Positions 1-64,000 of a DNA stretch of 64,000 nt are shown here, one piece after another. Origin of the DNA: Callorhinchus milii (taxonomy: Eukaryota); contig NW_024704742.1 of assembly GCF_018977255.1 (NCBI RefSeq), positions 104,596,001 through 104,660,000 of the forward strand, given 5' to 3'. The notes under the pieces are model-generated. The model saw nothing but the letters and a program-made list of their open reading frames with translations. It was not told where the DNA came from and did not search any database. Numbering within the stretch: the first letter of the stretch is position 1; the number at the start of each line of letters is the position of its first letter. Made by a program: the position numbers and the translations under genes.

Positions 1-612
1 ATTAGTACTCAAATATATCTCTAAGTTGTATTTTTCATCAGAACTTTTTTTTACTGTTATAGAAACTGTACTTTAAAAGAAACGCTAACAGACTATTCTT
101 TCACAAAATTGACAACTGGATTTGTGTTTTTAAGCCAGTTTTGTACTTCCGAATTTAAATATTGGCACAGAAACAGCAAAGCAACGCTGAAAGGGTGAAA
201 AAATAATGAGCGGTTATATTTATATGTTCTGCTACCAAAAGGGTAGAGAGTCAACCCAATTTCACCTTCTATACCATTCTTAAACTAGACACGAGACATA
301 CGCGAGAATGGTCCATTGTGCCATTTATATTCATATAAAGTGTAGAATATCAAGCCAAATTTGTAGAAAGTCTCAATATGCACATATGAAACATAATCAG
401 TTTAACAATCTACAATTATTTTGTCATTCTAGCTGTTGATGTATAACATCAGTGTTTCAATAACCTTTCTTTTATTCTTACACATCAATGTTTGACTGAG
501 ACATTTTCAAATTAACCCCTCTTTCCTCTTATGCACATGTACCTACACACAAAAAATGTAATGCAAGATGTAGAAAAGGCCAATAATTGCACTTCTCAGT
601 AACATATCATAC

Positions 613-721
613 CATATCATTTATTTGGCCTTGATGTCCAGAAAACCTTCTCACAATTTTTCTTGTTTCGGTATCGAAGACTGTTATGGTGAAATCATCT
701 GCAGCAACAGCTAGCATGCCA
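613..721 (-). CDS. WDR36: WDR36 exon 15 (109 nt)
   Basis: [36 protein letters not shown]; tcag / gtatga. Confidence 0.95.
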
Positions 722-3700
722 CTGATGAAAATAATGCACATGTAATTGATACATTCCTAAACTGCAGATCAGAAATACTGTAAAATGGATGTAAACTGTA
801 GCATCCTGTGCACACTTGGTGAGAATAGTGCAAAACACATTTTTAACTTTTTTTTATATATCTCTTACAGATATAGTTCTACCTTTGTTATAATCTTACT
901 GCTCACTAGATTACAAATGTAATTTTTGACATATTGATGAACAAATCAATATGTTATCATAGATGCATACAGGGTCAACACACCATAATTGTTGTAAACT
1001 GATTAGATTGCTATAATCCTGAATTTAATTTTAAATAGGTGACAGTAGCATTAAACTCTGTAATGAACTAATGACTCAGTGTTTCTATTACAAAAATACG
1101 TAATGCTAAGGTAACTTTAGCATGTGTTTTGTTAATCGCATGTCACAAGATTTATATTATATTGACTTGAATCCAACATTTCTCCCATTGTCTCACTCCA
1201 ATATAAATTGGATATAAAATTAAAGTGCAAACTTTACTGCCGTTAACCATCCTATCTGCCCCACCATTGGCAGTCTTTCAGCCTCTCTGCCCCTGCTTTC
1301 TGGAACTCAATCCTGGACTCACTATGACTCACGCCTTCCCTTGCCTGCTTCACGCTCCGCCTCAAACCTTCCTCTTTGACTAAGTCTCCCCACCCACACA
1401 GCTCCCATCCCTAGCTCAGGTGCAAATCCTGGACTGTCCAAAGCCTTGAGATATCCTCCAGATACATAGGGCTCTATATAAATGTAAATTGGTTATTGTT
1501 TACAATCTGAATTTATTCCAGTATAGTATCACAAAACCAAGATATTATTTTTGAAAATTGCCTAAATTCATTCTCAACCCACTTTAATGAGCAGACTTGT
1601 AAAATAATCGAAAGGTTAAATTTTCTTCCTGAAAAACAAAATTAATGGCAACTATTTTGGGGGTTCAGATGAAAAATAATTAAAATCACCTTTTCATTTA
1701 CCTTTAATTGTAAAGGACAAATATTTCTTACCTGTCTCTGTGCAGCAATATGCTTGCTGGTGATGCATCTAGCTTAATGTTCTGTACCAATTCCTTGGAC
1801 TTGAATTTCCAAAACTTAATTTGTTTATCCCCACCAGCACTAACTGTAAGTTGATTCAGTCCATCAACAGCAACTCCTCGAATTTGGGCTTCGTGAGCTT
1901 AGTAAGTAAGTAAAGCACTTGTAAATGATCATATTTAACAAAGCCACAGTATTACATAACAAATTACCCGCTCATCACATTTAGAAAGAATATTGTTTAT
2001 ATTAATAATATGGGAGATCTCTGACTCTTTCTTTCTCTCCTTTTGTGGGACATTGCTGTAAGCAATTGTGCTGCCACGTTTGCCTACAAATACATAACAT
2101 CCACTTATAATAACATCCACTTTTGATATATCAAATGCAATTATTATTATTATTATTATTATTGATATGGCGCTTTTCACATCTTCTAGACATCTCAAAG
2201 CGCTTCACAGAATATGCTGTAAAGTGAACTGAGCGTATATTTGTGGGCGAAATATCACAGTACTTCTGTCTTTCTTTGTTCCCCTTTCTCTCTCTCCCTT
2301 TTTCTTTTTGGTTGGATATTGCTGTGCGCAATTGTGCTGCCGTGTTTGCTTACAAATACATAGTCATTCCATTTCACAGTAACTCCTGTTAAGCGCGTTG
2401 AGACGTTCTTCCGACGTGATCAAGGGCTATACCAAGTTCAAGGATTATTATATTATAATGAGATGAATGAATTGTGAGAAGAACTATAAGAAGAACACAG
2501 CAAAAATATAAAAATAGCATGTCAGCAATAATAGAACAGTTAAAGTTTTGATAGGACCATTTAAGGGAGAAGGGGTAAGCTCACAGCAGATAATAAGGAA
2601 ATGGTGGAAATACTAGATGAATACTTTGCCTCAGTTTTCACAAAGGAAGCTGATAAGAAAATTTAGTAAGAGCAGAAGGGGCAGGGTGTAAAATCACAAC
2701 AGTTGAGATAGGGAGAAGGGAAGGATTTAATACATTACACAAGGATAGAGAGGACAAAGCACCTGGCACAGATGGACTACACCCAAGGATCTTTCAAAGA
2801 AACTCGGGAGGAGATAGCTGAGTCTCTATATATTTAAGAATTCTGTAGAGAAAGGAATTGTGCCAGAGGTCTGGAGAATAGCCAATGTAATACCTATTTT
2901 TAAAAAGGAATAGAGCTAATACAGGAAACAGACACACACGTACACACACATACTGTGTTTTCGCTAACTTTTCCTTCCCATTCCTCAGTCGCCCCCTCCC
3001 TCAACCTAAGGCTCACTTCAGCTGTATGAAGTGGTTTGAGATGTCCTCTGGATGTGATACACGATATATATCAGTGTAAATTGTGTTGTTGTTGAGTACT
3101 TATGACAATAACCAAGCATATTGTAATCTTAAAAAAAGTAATGTTGCACTTTTGACTTTGGTTACAATAGCTTGTTCCTATCCCTGCACATTTTTCTTTC
3201 TCATTTAGGTAGCTCTGTGTATATATGTTGTTTGATGGTACATTGATATACTCATATATATTAATTTACACACATGACCACTGGCCATTAGCTACTGATT
3301 GTAGTCTCAAAATTCACCCTCGCTCCCTATGTTGGGCGTTGTTTTTGATGCGTTTACATTGTATTTGGAAAATAAAAATAAACAATTTAAAATGACAAAC
3401 ATATTTTCAATTGCCATAATCTTGTATGAATTTTAAAACAAAGGATTCTAAATTTGAACACAGCCATAGAATGTTTCATACAATATATATTTCAACATTT
3501 GAAATAAATTTCAAAACTATTAGATACCTATATACATGCTTGTGTAGAATCTTTGTTCAGTGATTAAGAAACTGATCAGCATCAGACAACAACAATAACT
3601 TGGATTTATATAGCGCCCTCCATGCCAGACGGCGTCTCAGAGCACTTCACAGTAACGGATCCCGGGGCCGAGCCAGAGGGAGAGGAAGGAAGGTGACCAA

Positions 3701-6700
3701 AGGCGCGGTCGAAAAGAAAGTTCTTTAGCCAAGACCTAAAAGTGGGAAGAGAGGGCGCGAGACGAAAGGAGTGAGGAAGGGAGTTCCAGAGCCTCGGGGC
3801 ATAGTGGCTGAAGGCACGGTCGCTGATAGTGGAGCGGAGGACTCGGGGCCGAGGAGGAGGCCAGACCCGCTGGAATGAAGGCAACGGGTACTGTTGTGAG
3901 GAGAGAGGTCAGAGAGGTAGGGGGGTGCAGAGGAGTGCGGGGACTTGAATACAAGAGTGAAGATCTTGAAGTCGATCCTCTCTGGGACAGGCAGCCAGTG
4001 CAGTCTGGCAAGGACACAAATTTCTTGCAGTATCCTGGTATCAATGCCACAAGAGCATTTTTCATTAAGTAATAGTTAAAAGGACCTCTAGTAGCCGAAT
4101 TAAATACTTCTGATTTTCACTTCTCAAATTCACTTTTGCTGGTACAAATTGGTGATTCCTCTCTCCTTCAGGATCCCACAAACGAGTTTACTCCAATCCT
4201 TAGAAATTCTGGGTCAACAGAGCAAAACTGCTCCTAAATTGTTTGTAATTAGAAATTTGACTAAAACAGACCACAGAGATGCCTGATGTGGAAAATGTCA
4301 CACTTCTGCAGAAGGAAGAGGGCAATATAGAGATAGCTTTATCAATCAGTGCTTTTGATTAATTTACAGTAACAACTTGCATTTATGTAGCGCCCTTCAT
4401 GTTGGACTTAGATGAAGGACTTATCCTTGTTAAGTCTACAAAACCTAAGAAATAAATTTCATTGTGGAAATTTGTATTGAAAAAGGTAAATTATGCAGGA
4501 TTTTTTTTTGGAAAAATAATCTTCCTTTTTTTTTTATTTTACAGCATAAATGAAATGTTAAGAGACAATGATATATGGACAAAACATTTTTAGTGTCAGG
4601 ACACGAGGGTCTCTACTTTCCTCACAAACTTAGACAGAAGCCCTACCATCTGAGTTTTGGCAAGAGTTTTGAATTCAGTCTTCATTTGAAAGCATTTTTT
4701 TCATTATGGGTATAATTGTGGGTACTGCAGAAATCAGACTCCAAATCAAGCCTGAATTCATGATGCTGCTAATTAAAATTCCAACTGCACATGCTAAAAA
4801 TAATTCTTGCAAAACATGCTTTGTCTTTCAGCAGGTCAAGCGCTCTGAGACTCCGTCCGGCGTGGAGGGCTCTATATAAATCCAAGTTGTCGTCATTGGA
4901 ACAGAACACATTAAATATATTACATTGGTCATTGGGGAATACGTAAACACACAATAGAAACTGGGGAATACTCATTATTTTATAGAATAGAAACAGGAAC
5001 ACTCATATTATACTACTCACTAGGGAATACACACATCTCTCAAATGATAGAGCCCTGGGGAATGCAGCAAATGACCATGTAGTATAACAGGAGAAGCCAT
5101 TAGATAAAACAAAGTGGAGATGTTGGGACAGTAAAAGTAGAACCAGGAAAGTGCAGAGCCTTGGAAGTGAATCAAAGAGAGACACACAATTTGAAAGATT
5201 AACTATTTTTTGGGGGGACACTAATATGATAATGCTCCTCAATTTTATTCTATGATTCATAATTCTATTCGCAAACTTATGTCAAACCACCCAAAATAAT
5301 TTTAAAATAATTTCATATTTCATCTTCTACTTACAGCAACAGAAGATGCTTACCTTTTTCTTCACCATAATGTCCTCTGTGAATACCCGATTGCAGGTTA
5401 TACAAATCGAGATGGCCTGAAGAAAGGCCAACAATGGCAAAATTTCCACAACTTGTTATATCCACAGCCTAAGAATGCAACAACATTTTTCAAAAAAATA
5501 CAATTTACGATCAGCTTAAAAAAATCACATGGCAACATATTCCTGATAACAAATACTCCAAAAAAGCATATCAGCATATTGAAAGGCAAAGGCATATACA
5601 AAATGTCTAAAGCAACTTTGATTATTGGTTAGTTATTTTCAGTCCACTTTCTTATCTATCTTTTATTAGTTCTATGTCTATCAGAATTTCTCATAAATGA
5701 TTAAACTGTTTGCTTCCTCTCTCCCTCCCTTCTTATTGCTGTATTATTCACCAGGATACAGTAGTTTTTAAAGTAGTAATGAGGGAGGATTGGGAGTTAC
5801 CACCATATCCACTCTACAGAAGTAAACCAGTACCAGACGGAGAAGTTCTACAGAAGAGATTTACATTTCAAATATTTAATGCAATTACATTATTATTTTT
5901 TGCCAGTATGGACTGTGCTATGACGTACACTCAGAGTATCCTACCCTCTGGTGTAGGAAATAAAAAGGTTACATTATTATAGCAGGGAACACTCTGTAGA
6001 AATTCATGACAAGGGCATTATCTTAAATATTCCATTAAATCTAAATCTATGTTGGCAAACAACCACAAGTGAATAATAATAATCCTTGCATTTGATATTA
6101 CGCCGATATTATCACGTCACTGAGATGTCTCAAAGCGCTTCATAGAATATACTGTAAAGTGAATTGACTGCATATTTTGTGGGCGAAATGCGGCAGCCAA
6201 TTGGACACAGCAGTGTCCCACAAACAGTCGTGGATTGAAGTGACCAATTTATTATTTTATTTGGAAAAAATTATTACCCCGGAAAGGCGGTCCGCCAAAC
6301 GACTAACAACAGGGTTCCTACTTACTGCTAGGTAAACAGAGGCGTGTGCAGTAAACAAACTTGCCTAACATTTCGGCCTGTCGGGAATTGAACCCAGATC
6401 TCTTGCTTGCGAGGCAAGTGCTCTAACCACTGAGGTACAAGACTCTACGAATAAGTATTTTTGTTAACAAGTCATCACAGTCTCACTGAAAATGCATATT
6501 TATTTAGAATGCTTTCAATCTAAGAAAGAAAATCTTTCTTTTTGTAATGTATCTTTAACTTATTCATTACAATGCAATTATTATTAATAAATGATAGCAG
6601 TAACATAAAGATAAACTTGAAAAGTTAACACACTAGGAATAAACAGTAAGATTCTACACACTGTAGCATGTAAATTCAGGGTGAGATCTTTATGAAATTT

Positions 6701-9700
6701 CATAGGCTCAAATTTGTGCATTCCCATTGAGGATTTTTGGTAATTCCATGTTGTACTGGTAAGATATCCTCGATGGCAGGCAATTATTCCATCCCAATCA
6801 CTCTGACGTGCGGTCTCTGCCATTCAAACAAAAAATTTAATCAGTCTTGGCAAAAACAGACCCATAAAGTACAATCCAAAGTGAAAAGCTAAAGCTTCAG
6901 AAACATACTAGAATTTTACTTTTTGTATTCTTAGATTCACAGAATATTACAGCATGGCAATAGGCCTTCCAGTCCATTGAGTCTACACTACTTTTGTCTC
7001 CACATGAACCACCAAATCTAATCCTAATTTCCCGATGCCCATTATTAATGTTCCTCCTCTTCAAGCATCTAATTCCTCTTTAACAAAAGGTTTGAGTTTT
7101 TTTCTGAGTTGATACTATGTTCACCTATATCTACAATCTTAGGAAAAATACACTTAAATTTTCCAGATGTTTACACAAAATATAAATTTATAAAACTAGG
7201 ATTTAGGAGATGTACAAATACCTGAGGCAAATGTAGTGATAGGAGGTAAATTCATTTCCGTATACCGCAGTCCTTTCTTTTTGGATATCTTTTTGTTTAT
7301 GGAACCTTAAACAAAAATAATCCATATTAGTAATTGCCAAACCAACCCTTGACGGTGATGGTGGGGGCAAAGAGAGAAGGACAAAGAAGGAAGTACCGAT
7401 AACTTATTATTTTAGTAAATTAAATAGGCAAAGTGAATTCAATTGACTGCTATTCCAAGCCATTTTCTCTTGATTCATCTTTAAATCTTGCAGTGTTATT
7501 CCCTGTATGAGAAGGCAAGAATTTCACATGCTCTTTTTCCCATTTTTGATTTTTAAGCAGATGATACGAATTTAAGGTTGTTGGTGCAAGTTCTCTGAAA
7601 TTTCTTCTTCCCTACAACATCCCAGCACGCTGGAAGGGATGAAAAACAATAGTCGAAGAGGACAGGGAAAGATGTTGTGGACACAAACTTATTTACGACT
7701 ATTTTATACCACAGCACAAGGGAAAAATATCACTGTGCCACTGTGTTGGTGAACTGTTCTCAAAGAAATTGTTCTCCAGTAAATACTAAGATCAAATCTG
7801 CACAAGAATTCTATGGGTTATTCATAGATGAAAATAATAAAACTTTGTTGCTCATTTATTGCTCAATTACAATTTTTTGATTTTAATTAAATAACAGCAC
7901 TGCACTTTATGAATTGAAAGTCCCAACAGGAGACTGGAACCCACAATTTTCCGATTCAGAGGTGAGAGTGCTACCAGTAAAGCCAAGCTGACATCTCCGA
8001 TAATGCAGGATGGCTCCTCCAATAATGCATTGTTCCTCCAGCACTGCATATAATTATAATAATCCTTGCAGTTGATAGAGCGCCTTATCAAGTCTTCAAG
8101 ACGTCTTAAAGTGCTTTACAGAATATACTGTATATATACTGATGGCCTTAGTCCACCTATAAGAGATGGTTTTCTACTTTGTGCTAAATTTCAGAATTGA
8201 ACCGAACAGTGGAGTAAGATTGGCAAAGTTCTTGCCAATAGAAGAAGCCACACAATTAAATTTTCCTTTCAAGAACTGCCAAAATTCTTTAACATCATGT
8301 TATGTGATCTTCCAATGGTTTTCTTTGTGCTGTAATCAATTAAACATGTCTCAATTACAAAATTATTTTCCTGAAAATCATAAGACCCCTTGTGTTCAAA
8401 GGATAATATGACCTATGAATCAGAGTTAGAATATGTATTACTATGATAATTCAGTCTAGACGATAATTATCACCATCTAATTATGTAAACTTTTTTTTTG
8501 CCAGACAGTGATATATCAAAGGTAATCTATGCAGTTATAATACTAATAATAATCCTTGCATTTGATATAGCACTTTTCACGTCTTCTAGACGTCTCAAAG
8601 CGCTTCACAGAATATGCTGTAAAGTGAATTGACTATATTTGTGGCAAAAATGTCTCAATTACAAAATTATTTTCCTGAAAATGACAAAACCCCTCGCGTT
8701 CAAAGGATAAAATGACCTATGAATCAGAGTTAGAATATGTATTACTATAATTCACTCTAGACAATCTTAATTGTCTAGTCTAGACTTTCTAAGGATGAAG
8801 CAACTCCACTCCATTCCAGACCAAACTACTTTGTGAATTTTTTCACACTAATTATCACCATCTAATTCTGTAAACTTCTTTTTGCCAGACAGTGATATCA
8901 ATGGCAAGCTATGCAGTTATAATAATAATAATCCTTGCATTTGATATTGCGCTTTTCACGTCTTCTAGACGTCTCAAAGCACTTCATAGAATATGCTCTA
9001 AAGTGAATTGACTGTATATTTGTGGGCAAAACGCAGCAGCCAATTGCGCACAGCAGTGTCCCACAAACAGTCGTGGATTGAAAATGACCAATTTTATTAT
9101 TGTTTTGTTTTGGAGGGATTATTATCAGGCGTGTGGAGTGGAATTTACGTGTAGGTGGGATGCATAGAAATCTCGGCTTGGTTTGGATACTCTTAAGCAT
9201 GGTGATGCTTTTCAAATCCCTTCATTCCCTGGCACCTCTCTACATCTTTGACCTCCTCACTCCCCAATCTGCCACCTGGCAATTCCGCTCGACTGGCAAG
9301 TTTCCTTACTCCATAGGCCTGATGTTAATCCCTCAAGAAAACAATAATAATAAATTGGTCATTTCAATCCACGACTGTTTGTGGGACACTGCTGTGTGCA
9401 ATTGGCTGCCACAAATATACAGTCAATCCACTTTACACTATATTATGTGAAGCACTTTGAGATGTCTAAAAGACGTGAAAAACGCTATATCAAATGCAAG
9501 GATTATTATTAAATAAAACGTATCATCTGCATTATATTTTTACAACTCTTACCATGTCCCAAACTCTTGTTAAAACGCTCGTGAACAGTGGAAAATGATT
9601 GCAGTGTTCCATCATGTCCTACATAAACACAAACAAAATGAATAGTATCATTTATGCATTCTAAGTAAAATTGGTTTTCCATAGTTGTAAGTAAAGTAAA

Positions 9701-12700
9701 TGTTCCTTAGTTGTAAAAATAAGGAAATTTATATATATATATATTTCAAACGGAATGCAGACCACTGGACAATGCAACAGTCAGTCCATTTGAAACGAGC
9801 AAGGACTACTTTATTGCATTAATGTCTTCCTGTGTGGCACAGGTTCGACTCCAGTTCTCTATCTCATCTGTGAATCTGTGGACCATCAAGCATAGCCTAG
9901 GTTCTTCTAGATCAGGAAGGAAAAAGGGCTATTTGATCAGCCTAACTGAAAAATTAGACCAGTATTGCATGCATCAAAGCTTATTTAAAAAAGTAACATA
10001 TCCAGGGGAACGGCCCTAAAAGGAAGGCTGTTAACAATAAAGAAAGACACCAGCCCAATTTTTAGGAGGTTTTTCAGTGGCCATTTTGGAACCTAGGCTG
10101 ACCTTTACCATGTTGCTTCAAAAGATAATTACTTAACTCAATATCCTTTGAAGAGGCATCTGAAAGTCTATGCTCTGCAATTTATTTCCGCAAATTTCAA
10201 TTTGAAGTAAAGGTGCCTTGCCTTGTGATCAGGGTTTCAGTCCCTCAAACATGTATATTTTGTATCCAGTTTACATCCCTTATTCTTTGAATTAATTATT
10301 CATGCCTTGGGAAAACAGATAAAACTAATGGCAGAAAAGGAGAAAGTTCTGCTCAGATGAAGCTTACTTAGGTCACTTTACATAAATAGATTACAAATAG
10401 TTATTTCAATGCCATAAAATCTGACAACTAAGGAACATTTAATAAGATTGCCTCAGAAAAAAAGTTTTTACCAGAACTAAGAATATGTTGTCCATCAGAA
10501 CCATGATACTTTATTTTGGTTGGAGGAGCACTGTGCCCTATTCTGAATCGCAAAAGGCGACCTCCACCACCTGGCGCATCAAATATCCAGACCTGTTCAT
10601 GAGAAGACACACAATTTAGCAATTAACAAACGAAAATTCCCTGACTAGTACGAGGGAAAGAGAGGTAAGGGCAGGTAATGTGATTAAAATGGGCAGGCAC
10701 CGTTTTTGTGTGATGGAAAGGAAGGCTCAGTTAAACATTTCATCATAAAGGTGGCATCTCCAACAATACAATGCTCTTACAGCACTGCACTGGAGTGTCA
10801 AGATACTCAAATCATGGCCTGATATGGAACTAAATCCAAAAGCATGCTACCAACTGAGCTAAGACAACTAGATAATAGCAAACCTTACATTTTGTATTAC
10901 ATCTTTCATATTGGGGGGCAATCTCAAAGCACTTTACAGGATTTACTACATAAAGTATTGTGACTGTGTATTTTATAGGCAAACTCAGCAGCTAATTTTC
11001 ACCCAACAATGTACCACAGACACCATGAAGTTAATGACCAATTGTATCTGGAGGATTGTTGTCCAGGACACTGGGGAAATTCTCTTCCGTTTCGAATAGT
11101 ACATTGGGATCTTTAACATCCACCTGAACATGAGGACAGGAATTTGGTTCTCACCCACAAAATATAGTCATATCACTTTACCGAACATCCTATGAAGTGC
11201 TTTGAGATATCTCAACAATTTAATGAGTTAATACAAAGGCAAGGATTATTACACACAGTATTATAAATTATCAGTAAAATATTTGCCAGAGAAAAAACCT
11301 ATAGCACCACCCAGTGGCAAGAGTAAAGCACTGAACCAAGAGAGCATCAGCAACCACCAAAACTTCAATCTTGACACTTTTATAATTAATCATAGAATCA
11401 TAGAGCACAAAAAGATGCCATTTGGCCCATCGAGTTTGTGCCGGCTCTTTGAATAGAGCAATTAATGTCAGTCCCACTCCCCAGCCCTTTCCCCATAACC
11501 CTGCAAACCCGTCCTCCTCAAATACCCGTCCACCGCGTTTTTAAAAGTAGTTATCGAATCGGCCTCGACCACCCTTGCAGGCAATGCGTTCCAGAAACTC
11601 TTGAAATCTTGAAACTCTTCTGGTCATCCAAAGATATAATTAGTCCTAAATCAGTGGAATTATTCACACATTCAGCAGCATATATTTATATTTTATATAT
11701 TATCAACTGATAAACAAAGCCAAATAAACCTAAAGTAATTCCAAAAATGTGCAAAAAAGAACTTCAGATGAATAGAGCAATTAATGTCAGTCCCACTCCC
11801 CAGCCCTTTCCCCATAACCCTCTAACCCATTTGAGGTCACCCTTCCAAGCGGTTTCTTAAGACGCCTATTGTCTTCAAAGGAAACCCATTCCAACTGTCT
11901 TTTTCTAGGTAAAAGAAATGTTTCCTGATGTCTATCCAAAAATTGAGCTTCACGATTCTGAACCAGCTCCCTTGTCCTGCGGACTCAGTGAATTTGAAAG
12001 CATTGTTCTGGGTTTACTTTATCCATTTAGGATCCTTTATATCTCTAAAAGATTCTCTCTGAAATATCTATTTTCAAAGCTAAAAAATACAAGCTTATCT
12101 AGTAACTTTCCATGCTTTATTCCACTAACAATGGAGATCAACTTTGCTGTTCTCCTCAGCATTTTCTCTGGGACCTTGGCAGCCAACCCACTGTGTCACA
12201 GTAACTGCACTCACTACTCTTGGAGCAGACTAAATTTTCCGAAAATCTGGCCTCAACTGAAGCCAATATTCCGTATGCCTTGTTTATTTCTATTTTATAT
12301 TGTTTGAAGATGGTCAACTAACACCCTTGTTCAATTCCCCCCTTTCTAAGCTCTAGTTTAACCTTGGAATGTCTTCTATTTTTTATATCTGGTACGCAGT
12401 ACCTTCGATTATTAAGTATTGACTTTAATTTATCAGTGATCAACCAAGTTATATACTCTATCAATTTCTCCTTGTAAGATCCTGATTGCCTCCTCTGATT
12501 TCAGTCTTCCCCCACTATCTGCACTGTTAATTATCTCTGCTAACAATCTTGCAAAAAGCATTTTTGTCTTTGGCTGTAAAGGAGATCTGTAAAACTGGTA
12601 ATACTGGGCAGGTCATGCAGCATCTATGGAAAGAGGAAAGTGAGTTAATGTTTCAGGTCGATGACCTTTCGGTAGAAGGTCTTCATTCTGAAGAAAGGTT

Positions 12701-15700
12701 GTTGACCTGAAACGTTAACTCACTTTCCTCTCTCCATAGATGCCACCTGACCTGCTGAGTTCCCAGCGACTTCTATTTTTATTTCAGATTTCCAGCATCT
12801 GCAGTATTTGGTAAAATACTGTAAAACTGTGTTCATCCAGTGAATATTTGTGAAATGCTGCTTTGACTTCCAAATTGATGGTATAAGAAGGCAAAATAGA
12901 AAAAACATAAATGACACTTATATACATTGGGAGATCTCAAACTATTTCCCGCAGCTGACTGGACCCAAAGTGGGGAGGGGAGCTGAGAAATGGGAGGGAG
13001 GAGGAAAGGTGGCTGAAAGTGTAGTTGAAGAAAAATGGTAAAAATAGAATAAGTTAAAAAGTTATAGTTAGAAAAGGGACAGAAAATAATAGAAGAAAAA
13101 CATCTGTATATATATATATTAAAAAAATCAAATTCAAGTAGACTTGTATTTACATTTGCTCCTTTACATTATGTTTAAATTAAGTCTTAGATGAGAACTA
13201 ACTTTCTCCAGCTGAATGTTGTCAAAATAGAGGATCTCCTGCTTGGCTCCCATCAGCGCCTTATCACCTTAGGTGTTGACGGCATCAATCCACACTTCAC
13301 CTCACTGAGCCAATGTGGAACCTTGGTGTCTTATTCAATTCTCAACTTTAAATCCCATATCGGTATTTTGACCTGTTCAGCTTTCCCTCACCTCCACAAC
13401 ATCAAATTACAAAGATGTGGATGAGAGCTTCAACTGCACTGGGAGTGAGCTAGAGGCGAGGTGGCCGATGTTGCGGAACTGGGAGAAATCTTCTGCATCT
13501 GCACCATTCAACTTTACACTCGGCCTTTGCAACTGAGCCAATTATTGGAGAAGCTCACGTTACATAGTTAATGATTTTCACTGAACTTAAACTTTTGGTA
13601 GCAAACAATGTATTTTAAACATGGATTGACAATATGTATATCCTACCCGGATTGCATTATCAGCACCAGTGGTGATTAGAAGTGGTTCACCATGAACAAA
13701 TGTGAGTCCAGAAACTGCAGTCGTATGGGTATCCCTCATCTGACCAATCAACTTCTTCTCTTCCAAATCCCATAGTCCAATGTGGCCCACAGGACTCCCG
13801 GCAGCCATCACTGGGTTGCCATCTTAAAACATAAAAGAAATGTAAGATGCAGTAGTATGTAGTACAAGAACGATTAAATAATAATTAAGGACTCTATGCA
13901 AAGTCAATAATTTACAATCGATTGCTAACCTTATAAATAATTTCATTACCATCTAAAATTAATTTAGAAGTCTGTTGCATTCACATTACCTGTTCGAAAT
14001 GATATTGCAGTGATTGGGCCCCAATCTTGTTGAAACTTCATCAGTGTTTCATCATATTTGAGGTTGTGGATAATGATTTGGCCAGTGGTCAAGCCAACAG
14101 CAATTACATCTACCGCTGGAGCCTATGCAAAAATGTAAGATATTTTTCAAAGGTGGTTTATGTTTCAACAAAAAATAGCAACTTTGTTATAAGTATTCTG
14201 GAATCTCTTCTCCAATAGGATTAATGAAGTTCTAAACAACCAATATTGATCTGTTGGAAAAAATTGAGGCAAGAATTTTAATAAGAAACTGAAACAGGGA
14301 GGAACCCACCATGGGCATTGAAATACCTATTCTTTTGTATAAACTCCCACATGGAATGTTCATTTAAACATAAATGAATCACTATTAACCACCTACACTG
14401 CCTTGCACATATTTGAAATACAAGTTCCCGCATCCTCAGACTGCGGTAAAAATTTAATTTGGATTCACTGGATTACAATTATAATGAGTATGTAAGAAGG
14501 CTGCTAAAGTAACGCAGGGAAATGAATGAGAACTTTTCTGCTTTATCATTTCAATAAATAAGAACATTTGAAACCTGTATCATTTTGAACCTACCTACAA
14601 TTTTACCAATTTACAATTGGAAGTGTTACAAAACTGGGTTAAAACACAAAAGTTGTATTCACACCGATGTAGAGTCCTGTAGCACAGTGATAAAAACACT
14701 CGCCTCACAAGTGAGAGACCTGGGTTTGATTCCCAGCAGAGCAAAACGTTGGGCAAGTTTCCTTACTCCACATGCCTCTGTTTACCCAGCAGAAAGTAGG
14801 AACCTGGATGTTAGTCAATTGGCAGATCGCTTTCACGGGCATAATAATTCTTTCAAAAATAATAAAAATACAAATACAAAAAACAATAACAGCAACTTGC
14901 ATTTATATAGTGCCCCTCAGGCAAGAGTGAATCATAATTTGCTTTACGTTGAAAAGTACTCTGATGAAACATTATAAATTAATATTTCAACGGTGGGTGG
15001 TTTGACCACTAAAAACTTTTTTAAAAAAAATACATGAAGAAACATTCTGCACCAAAAGTTTATAAAAACTTTTCTGTTTACACTACCTTACTGTCACATA
15101 CATTTTTGAAGAAAATCTTGTTTGTAATCTTTTTTTTTAAAATAGGCATTTGAATTAATCAGTTGATAAATTTGTTTTTGAGCCTAGCGCAAATCGAATA
15201 AGACAAAATTGTTAATATTAGGTTCAATGCTATCAGTTCTAACCAAGGTTTGTGAAACAATTAAAGCACAGTATTTAAACTTACAGAAACATAACAAAAT
15301 ACTGCACTGACCTGCTGAAGCACTGTCACTCCCGAGCCCCAACCGTGAAACGTATATAAAAGTTTGCTACAATAGAAACATGAAAAAAGCATACAAATTA
15401 TCTTAAGAGATTAAAAAGTTATCCTAAAGGTAAATGATCACCAAACTTTAATTTCCATTGTGTTATTAAGGTTATAGCTCAGTTATATTTGAGGGACGAC
15501 AAACTGCAACCATCTTAATCAAATAACAAAATACTCTCCAAGTGAATCACCTCTTTATTAAATGCTTATCAGAAACTAAGCCACTAAAATGCATGTTTCT
15601 CACATTGAGAAAAAGTACAATAAAGATTCACTAGAATTCACACCCATTTTGGGAGGAACCACTAACCAGTTGTACAAGTTTTTTTAAGTAATATATCACT

Positions 15701-18700
15701 TTCTAAATAATAAGGTTCATGTGTCATTCCTCGATATTGTTCACAGAAGTAAATTGAATACCTTAACACCAGTTCAAACAGAGCAAAAAAAATGAATGGT
15801 GCATTAATTAGGTTTCTCATCTCCTCATTTAGATCAGAATCTATATATTTCTGCAAATGTAACTTAAAAAACAGAAGCAAATAAGAGGTAAGCACAGCAA
15901 AACAATAATGCAGAATTCCACTATGTGAAAATTAAAGTGTTATAGGATGCAACATATTGGGGTCATGAGATGCTAGAACACAAGCTCACTGCTATGATTT
16001 CCCATCTCGTGATGCTCAATCTTACCCATGCAATTAGGAGTTACAAAATGAAACGCAATTATTTATTGCTGTTAAACAGGAAGACATTAGGCTAAGTGTG
16101 AAAAATAATTATAGGAGTTGAAACTTTAAAAGAAGGCTTTTCATGAAGAATCTTATAAAATAAGGAAGCTGAACTAACTTGGACTTGATATTCCACAGCT
16201 GGAGGCTCCCTTGATAACTCCCCAGAAGAATTTTATTGATATAGGTACTTGGATGAAAAACAGCGGAAACTCTGAACACGTTCTTATCAAAGTTCAGCTG
16301 AAGATACTCTTCTGCAAAAAACAGAACATGCAAAGAAACAATAATAGATCATTGTCAGGGCTATTCTAATGTCAGCTAACTACTGAACAAAGGCTTCCTC
16401 TATATTTTTCCATTTCCAGTAACTGTAGATACTTCTTGGTCATATTTATCGTTTTGAACGTAGCAAAAAAGAGCTTGCATCAAATTATCATGCATATCAT
16501 TTACAACTACAGCATTACAGAATGATGCTGCACGCCCCTTAGCACCTCTTTCTTGTGTTAGATAGGAAATCCAGGTGACTTAAAGGAGCCACAGGTACTT
16601 TATTGACAAAAGTCCCCAAAATCTATCCAGCAAGCCATTTACTACTCCAATCCGTTTTGCTAAACTGCTAAGATGTAGCTTAGCCATTCAATGTCCCAAA
16701 TATTACATTTCTGCCTGCTCATATTATGATGAAGTTGGGAAGACAGAGTGTAGCCTCCAACTATGACTACAATTTTAATTTATTGAAAACAACCAGTTGG
16801 CAATGAGAGTATGATCAAGTTTCACTGTGATTTTCCCATTCTATTCCAGTCAATTTGTCTTTCAAGAGTTTTCTTCCTGCCATGAACAGTGGTAACTTGA
16901 GTACAGAACTGCAGGGCTCAAAATACCATGGAATTAAACTTCAGCGAACAAAAAATGGATAGTGGAAAAGTGCTAATTTACAACACATATTTTTACAAAT
17001 CTACATTTATATAGGCGTTTCACATCGGGAGGACATCCCAAAGCATTTAACAGAACTGCCTGGGCACCCGAGGTGGGGGTGGGAGCCGAGGGGAATGAGA
17101 AGGGGAAAGATGACCAAAATCAAGGTCAAAGCGATGGGTCAAGACAGACCTGGAGGTTAGAGGGAATGAGTCGGATGGACTCCGGTATGGAGTTCCAGAG
17201 AGTGGGGGCAGAAACATTGAAAGATCAGTTTCATAAAGCAGAAAAGAATATAAGCTTTTCACAAATGGGCGTATTATAATAATATTGGTTGGAGTACAAC
17301 AACTTGCATTTATATAGTGTCCTTCACAAAGAACAAAGTCTTAGAACACTTTGATGGACATTGAATGGGAAGGTGGGGACGGGGGGAAGAGGGAGAACAG
17401 GTCTGGTCGAACAGGTAGGTTTTAAGGCAGGGCTTGAAGACCATGTGGGGGTAAGAGTTCCAGATGTTAGGCATGTGGAATCAGAAAGCTCGACCACCAA
17501 TGGTGTCTACTGTGGGTAGGTTGGGGATCACACAGCAAGCTTCAGTTAGCCGAGTGGAGGCGGCAAGGAGATGAGGAGTAAGAGGAGCAGAGAGACAGGG
17601 AGTTCTTAGTGCATGATGGAATTTATTGATGAAGGTGAGAATCTTAAAATTGATTTCCTGAGAGACAGGGAGCCAATGTAACCTGGCAAGGACTGAGGTG
17701 ATGACCATATAGAGCTTGGTTTGGGTGAGAATGGCAGAGTTTTGGATAAGTTGACGTTTATGGATGATGAAGCTGGAGAGATCAATGAGTTGTTTGTTCG
17801 AAAGATCAAGCCATTAGGTGACATCCCAGAATCCTGTATCTTACTCACCTTCTGACTGTACATCCCAAATTATAAGAATGTTATCTCGGTCTACTGAGAT
17901 TACATGATCACCAAAAGGCAGTAGAAGGTGAACCTCTGCATTATGTCCTTTGTATGTATGCACAACCTAAAGGGAATAGAAATTTATCAATCGTTAGATT
18001 ATTTGAGGTCAGACAATAATTAATTTGCTACTGAGATCTAATCCTAAATTGTGTTGCACTGTATACAGTATTTAAAATGCACATTTCCAAGATAGCAGAT
18101 ACTGTACTGTGTCTCCCTTTGTTCTGTATTGAACCGTTGAAATTTCAACAATCTTTTATGAATCAAGAAAGTTATCAAGCGTGTGTGTGTTTATGTTGTG
18201 ATTGTGTGTGTGTGTGTGTGCGTGGGGGGGGGGGGGGGGGGGGGGGGGAATTTAACTGATACCTACCACCATTCAGTACAAAACTTTTCAGGCTTCTCTA
18301 CTTTTCTTTTGTGAGTCTCTTCAGACCTCTCCTGATCTCTGTCCAGCTGGATACCATGACGTGTCCTATTGGAGCTGCTTGTTATTGGCTGGGCTTGCTT
18401 TATTCTGCTGGCCTGGGGTAGTTATTCCAATTGATCAAGCTGACCCAATTGACAGCTCCCCTCTCCATATAATATTGCTACTGTTTCCATGGTGCTGGAA
18501 TCTGGTGTTTTCACCCATGTTACACACCATTTTAGCAGATAATCAATAGGCAGCAACCAAGAAAGTATATCCCGCACAACAACCAAAAAACACTCACACA
18601 CTCTGCTTTTCATCTTACAATTTTACCAATAAACCCACAAAAAGGTCAAAGTATTCAGATCACAAGCCCAACAATGGTATTTATTACTCATTTTTTATTT

Positions 18701-21700
18701 ACTAATCAAAATGCAATTTCGCCAAATCTGGATTGCCAATTCGTCATGTGGTTAGAGGCGAATGGTTTGGTCAACCCTGATCTAGAAGGGCGAAATTCCT
18801 TTTCCATGGTGACATATTTCCTGGAATCAGATTTTTGCATTAGTAAGCACCTAGTACCAAGGGCCCTTTTTGATTTGTAAACATGTGCAATGGTCATTTT
18901 GCAAATTGTCCATTATTTAATGTGAAGTTATTAATGCTAGCATATATAAACTAAAATCCTCTCAGCTTGGTGCAAGGCCATACATTCCTTATTGTCAGAT
19001 TCAGGGGGGAAAAACTGTGCATCTAGTAAATTTTAAGACATTTACAAGGTTTCACTTGCATACAGATGCTTCAAATAATGAAATATCCTTTATCTGTCAT
19101 TATGTCTTTTCTATCTGAAATGTGTTTTTTACATTTTTCTCCCTTAAACTTATTACAGTGTTGAATTCTTAGACCAAATGGTTAAGGGAATTGCATATTT
19201 TTTTCTTCAGCAATTACTTAGTTTTCAATAGTCAAGGGCATTGGATGCAATTTGAAATCAGATAGTACTTTGCTGTTTACTCCCTAAAAATTACCAACTG
19301 CTGCATAAAGGCTTCATACCGTTGAATATGAAATCAAATCAATATAAATTACAGTTTCTGTGAGACTGACTACCTGTGTTCCATCAAGATGCGAGGGTAA
19401 CTGGGAAGTAACTGGATATAAGAACGATCTTTGACAAAACTAGACTGCTAATACGTGGTATGTTGAGTTATCCATGCATCATTGATATCTTCATGTAGCA
19501 CTTCTGTAGACATATTGGTATTTGTAATTGTTAAATCCAGTTTAGTAAAAATATTCACTTTGAAGGAAAAAGAGTCTTGTGTGTATACATTGGTTAGCAG
19601 ATCTTCGTTGGAACAAACAGTTTGAAAATTTGAAAAAGTTTAAACCATCATAAAATTTGATGGAGAGAATATACCAAACTAGTGGAACAATATTTAAACT
19701 CACCTCTTTGTTTCGAGCAAATGCTTTGACAAAATTGCCATGAGCTACAAACACAAGCATTCGATCTGCTGCCAGACAAGTGATGTCTTCAGGAAGTGCA
19801 TTACCTAAAAATATAGATAACATGGGACTTAATCAGGGTTGATGTCTTTTAAAGAAAGTTAGACCATTTATTTATTACAGGTCAAATGCTAGGAAACAAT
19901 ATCACCAACAATCAGTTATAATTGCCTATTATATTTCCAATTAGAGAGAACCCCACCCCCCAAAAAAAAGATTTTCCTCAAAAGAAATTTCTGTCTCGTT
20001 GTAATTACATTTCATTCCTAAGAACATCACCTTGGAAACAGTTCAGTTCCAAAGAATCCCGCTTACTTTCGCCATCACTCCCCCGAGCTACAATTAAAGG
20101 GTGTGATGAATTACTCATTCAATTCTATCGTTATGAAACCATTCCTACTCAAACAAAATTGTAGGTGTAGTAGCAACAACCAAAACATGGTGCATTGAGA
20201 AACAAAGTGTGGGTGTAAATGAAATATTCAGCTGCTAACTTAGTCAGGATGATACTTTCACTCAGGAGTATATTTTATTATACACTTTATCAACAAAGAC
20301 AATGCAAGAATGTGGAATGCCTTACCACACGAAACAGCCTCCGGGAAATGGGACTAAAAATATCAAATTTAAGGCCTTTTTTTAAAAAGTGCAATAGAAA
20401 AGCAGAACAGGCTTAATGGGCTGAATAGCTCACCAAGAACCAGTACAAACGGCCATTTAGCCCCTTAAGCCTGATGCTGATAGCATGCGTTTTACAATGC
20501 CTACAGGAAAATGTTTGTGTAAACTCTAAATGTGTAAAGCTGCCAGTCAAGAGGTTAGTTATAGTTTTGATGGTTAATTATATTCCTGAAGTAGCGTATG
20601 TGCAGGCTTCGACATGCAAAAGAAACTCATGAGTATATATAATGGTTTCAATTTATTTTTGTGCGTGGAAACTGCAAGGTCACTTCAAATTAAAACATGA
20701 ATAAAAGATGGAAAATTGATGTACTTACTAACTGCAACTATTCCAAGTTTTTTTACCTGTTAAAGAACATAAACGTTAATGTTCACAAAAAGACAATTTA
20801 CTCTATAGTTAATGGATCCCAACAACAACAACAAAATTACATTTGTATAGCGCCTTTCACTTCGGGAGGACGTCCCAAGGCACTGGCCAATCAGTGGTTC
20901 GGACCAAGATTCAATGATTGTGTTACCCAAGAGAACAATACTATGATTCCCTTCACTATCCTTGCCATAAATCTAATTTAACATATTATTTTGAATATAC
21001 AGAAATCACTTAATGTTTACCATTCAGTGGCCTATGCATTTCAATAATCAGGAGGGTTTGGCACAAAAATATTATCGTAACCAAATTTATAATAATAATC
21101 CTTGCATTTGATATAGCGCTTTTCACGTCTTCTAGATGTCTCAATGTGCTTCACAGAAAATACTGTAAAGTGAATTGACTATATATTTGTGAGCGAAACG
21201 CGGCAGCCAATTGTGCACAGCGGTGTCCCATAAACAGTCGTGGATTGATAACCAAATTATTAGTGACTGGTCTGCCCTTCCAGGTCCTGTCGATGAGCCA
21301 AGCTGGCTCTGTTTGCATCAGCAGTGCCCTGGAATACTGTGGACCCATCTGGCTCAGGAACCGGACGACCGGGACCCCCACAGAGCTTGATTCCGACATT
21401 CCATTGCCAGGCATGTCACCTAGAAGCCATTCCAACTCCTGCTTACCTCCCCAGCTGATCTCCAACCCCTCTCCTTTTCCACCCCAAGAGGACAGTCACT
21501 AGTTGTTCGTTCAACATGCGACAAGTGCAGGTTTGAGCTCTTACTAGGTGGATGGTAGGTACAAGAAACTCCCTGTGAGCTTCCCGGTCGGCAACCCATC
21601 TCAGCATAAAATGCATGAGAGCATCGCCACCATCTTCTTGTCCGCAGCTCGGGCACATGTCATAGAATCATAGATATCCCTTCCCATTGAGCGATGGTTC

Positions 21701-24700
21701 CATCAATTGGAGGTGCAGAGTTTAAGCAGTAGCTGCTTGCCTCTCTGCAGGCCAATCAAGGTAGATTCCAGGCACTGAACGTAGGAACATGTGTTCACTA
21801 ACTCTGACTCCAGGTAAAGCCTTCCAGCAGCTGTCACCTCAAGCCTCAGCTATCTGGTGGGTATCTGCCTTCAGCGTGGTGGAAGGAGATTTACAGGACA
21901 GCTTGTGACATGCCAGCCACCTAAATGTTCTTGAGGTCCAAGTCCAATGCTGTGTACCAGCTTACTCAGCACCAGTTGCTCACAGGTCCCCATGCAAGGG
22001 ACCTTGGCAAATAGACGTGCCCGGTGTGAAGCCGCCTCACCTCCAGGGTGCTCAGCTGGAGTAGGGCGGAGCACTCCCTGTAGCCACTTTTCATGTTTGC
22101 CACAAATCCATCTCACTGCTTGATCCTGGATTTTGCAGATCGGTCGGAGGAAGCCTCTCCACTGCATCCCCAGAAGCTTAGATGCTTAAAGGAGGACTAT
22201 TGGCACACAGGTCTTATATATCACAAGATTGACCTGCATTGGGACCTTGCTGTCCTTGAATAGGGAAGGGAAAAAAGGAGGAGGGGTGGCAATACTCATT
22301 AGGGACACGGTCACGGTCCTGGAAAAGGACAATGTGTTAGAGGGTCCAAAAACTGAATCTATTTGGTTAAGAGTTACGGAGCTGAAAAGGAGCTGTTACT
22401 CTGTTACGTATTTACTATAGACCTCCAAATAGTGGGAAGGAAATAGATGAGCAAATCTGCAAGCAGATTTCGGAGAGATGCAAAACCAACAGAGAGGTGA
22501 TAATGGGGGATTTCAATTATCCACAGTGTAAATGGCAAGGAAGGGAAGGAATTCCTGAAATGTGTGCAGGAGAACTTTCTGGATCAGTATGTTTCCAGCC
22601 CAACAAGGAAGGAAGCAGTGCTGGATTTAGTTCTGGGAAATGAAGTTGGGCAAGTGGAGCAGGTTTCAGTCGGAGAGCATCTGGATAACAGTGATCACAA
22701 TATCATTAGGCTTAGAATAATTAATGAAAAGGACAACAATCAATCAAAGATAAAGATCTTCAACTGGAAGCGGGCTAATTTCAGTGAGCTAAAAGGGGAC
22801 TTGGCCAAGATAGATTGGAAAGAAAGATTGGCAGGTAAGACAGCAAATGAACAATTGGGATTAAAATAAAACAGAAAAAGGAGGCTTATGACAAATGTCA
22901 GGTCCAAAACAAAAAAAAGATTAGCAGGAAACGTAAAAGGGAACCCTAAGGTATTTTATAAGCATATCAAGAGTTAAAGGTTACTCAAAGGTAGGGTGGA
23001 TTCAATTAGGAACCCAAGTGGAAATCTTCTTGTTGAGGTAGAGGGCATGGCTGATGCATAAATAAGTACTTTGCAACTGTCTTCACAAAAGAAGATGATG
23101 CAACTAATGCCAGCCACAATATCACAGGAGTGTGAACAGAAATTGGACATGATAGTCACCTGGTCTGGACGGGATGCCTCCTAGGTTACTGAGGAAAGCA
23201 AGGGTGGAAATAGTGGAGGCTCTGGCCACAATTTTTCAGTCCTCTTTGGATAATGGACTGGTGAGAGGTCTGAAAGGTTGCAAATGTTACTCCCCTGTAC
23301 AAAAAGGGGCAGAAGGATAAACCTGAGAACTGCAGACCAATCAATCTAACATCAGTAGTAGGGAAACTTCTGGAGACTATAATCCGGGAACATATAAATT
23401 CTCACTTAGAAAAATATGGTTTAATAAAGGACAGTCAACACGGATTTGTTAAAGGCAGATTGTGTCTGACAAACCTAATAGAATTTTTTGATGAAGTGAC
23501 TGAGAGGGTGGATGAAGGTAGTGCAGTAGACGTAGTTTATCTAGATTTTCAAAAGGCATTTAACAAAGTGCCACATAAGAGACATATAAACGAAGTAGAA
23601 GCCCACGATATTAAAGGGACCGTGGCAACATGGATCCAGAACTGGCTCGGAGACAGAAAGCAGAGAGTGGCAGTAAACTGTTGCTTTTCTGACTGGAGGG
23701 AGGTGTGTAGTAATGTCTCTCAGGGGTCGGTATTGGGACCACTGCTCTTTCTGATCTATATTAATGATCTGGACCTAGATATAGGGAGCACAATTTCCAA
23801 ATTTGCAGACAATACTAAGCTAGGAAAAGTAGTTAATGGTGAGAAGGATAAGAACTTAGACAGATTGGTAAAATGGGCAGAAATGTGGCAGATGAGATTT
23901 AATGTGGAGAAATGCCAAGTTTTGGTAGGAAGAATGAAGAGAGGTGGTATAAGATAGATGGTACAATCTTAAAGGGGGCAAATGAACAGAGAGATCTGGG
24001 GGTCCACATAAGCAAATCTCTGAAGGTGGCAGGACAGGTAGATAAAGCTGTTAAAAAAGCATACGGGATACTAGGCTTTATAAATAGGGGCATAGAATTC
24101 AAAAGTCAGGAGGTTATGTTGAATATTTATAAAATGCTGGTTAGGCCTCAGTTGGGAGTACTGTGTTCAGTTCTGGGCACCGCACTTTAGGAAAGATGTG
24201 AGGGCATTGGAGAGGGTGCAAAGGAGGTTTACCAGAATGGTACAAGGAATGAAGGACCTTAGTTATGAAGAGAGGTTAGCGAAACTAGGATTATTCTCCC
24301 CAGAGCAGAGAAGATTAAGAGGGGATTTAATAGAGGTTTTTAAGATCATAAGATTTGGGTTAGGGTTAGGGTTGAACCGGGAAAAACTGTTTCCATCGGC
24401 ATGTGGGTCAGTAACCCGAGGACACCGATTTAAGTTAGTTGTTAAAAGAAACGGAGGGGAGGTTAGGAAAAAATGTTTCACCCGGCGAGTTGTTTGGATC
24501 TGGAATGCATTACCTGAAAGGAAAGGTAGTGGAAGCCGATTCAATAACAACTTTTAAGGGAGAAGTAGATGGGTATTTGGGGAGGACAAGATTGCAGGGC
24601 TACGGAGAGAAAGTGGGCCAGTGGGATTGAGTTGGATTGCTCTTTTTGGCGCCGGCGCAGACGCGATGGGCCGAATGGCCTCTTTCTGTGCTGTATGAGT

Positions 24701-25402
24701 CTATGATTATTAACCACACGTGCCAAAGTCCTAATAAGTAGGGTAGTCCCTGTTTGACGAGCAGCCAAACGCTTGTTCTCAATGGCAGACTATACAAGAC
24801 GGTCAAACTGCAGCCGTACCTCCGCTGCAAACCCCGGAGCTAACGACACAGGCGTCACAGCAAAGCGCGAGGAATCATTATGTTATTAGGGCAGCACTCG
24901 CGCTGCAGCCCCACGTCCCGCGCGTCGTGCGCCGCTGCGCCCAACCCCCGGAGCATCAACATCCTGTGACGCAGCGGAGACAAACCGCTTCACACGCCGG
25001 GGACCCCCTGTCCCAGACACCCACCGCAAGCTGCACCCCCTCCCCCCCACCCCACCCACCCGGGTGACACGCTCCGGGCCCTGTGGGGCACAGCAGCACA
25101 CACCGGGCCTCACGCCGTACCCCGGGTACCCCCCAGAGGGCACGTGCTGCACCCACACCGGGCGTGGTTTGGCCGCGCTGTGCGGGTTGGGGGGGTTTAT
25201 TTATGTTTATTGTATGGTGGGTTTCCTCGGCCCCCTCTCGGGCGGGTGTACTCACGTTGTAGGTGTGCAGACTGGCGCCCACCGCCGTCACCAGGTAGAA
25301 GGTGCGGTGCCGCTGGTGGAAACGGACCGCGTGAGGCACGTGGTTACAGTACAGCGCGAGCGCCCGGTAACCGCTGAACAGTCCACCGCCACCGCGAGGC
25401 AT
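613..25402 (-). CDS. WDR36: WD repeat-containing protein 36 (UTP21 homologue, SSU processome), coding exons 1-15; 3' part outside window
   Basis: 15 hand-spliced GT-AG exons join in frame to 569 aa ([24 protein letters not shown]...[13 protein letters not shown]...GHSAPPTKI...[13 protein letters not shown]...GHQGQINDM), matching recalled vertebrate WDR36. Confidence 0.97.
1732..1897 (-). CDS. WDR36: WDR36 exon 14 (166 nt)
   Basis: [32 protein letters not shown]...LLHRD; taag / gtaaga. Confidence 0.95.
2530..2930 (+). mobile_element. Degenerate CR1 ORF2 fragment
   Basis: gaatactttgcctcagttttcacaaagga and [16 protein letters not shown] motif. Confidence 0.7.
3586..4012 (-). mobile_element. 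L2 3' fragment
   Basis: [25 protein letters not shown]; similar to 26930-27310. Confidence 0.85.
5354..5468 (-). CDS. WDR36: WDR36 exon 13 (115 nt)
   Basis: [38 protein letters not shown]; ttag / gtaagc. Confidence 0.95.
6662..6816 (-). CDS. WDR36: WDR36 exon 12 (155 nt)
   Basis: [31 protein letters not shown]...LHAT; gcag / gtgtgt. Confidence 0.93.
7222..7305 (-). CDS. WDR36: WDR36 exon 11 (84 nt)
   Basis: [27 protein letters not shown]; taag / gtattt. Confidence 0.93.
7895..9415 (+). repeat. Local duplication, copy A (copy B about 35223-36795)
   Basis: Long near-identical stretches including non-SINE sequence; nearly identical spurious ORFs at 7867 and 35227. Confidence 0.92.
9553..9618 (-). 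CDS. WDR36: WDR36 exon 10 (66 nt)
   Basis: [21 protein letters not shown]; gtag / gtaaga. Confidence 0.95.
10472..10592 (-). CDS. WDR36: WDR36 exon 9 (121 nt)
   Basis: [40 protein letters not shown]; acag / gtaaaa. Confidence 0.95.
11822..12545 (-). mobile_element. Old CR1 RT 3' fragment (a similar one at about 46150-46660)
   Basis: Degenerate CR1 C-terminal ORF2 motifs. Confidence 0.6.
12590..12810. mobile_element. Palindromic non-autonomous repeat (shark-type, possibly Penelope-related)
   Basis: About 60-bp inverted arms gcatctatggaaagaggaaagtgagttaa..tttcaggtc and gacctgaaacgttaactcactttcctctctccatagatgc. Confidence 0.7.
13647..13822 (-). CDS. WDR36: WDR36 exon 8 (176 nt)
   Basis: [24 protein letters not shown]...TGADNAIR; taag / gtagga. 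Confidence 0.95.
13990..14122 (-). CDS. WDR36: WDR36 exon 7 (133 nt)
   Basis: [44 protein letters not shown]; atag / gtaatg. Confidence 0.95.
15312..15366 (-). CDS. WDR36: WDR36 exon 6 (55 nt)
   Basis: [18 protein letters not shown]; gtag / gtcagt. Confidence 0.94.
16179..16311 (-). CDS. WDR36: WDR36 exon 5 (133 nt)
   Basis: [43 protein letters not shown]; gcag / gttagt. Confidence 0.95.
17849..17966 (-). CDS. WDR36: WDR36 exon 4 (118 nt)
   Basis: [39 protein letters not shown]; ttag / gtgagt. Confidence 0.95.
18181..18248. repeat. (TG)n microsatellite and poly-G
   Basis: Direct reading. Confidence 0.9.
19704..19804 (-). CDS. WDR36: WDR36 exon 3 (101 nt)
   Basis: [33 protein letters not shown]; ttag / gtgagt. 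Confidence 0.95.
20729..20756 (-). CDS. WDR36: WDR36 exon 2 (28 nt)
   Basis: acag|GTAAAAAAACTTGGAATAGTTGCAGTTA|gtaagt = VKKLGIVAV(S). Confidence 0.92.
21275..22190 (-). mobile_element. Unclassified non-LTR retrotransposon 3' region with CCHC knuckle (second copy 38070-38680)
   Basis: Two diverged copies in the window; [20 protein letters not shown] = C-x2-C-x10-H-x4-C. Confidence 0.6.
22261..24708 (+). mobile_element. Decayed CR1 ORF2 and 3' end in WDR36 intron 1
   Basis: [43 protein letters not shown]; stops, frameshifts and deletions. Confidence 0.92.
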
Positions 25403-25645
25403 CGTCAGCCCAACCCTGACCCACCCTGACCCACCCTGACCCTGACCCTGACCCGGGCGGCGAGGCCAGAGACAGCGCGGGGCTCCGGCGGCTTCTCTCC
25501 CTCTCCCTCTCTCTCTCTCCTCTCTCTCCGCTCGTCTCCCAATCACTGGCTTCGCCGAACGCGCGGTTCGCTTCAACTGTGTCACACTCTAACCTTTCCC
25601 CCTCCGAACAAACACCAGCAGCTCGGTTCCGCTTCTCACTACACC
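24760..25645. promoter_or_regulatory. CpG island spanning WDR36 promoter and exon 1
   Basis: High GC and dense CpG against AT-rich, CpG-poor flanks; includes a (CT)n tract at about 25493-25528. Confidence 0.8.
25256..25402 (-). CDS. WDR36: WDR36 exon 1 (coding part, 147 nt)
   Basis: ATG at 25402; [15 protein letters not shown]...SLHTYN; donor GTGAGT; inside CpG-rich region. Confidence 0.93.
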
Positions 25646-25649
25646 AGGG

Positions 25650-26037
25650 CAAGGGGGAGGGGGGGACTGGGGGCAAAGGGGGGGGGACTGGGGCAAAGGG
25701 GGGGGGACTGAGGGCAAAGGGGGGGGACTGAGGGCAAAGGGGGGGGGACTGGGGCAAAGGGGGGGGACTGAGGGGCAAAGGGGGGGACTGAGGGCAAAGG
25801 GGGGGACTGAGGGCAAAGGGGGGGGACTGAGGGCAAAGGGGGGGGACTGAGGGCAAAGGTGGGGACTGAGGGCAAAGGGGGGACTGAGGGCAAAGGGGGG
25901 GGGACTGAGGGCAAAGGGGGGGGACTGAGGGCAAAGGGGGGACTGGGGACAAAGGGGGGGGGACTGAGGGCAAAGGGTGGGGGGACTGAGGGCAAAGGGG
26001 AGAAAACGGCAAAAGGGGGAAACTGGGGGCAAAGGGA
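25650..26037 (+). repeat. G-rich minisatellite, unit about 20 bp (G6-10 ACTGAGGGCAAA), about 17-18 copies
   Basis: Direct reading; explains the spurious Pro-rich and Gly-rich ORFs. Confidence 0.95.
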
Positions 26038-26193
26038 GTAAATTGTGCCTCGTGTGCAGAAAACGGTCTTGTAGCGCGATTACAGCACTTGCAAGTGAGA
26101 GGATCTGAGTTTGATTGGTGGGCAGGTGAAACGTTAGGCAAGTTTCCTTATTCCACATGCATTTGCCTGGCAGTAAGTGGGAACCTGGATGGT

Positions 26194-26513
26194 ATAATAA
26201 TAATAATAATCCTTGCATTTGATACAGCGCTTTTCACGTCAGGGAGGACGTCCCAAAGCGCTTCACAGAACACACTGTAAAGTGAATTGACTGTATATTT
26301 GTGGGCGAACGCAGCAGCCAATTGCGCACAGCAATGTCCCACAAACAGTCGTAGATTGAAAATGACCAATTTATTATTGTTTTTGGTTTTGGAGGGATTA
26401 TTATTAGATGTGTGCAGTAAGGAAACTTGCCCAAGGTTTCGCCCTCTGCCTGGAATTGAACTCAGGTCTCTCACTTGCAAAGCGAGTGCTCTAACCACTG
26501 AGCTACAGGACTC
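26194..26513 (-). mobile_element. tRNA-derived SINE, same family
   Basis: Near-identical sequence. Other full or partial copies at about 6072-6448, 8917-9138, 9295-9510, 14669-14850, 21088-21260, 29056-29210, 35866-36185, 36587-36810, 37747-38063, 43399-43760, 59806-60110, 62216-62596, 63834-63990. Confidence 0.9.
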
Positions 26514-26904
26514 GATTGATGGATCGCTTTTCCAAGGGTAATAATTTCTTCAAAAGAAAAAATAATAATTTAGTCACTCAATCTACAACTGTTTGTGAGA
26601 CACTGCTGTCCCACAATTGGCTGTTGCATTTCACCTACAAAATATACTGTCAATTCTCTTTAGAGTATATCCTGTGAAGCGCTTTGAGATGTCTCGAAGA
26701 CTTGATAAGACGCTATATCAAATGCAGGGATTATTATTATGTACTGTACAATGAATGGCACAACCAAACAGATTTCAAAACAGAACAGAACTGTTTTAAT
26801 AAAGTATAAACTTAATTTGCAGTTAGTTGGGATATCTACATTATCTGATGCCACAATGACTGGTCAAAACCTCATCTTCCATACTTGCTCACTGTCCTTT
26901 GTCA

Positions 26905-28302
26905 TTGCAGCCGGCAAGTGCGTAGGAAACAAAGCTTTAACCCGCCAAACGGATCCTGGGACCGAGCCAGGGGGAGGGGGAGGAAGGTGACCAAAGGCTC
27001 AGTCAAAAAGAAAGATCTTCAGCAGAGACCTGAAAATGGGAAGGGAGGGAGCGAGACGAAGGGAGTGAGGAAGGCAGTTCCAGAGCCTCGGGGCATAGTG
27101 GCTGAAGACACGGCTGCCGAGGGTGGAGCCAAGGACTCGGGGGACGAGGAGGAGGCCAGATCCGGAGGAACGAAGGCGACGAGTACTGTTTTGAGGAGAG
27201 AGGAGGTCAGAGAGGTAGGGGGCTGCAGAGGAGCGCAGGGACTTGAATACAAGGGTGAGGATCTTGAAATCGATCCTCTCTGGGACAGGCAGCCAGTGCA
27301 GTCTGTCAAGGACTGGGGTGATCGGGGAGCGGAGTTTCTTGCGGGTGAGAATGCGGGCGGCAGAGTTTTGAATGATTTGGAATTTATGGATGGGAGACTG
27401 GCGAGGAGGGCATTAGAGTAGTCCAGCCGAGAGGTGACAAAGGCATGGACCAGGGTTTCAGTGGCTTTTGGGGAGAGGTATTGGCGGAGGTGGGCGATGC
27501 GACGGAGGTGGGAGAAGGCGGTGCTGGTGAGGGACCAGATGTGGGGAAGGAAGTATAATTGGGGTTTGAACCTGATGCCTAGGTTGCGTACGGGTTCGGA
27601 GAGTTTTACGGGGAGGTCGGGTAGGTGAAGTAGGTGAGAGCCGTGAGATTTTAGACGTTGACAGGAGCCAAATAGCATGGCTTCCATCTTGTCAACATTC
27701 AGCTGAAGGAAGTTTGTGCTCATCCAGCCCCTGAGATCTGACAGGCAGGCTGACAGAACATCAGGGGACTGGGGGTCGCAAAGAGAGGTGGAAAAATAGA
27801 GTTGGGTGTCATCTGCATACATGTAGAAATGTACCCCATGTCTGCGGATGACATCCCGAAGAGGGAGCACGTACATCAGAAAGAGGAGGGGACCAAGGAT
27901 GGATCCTTGGGGTACCCCGCAGGTGACCGGGTGAGAGCGGGAGGAGAAGCCGTTTGTGCAGATGTACTGCTGGCGGTTTGTGAGGTAAGACTCGAACCAG
28001 GCGAGTGCGGTCCCACTGAGGTGGATGACGGAGGAAAGGTGGTGGAGGAGGATGGCGTGATCGACTGTCGAATGCGGCGGAGAGGTTCAGGAGGACAAGT
28101 AGGCAGAGGGAGTCCTGATCACAGATAGAGAGGATGTCGTTTGTGACTTTCACAAGAGCAGTCTCTGTACTGTGGGCAGGGCGGAAACCGGACTGGAGGG
28201 GTTCGAAGCGGGAGTGGGAGGAGAGGTGTGCACGAAGTTGGTTGGCAACGACGCGTTCCAGAACTTTTGAGAGGAAGAGCAGATTAGAAATAAGGCGGTA
28301 GT
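26905..28302 (-). mobile_element. L2 RT 3' fragment
   Basis: [25 protein letters not shown]. Confidence 0.9.
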
Positions 28303-29957
28303 GGATGGGTTTTACGACTCATGCATATACAGTTAAGTGGATTTAATAGGAAATTGAACAGAACTCGGGCAAATGTACAACTTTGGCATTTATACAGATA
28401 AGACTTAAGCGAGTTTTACTATATTATGATTATATGCTAAAAGGATTTTACTGAAAACAACAAAACAAAATGATATTTGTATAGCGCCTTTCACGTCGGG
28501 AGGACAACTATATAACAGATGTGGTTAATTCGATTTTTAAACATCAGTTAAGACTGAAAAATGACACCGTGCATGAACTATTTGTCTGATAAATTAGACA
28601 ATAAGTAGAGGCCAGAAGCTGTCTACTTATCACACAAGATAGATAAACCATAACCAATTAACTTGGAATGCAGAATGTGAGAAGTTTACAGGCAGTACAG
28701 TACTTGGCTACTGTTTTGGTAAATTTAGGCTTTTCCTAAACTTTGGGTCCACACTAAGAATTGTTTAGGAACCTTATCCTCTTCAGGTGAGAGTGGAATT
28801 TAACATGAAGGTCATTGGTAAAGTGGTATATAAGATTTCCGTTCAGTTTCAATTTCTGGGTGTTTGAACACATGTCATGTGAAACTCTCACTAAGTTTCA
28901 CCTGGTTCAGGTTCAACTCTGAGTCAAGGCTATGCAAACAAATAACAGGATTGAGGGATCAATGTGTGTGTGAAATTTTTATTATTTTATTATTTATTTT
29001 TATTAGTTTCACAGTGTGTGAAGTTTTTATTAATTTTTAACTGAGAAGTTTACTATTAATAATCCTTGCATTTGATATAGCGCTTTTCACGTCGGGAGGA
29101 CGTCCCAAAGCGCTTCACAGAACACACTGTAAAGTGAATTGACTGTATATTTGTGGGTGAACGCGGCAGCCAATTGCGCACAGCAATGTCCCACAAACAG
29201 TTGTAGATTTGTATTGACTGTGGAGAGCCCAGAAGCGCTCCAGGAAGCTATATAAATGCAAGTTGTTGTTGTATTTACTAGCAGAGAGTCCGATTCAGTG
29301 TTCTTGTAGAAAAACTAATAGTGTTTTTCAAGATTTCAACCCAGAAGCTTCTCTTCTTCTCTTGGCTTGCAGCAAAGCACGACCTTTGTTGCTTCTGTTC
29401 CAAATTCTGTGTGCTTTCTGGAGAGGTTCTCTATTAACCCTCGATACTTTTCAAGTTCAAACACTTTTCAGTTTCAACTCAGCCGCATGATAACACCATC
29501 TAAGCCTCAAACTATTACTGCTAACAGGATTCCATAATCAGGTACCAGTTAACAAGATTGACAAACTTCAAGTCACAGAGTGCACGTAACAATCGCATAC
29601 ACTAAAGCTTCCTAGTATTCCAGGTTTTAAAAAAATATTTTCAGCATGTATCTGTAATTTCTACTCCTTGTTCTTGTCAAAAGATTCAGGCTTCATTTCG
29701 CTCATTGTATCTATCTTGACAAGCATAAAGTACAGCTAATGGTTTGACTCCAAGATATTGGAGCATATTTTAAAAGAGACAAACTGCTTTCTCCAATGGC
29801 TAGGCAAATTTAGTTGCTGAACTGCACAGACTGCAAAATGTTCCAGTTATGATCCTCAGTCTGCAGTGCTGCCTGATTTCAACCACTTGGCAGGAGATGG
29901 ACTACAAGTGGTTAAGGAGAAGAAAATCAGAGATTCCTCATCTAAATCCTCATCTCC

Positions 29958-32900
29958 TGGAGGAGAGTCGGGGAGCGGCGGCAGCACAGCGCTGGGAGGA
30001 GCCTGAGCCTACTGACCCAGGTACTTAAACTCGACGCCGGAGCGAGATCAGCTCGGGGGGGGGGGGGGGGGGAGGTGTGGGGCGGAGCGGGGGAACTGCT
30101 GACCTCATAGATTAGTTTTCAGGTGCGTGCGCGCGCAACAAAAAAAAAACCCTCTGCGCCCCCCCCCCCCAACCCCCCAGGGCTCACATCAGAGCCCACT
30201 ATGGTCCTGTTGGGTTCGCTGCCCCAATCTACGGGATAATGCCATCCACCTGACCGCTCGCTCCCGGTCCCCGCGTGCGCACTATGGCTGCCGCTTTGAC
30301 CCGAGCCCCCTCACCCCCTCCCTCCCGCCCCCCTCCTCTCTCCCCCCAAACCCTCCCCCCTCTGCATCTCTCCCGCTCTCTCCTCCTCTCTCTCCGTCCC
30401 TCTCGTCTTCTATCCCCACTTGACCCTCCCACAACCTCCCTCTGCTCCAGCCTGGGAATCCTCCGCCGGGCTCACCGCGGCACTCGGCGTTGGCTGTCCA
30501 GCAGCAGCCACACCGACTGCCCCATTCCCCACCACACTCGCCAGCCACCCCGGACACAGACCCGGGGAGTCAACCTCTCCTCCCTCATCCCCATTCCCCC
30601 CACCCCTGCCTCACAACCTGGACCCCCTCCCCTCCCACACACCCTTCTGTCAACCGCTCCCTCCACATCGGACTGCAAAATGTCCGCTCCCTCTGCAACA
30701 AGGCCCTGGTCATCAACGATCTCATCCTTGATGAGAACGTTGATATCATGGCCTTAACAGAAACCTGGCTCACCCCAGGCGACACCTTCCCCCTCACGGA
30801 GGCCACGCCACCCGGCTACACCTCCCACCACATCCCCCGCCCCAACCGCCGTGGCGGTGGTGTTGCCCTTATCTCAAGGACACCACTTGCCCTATCCCCT
30901 ACTCCACTGGCTCTTTCCCCTCCTTTGAGCACCTCACCCTCTCCCACCCCTCATTCCTCTCCCTTAAAATCCTCCTCCTCTACCGGCCCCCTAAAACCTC
31001 TCCCACCTTCATCTCTGACATTTCAACACTCCTCACATCTCTTTGCCTCTGCTCTGATCGCCTCATCATCCTGGGCGACTTTAACCTACACTTCACCCCC
31101 TCCTGCTCCATCTCCACAGACTTCTCTTCCCTGCTCTCCTCACTCAACCTCTCCTTACACATAAACTCCCCCACTCACAGTCACGGCCACCCACTCGATT
31201 TGGTGATCACCCGGGGCCTCAGTGTCTCGGATGTCACTATTACCGACAAGGCCATCTCTGACCACTACTTCATCTCCTTCACCACCTCCACCCCCCTCCC
31301 CACCTCCACCAGACCCACCACCATCTTCTACCGCCCTTGGAAGAAGTTACCCCCACAATCCCTAACCGATGCCTTGGAGTCCTCTGAACTCCTCTCCCTC
31401 TGGCCTTCAACCCTCACCGACCCCTCTTCTCCTCTCTCCCTCCTCCACAATACCCTCTCCTCCACACTCGATACTCTTGCCCCCATCACTTCCCGCACTG
31501 TCTCCTACTCCCGCTCCTCCCCCTGGTACACCACCCACCTCCGCTCACTGAAAAGCCAGGTGCGGGCTGCTGAACGCACCTGTGTCAAATCTGGCCTAAC
31601 GGTCCACCGACAAATCTGGCTGGACCTCCTCAAAATTTACCGCTCCACTCTAGCCTCGGCCAAGTCGTCCTTCTACTCCAGGATAATCCTGGAGGCGAAG
31701 AACAACCCCAGGCTACTGTTTTCCACCACAACCCGACTCCTCCGTCCCCCCCGCCACCCCGCGCAGGTCATCTCCTCCAACCTTCACTGCGAGGAGATGC
31801 TGGATTTCCTTGAATCCAAGATCAAGGGAATCCGCTCCGCGGTCACTTCCCCTCCAACTTCCACCAACCCCCCACCCTTCCCTCCCACACTCCGACTCCT
31901 ACCCATCCTCCCCTACACACCTTCGTACCCGTTTCCCCACCCTCTGTCACTGAACTCATCCTATCCCTAAAACCAACCACCTGCTCCCTTGACCCCATCC
32001 CCACTCCACTCCTTATCTCCCAGCTCCACTTTCTTGCCCCACATATCACTGACATCATCAACCTGTCCCTCTCCTCTGGCTCTGTCCCCATTCCATTAAA
32101 AACTGCCATCATCACGCCCACCCTGAAAAAACCCTCCCTTGATGCGTCGCAGCTATCAAGCTACCGGCCCATCTCCAACCTCCCCTTTCTCTCCAAGGTC
32201 TTGGAAAGAGTTGTCGCCTCCCAACTGCGCTCTTTCCTTTCCACCCATTCTCTTTTTGAACCCCTTCAGTCAGGTTTCCGTGCTGCCCATAGCACAGAAA
32301 CTGCCCTGGTCAAGGTCACCAATGATATCCTGACCATCTGTGACCAGGGCTCCCTCTGTCTCCTCGTCCTCCTCGACCTATCGGCAGCATTCGATACGGT
32401 CGACCACGCTATCCTACTCCACCGCTTGTCCTCCCACCTCAACCTTCAAGGCACTGTCCTTGAATGGTTTAGGTCGTACCTTTCTCACCGTCTTCACTTT
32501 GTCTCGACGAATGGCTTCTCCTCCACCCCCCGTACTGTCTCATGTGGTGTCCCTCAGGGCTCTGTCCTCGGTCCCCTCCTCTTCACCCTCTATATGCTCC
32601 CCCTTGGTGACATCATCCGCAGACATGGAGTTAACTTCCACATGTATGCGGATGACACCCAACTCTACCTTTCCTCCTCTACTCTCAACTCCACGACCAC
32701 CGATGTCCTGACAGCTGCCTGTCCGACATCGAGTCCTGGACGAGAGACAACTTTCTTCAGCTCAACGTGCGAAAAACCGAGGCCCTCCTGATTGGCTCAC
32801 GTCAGCGCCTCCGCACCTCAGGCGCTGACACCATCAGCATCCAAGGCTGCACTCTCCACCTCTCAAAGCCAGTCAGGAACCTCGGCGTTTTGTTCGACCC

Positions 32901-33683
32901 TGAGCTGTCCTTTCTCCCTCACATCCGCACCACAACTGGCACCGCCTTCCATCACCTCCGGAACATCGCCAGACTACGGCATTACCTCACCCCTCACGCT
33001 GCTGAAACCCTGGTTCACGCCTTTGTCACCTCAAGGCTGGACTATGGGAACTCTCTCCTCGCCGGCCTTCCCGCCACCTCCCTCCACAAGCTGCAGGTCA
33101 TTCAGAACTCTGCAGCTCGTGTACTGTCCCGCACCAGGCTTCGGGACCACATCACTCCCACCCTCGCTCGCCTCCACTGGCTCCCCATCCCCCAGAGGAT
33201 TGATTTCAAGATCCTCATCCTCACCTACAAGGCCATTCACGGCCTTGCTCCCTCCTACCTCTCCAACCTACTATCCCCCTACCTACCTGCCCGTACCCTC
33301 CGTTCCTCTGGCTCCGGTCTGCTCCACGTCCCCCGCCCCAACCGCCCTACCATCGGTGGTCGGGCCTTCAGCCTCTCAGCCCCAGGCTCTGGAACTCCAT
33401 CCCCCAGTGCCTTCGCCGCTTCCTCCCTCTCCTCCTTCAAGGCCGGTCTCAAAACCTTTCTCTTTGACCGAGCCTTCAGCTCCCCTCTCGACTCTCTTCC
33501 CCTCCTCGCTCCCTCCCTTCCCTCCCCTCACCCTGACCATTTCCCCACTCCTCGCTCACTCCCTCCCTCCCCTCACCCTGACCATTTCCCCCCTGCTCGG
33601 GTCATGACCCAACTGTGCAGCGCCTTGGGACGTCCTCCTGACGTGAAAGGCGCTTTATAAATGGAATCTTGTTGTTGTTGTTG
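29958..33683 (+). mobile_element. Near full-length L2-clade LINE (APE endonuclease and RT, frameshifted)
   Basis: LQNVRSL..ALTETWL..GGGVAL (EN), [43 protein letters not shown] (RT), LHWLP C-terminus, (TTG)n tail; 5' boundary approximate. Confidence 0.92.
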
Positions 33684-33896
33684 AGAGCATATATCTGTAC
33701 TGGCCAACATTTTTTCTGGTCAACAAAATAATCATAGAAATAACAAAGTAGCACAGATCTATGCCATAAATCAGGAGCCAACCAAAGAGGTTGACCACCA
33801 TCACTGGCATATATGGACATTGAGTGAAGACTTAATCAAGCTTGGCTGTAATGAACTCAATGAGAGAAATACCTGCCAACACACATGAAAAATATT

Positions 33897-34456
33897 TACA
33901 ACAACAACAACAAGATTCCATTTATAGAGCGCCTTTCATGTGGGGAGGACGTCCCAAGGCGCTGGACAGTTGGGTCAGGACCCGAGCAGGGGGGAAAAGG
34001 TCAGGGTGAGGGGAGGGAAAGGAGGGGGCGAGGAGGGGGTAGAGAGTTGAGAGGGGAGCTGAAGGCACGGTCAAAGAGAAAGGTCTTGAGACCGACCTTG
34101 AAGGAGGAAAGGGAGGAGGCGGCGAAGGCACTGGGGGATAGAGTTCCAGAGCCTGGGGGCTGAGAGGCTGAAGGCCCGGCCACCGATGGTAGGGCGGTTG
34201 GGGCGGGGGATGTGGAGCAGACCGGAGCCAGAGGAACGGAGGGTACGGGCAGGTAAGTAGGGGATAGTAGGTCGTAGAGGTAGGAGGGAGCAAGGCCGTG
34301 AATGGCCTTGTAGGTGAGGATGAGGATCTTGAAATCGATCCTCTGGGGGATGGGGAGCCAGTGGAGGCGAGCGAGGGTGGGAGTGATGTGGTCCCGAAGC
34401 CTGGTGCGGGACGTACATGAGCTGCAGAGTTGTGAATGACCTGCAGCTTGTGGAGG
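33897..34456 (-). mobile_element. 5'-truncated L2 copy, same family, tail-to-tail with the previous element
   Basis: Reverse complement of about 33085-33683, (AAC)n tail. Confidence 0.9.
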
Positions 34457-37400
34457 TCATGTGGAGCTTGTGCATTACCTATTTACATAGGTAATGTTCC
34501 CTCGGAATCCTATTATAATAAATTCGAATAGAAAAGCAGGATCAGTGATATTCAGCAGAGTATATGAGAGGAGAAAATTGGTAATTTTTAACATTTTAAA
34601 TACCTATAGAGAAGCTATGAGACAAGTTGGAATAGATAGAACTTTTTCAAGTCTGCATAGTTCTCTGAATGTTTTCTTCTGTGGGAATGCGTAGTTTTTG
34701 AAAGGCAAGCGTACTTTAGCTAGTTGTTAGCATTTCTGCATCAGATGTTTGTAGGTTCAATCCCAACCCCACCCCCAGCAGGACTAGCTTTTCTTTTACA
34801 GTTTTTCCACCATTACCAGTTGGCGCTCCCTCACACAGCACAAGTACGAGTTCTGCGCATAGCACCCATGAAGTGAATCAGCAGAAACATGATAACCAGG
34901 GACTCAGCCACTCTAACTGGCCATCATGCTCTGAAACCTCTTCAAAACTTGAATTTCAATTTGTAGGTAGCGTGCCCAAAATGAGTTAGTCTGGCTCACA
35001 TGTAGCACTCACACCCATGAGTTAGAAGGTCAGGCAATTAGTTATTCATGAAGTGAATGATCAATTGTATCTGGGAGGTTGTTGGCAAGGATATCAGGAA
35101 AAATTCTCATTTCTTTTTGATTAGGATTATGGGATCTTTAACGTTCACATGAAAATGCAGACTGGACCTCAGTTTAACGTCTCATCTGAAGGACAGCACC
35201 ACGAACAATGCAGCACACTCCCAGCACTACACTTTATGAATTGAAAGTCCCAACAGGAGACTGGAACCCACAATTTTCCGATTCAGAGGTGAGAGTGCTA
35301 CCAGTAAAGCCAAGCTGACATCTCCGATAATGCAGGATGGCTCCTCCAATAATGCATTGTTCCTCCAGCACTGCATATAATTATAATAATCCTTGCAGTT
35401 GATAGAGTGCCTTATCAAGTCTTCAAGACGTCTTAAAGTGCTTTACAGAATATACTGTATATATATATACTGATGGCCTTAGTCCATCTATAAGAGATGG
35501 TTTTCTGTTTCATGCTAAATTTCAGAATTGAACCGAACAGTGGAGTAAGATTGGCAAAGTTCTTGCCAATAGAAGAAGCCACACAATTACATTTTCGTTT
35601 CAAGAACTGCCAAAATTCTTTAACATCATGTTATGTGATCTTCCAATGGTTTTCTTTGTGCTGTAATTAATTAAACATGTCTCAATTACAAAATTATTTT
35701 CCTGAAAATGATAAGACCCCTTGTGTTCAAAGGATAATATGACCTATGAATCACAGATTTAGAATATGTATTGCTATGATAATTCAGTCTAGACGATAAT
35801 CATCACCATCTAATTCTGTAAACTGTTTTTTGCCAGACAGTGATATCAATGGTAATCTATGCAGTTATAATAATAATAATAATAATAATCCTTGCATTTG
35901 ATATAGTACTTTTCAAGTCTTCTAGACGTCTCAAAGCGCTTCACAGAATATGCTGTAAAGTGAATTGACTATATTTGTGGCAAAACGCGGCAGCCAATTG
36001 CGCACAGCAGTGTCCCACAAACAGTCGTGGATTGACAATGACCAATTTTATTATTGTTTTGTTTTGGAGGGATTATTATTAGGTGTGTGGAGTAATGAAA
36101 CTTGCCCAAGGTTTTGCCCTGCCTGGAATTGAACCCAGGTGTCTCGCTTGCCAGGTGAGTGCTCTAACCACTGAGTTACAGTTCTACCTGGTCGGACTCC
36201 AGCAGTACCCCAATGCATACTCTGAATTCCCAAGGTTTGGCTCTCGCAAACCAGCTCCTAATACTTTCCGGAATTTGGTTAGCAGGATGCGTCCCTCCAG
36301 AGAGAGTGCGCATTTCAACAACCTATCTCTGGAATTTACGTGTAGGTGGGATGCATGGAAATCTCAGCTTGGTTTGGATACTGTTAAGCATGGTGATGCT
36401 TTTCAAATCCCTTCACTCCCTGGCACCTCCCTACATCTTTGACCTCCTCACTCCCCAATCCGCCACCTGGCACTTCCGCTCGACTGACACTGACCTCCTG
36501 CTTGTCCCTGGCGCCCTCTGCTCCACCATTGGAGGTCACTCATTCATCCACTGTGCCCTGAAACTCTGGAACACTCCCTCAATAATGTGGAGTCCTTTAG
36601 CTCAGTGGTTAGAGCACTGGCCTCGGAAGCAAGAGACCTGGGTTCAGTTCCCGGCAGGGCAAAATCTTGGGCAAGTTTCCTTACTCCTTAATCCCTCAAG
36701 AAAAAAAAACAATAATAAGTTGGTCATTTCAATCCACGACTGTTTGTGGGACACTGCTGTGCGCAATTGGCTGCCGCATTTCGCCCACAAATATTATTAT
36801 TATTATTATCAATACCTCCGCCTTCGCTTACCTCTTCCCTTTTTCAAGTCCTGCCTGAAAATCTTCCTTTTCGACTGAGCTTAAGTTCACCTCCATCCCA
36901 CCACCGCCCTCCCCGCCCCGGGCTCTGCATCAGGCTTTGCCACTGTTAAGTGCACTGAGACGCTACCTTCCATGGAGAACGTGATATAAATGCCAGTTGT
37001 TGTTAATACGTTTTCTATCTTAAATTTGTTAAGTAAAGTAGTAGTATTTTATTGTTCATTTTGTAATAATGCTCCTTCTTTATTAAACTCTAGCATAATT
37101 TGTATTATTAACTCTGGCATTATTTCCAGTTTTCTCTAATCGACAACCATATTTATACAATATCAGCATTTCCTTCATCTTGTCTTTACTTCAGGCCATC
37201 AGTAACTAACTGCTGTAATTTTTTTAAAATTTGAATAATGTTTTGGAGACAAAGACATAAATAACAAAAATGTCATTAATAACACAATTTAAAAATAAGA
37301 AAGGGGAAAGATACTCCAGGGGGAAATAATTCTATAGGAAAAAAATTATATCATGCAGCATGTATATCAATCTCCTCTGTAACAACTCCTTTTGTTCGAG

Positions 37401-38739
37401 TTGATGCTACAAGAAGCAGCTATTTCTTGGGCACAAGCAGATTTTAAAAATCAACGTTACTCTCAGTCTGAATATAAATATTGGAAGTGTATTTATCAAA
37501 GTTAATCTTGTGTTTTTTGTTTGGGGTCAGCATGTGGAAACTCATCACCATGCTCAACCCAAGCTGAGAATTTCATGCATTCCACCTACACATGGAAATT
37601 CCAGATAGATGTTGGAATGAAATGCACACCCTCTCCCTCAAGGGACACATCCTCCTTACCTAATTCCAGGAAGTGTTAGGCCCAGATTAGCGAGAGGCAA
37701 GGCTTGGGGACCCCAGAGTGAGTCACTAGCCAATTAGTCACTAATTGTGGAGTCCTGTAGCTCAGTGTTAGAGCACTCGCCTTGCAAGCGAGACACACCT
37801 GGGTTCAATTCCAGTCAGGGCGAAACCTTGGGCAAGTTTCCTTACTCCACACGCCTAATAATAATCCCTCCAAAACAAAACAATGCTAAAAAATTGTTCA
37901 TTTTCAATCCACAACTGTTCATGGGATACTGCTGTGCACAATTGGCTGCTGCGTTTCGCCCACAAATACACAGTCATTTCACTTTATAGTCTATTCTGTA
38001 AAGCGCTTTGAGACATCTAGAAGACGTGAAAAGCACTATATCAAATGCAATGATTATTATTATATAATCTGACATCAGGCAAGCATGGATTTGAACTCTC
38101 ATGAGGTGGATGGTAGGTAGCAGGAACTCCCTGAGAGCTTCTTGGTGAGCAACACAGCTCAGCATGACATGCGTGAGAGCATTGCCACCATCTTCTTGTC
38201 CGCAGCTCAGGCACTCATCCCTTCCCATTGAGCAATGGTTCCACCAGTTAGAGGTGCAGAGTTCAAGCTTGCCTCTCTGCAAGCCAAATCAAGGTGGATT
38301 CCAGGCATTGGACATATGAACTTGTGTTTACCAACTTGGACTCCAGGTAGTGCTTTCCAACCTTTGTCGTCCTAAGCCTCAGAGTTTCCTCATTAGCTAT
38401 CCGGCGAGCATCTGCCTTCAGTGTGGTTGGAGGATCTTAACAGGACAGCTTGTGACATGCCAGCCAACTTGATGTTCTTGAGGTTCAAGTCCAATGCTGT
38501 GTGATGCTTATTCAGACTTATTCAGTACCAGCTGCTCAATCCAGGATGTCATTCGAGGGGCCTTGCAAAAGATGTCCCTGCTGTGAAGCTGACTGCCTGC
38601 AGAATGCTTAGCGACAGGTAAATGTAGGCCGGAGCCATTCTTTCTTGCAGACACTTACTGTGTTTACCACAAATCCTGCGGGGAGCTCAAAATGAATAAT
38701 CCTTGCATTTGATGTAGCATCTTATTACGTCATCAGGTG

Positions 38740-40400
38740 TCGAGACTAGATGTGATGAATGCATGAATGAAGGTTTCGGCGATGTGAGGGGTGAGGCAGT
38801 GGCGGGGCCAAGCAATGTTCTGGAGGTGAGGGAAGGCAGAGCGGGTCATGGCACAGATGTAGGGTAGAAAGGACAGTTGAAGGTCAAACAAGACACCAAG
38901 TTTCCGGACTGGCTCAGTGAGGTGGAGTGTGCATCCTGGATGGTGATGCTGACAGTGCCTGAGGTGTAGAGGTGCTAACGGGAGCCAATCAGGAGGACCT
39001 TGGTCTTGTTGACATTCAACTGTAGAAAGTTAGCTCTCATCCAGGATTTGGTGTCTGACAGACATTTTGTCAGCGCATCAGTGGTGCTAGAGTCAAGGGT
39101 GGTGGCAGAGAGATAGAGTTGAGTGCCATCCGCATACATGTGGAAGTTGATCCCATGTCTGCAGATGATGTCATCAAGAGTGATTATGTAGATGTGAAGA
39201 GGAGGGGACCAAGGACAGAGCCCTGAGGAACGCCACACAAGACGGTACGAAGGCCAAAGGAGAAACCGTTTGTGGAGATGAAGTGGAGATGGCCAACGAT
39301 CTAGATGAGGACATCGAAGTTAATATATCTAAATTCGCGGATGACACAAAACTAGGAGGAAGTGTCAACACAGAGGATGACATTAAAAAAATGCAGCGAG
39401 ACATAGATAGGTTAGGTGATTGGGTAGGGAGGTGGCAGATGAAGTATAATGTAGGGAAGTGCGAAGTCATCCACCTAGGTAGCAAAAACAGTAGAGCAGA
39501 TTATTTTTTAGAAGGGGAGAGATTGGAATGTGTTAGCGTCCAGAGGGACTTGGGTGTCCTTGTACACCAATCACAGAAAGTTAGTCTGCGGGTGCTGCGA
39601 GCAATTAGAAAGGTGAACGGTATGTTAGCATTCATTATGAAAGGATTAGAGTATAAGAGTAGGGAAGTCTTGCTGCAACTGTATAGGGCCCTGGTGAGAC
39701 CACACCTGGAATACTGTGTGCAGTTTTGGTCTCCTCATTTAAGGAAGGACGTACTTGCCTTGGAGGGAGTGCAGCGTAGATTTACTAGGTTAGTACCAGG
39801 GATGAAGGGGATGAGTTACGAGGATAGGCTGACCAATTTGGGCCTATATTCTCTAGAATATAGAAGAATTAGAGGGGATCTTATAGAAACTTATAAGATC
39901 ATCAAAGGGCATGATAGAGTAGATAGTGGGAGATTGTTTCCCCTGGTTGGAGAAACTAAAACCAGGGGTCACAACCTTAAAATCAGAGGCCACCCCACCG
40001 CACTGAGTTGAGGAAGAACTTCTTCACTCAAAAGGTGGTGAATGTATGGAACTCACTACCCCAAAGGACTGTTGATGCTCAGTCCTTGAACACATTCAAG
40101 ATAAGGCAGGGTCAGGTTATTAGCTGGAGTTAGATTAGAAGATCAGCCATGATTGAATGGTGGGGCAGGCTCGAAGGGCCGAATGGCCTACTCCTGCTCT
40201 TATATGTTATGTTATGTTAATGTGTGAGAGGTAGGATTTGAACCACTCAAGGACAGAACAATGAAGGTTGAAGTGAGGAGAGGCGGTGGAGGAAGATGGA
40301 GTGGCCAATGGTATCAAAGGCAACAGAGAGGTCAAGGAAGATGAGGAGGCAAGATGTAATTTGTCCCTTTGACCAAAGCTGTTCCTGTGCTGTGGGCATT
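38740..40400 (-). mobile_element. L2 RT fragment split by the CR1 at 39294-40218
   Basis: HGINFHMYADGTQLYLS..FLQLNVNKT; sequence resumes colinearly after the CR1 tail. Confidence 0.85.
39294..40218 (+). mobile_element. 5'-truncated CR1 inserted inside an L2 fragment
   Basis: KFADDTKLGG..RPHLEYCVQFWSP..RGDLIETYKI; (TATGT)n tail. Confidence 0.92.
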
Positions 40401-42070
40401 TGGACTTGAGTTACAACAGCCATGAATTCCGGTGCCTTGGCACATCCTCCCGACGTGAAAGATGCTTTACAAATGTAATTTTGTTGTTGTTGTTGAATGG
40501 CGGAACAGGCTCAAAGGGCTGAATGGCCTCCTCCTGTTTCTATGTTTTGAGGTATTGTTGAAAGCAGGCAATGTGGCGGAGGTGGAGGAAAGAAATCCTG
40601 ATCAAGGACTTGATATGGGGTAGGAAGGACGACTAGGCATCAAACCTGATGCCTAGGTTGTCCACAGGTTCAGCGAGTCTGAGATAGACCAAGGAGGTTA
40701 AGTTGGTTGGAGCCGCAGGTGGGGAGACATTGACAGGAGCCAAGGAGGAGGCTTTGATCTTGTCAACATTCAGCTGCAGCTGCAAAAAGTTGGCTGTCAT
40801 CCAGGTTTTGATATCTGACAAGCAAGCAGGCAAAACATCAGTGGACCTGCGGTTATGGATAGAGCAGAAAAAGTAGATTTGGGTTAATGTGCATACATGT
40901 AGAAGTTGACCCCATGTTTGTGGATGTGATCACCAAGAGGGAGCATATAAATGAGAAAAAGGAGGGGATGAAGGATAGAGCCTTTGAATACACCACAGGT
41001 GACTGTGCGGGTGTACCTCCAATAATGCAGAACATCCCCAGACTTGAATTAGAGCATCAGTGTAAACTATACGGGTTCCAAGTACTAACACGCGCCTTGA
41101 ACCCACAACCTTCTGACTCAGAGGTGAGAGTGTAATCACCTGAGCTTGATGACAGCTGGGCCGACCACATGCTCAAGGACCTTGACAGAGAAAGAAAATG
41201 TAGGGATAGAAAATAGAATTTGTGGTCAGACTTCTTAAAAGAATGTAATTGAACCAGTTTGAAGGAAAGGAAAATATCAGCGATCATGGTTCTGAGAAAG
41301 ATTAGTAGGCTGGTCAGTAACTTAGTTGTTCAAGGATTGATGAAGTAGCTGGTGGGCTTTATGAAAGAGATCAATGCAATTAGAATGGAGGGAAAACAAG
41401 AGACCAGCTGTGAACTGAAGGAAGGTAGGGTACTGAAGGAGAACACTGGGATGGTGGAAGAGGTCGAAGAGATAAGGGGCAGGGCAGAGAAGTGATAAAT
41501 AAGGTGGATCTTACCTAGATCCTTACACTCATTTTCAAATCCCTTCAATCCCAGGCACCTCCCTACCTCTCTGAACTGCTTACTCCCCAATCCACCACCC
41601 ACTGCCTCTGCTCGACTGACTCCGGCCTCCTGCTTGGCCCTCGTACCCTCCGTTCCACCATCGGTGGCCGAGCTTTCAGCCCTGAAAATCTGGAACACTC
41701 TCCCCCTATTCTTCTGCCTTCCTCCCTCCTTTGCCATCTTCAGGTCGTGCCCTGAAGGCTTTCCACTTCGACCGTGCCTAGTCACCTCCGCCAGCTCGGC
41801 ATCATGCTGTGCTACTGTCAAACACTCTGGGATGCTACCCTGCATGAGGAGGCGCTATATAAATGCGAGTTGTTGTTGTTGTTGTTTGATGATGGTTTGC
41901 AACAGAAAAAAGTGCCAACCTTTTTGGCTGAGATAAAGATGTGTGGCAGATAAAAATACTGGTTATTTCATGCTACTGAGAGGTGATAGAAAGGTCGAAG
42001 TCCATTTATGCAGATTGGATCCATAACTTTATTGATCATATGCGGGGAATGTTATTAATGTTATCAAGTA

Positions 42071-42180
42071 CAGGGTGACCAAAACGTTGTGATACCATTA
42101 CAATGTCTAATAAGTCTTAAGGAAATTATGATATTTTTGTTAGATAATAGGGTAGATATCATGACTTTTTGGTCACCCTG
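42071..42180. mobile_element. 110-bp MITE, Tc1/mariner-type ends
   Basis: TA|CAGGGTGACCAAAA...TTTTGGTCACCCTG|TA: perfect 14-bp TIR with TA duplication. Confidence 0.8.
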
Positions 42181-42615
42181 TACTTCAAGGAACATTTTGG
42201 TTTTCCTTAAATGAAAATTATTGAATATACTTTCCTTAAATGAAAGTTAATGAAAATGTTTTGTGCGATTAAATCAGAGAAACTAACAAGTGGTTGGCAT
42301 CTATTTTTCTATCTTACTCGAACTATTACTGTCCTCTATATTTAAAACAAGGTCACTTTTGTCATGAATTATACTAGGAATAAGATAGATCCTAATAATA
42401 TACTCCTAAAGCACCCATACAATACGTACCTCATTTGACCTAGCTCCCTTATGTATAACCATCTACTTCTTTCTGGTTAGTTAATTACTGATACATATCC
42501 ATGCTGTAGGTTTGATACATGCTATCAATAAATTATAAAAGACTTTCTTATTTGTTATGTAATTCAAATGTCCTGAAATTATATACAATATCAATTTGGG
42601 ATGTCGCTTCAAACA

Positions 42616-42941
42616 ATAATAATAATAATAATAATCCTTGCATTTGATATAGCGCTTTTCACGTCGGGAGGACGTCCCAAAGCGCTTCACAGAACACACT
42701 GTAAAGTGAATTGACTGTATATTTGTGGGCGAACGCGGCAGCCAATTGCGCACAGCAATGTCCCACAAACAGTCGTAGATTGAAAATGACCAATTTATTA
42801 TTGTTTTGTTTTGGAGGGATTATTATTAGGCTCTGTGTGGAGTAAGGAAACTTGCCCAAGGTTTCGCCCTCTGCCTGGAATTGAACTCAGGTCTCTCGCT
42901 TGCAAAGCGAGTGCTCTAACCACTAAGCTACAGGACTCCAC
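42616..42941 (-). mobile_element. tRNA-derived SINE with L2-like tail (young family, representative copy)
   Basis: Head GTGGAGTCCTGTAGCT(C/T)AGTGGTTAGAGCACTCGCTTTGCAAGCGAGAGACCTGAGTTCAATTCC (A and B boxes); tail ...CGCTATATCAAATGCAAGG(ATT)n. Confidence 0.9.
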
Positions 42942-45900
42942 ATGTAGCACTTTAAAGCTCCAGAAATGGGAATTTTTTTAAACAAAGCCTTAATTTTGAA
43001 ACAACAACAACAAGATTCCATTTATAGAGCGCCTTTCACGTCGGGAGGACGTCCCAAGGCGCTGGACAGTTGAGTCAGGACCCGAGCAGGGGGGAAATGG
43101 TCAGGGTGAGGGGAGGGAAGGAACAAATCGATGAAGTTAGTTGATTAAAATCTATTTTCAAAGCTTTTTATCGGCTGTCATTTATTTCAATTTGTCCAGG
43201 TATTCCATTTGTTTCAGTGAGTTCCTTCCACAGTTTTACTATGAATTATACAGCACGTGGTGAACAAGGAAAATCCAACAATGAGTCAGTCCGCAAATGT
43301 TTCACCTTGGATAATGATGATTTTGCAGCACAGTATTTGTCAGACTAGAACTATCCTACCTGGCCTGTTTGAGCTTTGGCTTACAAAACAAAGGAGTTAA
43401 TAATAATAATAATAATAATCCTTGCATTTGATATAGCGCTTTTCAGGTTTTCTAGACATCTCAAAGCGCTTCACAGAATAGACTATAAAGTGAATTGGCT
43501 GTATATTTGTGGACGAAATGTGGCAGCAAATTTGGTACAGCACTGTCCAACAAACAGTCATGGATTGAGTTTATTATTTTTATATTTTTATTATTTACTA
43601 TTATTTATTATTAATACCAATTTATTTATTTTTTCTGGAGGGAATATTATCAGGAGTATGGAGTAAGGAGACTTGCCCAAGGTTTCATCCTGCCAGGAAT
43701 CAAACTCAGGTCTCTTGCTTGCGAGGCGAGTGCTCTAACAACTGATCTACAGGACTCCACGAGATATCTATACCCCCAAGATTTGATTAATGAGCAAGAC
43801 AGCTGCTTTGTCATCAATTGTGTCTTAAATTATTAACTGCCATGTCAAAGTTTGTTACTGGGAGAACTTCCATCCTGAGACACTCCCTCACTCCTACCTT
43901 TCCCTCCAATCTCCTTCTTCCCAAGAGACTTGTTTTAGCCAGTCTGTGCAAAAGAATAGATTGCAATCTGAGTGAAACTGTTATTTGGGTTAAAAGGGAA
44001 AATAGTTCAATTATACATTACCCCCAGGCCTAGAGTACTGTATTTACATATGTCAGCCAAAAATATCCCAAATGTTGACATCCTACTACATTTAAAATTA
44101 ATAGCCAAAACATGAGGAGTGCCTATGAGCAACAAAAAGGGTGTCATTAATCTTACTCAGAATATTTCAAATGAAACTTAAGTGAGTCACTTTTACTACA
44201 ACTGCAGATCATGCCAATCTTGATAACAACATTACTCTTACAAGAATCCTCAAAACAGTTCACTCCCGATCAGAAGTTTAATTTGTATAATGTCTGTTAA
44301 AAGAAGTATCTGGACTTTAACCAGAAGGAGCTGGATTAATGTATTTACAGTAACTTTAAACACCTCCATGCAACCATTGCCGGATGTTTTGCTTGAACAA
44401 CTGTTCAAATAAAGTAGATTTTGTATCAAGTTACCTCAAATATGGGTTGAGTTAATTGCATTATTCTTGCCTTGTTAGTCAACATGGAAGGTGGTATACA
44501 GCCTTTTGTTGAAGTGAGGCATTCTTCCGGAGAACAGAAAAGGAAAGGGAATAAAAAGTAAATTATCAGCCAATGTGCATATCAAGCTCTTTTTGTAAGT
44601 CGGTTGTTGCCTCTTCTAATTCCACAGCCAACTCCTTCCAAATTTGTTGTCATCTACAAATTGAAGTACCTTAAACTGGTTCTTTGAATCCAGGTCATTA
44701 ATACATATGGGGAACAGGGAAGATCCCCAAATAACCCCTGATGCACCCACTCAATAACTCATACATTTAATAAATAAGGCAAAATGTAACATTATTAACA
44801 CTTAAACTGTAACACTATTTACTTTAGATTTATGTTAAAATAGAAACATATGGTTATTTAGTCATCAAGCCTGTTCGTGCAATTCGTCCTAAAGAAATGC
44901 AATTTTATTGTTGCTGTGTCAGCCTGGCTCAGTTGGCAACACTCTGATCTCTGAGTCAGAAGATTGTGGGTTTACATCGGGACATGAACTCACCCACAAA
45001 ATGTACACTCAATTCACTTTACAGTATACTCTGTGAATCACTTTGAGACGTTTATAAATTAAATCTTGTTGTTGTCTCAAGATGTGATAAAGCGCTATAT
45101 CAAATGCAAGGATTATTATAAATTAAGCATCATTAAATATAATGCTATGTAAAATATCCTATATATCCGTTATTTATATTAAAATATCCTAGTAGATTCT
45201 GGCTCTAATAACATCTGGGGTAGTGTGAAGAAATGGTTTTGGATTATTGGAAGGAAGCATACAATAAATAATACTTACATTTGATGTAGTGCTATAATAT
45301 CAAAATATCTCCAGGTAGTTGCTGTTAAGTGCTTTTGTACACAAATAATCCCATAAATTGCCATGAGGTGAATGATCAATTTAATCTGGAGGAGAATTTA
45401 ATTTTGAGGAACAGGCAGATGGAACCTTGGTTTAACCTTTCATCCGAAGGATGTCACCTTGGACAAAGCAGCATCATGACAGTAGAGTGGCATCCTATCT
45501 ATGAGCTTACATCCTGCAAAGCTGTTTTCCTTATCTGAGTTCACCATGCACTGTGGTTCACAAACAGAAAATTGATTCACATATTACATTCCATTTTGTG
45601 ATTTTTAAAAAAATAATAAAGTGTGCAAACACAATCATTCAGAAGACTTCATTTTCCCACAGGGTATGGAATGATTTGCTGTTAGAGAAAAGTCGGGGCA
45701 TTAAAGAAATGGGCACACTTTTTCCCACACTTTTTGATATCTTACAGCTCATTCCTCTATCATAGGTCATCATCCAATAAACATTAAAGTAAAGGCCTAC
45801 AAGAAGAAGAATCCAACTTTAAAGGAACACAAAAGAACCATGATTTTGTAATCCTGATAATATTGCAATCCTAAAATATACACAATAGTTTTATCATTAA

Positions 45901-46663
45901 TTTAAAATTGTGTATTGGGTGTATTCATGAAATTATGTAAATAAATTAGTATACATAGAACCCACCCATTACAGTACTTTCAAGTTAAATGTTCAAAGAT
46001 GGTATCTTTTATATACTTTTGTTTCGGATATTATATCCCAACGATGCACATCCTGAGAGGTTCAGTTTTTTCCAAACTTGCAGTGTCACTATGTGTGCTT
46101 AGTCACAGATCACCAGTAAGGTTTGGATGAAGAAAACGCTTCTTCAACCCATTTGATCGCATCCTTTTAGAATAACCACCTTCCTTTCCTCCCATCACAG
46201 TATCAAGCTGCTTTTTAATGAGTCCAGTGTCCTGGCCTAAACCACCATGCCTGGTAATGTGTTCCTGTCATTAATTACCCTCTGGATAAAGAAACACTTC
46301 CAGGTATCTGCCCTGAAATTGACTTTTGCCACTCTAAACCCATATCCCCTTGTTCCACTGTCTCTTGCATCCAAAAATATTTTGGTGGGTTGCTTTATCA
46401 ATCCCATTTAAAATCTTACATACCTCTATATGATCCACTCTTAAATTTCTCTTTTCAAGCCTGAAGAGCCCTAACTTATCTAATTATGTCTTGTAGCTCA
46501 TTCCTTCATCATTGTGGATTATCCATCTTGCTCTCCTCTGGACTAGTTCGATGGCCTGGTTTATCCTTTATGTCATGACGAACAGAACTATACAAAGTAC
46601 TCCAGGTGCAGCCTAATTAGAGCACTGCACATCTTAAAAATGACATTTGGGGATCTGAACTCA

Positions 46664-49600
46664 ATTCATAGATTCATAGATTCATAGAATGTTACGGCAC
46701 AGAAGGAGGCCATTTGGCCCATTGAGTCTGTGCCAGCTCTTTGACAGAGCAAGTCACTTTCACTAACCCCAATCACCAGCTTTCTCCCCATAACCCTGCA
46801 AACCCGTCTTCCCCAGTTACCTTTCCAGTTCTCTCTTAAAAGCTGTTATCAAATTGCACTTCACTGCCCTTTCAGGCAGATCATTCCAAATTCAAACAAC
46901 TCGCTGAGTGAAAAAATTTCTTCTAACCTCCCCTCTGCTTCTTAGATATCTTAAGACTGTGACCACGGGTCACAGACACACCTACCAGCGGAAACAGCTT
47001 TTCCTTATCTCACCTGTCGAAACCTTTCATGATCTTAAAGACCTCTATCAGGTCCCCGCGTAACTTTCTCTGCTCTAATGGGAAATGTCCTAACTTCTCC
47101 AGCCTGTCCTCATAGCTAAGGTTCCCCATTCCTGGTATCATTCTCGTGAATCTCCTCTGCACTCTTTCCAGTGCCTTAATGTCTTTCCGGAAGTAAGGTG
47201 CCCAGAACTGGACGCAGTACTCCAGCTGAGGCCTAACCAGTGTTTTGTATAGATTAACCATAACCTCCCTACTCTTATACTCTATGCCCCTACTAATAAA
47301 GCTCAGTACACCAAATGCCTTTTTTACTGCCTTATCTACCTGCCCCGCTACCTTTAATGATTCGCTTACTTGAACACCCAGATCTCTCTGTACGTTCACC
47401 CCCTTAAGATTGAGCTACCAAGTCTATATTGCCTCCTATCATTTTTCCTACCTAAGTGTATCACCTCACACTTATCCACATTGAAATCCATCTGCCACAT
47501 GTCAGCCCATTCCACCATTCTGTGTATGTCTGCTTGCAGTTGGTTACAGTCCTCCTCACTATTTACTACCCTACCTAACTTTGTATCATCTGCAAACTTG
47601 GAAATAGTGCTCTCTATGCCCAAGTCCAGATCATTAATATATATTAGAAAGAGCAGTGGTCCCAATACCGATCCCTGGGGGACACCGCTGCACACCTCCT
47701 TTCATTTTGAGAAACACCCATTAACCACCACCCTCTGCTTTCTGTCACTCAGCCAGTTCTTAATCCAAACTGCCACTGTCCCCTCTAATTTTTGTTTAAT
47801 CTCTTATGCGGTACTGCGTCAAAAGCCTTTTTGAAATCCATGTAAATAACGTCCACCGCATTTCCCTCATCAACCCTCGCAGTCACCTCTTCAAAAAATT
47901 CTATTAGATTTGTTAGGCAAGATTTGCCTTTAACAAATCCATGTTGGCTGTCTCTAATTACCTCATGTTCCTCTAAGTAGAGATTTATTCTGTCCCGGAT
48001 TATGGTCTCCAGTAGTTTTCCTATTACCGAAGTTAGGCTGACTGGCCTGTAATTTCCGGGTTTGTCTTTCTGCCCCTTTTTGTAGAGGGGGTAACATTAG
48101 CCACTCTCCAGTCTCTTGGCACCACTCCTGTGTCCAATGAAGATTGAAATATAATGGCCAAAGCCTCCGCTATTTGAACCCGTATCTCCCACAGCAACCT
48201 TGGGTGAAACCCATCTGGTCCTGGTGACTTATCAATTTTGAGCCCAGTCAATCTTTTCAGAACTTCCTCTCTGTCTATAGTAATCTGATCTATTTCCTCT
48301 ACCCTCTCATCCAATACTGCGGCATTTGGGGCATCCATTTCCGTTGTGAAGACAGATGCAAAGTACTCGTTCAGTACATCAGCCATGCCCTCTGCCTCCA
48401 CAACAAGATTGCCGTCATTGTCTTTGATTGGCCCCACCCTACCTTTAACTAACCTTTTTTCCTTTATGTGCTTGTAAAATATTTTAGGACTCCCCTTTAT
48501 GTTACCCGCTAATCTCTTCTCATGCGATCTTTTAGCCTGTCTTATCACTCTTTTAAGATCACTCCTGCATTCTCTATAATGCGCTTTGCTATCCTCAGTA
48601 TCTTGCGTCTTCCAATTGTCGTACGCCGTCTTCTTCTTTTTCATCCTAGACAGAATATCCCTGGTCATCCAGGCTGGCTTGGTTGTCGCACATTTCCCTT
48701 TTGTGGGAATATATCTATTTAGACCTTGAGCTATTATATCTTTGAAGATCTCCCATTGCTCATGAGTCGTTTTACCTGCTAGTCTTACTTGCCAGTCCAC
48801 CAACTCTAGGTCCCTTTTTAGCCCATCAAAATTAGCCCTTTTCCAGTCAAGCATTTTCACCCTTGACTGTACTTTGTCCCTGTTCATGAGTAATCTAAAT
48901 CTAATAATATTATGGTCACTGTTACCTAGATGCTCCCCTACCGAAACCTGTTCAACCTGACCTATTTCATTCCCCAGGACTAGATCCAGCAATGCTTCCT
49001 TCCTCGTAGGACTGGAGACATACTGCTCAAGAAAATTTTCCTGTACACAGTCTATGAATCTTTCTCCTGCCTTGCCCTTAGCGCTGCTATTTTGCCAGTC
49101 TATATTGGGATAATTGAAATCCCCCATTATCACAACTCTGTTCGCCTTACATCTATCCGCGATCTGGTTGCAGATCTGCTCCTCTATCTCCTTCCCGCTG
49201 TCTGGTGGTCTATAGTAAACCCCTATCAGTGTAACCACTCCTTTCTTATTTCTTATCTCTAACCAGATGGATTCTGTTGTCGGGCCCTCCAGAGCCTCGT
49301 TCCTTTCTACAGCTATAATTGTATCCTTAACTAATATTGCCACCCCTCCTCCTTTTCTTCCTTCTCTATCCTTCCTGAACACATTATATCCTGGAATATT
49401 TAACTCCCATTCCTGTCCTGGCTTGAGCCATGTCTCGGTTACTGCCACCAGATCGTATCCCCCTACGGCCAGTTGAACCTGCAGCTCGTCAACCTTATTC
49501 CCTAAGCTACGTACATTTAGGTACATGCATTTGAGGAAATTGTCCGCTTGTACCTGCTCTACACTTCCCACTTGTCTTTTTCCTCTAATCTCTAATCCAT

Positions 49601-50311
49601 TGTTTATCCTTGGATACCCATTCCCCCTTGACACTGGTTTAAATCTGCCCCTACAGAATTTGATAATCTCTTGGCAAGAAAGCTCACCCCTGCCTTGCTT
49701 AAGTGCCGCCCATCCTCAACGTAAAGATCCCACCTCTCCCAGTAGTGGTCCCAATTGTCCAGAAAACGGAAACCTTCTTTTCTGGACCATTTCTCCAGCC
49801 AATCGTTCATGTGCCTGATCCCTTCATAATGGTGCCTTGTTGCCCGAGGTACCGGGAGTAACCCAGAGATCACCATCTTGGATGTTCTGAACTTGAGTTT
49901 GCTCCCCAGCTTTTGATACTCGCCCTCGAGCATCTCAGCCCACTTCTTACCAATATCGTGGGACCCCACATGGACCACGACTTCTGGACATTCTCCTTTC
50001 CCCCAAAGAATCTTGTCCATGCGCTCTGTGAAGTCCACTACCCTTGCACCACGAAGGCAGCAAACCATCCTAGCCTCACGATTCTGATTACAGAAGATCC
50101 TGTCAGTGCCTCTTACTGTTGAATCCCCTATCACAACTGTATTGCCCTTGTGAACCATGCCCTTGTCCTGTTGGACAGAATGTCCACCGCTGTCCTCACG
50201 AGAGGCTTCCACGCTCTCGATAGCTAATGTTGAGTACTGATTAGAGACTGGTACTGTGTTGGGGGTGCTCTGCCTTGAACAACTCCTGTTCTTGCCCCGT
50301 CGCACTCTCAC
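46664..50311 (-). mobile_element. Near full-length CR1 LINE with SGNH-esterase ORF1 and disrupted EN/RT ORF2
   Basis: ORF1 VVIGDSTVRG..VHVGSHDI..DGRHLS; ORF2 [54 protein letters not shown]; (TCTATGAA)n tail. Confidence 0.93.
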
Positions 50312-50389
50312 CTAATCACTTTTAGCATGAATGAAGGGTGGCTGTGTGGTGGGCTCCTCTGGGAGTGGTCCTTTTCTTGAACTGATTTG

Positions 50390-51400
50390 GCAATATTGCT
50401 CATAATTCTGTTGATCATGCTATTCATCTCTGCCGCCTCTCCTTTTAGCTCCACCTTCACGGTTCTGTCCCTTCCTGGTTTCATTCCAAACTATTCCAAC
50501 ATTTCCAGCTTGTCTCTTCAAACAGCTTTTCCTCCTGTGTCTGCACTGTCATGTGTGGCATTCCTCAAGGCTCTATCCTTGCTCCTCTCTTTTTTAAAAT
50601 ATTCATGCTGCCATTCGGCAATGTCATCTGCAGGCATGGGGTTAACTTCCACATGCGTAACACCCAACTCCTTCGCTCTGCCTCCACCCTCGATTCCAGG
50701 ACAACCGCTGTTCTGACCAATTGCCCGTCTGACATCAACTCCTGGCTGAGAGCTAACTTGATCCAGTTGAATGGAAACAAGACAGGGACTCCCCTACTTG
50801 GCTCCCACTAGCGCCTCCTCACCTCAGGGAGTGACAGCATCATTCTATATGGATGTACACCCCACCTTGCGGAGCCAGTGCAGAATTTAGGTGTTTTTTT
50901 CAACTCCCAACTATCCCCACATATATGCTGTGACCAACTCAGTTTTCGCCCTACCCCTGTAACGTTTCCCGCCTCCATCACTAACTCGTTCCATGAGTTG
51001 CCAAAACCCTAATCCATGCATTCATCATGTCCAGGATTGGCTACACCAACTACACTCCCAACTTCCCAACTCTTCCCTTCACAAGAACCCTGCAAATTGT
51101 GTTCTTTCCCCATGAGCCTATCATGCCCATCTTCACCCGGCTCCACTGCCTCCCCATTCCTCAGCAGATCGAGTTCAAATTTGACTTCAAGTTCGAGTTT
51201 GAGTTAATTCTCATCCTATCCTTTAAATGCCTCCATGGTCTTGCCTCACCCAACCTCTGCAACCTTCTCAAGCCTTCCAAACCCCGTCATTTTCTTTGCT
51301 CAGTGAACACCACGGTGCTTGCTTCATGTCACTCATCCTTCCTGCAGTCAGGCTTTCAGCCTATGTACCCCCACTGTCTGGAATAACATCTCGGAGTCCT
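50390..51400 (+). mobile_element. Degenerate L2 RT fragment
   Basis: CGIPQGSILAP..HGVNFHM; LHCLPIPQQIEFK. Confidence 0.8.
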
Positions 51401-51597
51401 TATGACTCACTCCTTTTCTTGCTTCCATTTTTAAATCTACCCAATATTAAATCGAAATGATGAGTTTCCATTAAAAAAAATCCATTAAAGGGAACCATTT
51501 AATAATGGCATAAAATAATTGAAGGGGAGTAAATGCAGAACAAATCTACGGGAGCTCATTCAGTGAGTGAGTAGTAAACGTATGGAACTATACGCAG

Positions 51598-52559
51598 ATG
51601 TATGTATGCGGATGACACCCAACTGTACCTCTCTGCCTCCACTCTTGACTCCAGGACCACTGTCAGACATCAAGTCCTGGATGAGAGCTAACTTTCTTCA
51701 GTTGAACGTCAACAAGACCGAGGCTTTCCTGATTTGCTCCCACCAGTGCCTCCTCACCTCAGGCACTGACAGCATCACCATCCATGGTTGCACACTTCAC
51801 CTCACTAAGCCAGTCCGGAACCTTGACATCTTGTTTGACCCTCAACTATCCTTTCTACCCCACATCTGCGCCATGACCCACTCTGCCTTCCCCCACCTCT
51901 GCAACATCGACCGGCTCCACCACTATCTCACACTGCAGGCCACTGAAACTCTCATACATGCTTTCCTTACATCGAGGCTTGACTATGCAAACTCCTTACT
52001 TGTTGGCCTCCCCAACTCCTCCCTCCATAGGCTGCAGATCATCCAGAACTCTGCAGCCTGTGTCCTCTCCCGCACTAGGCTCCATGACCCTATCACCCCC
52101 AGCCTCGCCCGACTCCACTGGCTTCCCATCACACAGAGGATACAGTTCAAGATCCTGATCCTCATCTTCAAAGCCCTCCACGGTCTTGCTCCCCCCTACC
52201 TCTGCGATATCCTAACCCCCTTCCATCCTGCTTGCTCCCTCCGCTCAGCAGACTCCAGCCTGCTTCACATCCCCCGCCTTACTCGCCCCACTACTGGCGG
52301 GCAGGCCTTCTGCCACTCTATCCCCACCATCTGGAATTCTATCCCACAGTCCCTCTGTCTCGCCCCCTCTCTTGCCACCTTCAAGACCCATCTCAAGACC
52401 CTCCTCTTCAATCATGCTTTCGATCTCCCTGCTACACCCCCTGCCCTCCATCCTCCCCGACCCCCAGCTTGGGTCCGAAACTCTGTCTGCCCAGTGCCTT
52501 GGGACATCCTCCCGACATGAAAGGTGCTATATGAATGTAATTTTGTTGTTGTTGTTGTT
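51598..52559 (+). mobile_element. L2 3' fragment
   Basis: IKSWMRANFLQLN..SRLDYAN..LHWLP..FKTHLKT; (TTG)n tail. Confidence 0.9.
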
Positions 52560-54155
52560 CATGCACCTTCATGGGACCATCCTCTCCTGATTCTATTTAA
52601 TCCACCACCAGAATTCTGTCTCCAATGGTTTCCTTGCACGGTCACCTGCTGGAGTGCCTCAAGGCTCTATCCTGGTTCCCCTACTTTTTCCCCATCTACA
52701 TGTCCCCCTTGATAATTGAAACTGCCAATTCCGGGTTAACTTCCACGATGACCTCAGATACTTCGGAAAAAATCTATCCTCTATTAAGTAGAAATGATGA
52801 CTTTCTATTAAAATATTCTTTGTAAGTCAAACTTACTCCAACACAGAGCAAGTATATGCAGTGATACAAGTCATGGTTTGTAAGTGAAAGTTGAGTAAGA
52901 AGTGAACTCCTGCCCTCGCCCACTTTATCTGACTAATGTCAGCTGGAATATTCTTTGATTTCCTTTAATAACACACCAACAGCAAAGCTGCTCTGTGGGT
53001 AGAGGGGAAGGGATTTTTGCTGATCTGATATACAGCTGTAGCTGTTCTTTGTTGTTGGTGCTGAGCGCTGACAACATCAATCAACTTAGATGACCACTTC
53101 ACCTCGGGCCAATGCTCTGCTTGTGGGCTACTAGACTTCTGACTATACAAGCTGCAGACTGTCAAGAATTCTGTAGCCTGTGTCCATTCCCACACCAGGC
53201 TCTGAGAGCCTATCACCCTCATCCTCACCATAGATTTGCCATAGACATAATTGAAGAGTTAGTTGTATTGGCAGATTTAAAGACAGAAGGGGAGAGTGTG
53301 GGAGTTTCAGAGGTTAAGAGCATAGCTGACGCCTTGGCCACTGATGGAGGGGGAATGAGGGGTTGGGAGATGCATTAGTCAGTGGAATGGAGGGTGGGTA
53401 GAAAAGGTCACAGTGATAGGAGAGGTGTTAGGGCGTGAAGGGATTTTTAGGTGAGATGGAGGAACTTGAAATCAATTTTTGGGAGCCAAGGAGATTGTGG
53501 AGGTGGTTGCATCAAGTAGGATTGGAACTAAGAAAGTCCCACAGAGGTCTTGAATGAAGAGGGGAAATTGAGGACGATGGAATGGATTTTTGAGGAGCGG
53601 GATAATGACAGTAATTTTGAAAAGGTACCAGAAGTGAGGGACAAGTTGACTATATTTGCTATCTGGGTGAAGAGGGGATCAAAGGAGGAGGTGAGATAGC
53701 GGCTAGCAGTATTCATTCAATTTGGTGATGTCAGCTTGAGAAGTTCAGAGTGGGAATTCATTTGGGAACAGAATATTCAAAATTCATATCCCAAGGCATC
53801 AAATTTAACTTGATCTTAGTTGTAGAACCATTTTCTTCTTAAATTTAAGATTATGCACTTGTGGAGAATTGTTCTATTCAGTCTTAATTTAGAAGTCAAT
53901 TCTTTTAAAGAATTGTGGAAAAAAGATTTTCAAATTAAGATGAAATTAGTCATTTTTCACAATACCACGGCATCTTAAATTGTACGTTGAATACAATGTT
54001 TTTCTGTGGTAAGACTGAGTGGAATTTTGGGTTCAGATTGGTTACTTTGCTGTAATAGTTACAGCGAAAGTATCACTCTAGGGGAGGGAAATACATTTTT
54101 GGGGGATTTTAACTCAGTTTCAGGGCATATAGCTGGGAAAACCAAGCAAATCTGA

Positions 54156-55055
54156 ACATAAGAACATAAAAACATAAGAATTAGGAGCAGGAATAGGCCA
54201 TTCGGCCCCTCGAGCCTGCCCCGCCATTCGATAAGATCATGGCTGATCTTCAGACCTAACTCTAATTTCCTACCCTTTCCCCATATCCCCTAATCCCTCT
54301 GTTTTTTTAAAAAATCTATCAGTCTCAGCCTTGAAGATGTTCAAAGACTGAGCATCTACAGCCTTCTGGGGTAGTGAATTCCATAAATTCACTACCCTCT
54401 GAGTGAAGAAATGTTTCCTCAATCAACTCTGTTCTAAAAGGCTGACCCTTAATTTTATGACCGTGACCCCTGGTTATAGATTCTCCTACCAGGGGAAACA
54501 GACCCTCAGTGTCTACTTTATCCAGCCCTTTAAGAATCTTATATGTTTCAATAAGATCTCCCCTAATTCTTCTGTACTGTAGAGAATATAGCCCTAGTTT
54601 ATTCAGCCTATCCTCATAGGTCAGTCCCCTCATCCCAGGAACTAACCAAGTGAATCTACGCTGCACCCCCTCTAGGGCAAGTATGGTCCTTTTTTAAATA
54701 AGGAGACCAAAACTGCACACAATACTCCAGGTGCGGTCTCACCAAGGCCCTATACGGTTGCAGCAAGACTTCCCTACTCTTGTACTCTAAACCTTTTGTA
54801 ATGAACGCTAACATGCCGTTCGCCTTCTTAGTTGCTTGCTGCACCTGCAAACTAACTTTTTGAGACTGGTGTACAAGGACACCCAAATCCCTCTGCACAC
54901 TAACACTATGTAATCTCTCCCCTTCTAGAAAATAATCTATTTTTCTATTTTTTCTACCAAGGTGAATAACTTCACACTTCCCCACATTAAATTCCATCTG
55001 CCACCTATTCGCCCACTCTCCTAGCCTATCTATATCCCGTTGCAATCTTTTTGCA
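54156..55055 (-). mobile_element. 5'-truncated CR1
   Basis: QRDIDRLGEW..RPHLEYCVQFWSP..RGDLIETYKI; (AACATAAG)n tail on plus strand. Confidence 0.92.
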
Positions 55056-55499
55056 TCACGTCAGTCAATGGCATCCTTTCAATGTTTAACATGTGGTTTG
55101 TGCATAAAGACAGGATTGGGTTTCATTCCATCATTGGTTTACTGACACTACAAATGGCATTGTGCTATCTGATTTGAGTAGAGCCCTGTGCAAACATTTA
55201 AATGCAGATAACAGTATTGGCCAAGGAATGGATATAGGCCTTGAAAGAGAGCTGAAGGTCGAAAAGAATATTAAGGTGGGTCTTTGAATGTTGTTGGATC
55301 TGAAGATCAGAGAGTTACTCCACGCAGAATATATATTACCCCACCAAATAATAATAATGATGAGTTTAATACTCGTTGCATTTGATATAGCACCTTATCA
55401 CATTGTTGAGATGTCTCAAAGTGCTTCACAAATATACTGTAAAGTGAATTGACTGTATATTTTGTGGGTGAAGTGAACATAAATAATCACTAGAACTTA

Positions 55500-56808
55500 A
55501 CTAAATCCAATGTTCTTTAATAATAAATACACATTTGAATGTATGAAGATTTCATAAATAATTAAATATGTTTCTTGTATTACAAATGGATTTACAGTTA
55601 GTATAGAAAATATTGAAACAAACATAATGCAAATTGTTTCTTATTATCAAAATTGAATATATTAAAGAGAGATGTAAATCAATATAGAAATTAAAAGAAA
55701 AACATGCATATGCATTAATAGTAAATATTTATTGTACTGCTGGAGCTGCATGAACAAAATATTCCAGTATATATTGGTCAATATTTCTAATTGTATCACA
55801 TTGTATAAGTGTATATCAAATACAGTTTATCAATAGACAATAATTTTTAAATAGCAAGTATATATATATATTATATATACCTGTATATATACTATATATA
55901 TTTAACGTGGATGTTTTTGTCAAAAAAGGCTGAAAATGATGCACAGTGCATACACGGTTTTCGCACAACCTATTACACTGCATGGTATTTCAGGGTCAAC
56001 AGGTTTTCTCAGCCTGAGAATTGTGTGTCATTTTTATGCCATTAACTTTGTGTTTCAGAACTCTGAATTATCAAACAAAAATAAAAAACTAGATTTGATT
56101 TCCCATAAAAATGACATTGCTAACTCTGAAATGTGAATCAAAGGCTCATCAAAAAAATCAGTGCAGTCTAATTCCTCAATTAAACAATTACAAGGTGTAA
56201 TTGAACCAATGATTAGAATTAATCAAAAAGGTTTTAATTCTGTAACTATAATCTGATTTATGGAAATGTTCATAATGAATTTCGTACAATACTATTAATC
56301 TAGAAACAGATTATTTGTAAAGACAGGACAATTCAATTTTTTTAAAATGTCACTGGCTTTTTGGAATTAAGATCTAACCCCAATTCAATTTTCGTAGAAA
56401 ACAATCTTTCATTCTTATACTTTTTTTAAAAAATTGTATTTTTGTATTTTTATATATTTTTATATTTTGAAGATGGTTACAGTTTCAACAAAGTTGAAGT
56501 TTTAAATGTTTGTTCTGATTTGTTTCCCAAGAAACATAGTTACAATAATTACATTGTGTAGAATAACAATGTTGTTGCTGTTTCTCTCTTAAATACAGTA
56601 TATGTTCAATCGATATGAATACAGAAATGTTACCCTTTCCTCAAATACTACAAATAAACCTGGCTTGTAAATATCAAATCCCTGCATCATCAATTAATCG
56701 TGTAAACTCGTAATGAAAAGTGAATCTGTTAAATATTAATATATCATTAAATCATTAAAGTTAGTTGAGTGCAAATTCACAGCATTTTGTTTTGTCAGAA
56801 TCAAACCC
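55500..56808 (-). other. Putative AU-rich 3' UTR of the TSLP-like gene
   Basis: Very AT-rich unique sequence after the stop, several ATTTA on minus strand, ATTAAA at about 56235 and AATAAA at 55728-55733; true 3' end unknown. Confidence 0.5.
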
Positions 56809-56907
56809 TCAATCCTCCAGCTCCTTCAGATCCAGTAACTGACTGTAGAGCTGCCACTGTAAATCCACATAATTTTTTCTTCTCATGGTATTGCCACAGG
56901 TAAATTC
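56809..56907 (-). CDS. TSLP: TSLP-like exon 5 (helix D and stop)
   Basis: ttttttcttttgaag|GAATTTACCTGT...GAT TGA; EFTCGNTMRRKNYVDLQWQLYSQLLDLKELED*; followed by AT-rich sequence. Confidence 0.8.
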   Translation of the reverse strand, partial: EFTCGNTMRRKNYVDLQWQLYSQLLDLKELED

Positions 56908-59900
56908 CTTCAAAAGAAAAAATGCATACATGGGTGATCAGCTAATGTGTTCCTAAATAACAACAACAAAATTACATTTGTATTGTGCCTTTCACATCTG
57001 AAGGATGTTCCAAGGCGCTGGACAGAGTTTAGGACCCGAGCTGGGGCTTGGGATTGGGGAGGGTGAAGGACCAGGATCTTGAACTGTACCCTCTGAATGA
57101 TGGCAAGCCAGTGGAATCTGGCAAAGATGGGGGTGATAGGGTCACGGAGCCTGGTGCGGGAGAGGACATGGGCTGCAGAGTTCTGGATGATCTGCAGAGA
57201 GAGGAGTTGGGGAGACCGACAAGCAAGGAGTTTGCACAGTCAAGCCTTGATGTTATGAATGCGTGTATGAGGGTTTTGGCGAGCTTCAGTGTGATAAAGT
57301 GGTGGAGCTGGGCAATGTTCCGGAGATGGGGGAAGACAGAGCGGGTCAATGTATGGATGGGGTAAAAGGATAGTTGAGGGTCAAAGAAGATGCCAAGGTT
57401 CCGAACTGGCTTAGTAAGGTGGAGTGTGCATCCACTCAGCGCCTGAAGTGTGGAGGCGCTGACGGGAGCCAATCAGGAGAGTCTTGATCTTGTTGACGTT
57501 CAACTGAAGAAAGTTAGTTCTCATCCAGGATTTGATGTCTGACAGACATTCTGTCAGGACAGCAGTGGTCCTGGAGTCAAGGGTAGAGGCAGAGAGACAG
57601 AGTTGGGTGTCATCTGCGTACATGTGGAAGTTGACCCCATGTCTGCTGATGATGTCACCAAGAGGGAGCATATAGATATTAAAGAGGAAGGGACCAAGGA
57701 CAGAGCCCTGAGGAACACCGCACAAGATGGTGTGTGGGCTAGAGAAGAAGCTATTTGTGGAGATGAAGTGGAGGCGATGTGAAAGGTACGATCTGAACCA
57801 TTCAAGGACAGAACTGTGAAGGTTGAGATGAGAGGAGAGTCGTGGATGAGGATAGAATGGTCAACGGTATTGATGGCAGCAGAGAGGTTAAGGAGGATAA
57901 GGAGGCATAGGGAGCCCTGGTCGCAGATGGACAGAATGTCATTTGTCACTTTGACCAGGGCTGTGGGCAGCACGGAAACCCGATTGTAGGGGTTCGAGAA
58001 CGGAGTGACGGGAGAGGAAGGAGCCAAGCTGGGTGGCAATGACTTGTTCCAGGACCTTGGATCTTAAGAACAAGTTGTTAGTTTTAAAGTCAAAGTGATA
58101 CCATAACGTTTAACTGAACTGATCTATTTCTAATAACATTAGAAATCATTTTAAGTGTCCTCAACATATTTGTATGAAAGCAGAGAGGAACCGTGGACTG
58201 TGATGCAGAGCACCAGAAGTGTGGCATGTTTGCAATCAATTCTACAAAGAATCGAAAACTGAAAAGAAATTCTGATGCCAAATACTTACTGAGCACAAAG
58301 TTTTATTGTTGCATGCATTCTCGATTGACTCTTTTACGTTTCTGTAAAACGTTTTTTTTTTGCCTTTAAAGCAGGCCATCTTGCAGTAAGTGTTCACGAT
58401 ACCACGCACTGTGCCAAATAAAGGATCCTAAAATTAAAAAAAAGAATTAGTGTTGTGTAAGTATTCTTTCATTTATTGTAACCATGTTAATAAAAAATAT
58501 TTATGATGTTATTTCTTGAATTGAATTTAGATTGATATAGTCTACAATGAATGCAAAATTAATTAGAACAAATTTGATATAATTTGACTACTACAGACCA
58601 TAAGTTAGAACTTGAAAAACAGTTGGCATTTATTAGGACACAGTCACAACGTTATACCAAAATCTGCATAGATTTAACAATGATATATAATCATTCAAAA
58701 TTTGGTTACTATCCTCCTTGATGGGGTGTCCTTGGAGCTAAACTGGTTCCAAGATGACATGTTTGCCAATGGAATTGCGAAATCGATCCAGCCCTCTGTG
58801 GCAGTCTCAGTCATCTGGTTCCTGAGCTAGGCGGGTCTGCAGTATTCAGGCCATTGCTGATGACAGCACAGCAGTAGGACGTAGAAGGGAAGAATCAATC
58901 TCTGGGAACAGGGAGTCATCCCACTCAACTCTTATTAACCCTGCAAGCCAAAGCCTAATGGGTAGTGTTGACCTAGCTGGACAAGGCAGCAGGAAAGCTT
59001 ATCAGACAGTGATATTAATAGCAGGCTATGCAGTTTTAGCTGGTTAGACTCCAGCAGTGCTGAAACTCACACTCTGGAATCCCAAGTCTTGGCTCTTGTC
59101 AACCTTCCCTAATATTTTCCAGAATTAGGTAAGCAGGATGCAACCCTCCAGGGAGAGGGGGCATTCCATTCCAACAATCTATTTGGGATTTCCATAGAAT
59201 TTTCAGTTTGGTTTGAATATTTTTAAGCATGTTGATGGGTTTCCATATGTGTCAGACATCCGGCTAACTAAAAATAAAAGTTATTTCAAATTGTTGCCAA
59301 CTAACTGCTGTGGGAAAAAATGTATCTTGCTCAATAATGCAAATCAAGCAGAGTCTATTCTATTGAAACATACCAAATTTACTCCATACTGCTGAGGCAT
59401 CTCACCCTAGAATAGAGAGAAAGAACAGGTTAATCAACCTATAGCACGTTACATATAACTCAGAAATGTTTGGGTCTACAATCAACTTCCTTTGTTCTCA
59501 GCTACACCAGAAATAAATCATTTAGGAGACTCTCAAATTGACTCATTGAGGATTATCTGTTGTTCACATTGATTCAGTTGTGGTATTTTTACCTCTGGAG
59601 CAATATTTTGTGGACTAAAAGGTTTAGACTTTTGGCAATAATGGCTGACACTTCATCTCAGTGCTGGGGGAGCAATGCATTATTGGAGGTGCCATCATTT
59701 AGATGAGACCTTAAATGAGGTCTTGCCTATATGTTCAGGTGGATATTAAAGATCTCATAAGTAAAAGAGAAGGAAGTTTTCTTTTTTCCCCGTGACCTGG
59801 TGAACAATAATAATAATAATAATCCTTGCATTTGATATAGTGCCTTATCACATCTTCTAGACGTCTCAAAGTGCTTCACAGAATATACTGTAAAGTGAAT

Positions 59901-61561
59901 TGACTATATTTGTGGCAGCCAATTGCGCACAACAGTGTCCCACAAACAGTTGTGGATTAAGAAAACATTGTCATTGCTTTTTTTTCCGTGAGGGATTATT
60001 ATTAGGCGTTTGGAGTAAGGAAACTTGCCCAAGGTATCCCCCTGCCGGGAATCAAACCCAGGTCTCTCGCTTGCAAGGCGAGTGCTCTAACCACTGAGCT
60101 ACAGGACTCCGCAATCATCCAAATAAATTTATAATTGTATCAGATTGTCTCAGTTTTAGTACTCTTGGTTCTGAGTCAGAAGGCTGTGGGTTCAAGATCC
60201 ACTTTGGAATTTGAACTCATATGGTCTAAACTGATATACCAATTCAGTCCGAGCTTCCGATTGGACACTTTAAACCGAGGTCCAGCCTGCCTGATCAGGT
60301 GGACGTTAAAGAACCCATGGTACTATTCAAAAAGAGAAGGGAGTTTCTTCCAGTATCCTGGCCAACAATTCCCCCAAATCAAAAAAAGTTAAAACTTGGT
60401 CATTCATTTCATGGCTAACTGTGGGACATTGCTGTGTGCGATTGGGCTTCTGCATTCACCTACAAACACATAATAATAATAATAATCCTTGCATTTGATA
60501 TAGCGCTTTTCACGTCGGGAGGACGTCCCAAAGCGCTTCACAGAACATACTGTAAAGTGAATTGACTGTATATTTGTGGGCGAACGCGGCAGCCAATTGT
60601 GCACAGCAATGTCCCACAAACAGTCGTAGATTGAAAATGACCAATTTAATTATTGTTTTTGGTTTTTTGGAGGGATTATTATTAGGCTCTGTGTGGAGTA
60701 AGGAAACTTGCCCAAGGTTTCGCCCTCTGCCTGGAATTGAACTCAGGTCTCTCGCTTGCAAAGCGAGTGCTCTAACCACTGAGCTACAGGACTCCATAGT
60801 CATTCCATTTCACGGTAAATCATGTTAATTGCTTTGAGACGTTGTTCCGACATGATAAGCCACTATACCGAACACAAGGATTATTATTACCATTTAGCTT
60901 CATAATTGTCTGTGTGGCATTTCTTTGTACGAACTGGCTGCTGATTTTGCCTTCAAGACACAGTCACTACACTTTGACAGCAATTTCCTATTTAGCCCTT
61001 TGAGGCGTTTGGCTCTATCAAGGGCTAAACAAAAAGCAAGGATTATAACAACTAATGAATGAATAATTCATTATAATATGAATAGCTATATATATATATG
61101 GATATAATTCATCTGTCTCAACAATAATTGCTAGAATGGGGTTGATATTATTGTGTGCCCCAGTTTACAGAAATCATATATACTGAGTGCTTATCACATA
61201 CAACTTTACAGCAGAAATATATTTCAGATTTAGATGTCTTACAGGTAGTGATGGTTTAATGATGCCGATCAGTGCTTTCAGTTGGCTCCTGTTACAATTC
61301 TTGTATGGCGAGGAATCGTCCTTCTTGCGGGTCCTGTTGGGCATCATCTGCACGACCACAAGTACCAGCTGGAAAATGATGAGAACCCTAAGAGAGACTG
61401 TCAAATACAAGAGAGAAGAACATTGATGTGATGGTGTGAAAATGTCCCACTGACAGTTGTTGAATAGTTTATGGTAACATCGTTTCGCCCCGAATCCCAC
61501 CGAGTGCTCCTCCTCTCCCATTGCACTGGTCCTGCTATCCCGGGATAGACAACTCACCCAT
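56809..61561 (-). CDS. TSLP: Candidate thymic stromal lymphopoietin (IL-7-family short-chain cytokine), 5 coding exons, 142 aa
   Basis: join(61558-61561, 61243-61397, 59374-59406, 58290-58427, 56809-56907) = MVSLRVLIIFQLVLVVVQMMPNRTRKKDDSSPYKNCNRSQLKALIGIIKPSLP/GEMPQQYGVNL/DPLFGTVRGIVNTYCKMACFKGKKKTFYRNVKESIENACNNKTLCS/EFTCGNTMRRKNYVDLQWQLYSQLLDLKELED*. Intron phases 1,0,0,0; hydrophobic leader; C-x19-C in exon 4; upstream of WDR36 on the same strand as in mammals. Confidence 0.85.
56957..58062 (-). mobile_element. L2 fragment in the last intron of the TSLP-like gene
   Basis: [20 protein letters not shown]; internal deletion; (AAC)n tail. Confidence 0.9.
58290..58427 (-). CDS. TSLP: TSLP-like exon 4 (helices B and C, 138 nt)
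   Basis: ttttttttaattttag|GATCCT...TGCTCA|gtaagt; open, phase 0-0; ACFKGKKKTFYRNVKESIENAC. Confidence 0.87.
59374..59406 (-). CDS. TSLP: TSLP-like exon 3 (33 nt, A-B loop)
   Basis: gttctttctctctattctag|GGTGAG...AATTTG|gtatgt; GEMPQQYGVNL; phase 0-0. Confidence 0.75.
60140..60468 (+). mobile_element. Old Deu-domain-like SINE (SacSINE1/AmnSINE1-type); related fragments at 59646-59805, 35035-35320, 7896-7995, 10720-11160, 41020-41155
   Basis: tctgagtcagaaggctgtgggttcaag head; ttaaaccgaggtcc..tcaggtggacgttaaagaacccatgg core resembles the recalled Deu domain. Confidence 0.65.
60470..60796 (-). mobile_element. tRNA-derived SINE, nearly identical to 42616-42941 (TSLP-like intron 2)
   Basis: Near-identical sequence. 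Confidence 0.9.
61243..61397 (-). CDS. TSLP: TSLP-like exon 2 (signal peptide and helix A, 155 nt)
   Basis: ttcttctctcttgtatttgacag|TC TCT CTT AGG...CTA CCT|gtaaga; VSLRVLIIFQLVLVVV...YKNCNRSQLKALI. Confidence 0.88.
61558..61561 (-). CDS. TSLP: TSLP-like exon 1 coding part (ATG G)
   Basis: ccacaATGG|gtgagt: strong Kozak context plus consensus donor, 57 nt downstream of TATATAA. Confidence 0.85.
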
Positions 61562-61618
61562 TGTGGAGTCGGCACTGAGTGAGCTGCTGCTGATGGTATT
61601 AACTGGAGAGGCAGTGGG

Positions 61619-61877
61619 TTATATAGTATGTTGATGGACGCCCCCTCGAAACAAAGCAAATACCTAAACTTTGTCAATGTATCCCAATCGGAGTGATATT
61701 CACATTCACAGCTACCAATTGGCTTTTTAAAATAACTATTAAAATGATGCATCGCTGACGTGGAACTTTCCAATTATTATTCATAATTGAAGAGGTGTTT
61801 ATTTGATTAAATCATCCAAACTTAAACATCACTACATTGCCCATTCCAAGTGAAAGCGTCAGTTTAGTCATGCAAAT
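61619..61877 (-). promoter_or_regulatory. Putative TSLP-like promoter
   Basis: TATATAA (61619-61625, minus), CCAAT motifs (about 61684 and 61715), TGACGT CRE-like (61756-61761) abutting GGAACTTTCC kappaB-like (61762-61771), AAGTGAAAG IRF-like (about 61848), ATGCAAAT octamer (61870-61877). Confidence 0.65.
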
Positions 61878-63329
61878 AGATGCTCTGACTCGAGCAAAGG
61901 AATGGGTTTGGCTGTGTCCCTCCTTCAGGTTTATCGAATAATCTTTAGCCCTATCATCAGCGTGTTATTTAGATAGGAACACGTTTAACTGCATCCTAAA
62001 TCCATAACAATTTATATTAATTACAGTGCCTTTCACTTACAATATAACACCTGAATACACTTTAGAGGATAGCACTGATTAAAAATAAAGTGAATGTGTA
62101 TAACAAAGCAGCAACTAATTGTACTGACAACAGTCCCTGAACATCAGTGTGATAATGGATCATTTTTTTGATCAAATTCGAAATTCATTTGAATGTGGCA
62201 GAACATCTGGATGGGAATAATAATCCTTGCATTTGATATAATGCCTTATCAAGTCTTCAAGACATTTCAAAGCACTTCAAAAATTATACTGTAAGGTTAA
62301 TTGACTATATATTTTGTGGGCAAAACGTGGCAGCCAATTGTGCACAGCCATGTCCCACAAACAGTCGGGAATTGAGTGAACAGATTATTATTATTTTTTG
62401 AAAGGATTATTACCCCCGGAAAAGCGAGCCGCCAATCGACTAGCAATCGGGTTCCTACTTAGTGCTAGGTAAACAGAGACGTCTGGAGGAAGGAATTTTG
62501 CCTAACATTTTGCCCTTCCCAGGAACCGAACGCAGATACTATCGCTTGCAAGGCGAGCGCTCTAAGCAACACGCTACATACATTGCAGGACTCCACTATG
62601 AAGGAAATAATAAACCAGAATAAGTGGAAGGACAATCTCCGTACTTATTTGAAATTGGGAAAGTGGATTGAGTCTCCTTATACCCGAGGTAGACCAAATT
62701 TAAATAAATAACACAATCAAAATAGAGTTTGTCATCTGGAAATAAATCAATTTGTATTTAATGTGGAATATTAATGTATAGTCAGACTGTCTGTGCCAAC
62801 AACATCCCACAAACAAAGGTGAAAAAAATTGAGGGGGAGTGAATTTAGGACATTTAAATAAAAATCTTTCCCTGTGCCTAAGTTCATTTCCCTATCTGCC
62901 TGCCTCGAAGTCAATCTCCCCTGTTGTTAAGTGCTCTGAGATGCTTCCCCTTGTGATGGATGCAAGTTGTTATTGTTGTTAAATTGACAGGGGCAATTCT
63001 AAAATTAAAACAGGAGAAAAAAACAAATGAAAAGTAGAAAAAGTAGAGTAAAAAATAAGTGCAAAATGGATATAGTGTTCGTTTATATTGTTTACATTGC
63101 ATTTATATTGGGAGGACATCCCAAGATGCTGGACTGTCGAGGGTTTGCACCTGAGCTGATGGTTGGATTCAAGATAGGTGGGCGATAAGGGAAAGATGGT
63201 GGCGGGCTTAGTGTTAGAACACAAGAATTTGCTGGGCGAAAGAAAACAAAGATCCATCTATCCTGGCAACATCCTGGCAGTAGCATGTCGTGTCCCAAAT
63301 TATACACTGTATCCTGAGATAATAAGAAC

Positions 63330-63550
63330 ATAATTGTGTTTATCTGAGTTGTTCGGATCTAGAATGTATTGCCGGAAAGGTTGATGCAAGCCAATTCAAT
63401 AACAGCTTTCAAGAGAGAAGTAGGTAGCTATATGGGGAGGATAAATTTGCAGGGATATGGGGAGAGAGCAGGGGAGTGGGATTAACTTGGACAGCTCTTT
63501 CAAAGAGCCATGATGAATGGTTTCCTCCTGTGCTATACAGTTCTATGATT
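63330..63550 (+). mobile_element. CR1 3' end fragment
   Basis: ttgcagggatatggggagagagcaggggagtggga..ttctatgatt. Confidence 0.75.
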
Positions 63551-64000
63551 TTACGATAAGAATTTGCCATAATTACTCGACAGTCAATGTTTTAGTCATT
63601 AGAGATTCTCATGACTCATTTATGACAGATCTACCATTTGCAGAATATTTATTTTGATGCGTGATCCTACCATCCGCTGTCCTCATCATCCATTCTATAT
63701 TTCCTTGAATTGATCAACTTTATTTCATTGTAAGATTCAGATGACTTATGCCTTGAAGTCCTTTTAGTGACTGGTCAGACGCCAAGCAGCAGAGAGGGGG
63801 AGAGGAAAGAGAGCACGAGGTAGCTGAAAGCTTGTGGAGTCCTGTGGTCCAGTGGCTAACACACTTTCCTCACAGTGTAGTGGTTAGTGTTAGCTCTCCT
63901 TGGTTCAATTCCCAGATGGGCAGTTTAAACAAACGCAATCCTTTTGTAAATAGAAACCGGATTTTTAGTCGACTGGCAGATTGCTTTACGACCAAAATTT

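Follow-up and report, generated by a model that had tools for sequence, protein, structure and literature searches.

Human TSLP lies at 5q22.1, where the gene order is SLC25A46-TSLP-WDR36 with a shared orientation; the mammalian IL-7 gene is found elsewhere. TSLP has a cleavable signal peptide and three disulfides, forms an up-up-down-down four-helix bundle, binds first CRLF2 (TSLPR) and then IL-7R-alpha, activates STAT5, and is an inducible cytokine produced typically by barrier epithelia and stroma. Several small, fast-evolving, multi-exon helical cytokine genes were first reported missing in the elephant shark (Callorhinchus milii) and later found; these belong to families already known in fishes, whereas TSLP, in the literature searched, does not. 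As described in passages of PMC7396566, TSLP carries six cysteines and a single tryptophan, the latter within its last helix, which a basic patch immediately precedes; the human tryptophan (Trp148, helix D) is part of a buried-water triad, and structures of TSLP receptor complexes (PDB 5J11 and the mouse complex) are cited there. IL-7, according to the same passages, is an up-up-down-down four-helix cytokine with six cysteines and one buried helix D tryptophan, and it uses IL-7R-alpha (PMC7396566). Passages of three publications, PMC4690019 (2015), PMC6936713 (2019), and PMC7658486 (2020), state that no TSLP has been found in fish, and a passage of PMC8226699 (2021) places its first appearance in monotremes. 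Fishes have crlf2, and a predicted zebrafish il7r/crlf2 ligand contributes strongly to T-cell development; a section of the work from the Boehm laboratory describes this TSLP-equivalent ligand as inferred from zebrafish genetics and not found in genomic or cDNA collections (PMC6936713). For the elephant shark, the genome publication made the case that the set of helper cytokines is reduced (PMC3964593); TSLP, CRLF2, IL7R, and their spelled-out names are absent from one of its supplement texts, and its immune-gene tables may be elsewhere.

We analyzed a 64,000-nucleotide stretch of an elephant shark contig, referred to here as the window. Its minus strand probably holds a real, unannotated, compact gene for a secreted short-chain helical cytokine that corresponds to mammalian TSLP as its positional orthologue. 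The neighborhood was examined with protein profiles, and the downstream neighbor in the window was as follows:

19832-610, minus strand: 5′ half of WDR36, ten colinear exon matches (E 6e-6 to 8.5e-20)

The WDR36/Utp21 propeller profiles were matched, in colinear order, by 10 of the 123 minus-strand frames in positions 1-22000, and the exons covered PF25171 (first propeller, profile positions 19-262) and PF25168 (second propeller, 16-247). The preliminary description had placed the candidate upstream of WDR36 on the same strand, and the minus-strand exons bear this out; WDR36 begins about 37 kb downstream, so the two genes are not adjacent. The last exon of SLC25A46 was located 15 kb upstream of the candidate, also on the minus strand, and the protein of this neighbor was 100% identical to the NCBI Callorhinchus milii SLC25A46. 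The cartilaginous-fish source proposed in the preliminary description is likewise supported. Because the upstream neighbor on the same strand is SLC25A46, the synteny is stronger than had been claimed, and the candidate fills the whole slot between SLC25A46 and WDR36, in the order and orientation of human TSLP. Among the frames scanned in this interval (139 window frames of at least 80 aa and 143 frames of at least 75 aa in the next 50 kb upstream, the nearest half of a 100 kb region holding 273 such frames), only retroelement domains were detected besides the candidate.

The candidate gene was reconstructed from the window sequence as five exons with GT/AG borders, which join into a stop-free frame of 142 codons with intron phases 1, 0, 0, 0. 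Its features were as follows:

61561-61558, minus strand: exon 1 coding bases (the ATG and one more), ATGG followed by the donor gtgagt in phase 1 (5.2 bits, top 1% of GT sites)
61397-61243, minus strand: exon 2, 155 nt, donor gtaaga
59406-59374, minus strand: exon 3, 33 nt, 11 residues (loop), acceptor 7.9 bits, donor gtatgt 1.3 bits
58427-58290, minus strand: exon 4, 138 nt, 46 residues with four cysteines, donor gtaagt
56907-56809, minus strand: coding part of exon 5, 99 nt including TGA, acceptor 3.47 bits, the weakest site of the model

Exon 2 encodes a hydrophobic leader and a basic/acidic linker, then the first cysteine, which is set in N-C-N-x-S, and finally an amphipathic segment. This segment, candidate helix A, is short, at about 13 residues followed by two prolines. 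Skipping of exon 3 preserves the reading frame. Exon 4 contains the pattern C-x7-F-x11-C and two predicted helices (candidates B and C) separated by a Lys-rich loop, and exon 5 encodes, in this order, a cysteine, an RRK basic patch, and a long helix (candidate D) with the only tryptophan of the mature protein. The six cysteines of the predicted protein are residues 36, 79, 83, 103, 109, and 114, and three N-x-S/T sequons are present. The leader, as read from the sequence, has hydrophobic residues at 6-17 preceded by an arginine; since small residues at -3/-1 are absent near its end, cleavage by signal peptidase is uncertain. The model put forward earlier, a five-exon gene for a leader-bearing, six-cysteine protein of 142 aa under a TATA box, was thus present in all its parts on the minus strand.

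A pyrimidine tract and AG were found at every acceptor, and the acceptors ranked in the top 0.4-3.6% of AG sites; three of the four donors were mediocre (top 7-8% of GT sites). Alternative last exons within a LINE fragment had splice scores equal to or above that of exon 5. Three weak donors, a weak last acceptor, and several alternative models would fit a locus with no working protein-coding gene, that is, a chance AT-rich frame or a decayed, silent remnant beside which the TATA box and other motifs are coincidental. We regard this explanation as unlikely. Position and strand, which are exactly those of mammalian TSLP, speak against it. Models starting at 63689 and 63686, also leader-bearing, were rejected, as they merely borrow exon 2 of the candidate gene. 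A 199-codon open frame around exon 2 (61177-61773) was likewise set aside as evidence, with 0.19 such frames expected per window in null sequence.

The region upstream of the start codon and the 3′ flank contained the following elements:

61625-61619, minus strand: TATA box TATATAA, 64 nt 5′ of the ATG
61718-61722, minus strand: CCAAT motif match
61756-61761, minus strand: CRE half-site ACGTCA, motif match, 0.12 expected per 300 bp on both strands
61762-61771, minus strand: kappaB-like motif match GGAAAGTTCC, 0.09 expected per 300 bp on both strands
61864-61870, minus strand: AP-1-like motif match TGACTAA, 0.23 expected per 300 bp on both strands
61870-61877, minus strand: octamer motif match ATTTGCAT, 0.01 expected per 300 bp on both strands
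56808-56233, minus strand: probable 3′ UTR, ending at the first ATTAAA (56238-56233), with AATAAA next at 55733

The two strands of the window together hold 27 copies of TATATAA, a rate of 0.21 per kb per strand. Around the start codon, A occupies -3 and G occupies +4, and the stretch from the TATA box to this codon is free of other ATGs. The proximal promoter motif cluster spans 61756..61877; the octamer, kappaB-like, and CRE-like matches all lie within 260 nt upstream, and such clustering just upstream of the start argues against a coincidental frame. The expectations were derived from window-wide frequencies, and the matches are sequence motifs only. In the first 600 nt of the 3′ flank, five ATTTA were present versus 1.5 expected at the window-wide rate.

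We then asked how often such a structure arises by chance, using 6 Mb of order-4 Markov sequence as the null, with thresholds chosen after the candidate had been seen and splice-site matrices that were approximations. Stop-free spliced chains began at 5512 ATGs in the null, or 48 per 52 kb strand, and 180 of the null chains also had a leader-like N-terminus, or 1.56 per 52 kb strand. In reversed sequence, two leader-bearing spliceable starts were found in 328 kb. The full package adds to a spliced leader frame TATAWAW at -40..-95, R at -3, G at +4, and the absence of an upstream ATG; the 6 Mb contained a single case, equal to 0.0087 per 52 kb strand. On the minus strand of the window, only ATG 61561 had the full package, among three ATGs with a TATA box and start context. 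A spliceable leader-bearing frame alone is therefore expected by chance, as an accidental frame would require, whereas the package with TATA box and start context is not. Given the post hoc thresholds and the approximate matrices, these figures correspond to a chance of about 1-10% rather than to an exact P value.

Since leader-bearing frames are expected by chance, what is rare about the candidate is its promoter and start context, together with motif patterns picked post hoc. Among leader-bearing null starts (n = 149), C-x7-F-x11-C was found in 2, N-C after the leader in 9, and both in none; N-C-[ND]-x-[ST] was found in 6 of 5079 null starts. The six cysteines, the lone tryptophan of the last helix, and C-x7-F-x11-C are jointly rare in null proteins, which argues against a chance frame, as does the placement of every exon in an island of unique sequence between repeats. 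Exons 2, 4, and 5 were each single copy (exon 2 in the 991.5 Mb genome), and the read depth of exon 2 was that of unique sequence. The repeats were as follows:

58060-56982, minus strand: LINE fragment (reverse-transcriptase frames) in intron 4, RVT_1 match at 57414-57860 on the minus strand (E 1.4e-16)
59796..60803, minus strand (the orientation of the gene): two tRNA-Ala-derived SINE copies in intron 2, with ARAGORN tRNA-Ala(tgc)-like heads at 60037-60108 and 60722-60792

The LINE fragment makes up about 1.1 kb of the 1382-nt intron 4, and contigs break at 56981/56982. Its summed contig depth was 3e4-3e5, versus about 10 in the exons. The SINE copies form direct repeats of 82-89% identity with summed contig depth up to 4e6.

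Exons 2 and 4 were found in no predicted protein of two very large collections, a result that would also be expected if no working gene were present. The collections hold the NCBI proteins of this species and not the candidate exons, indicating that the transcript-using annotation pipeline made no such model; the candidate gene thus appears to be unannotated. A phmmer search of 1.84 billion representatives with exon 4 returned three matches at E<=0.001, all to repetitive multi-stretch proteins of 844-1768 aa, which were rejected as composition matches. ESM Atlas look-alikes of exon 4 gave no usable match, and phmmer with single exon pieces against PDB sequences gave no matches for four of four pieces. 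The Pfam TSLP profile, which the preliminary description had proposed as a check, had no match on the exon pieces or at the locus: together with the IL7 profile it matched none of three pieces at E up to 10, and in a six-frame search of the whole genome PF15216 (TSLP) gave none at the locus and three weak matches on other contigs (E 0.2-6.4). The IL7 profile (PF01415) matched neither the exon pieces nor anything else in the genome. These profile and PDB negatives are weak because exon pieces rather than the joined protein were searched and because the IL7 profile was silent genome-wide. An exon-wise genome search with the IL-7R-alpha FN3_7 profile also gave no match, exon-wise profile searching being too insensitive. 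As for the earlier proposal of a TSLP orthologue, position and strand agree with it, and sequence homology, with no profile or PDB match, does not bear it out. The preliminary description also set parts of the candidate beside human and mouse TSLP sequences, a resemblance that is treated here as putative.

The lack of a family profile or solved structure matching any piece is also what a non-functional locus would give, and the uniformly negative homology searches favor in addition a second explanation, namely that the gene encodes a real secreted, cysteine-containing helical protein that did not descend from TSLP, either a factor specific to this lineage or a further IL-2/IL-7 group cytokine. 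We consider this improbable, and less probable than the absence of a working gene. A four-intron gene for a six-cysteine helical secreted protein would have arisen in the slot and orientation of TSLP by striking coincidence, and no other gene was seen in the scanned frames between SLC25A46 and WDR36. Negative searches are moreover compatible with descent from TSLP, as cytokine sequences diverge beyond profile detection according to passages of PMC6936713 and PMC13337447. TSLP transcripts are also easily missed; in a marsupial study the gene was found by HMM and not by transcript, as a section of PMC3173455 describes.

AlphaFold2 was applied to single exon pieces. For exon 4, helices were predicted at 2-19 and 29-41 (mean pLDDT 65.1), and for exon 5 a single 28-residue helix at 4-31 of 32 (mean pLDDT 85.7). 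Because short amphipathic peptides are readily drawn as helices, these predictions are weak evidence, and they would be unsurprising for a frame that encodes no functional protein. The lone tryptophan (residue 128) lies within the predicted exon 5 helix, as the single tryptophan of TSLP lies in helix D; this agreement is weak because a lone tryptophan in the last 25 residues was also found in 39 of 149 leader-bearing null starts.

The candidate resembles mammalian TSLP in its leader, six cysteines, last-helix tryptophan with a preceding basic patch, sequons, and predicted helices; like TSLP, it has SLC25A46 and WDR36 as same-strand neighbors. With 142 residues, it is in the same size class as TSLP, which is about 140-160 residues long. 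The spacing of its cysteines matches the TSLP arrangement only in part. Compared with TSLP, the candidate has a 15-residue charged insert between the leader and the first cysteine, and two extra close cysteines after helix C in place of the pair near helix B. In addition, its basic patch is much shorter, and the exon pieces gave no detectable profile or pairwise sequence match to TSLP. Nor does the candidate have a Thr where, according to PMC7396566, helix C contributes to the buried-water triad. The charged insert, the placement of the cysteines, and the missing helix C Thr are features that would suit a protein of other descent. IL-7 and the candidate would belong to the same proposed cytokine subgroup; the negative IL7 profile result is uninformative here, the profile being silent in the whole genome. 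The candidate may also be the counterpart, in a slower-evolving fish genome, of the zebrafish il7r/crlf2 ligand, which belongs to another lineage.

In the working that we propose, a short mRNA may be driven by a TATA-type promoter whose octamer, kappaB-like, CRE-like, and AP-1-like motifs are all seen in the sequence. Four introns, of which three have been enlarged by SINE, LINE, and other repeats, would be spliced out at the sites described. The 142-residue precursor would enter the secretory pathway via its hydrophobic leader, and a mature protein of about 115-120 residues would form a four-helix bundle in which exon 2 supplies helix A, exon 4 supplies B and C, and exon 5 supplies D. For B, C, and D there are predictions on single exon pieces; the bundle itself and the pairing of the six cysteines into three disulfides that would tie it are what we infer. 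By orthology with TSLP, the protein may signal via an IL-7R-alpha/CRLF2-type pair to JAK/STAT5. The ATTTA-rich 3′ flank is consistent with a short-lived, inducible message.

On balance, we lean towards the view that a TSLP gene between SLC25A46 and WDR36 was already present in the ancestor of cartilaginous and bony vertebrates and was kept by the slowly evolving elephant shark. The preliminary description had suggested a split between IL-7 and TSLP at the base of jawed vertebrates, a claim that stands or falls with the orthology of the candidate to TSLP. If this orthology is true, the IL-7/TSLP pair and the two receptor complexes would go back to the beginnings of adaptive immunity in jawed vertebrates, and TSLP would be one more cytokine mistakenly considered missing from the elephant shark. 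The interval between SLC25A46 and WDR36 would then be the place to seek the teleost il7r/crlf2 ligand, and the candidate would provide a sequence and a genomic address for building profiles with which to search for the ligand in fish. Should expression and fold be confirmed, the type-2 alarmin TSLP would be older by several hundred million years and date to the first jawed vertebrates.

Exon 5 and its 3′ flank were present (share 1.00) in 4 of 12 listed sequencing runs, none of them recorded as RNA, and next to none of their sequence words were found in the eight listed runs guessed to be RNA. The contigs of the four runs were colinear with the introns, indicating that they represent genomic DNA and carry no information on splicing. 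More than 3000 contig joints were counted in these four DNA runs, and the 15 joints listed among them all lay in repeats. Over the candidate exons, the contigs of the four runs contained no frameshift or stop, and a conservative V62I polymorphism (C>T at 59382, exon 3) was detected in the contigs of DNA runs X1 and X4.

The five-exon model, its borders, exon sizes, phases, 142-residue product, leader, six cysteines and TATA box as given in the preliminary description, proved accurate in every checkable detail. The features are as follows.

61625 (start), minus strand: TATATAA, 64 nt before the candidate ATG
61561-61558, minus strand: coding part of exon 1, ATGG, followed by donor gtgagt, phase 1
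61397-61243, minus strand: exon 2, 155 nt, donor gtaaga, phase 0
59406-59374, minus strand: exon 3, 33 nt, donor gtatgt, phase 0
58427-58290, minus strand: exon 4, 138 nt, donor gtaagt, phase 0
56907-56809, minus strand: exon 5, the last coding exon, 99 nt, terminated by TGA
22-34 kb, 38-39 kb, 47-52 kb and 57.4-57.9 kb: frames with LINE domains (Pfam), the last of them inside intron 4

The candidate ATG had A at -3 and G at +4, and the stretch between the TATA box and this ATG contained no other ATG. All four acceptors consisted of a pyrimidine tract with a terminal AG, and the exons joined in phases 1, 0, 0, 0 into a frame of 142 codons. Script analysis of the product showed an Arg, a 12-residue hydrophobic stretch (residues 6-17) and a charged linker; because the leader end lacked small residues at -3 and -1, the position of signal-peptide cleavage is uncertain. 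Six Cys (residues 36, 79, 83, 103, 109, and 114), three N-x-S/T sequons, basic runs at residues 25-27, 87-89, and 119-121, and, in the mature part, one Trp (residue 128) were found. The amphipathic stretch of exon 2 covered only about 13 residues and was followed by two prolines.

Splice sites were scored with approximate vertebrate consensus matrices, so that the values are rough. The first donor ranked in the top 1% of GT sites in the window and the other three only in the top 7-8%, and the acceptors ranked in the top 0.4-3.6% of AG sites. The weakest site of the model was the exon 5 acceptor (3.47 bits), and a LINE fragment in intron 4 offered stronger acceptors, with which the last exon could be a different one, such as 57191-56910. 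Skipping of exon 3 would preserve the frame. Exon 2 lay inside a stop-free frame of 199 codons (61177-61773, minus strand) that spanned intron 1, exon 1 and the promoter; chance alone would produce 0.19 frames of this length per window. An in-frame ATG in intron 1 (61521) would add 41 N-terminal residues if this intron were retained. At 63671-63689 (minus strand), 2 kb upstream, a further ATG has a usable donor and could be spliced in phase to exon 2, adding six leader residues; it could be an alternative first exon or a chance occurrence.

How often such a frame arises by chance was estimated by enumerating every ATG-to-stop exon chain that met the candidate's own weakest splice scores. The reversed window and the reversed neighbouring 100 kb gave 13-35 chain-starting ATGs per 64-100 kb, and 328 kb of reversed sequence held two chain starts with a leader-like N-terminus. 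In 6 Mb of an order-4 Markov null, chains with three or more introns and a length of 120-220 codons began at 5512 ATGs, or 48 per 52 kb strand; a leader was encoded as well in 180 of these cases (1.56 per 52 kb), and 140 of the 180 had an even number of at least four Cys as well (1.2 per 52 kb). Since chance chains with leader and cysteines exceed one per 52 kb, a stop-free spliced frame of this kind proves nothing by itself. When candidates also had to show TATAWAW at 40-95 nt upstream, no further ATG in between, and a start context with a purine at -3 and G at +4, the 6 Mb null retained 157 ATGs, 10 chains, and a single leader-bearing chain, which corresponds to 0.0087 per 52 kb strand. The minus strand of the window had three ATGs in this context, of which only that at 61561 passed, and none of the four ATGs with this context on the plus strand or on either strand of the next 100 kb started a chain. 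Because the criteria were picked after the candidate had been seen, we read the full package of chain, leader, TATA box and start context as a chance event at roughly 1-10%.

Further observations spoke in favour of a real gene. Up to 260 nt upstream of the TATA box, motif matches comprised a perfect octamer, a kappaB-like decamer, a CRE half-site and an AP-1-like heptamer, for which 0.01, 0.09, 0.12, and 0.23 occurrences, respectively, are expected per 300 bp. The first 600 nt 3' of the stop contained five ATTTA motifs versus 1.5 expected, and the first ATTAAA lay 570 nt 3' of the stop. Every coding exon was located in a single-copy island with a summed contig depth of about 7-20, whereas the repeats of introns 2-4 reached 1e4 to 4e6, and exons 2, 4, and 5 matched only themselves across the 991.5 Mb genome. 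In the contigs of four genomic DNA runs from one study (depth about 7-20), which cross the exon-intron borders, the candidate exons showed neither a frameshift nor a stop codon. Nine single-base differences were listed over 5.55 kb; one of them, C>T at 59382 in contigs of runs X1 and X4, altered the protein, replacing Val62 by Ile in the 33-nt exon 3. These counts are too small for constraint to be inferred. A chance or dead frame is a rival reading, which we consider unlikely.

Pfam matches were found for 15 of the 139 frames of at least 80 aa in the window (C1:104596001-104660000, C1 being its contig in the 991.5 Mb assembly): 13 were LINE reverse-transcriptase or endonuclease domains, one was a GDSL/OSK-like frame adjoining a LINE endonuclease, and one was a piece of the WDR36 propeller. 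Among 123 minus-strand frames in 1-22000, 10 colinear WDR36/Utp21 matches were found; the first propeller starts at 19832, and the series extends into the second propeller at 610. The candidate had been described as lying upstream of WDR36 on the same strand, and this was borne out, at a distance of about 37 kb between the candidate stop and the downstream 5' half of WDR36. Upstream, 143 frames of at least 75 aa in the nearest 50 kb were scanned, out of 273 such frames in 100 kb. Lying 15 kb upstream of the TATA box, a minus-strand Mito_carr frame, taken to be the last exon of SLC25A46, had SLC25A46 proteins as its best matches (311 of 777 candidates at E <=1e-5); the top match was Callorhinchus milii SLC25A46 (NCBI), 100% identical, followed, among the best 120 of the 311, by shark, ray, bird, reptile, fish and mammal SLC25A46 at 73-88%. 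SLC25A46, the candidate and WDR36 thus follow one another on one strand, and the scanned frames (139 in the window and the 143 nearest upstream) showed only retroelements between the two flanking genes. We take this to be exactly the SLC25A46-TSLP-WDR36 arrangement of human TSLP at 5q22.1.

The direct homology tests were all negative but had low power; they and the fold predictions used exon-encoded pieces of 32-51 residues. The Pfam TSLP profile, named in the preliminary description as a check on TSLP identity, did not bear it out: neither TSLP nor IL7 matched any of three exon pieces, the TSLP profile gave three weak unrelated matches in the whole genome and none at the candidate locus, and the IL7 profile matched nowhere in the genome. 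According to PMC3964593, the elephant shark genome has key elements of an IL-7-dependent CD8 T-cell lineage, and because the IL7 profile went unmatched in such a genome, the exon-wise profile test is blunt. PDB sequences gave no match for the four exon pieces searched, and the ESM Atlas gave no usable match. AlphaFold2 predicted for exon 4 alone helices at 2-19 and 29-41 with a 9-residue Lys-rich loop between them (mean pLDDT 65.1) and for exon 5 alone one 28-residue helix (mean pLDDT 85.7). These are single peptides predicted without an alignment and weak as evidence; together with the amphipathic stretch of exon 2, they may correspond to the four helices of a short-chain cytokine.

PMC7396566 describes TSLP as an up-up-down-down four-helix bundle whose six Cys pair in disulfides; helix D holds a conserved Trp and is preceded by a loop containing a basic stretch. 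The candidate likewise has six Cys, and its only mature-part Trp falls within the predicted helix of exon 5, which an RRK patch directly precedes. The patterns stressed in the preliminary description were uncommon in chance frames: C-x7-F-x11-C occurred in 193 of 5079 null starts (2 of 149 with a leader), N-C soon after the leader in 424 of 5079 (9 of 149), both together in none of the 149, and N-C-[ND]-x-[ST] in 6 of 5079. They may match human and mouse TSLP. The candidate appears to lack the helix C Thr of the TSLP buried-water triad, and its Cys two and five appear out of line with the mammalian pair near helix B. These departures and the silent profiles would suit a real secreted protein not descended from TSLP; given the gene order and the six Cys, we regard such a protein as quite improbable.

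Public gene models seem to lack the candidate, and no close relative appears to be annotated, because a collection of 5.8 billion protein clusters includes NCBI proteins of Callorhinchus milii and yet held no 82-2000 aa protein matching exon 4 at E <=1 (5 word-sharing candidates) and no 109-349 aa protein matching exon 2 at E <=10 (6 candidates). With exon 4 as the query, HMMER found just three matches among 1.84 billion representatives, all of them long repetitive proteins, which were rejected. Among the papers listed in a literature search outside subscription journals, none described a fish TSLP; those consulted state the opposite, and in PMC8226699 TSLP first appears in monotremes.

On this circumstantial evidence, the candidate is probably the elephant shark counterpart of TSLP. 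It would be a compact inducible gene, spanning about 2 kb without its repeat insertions, whose transcript would be spliced into an mRNA for a secreted cytokine; the product would fold into a four-helix bundle, pair its cysteines in disulfides and function through a receptor pair of the IL-7R-alpha/CRLF2 type. If real, it would extend TSLP-type cytokines to a lineage and an evolutionary depth from which they are absent according to the literature searched. It would be of interest to comparative immunology and would open an existing question, what binds fish crlf2/il7r, to testing.

Several repeats were also observed. Intron 2 carried two SINE copies in gene orientation (59796-60118 and 60470-60803, minus strand), 82-89% alike, with a tRNA-Ala(tgc)-like head; since their summed contig depth reached 1e6-4e6 in each of the four DNA runs, this SINE is among the most abundant repeats of the genome. 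At 48036-50311 on the minus strand, a frame weakly similar to GDSL-lipase/OSK (E 2.6e-6 and 4.2e-4) preceded the 560-codon endonuclease frame of a LINE; it looks like an esterase-type LINE ORF1. The next 100 kb (C1:104660001-104760000) contained 27 N and, within its nearest 50 kb, three further reverse-transcriptase frames. The GC content of 24000-34000 was 0.49-0.60 versus about 0.36-0.40 around it, with GC skew turning from +0.27 to -0.48 near 30 kb, and reverse-transcriptase frames lay on opposite strands (23274-23954 plus, 27022-28318 minus, and 30424-33657 plus), an arrangement suggestive of LINE insertions that are nested or head to head.
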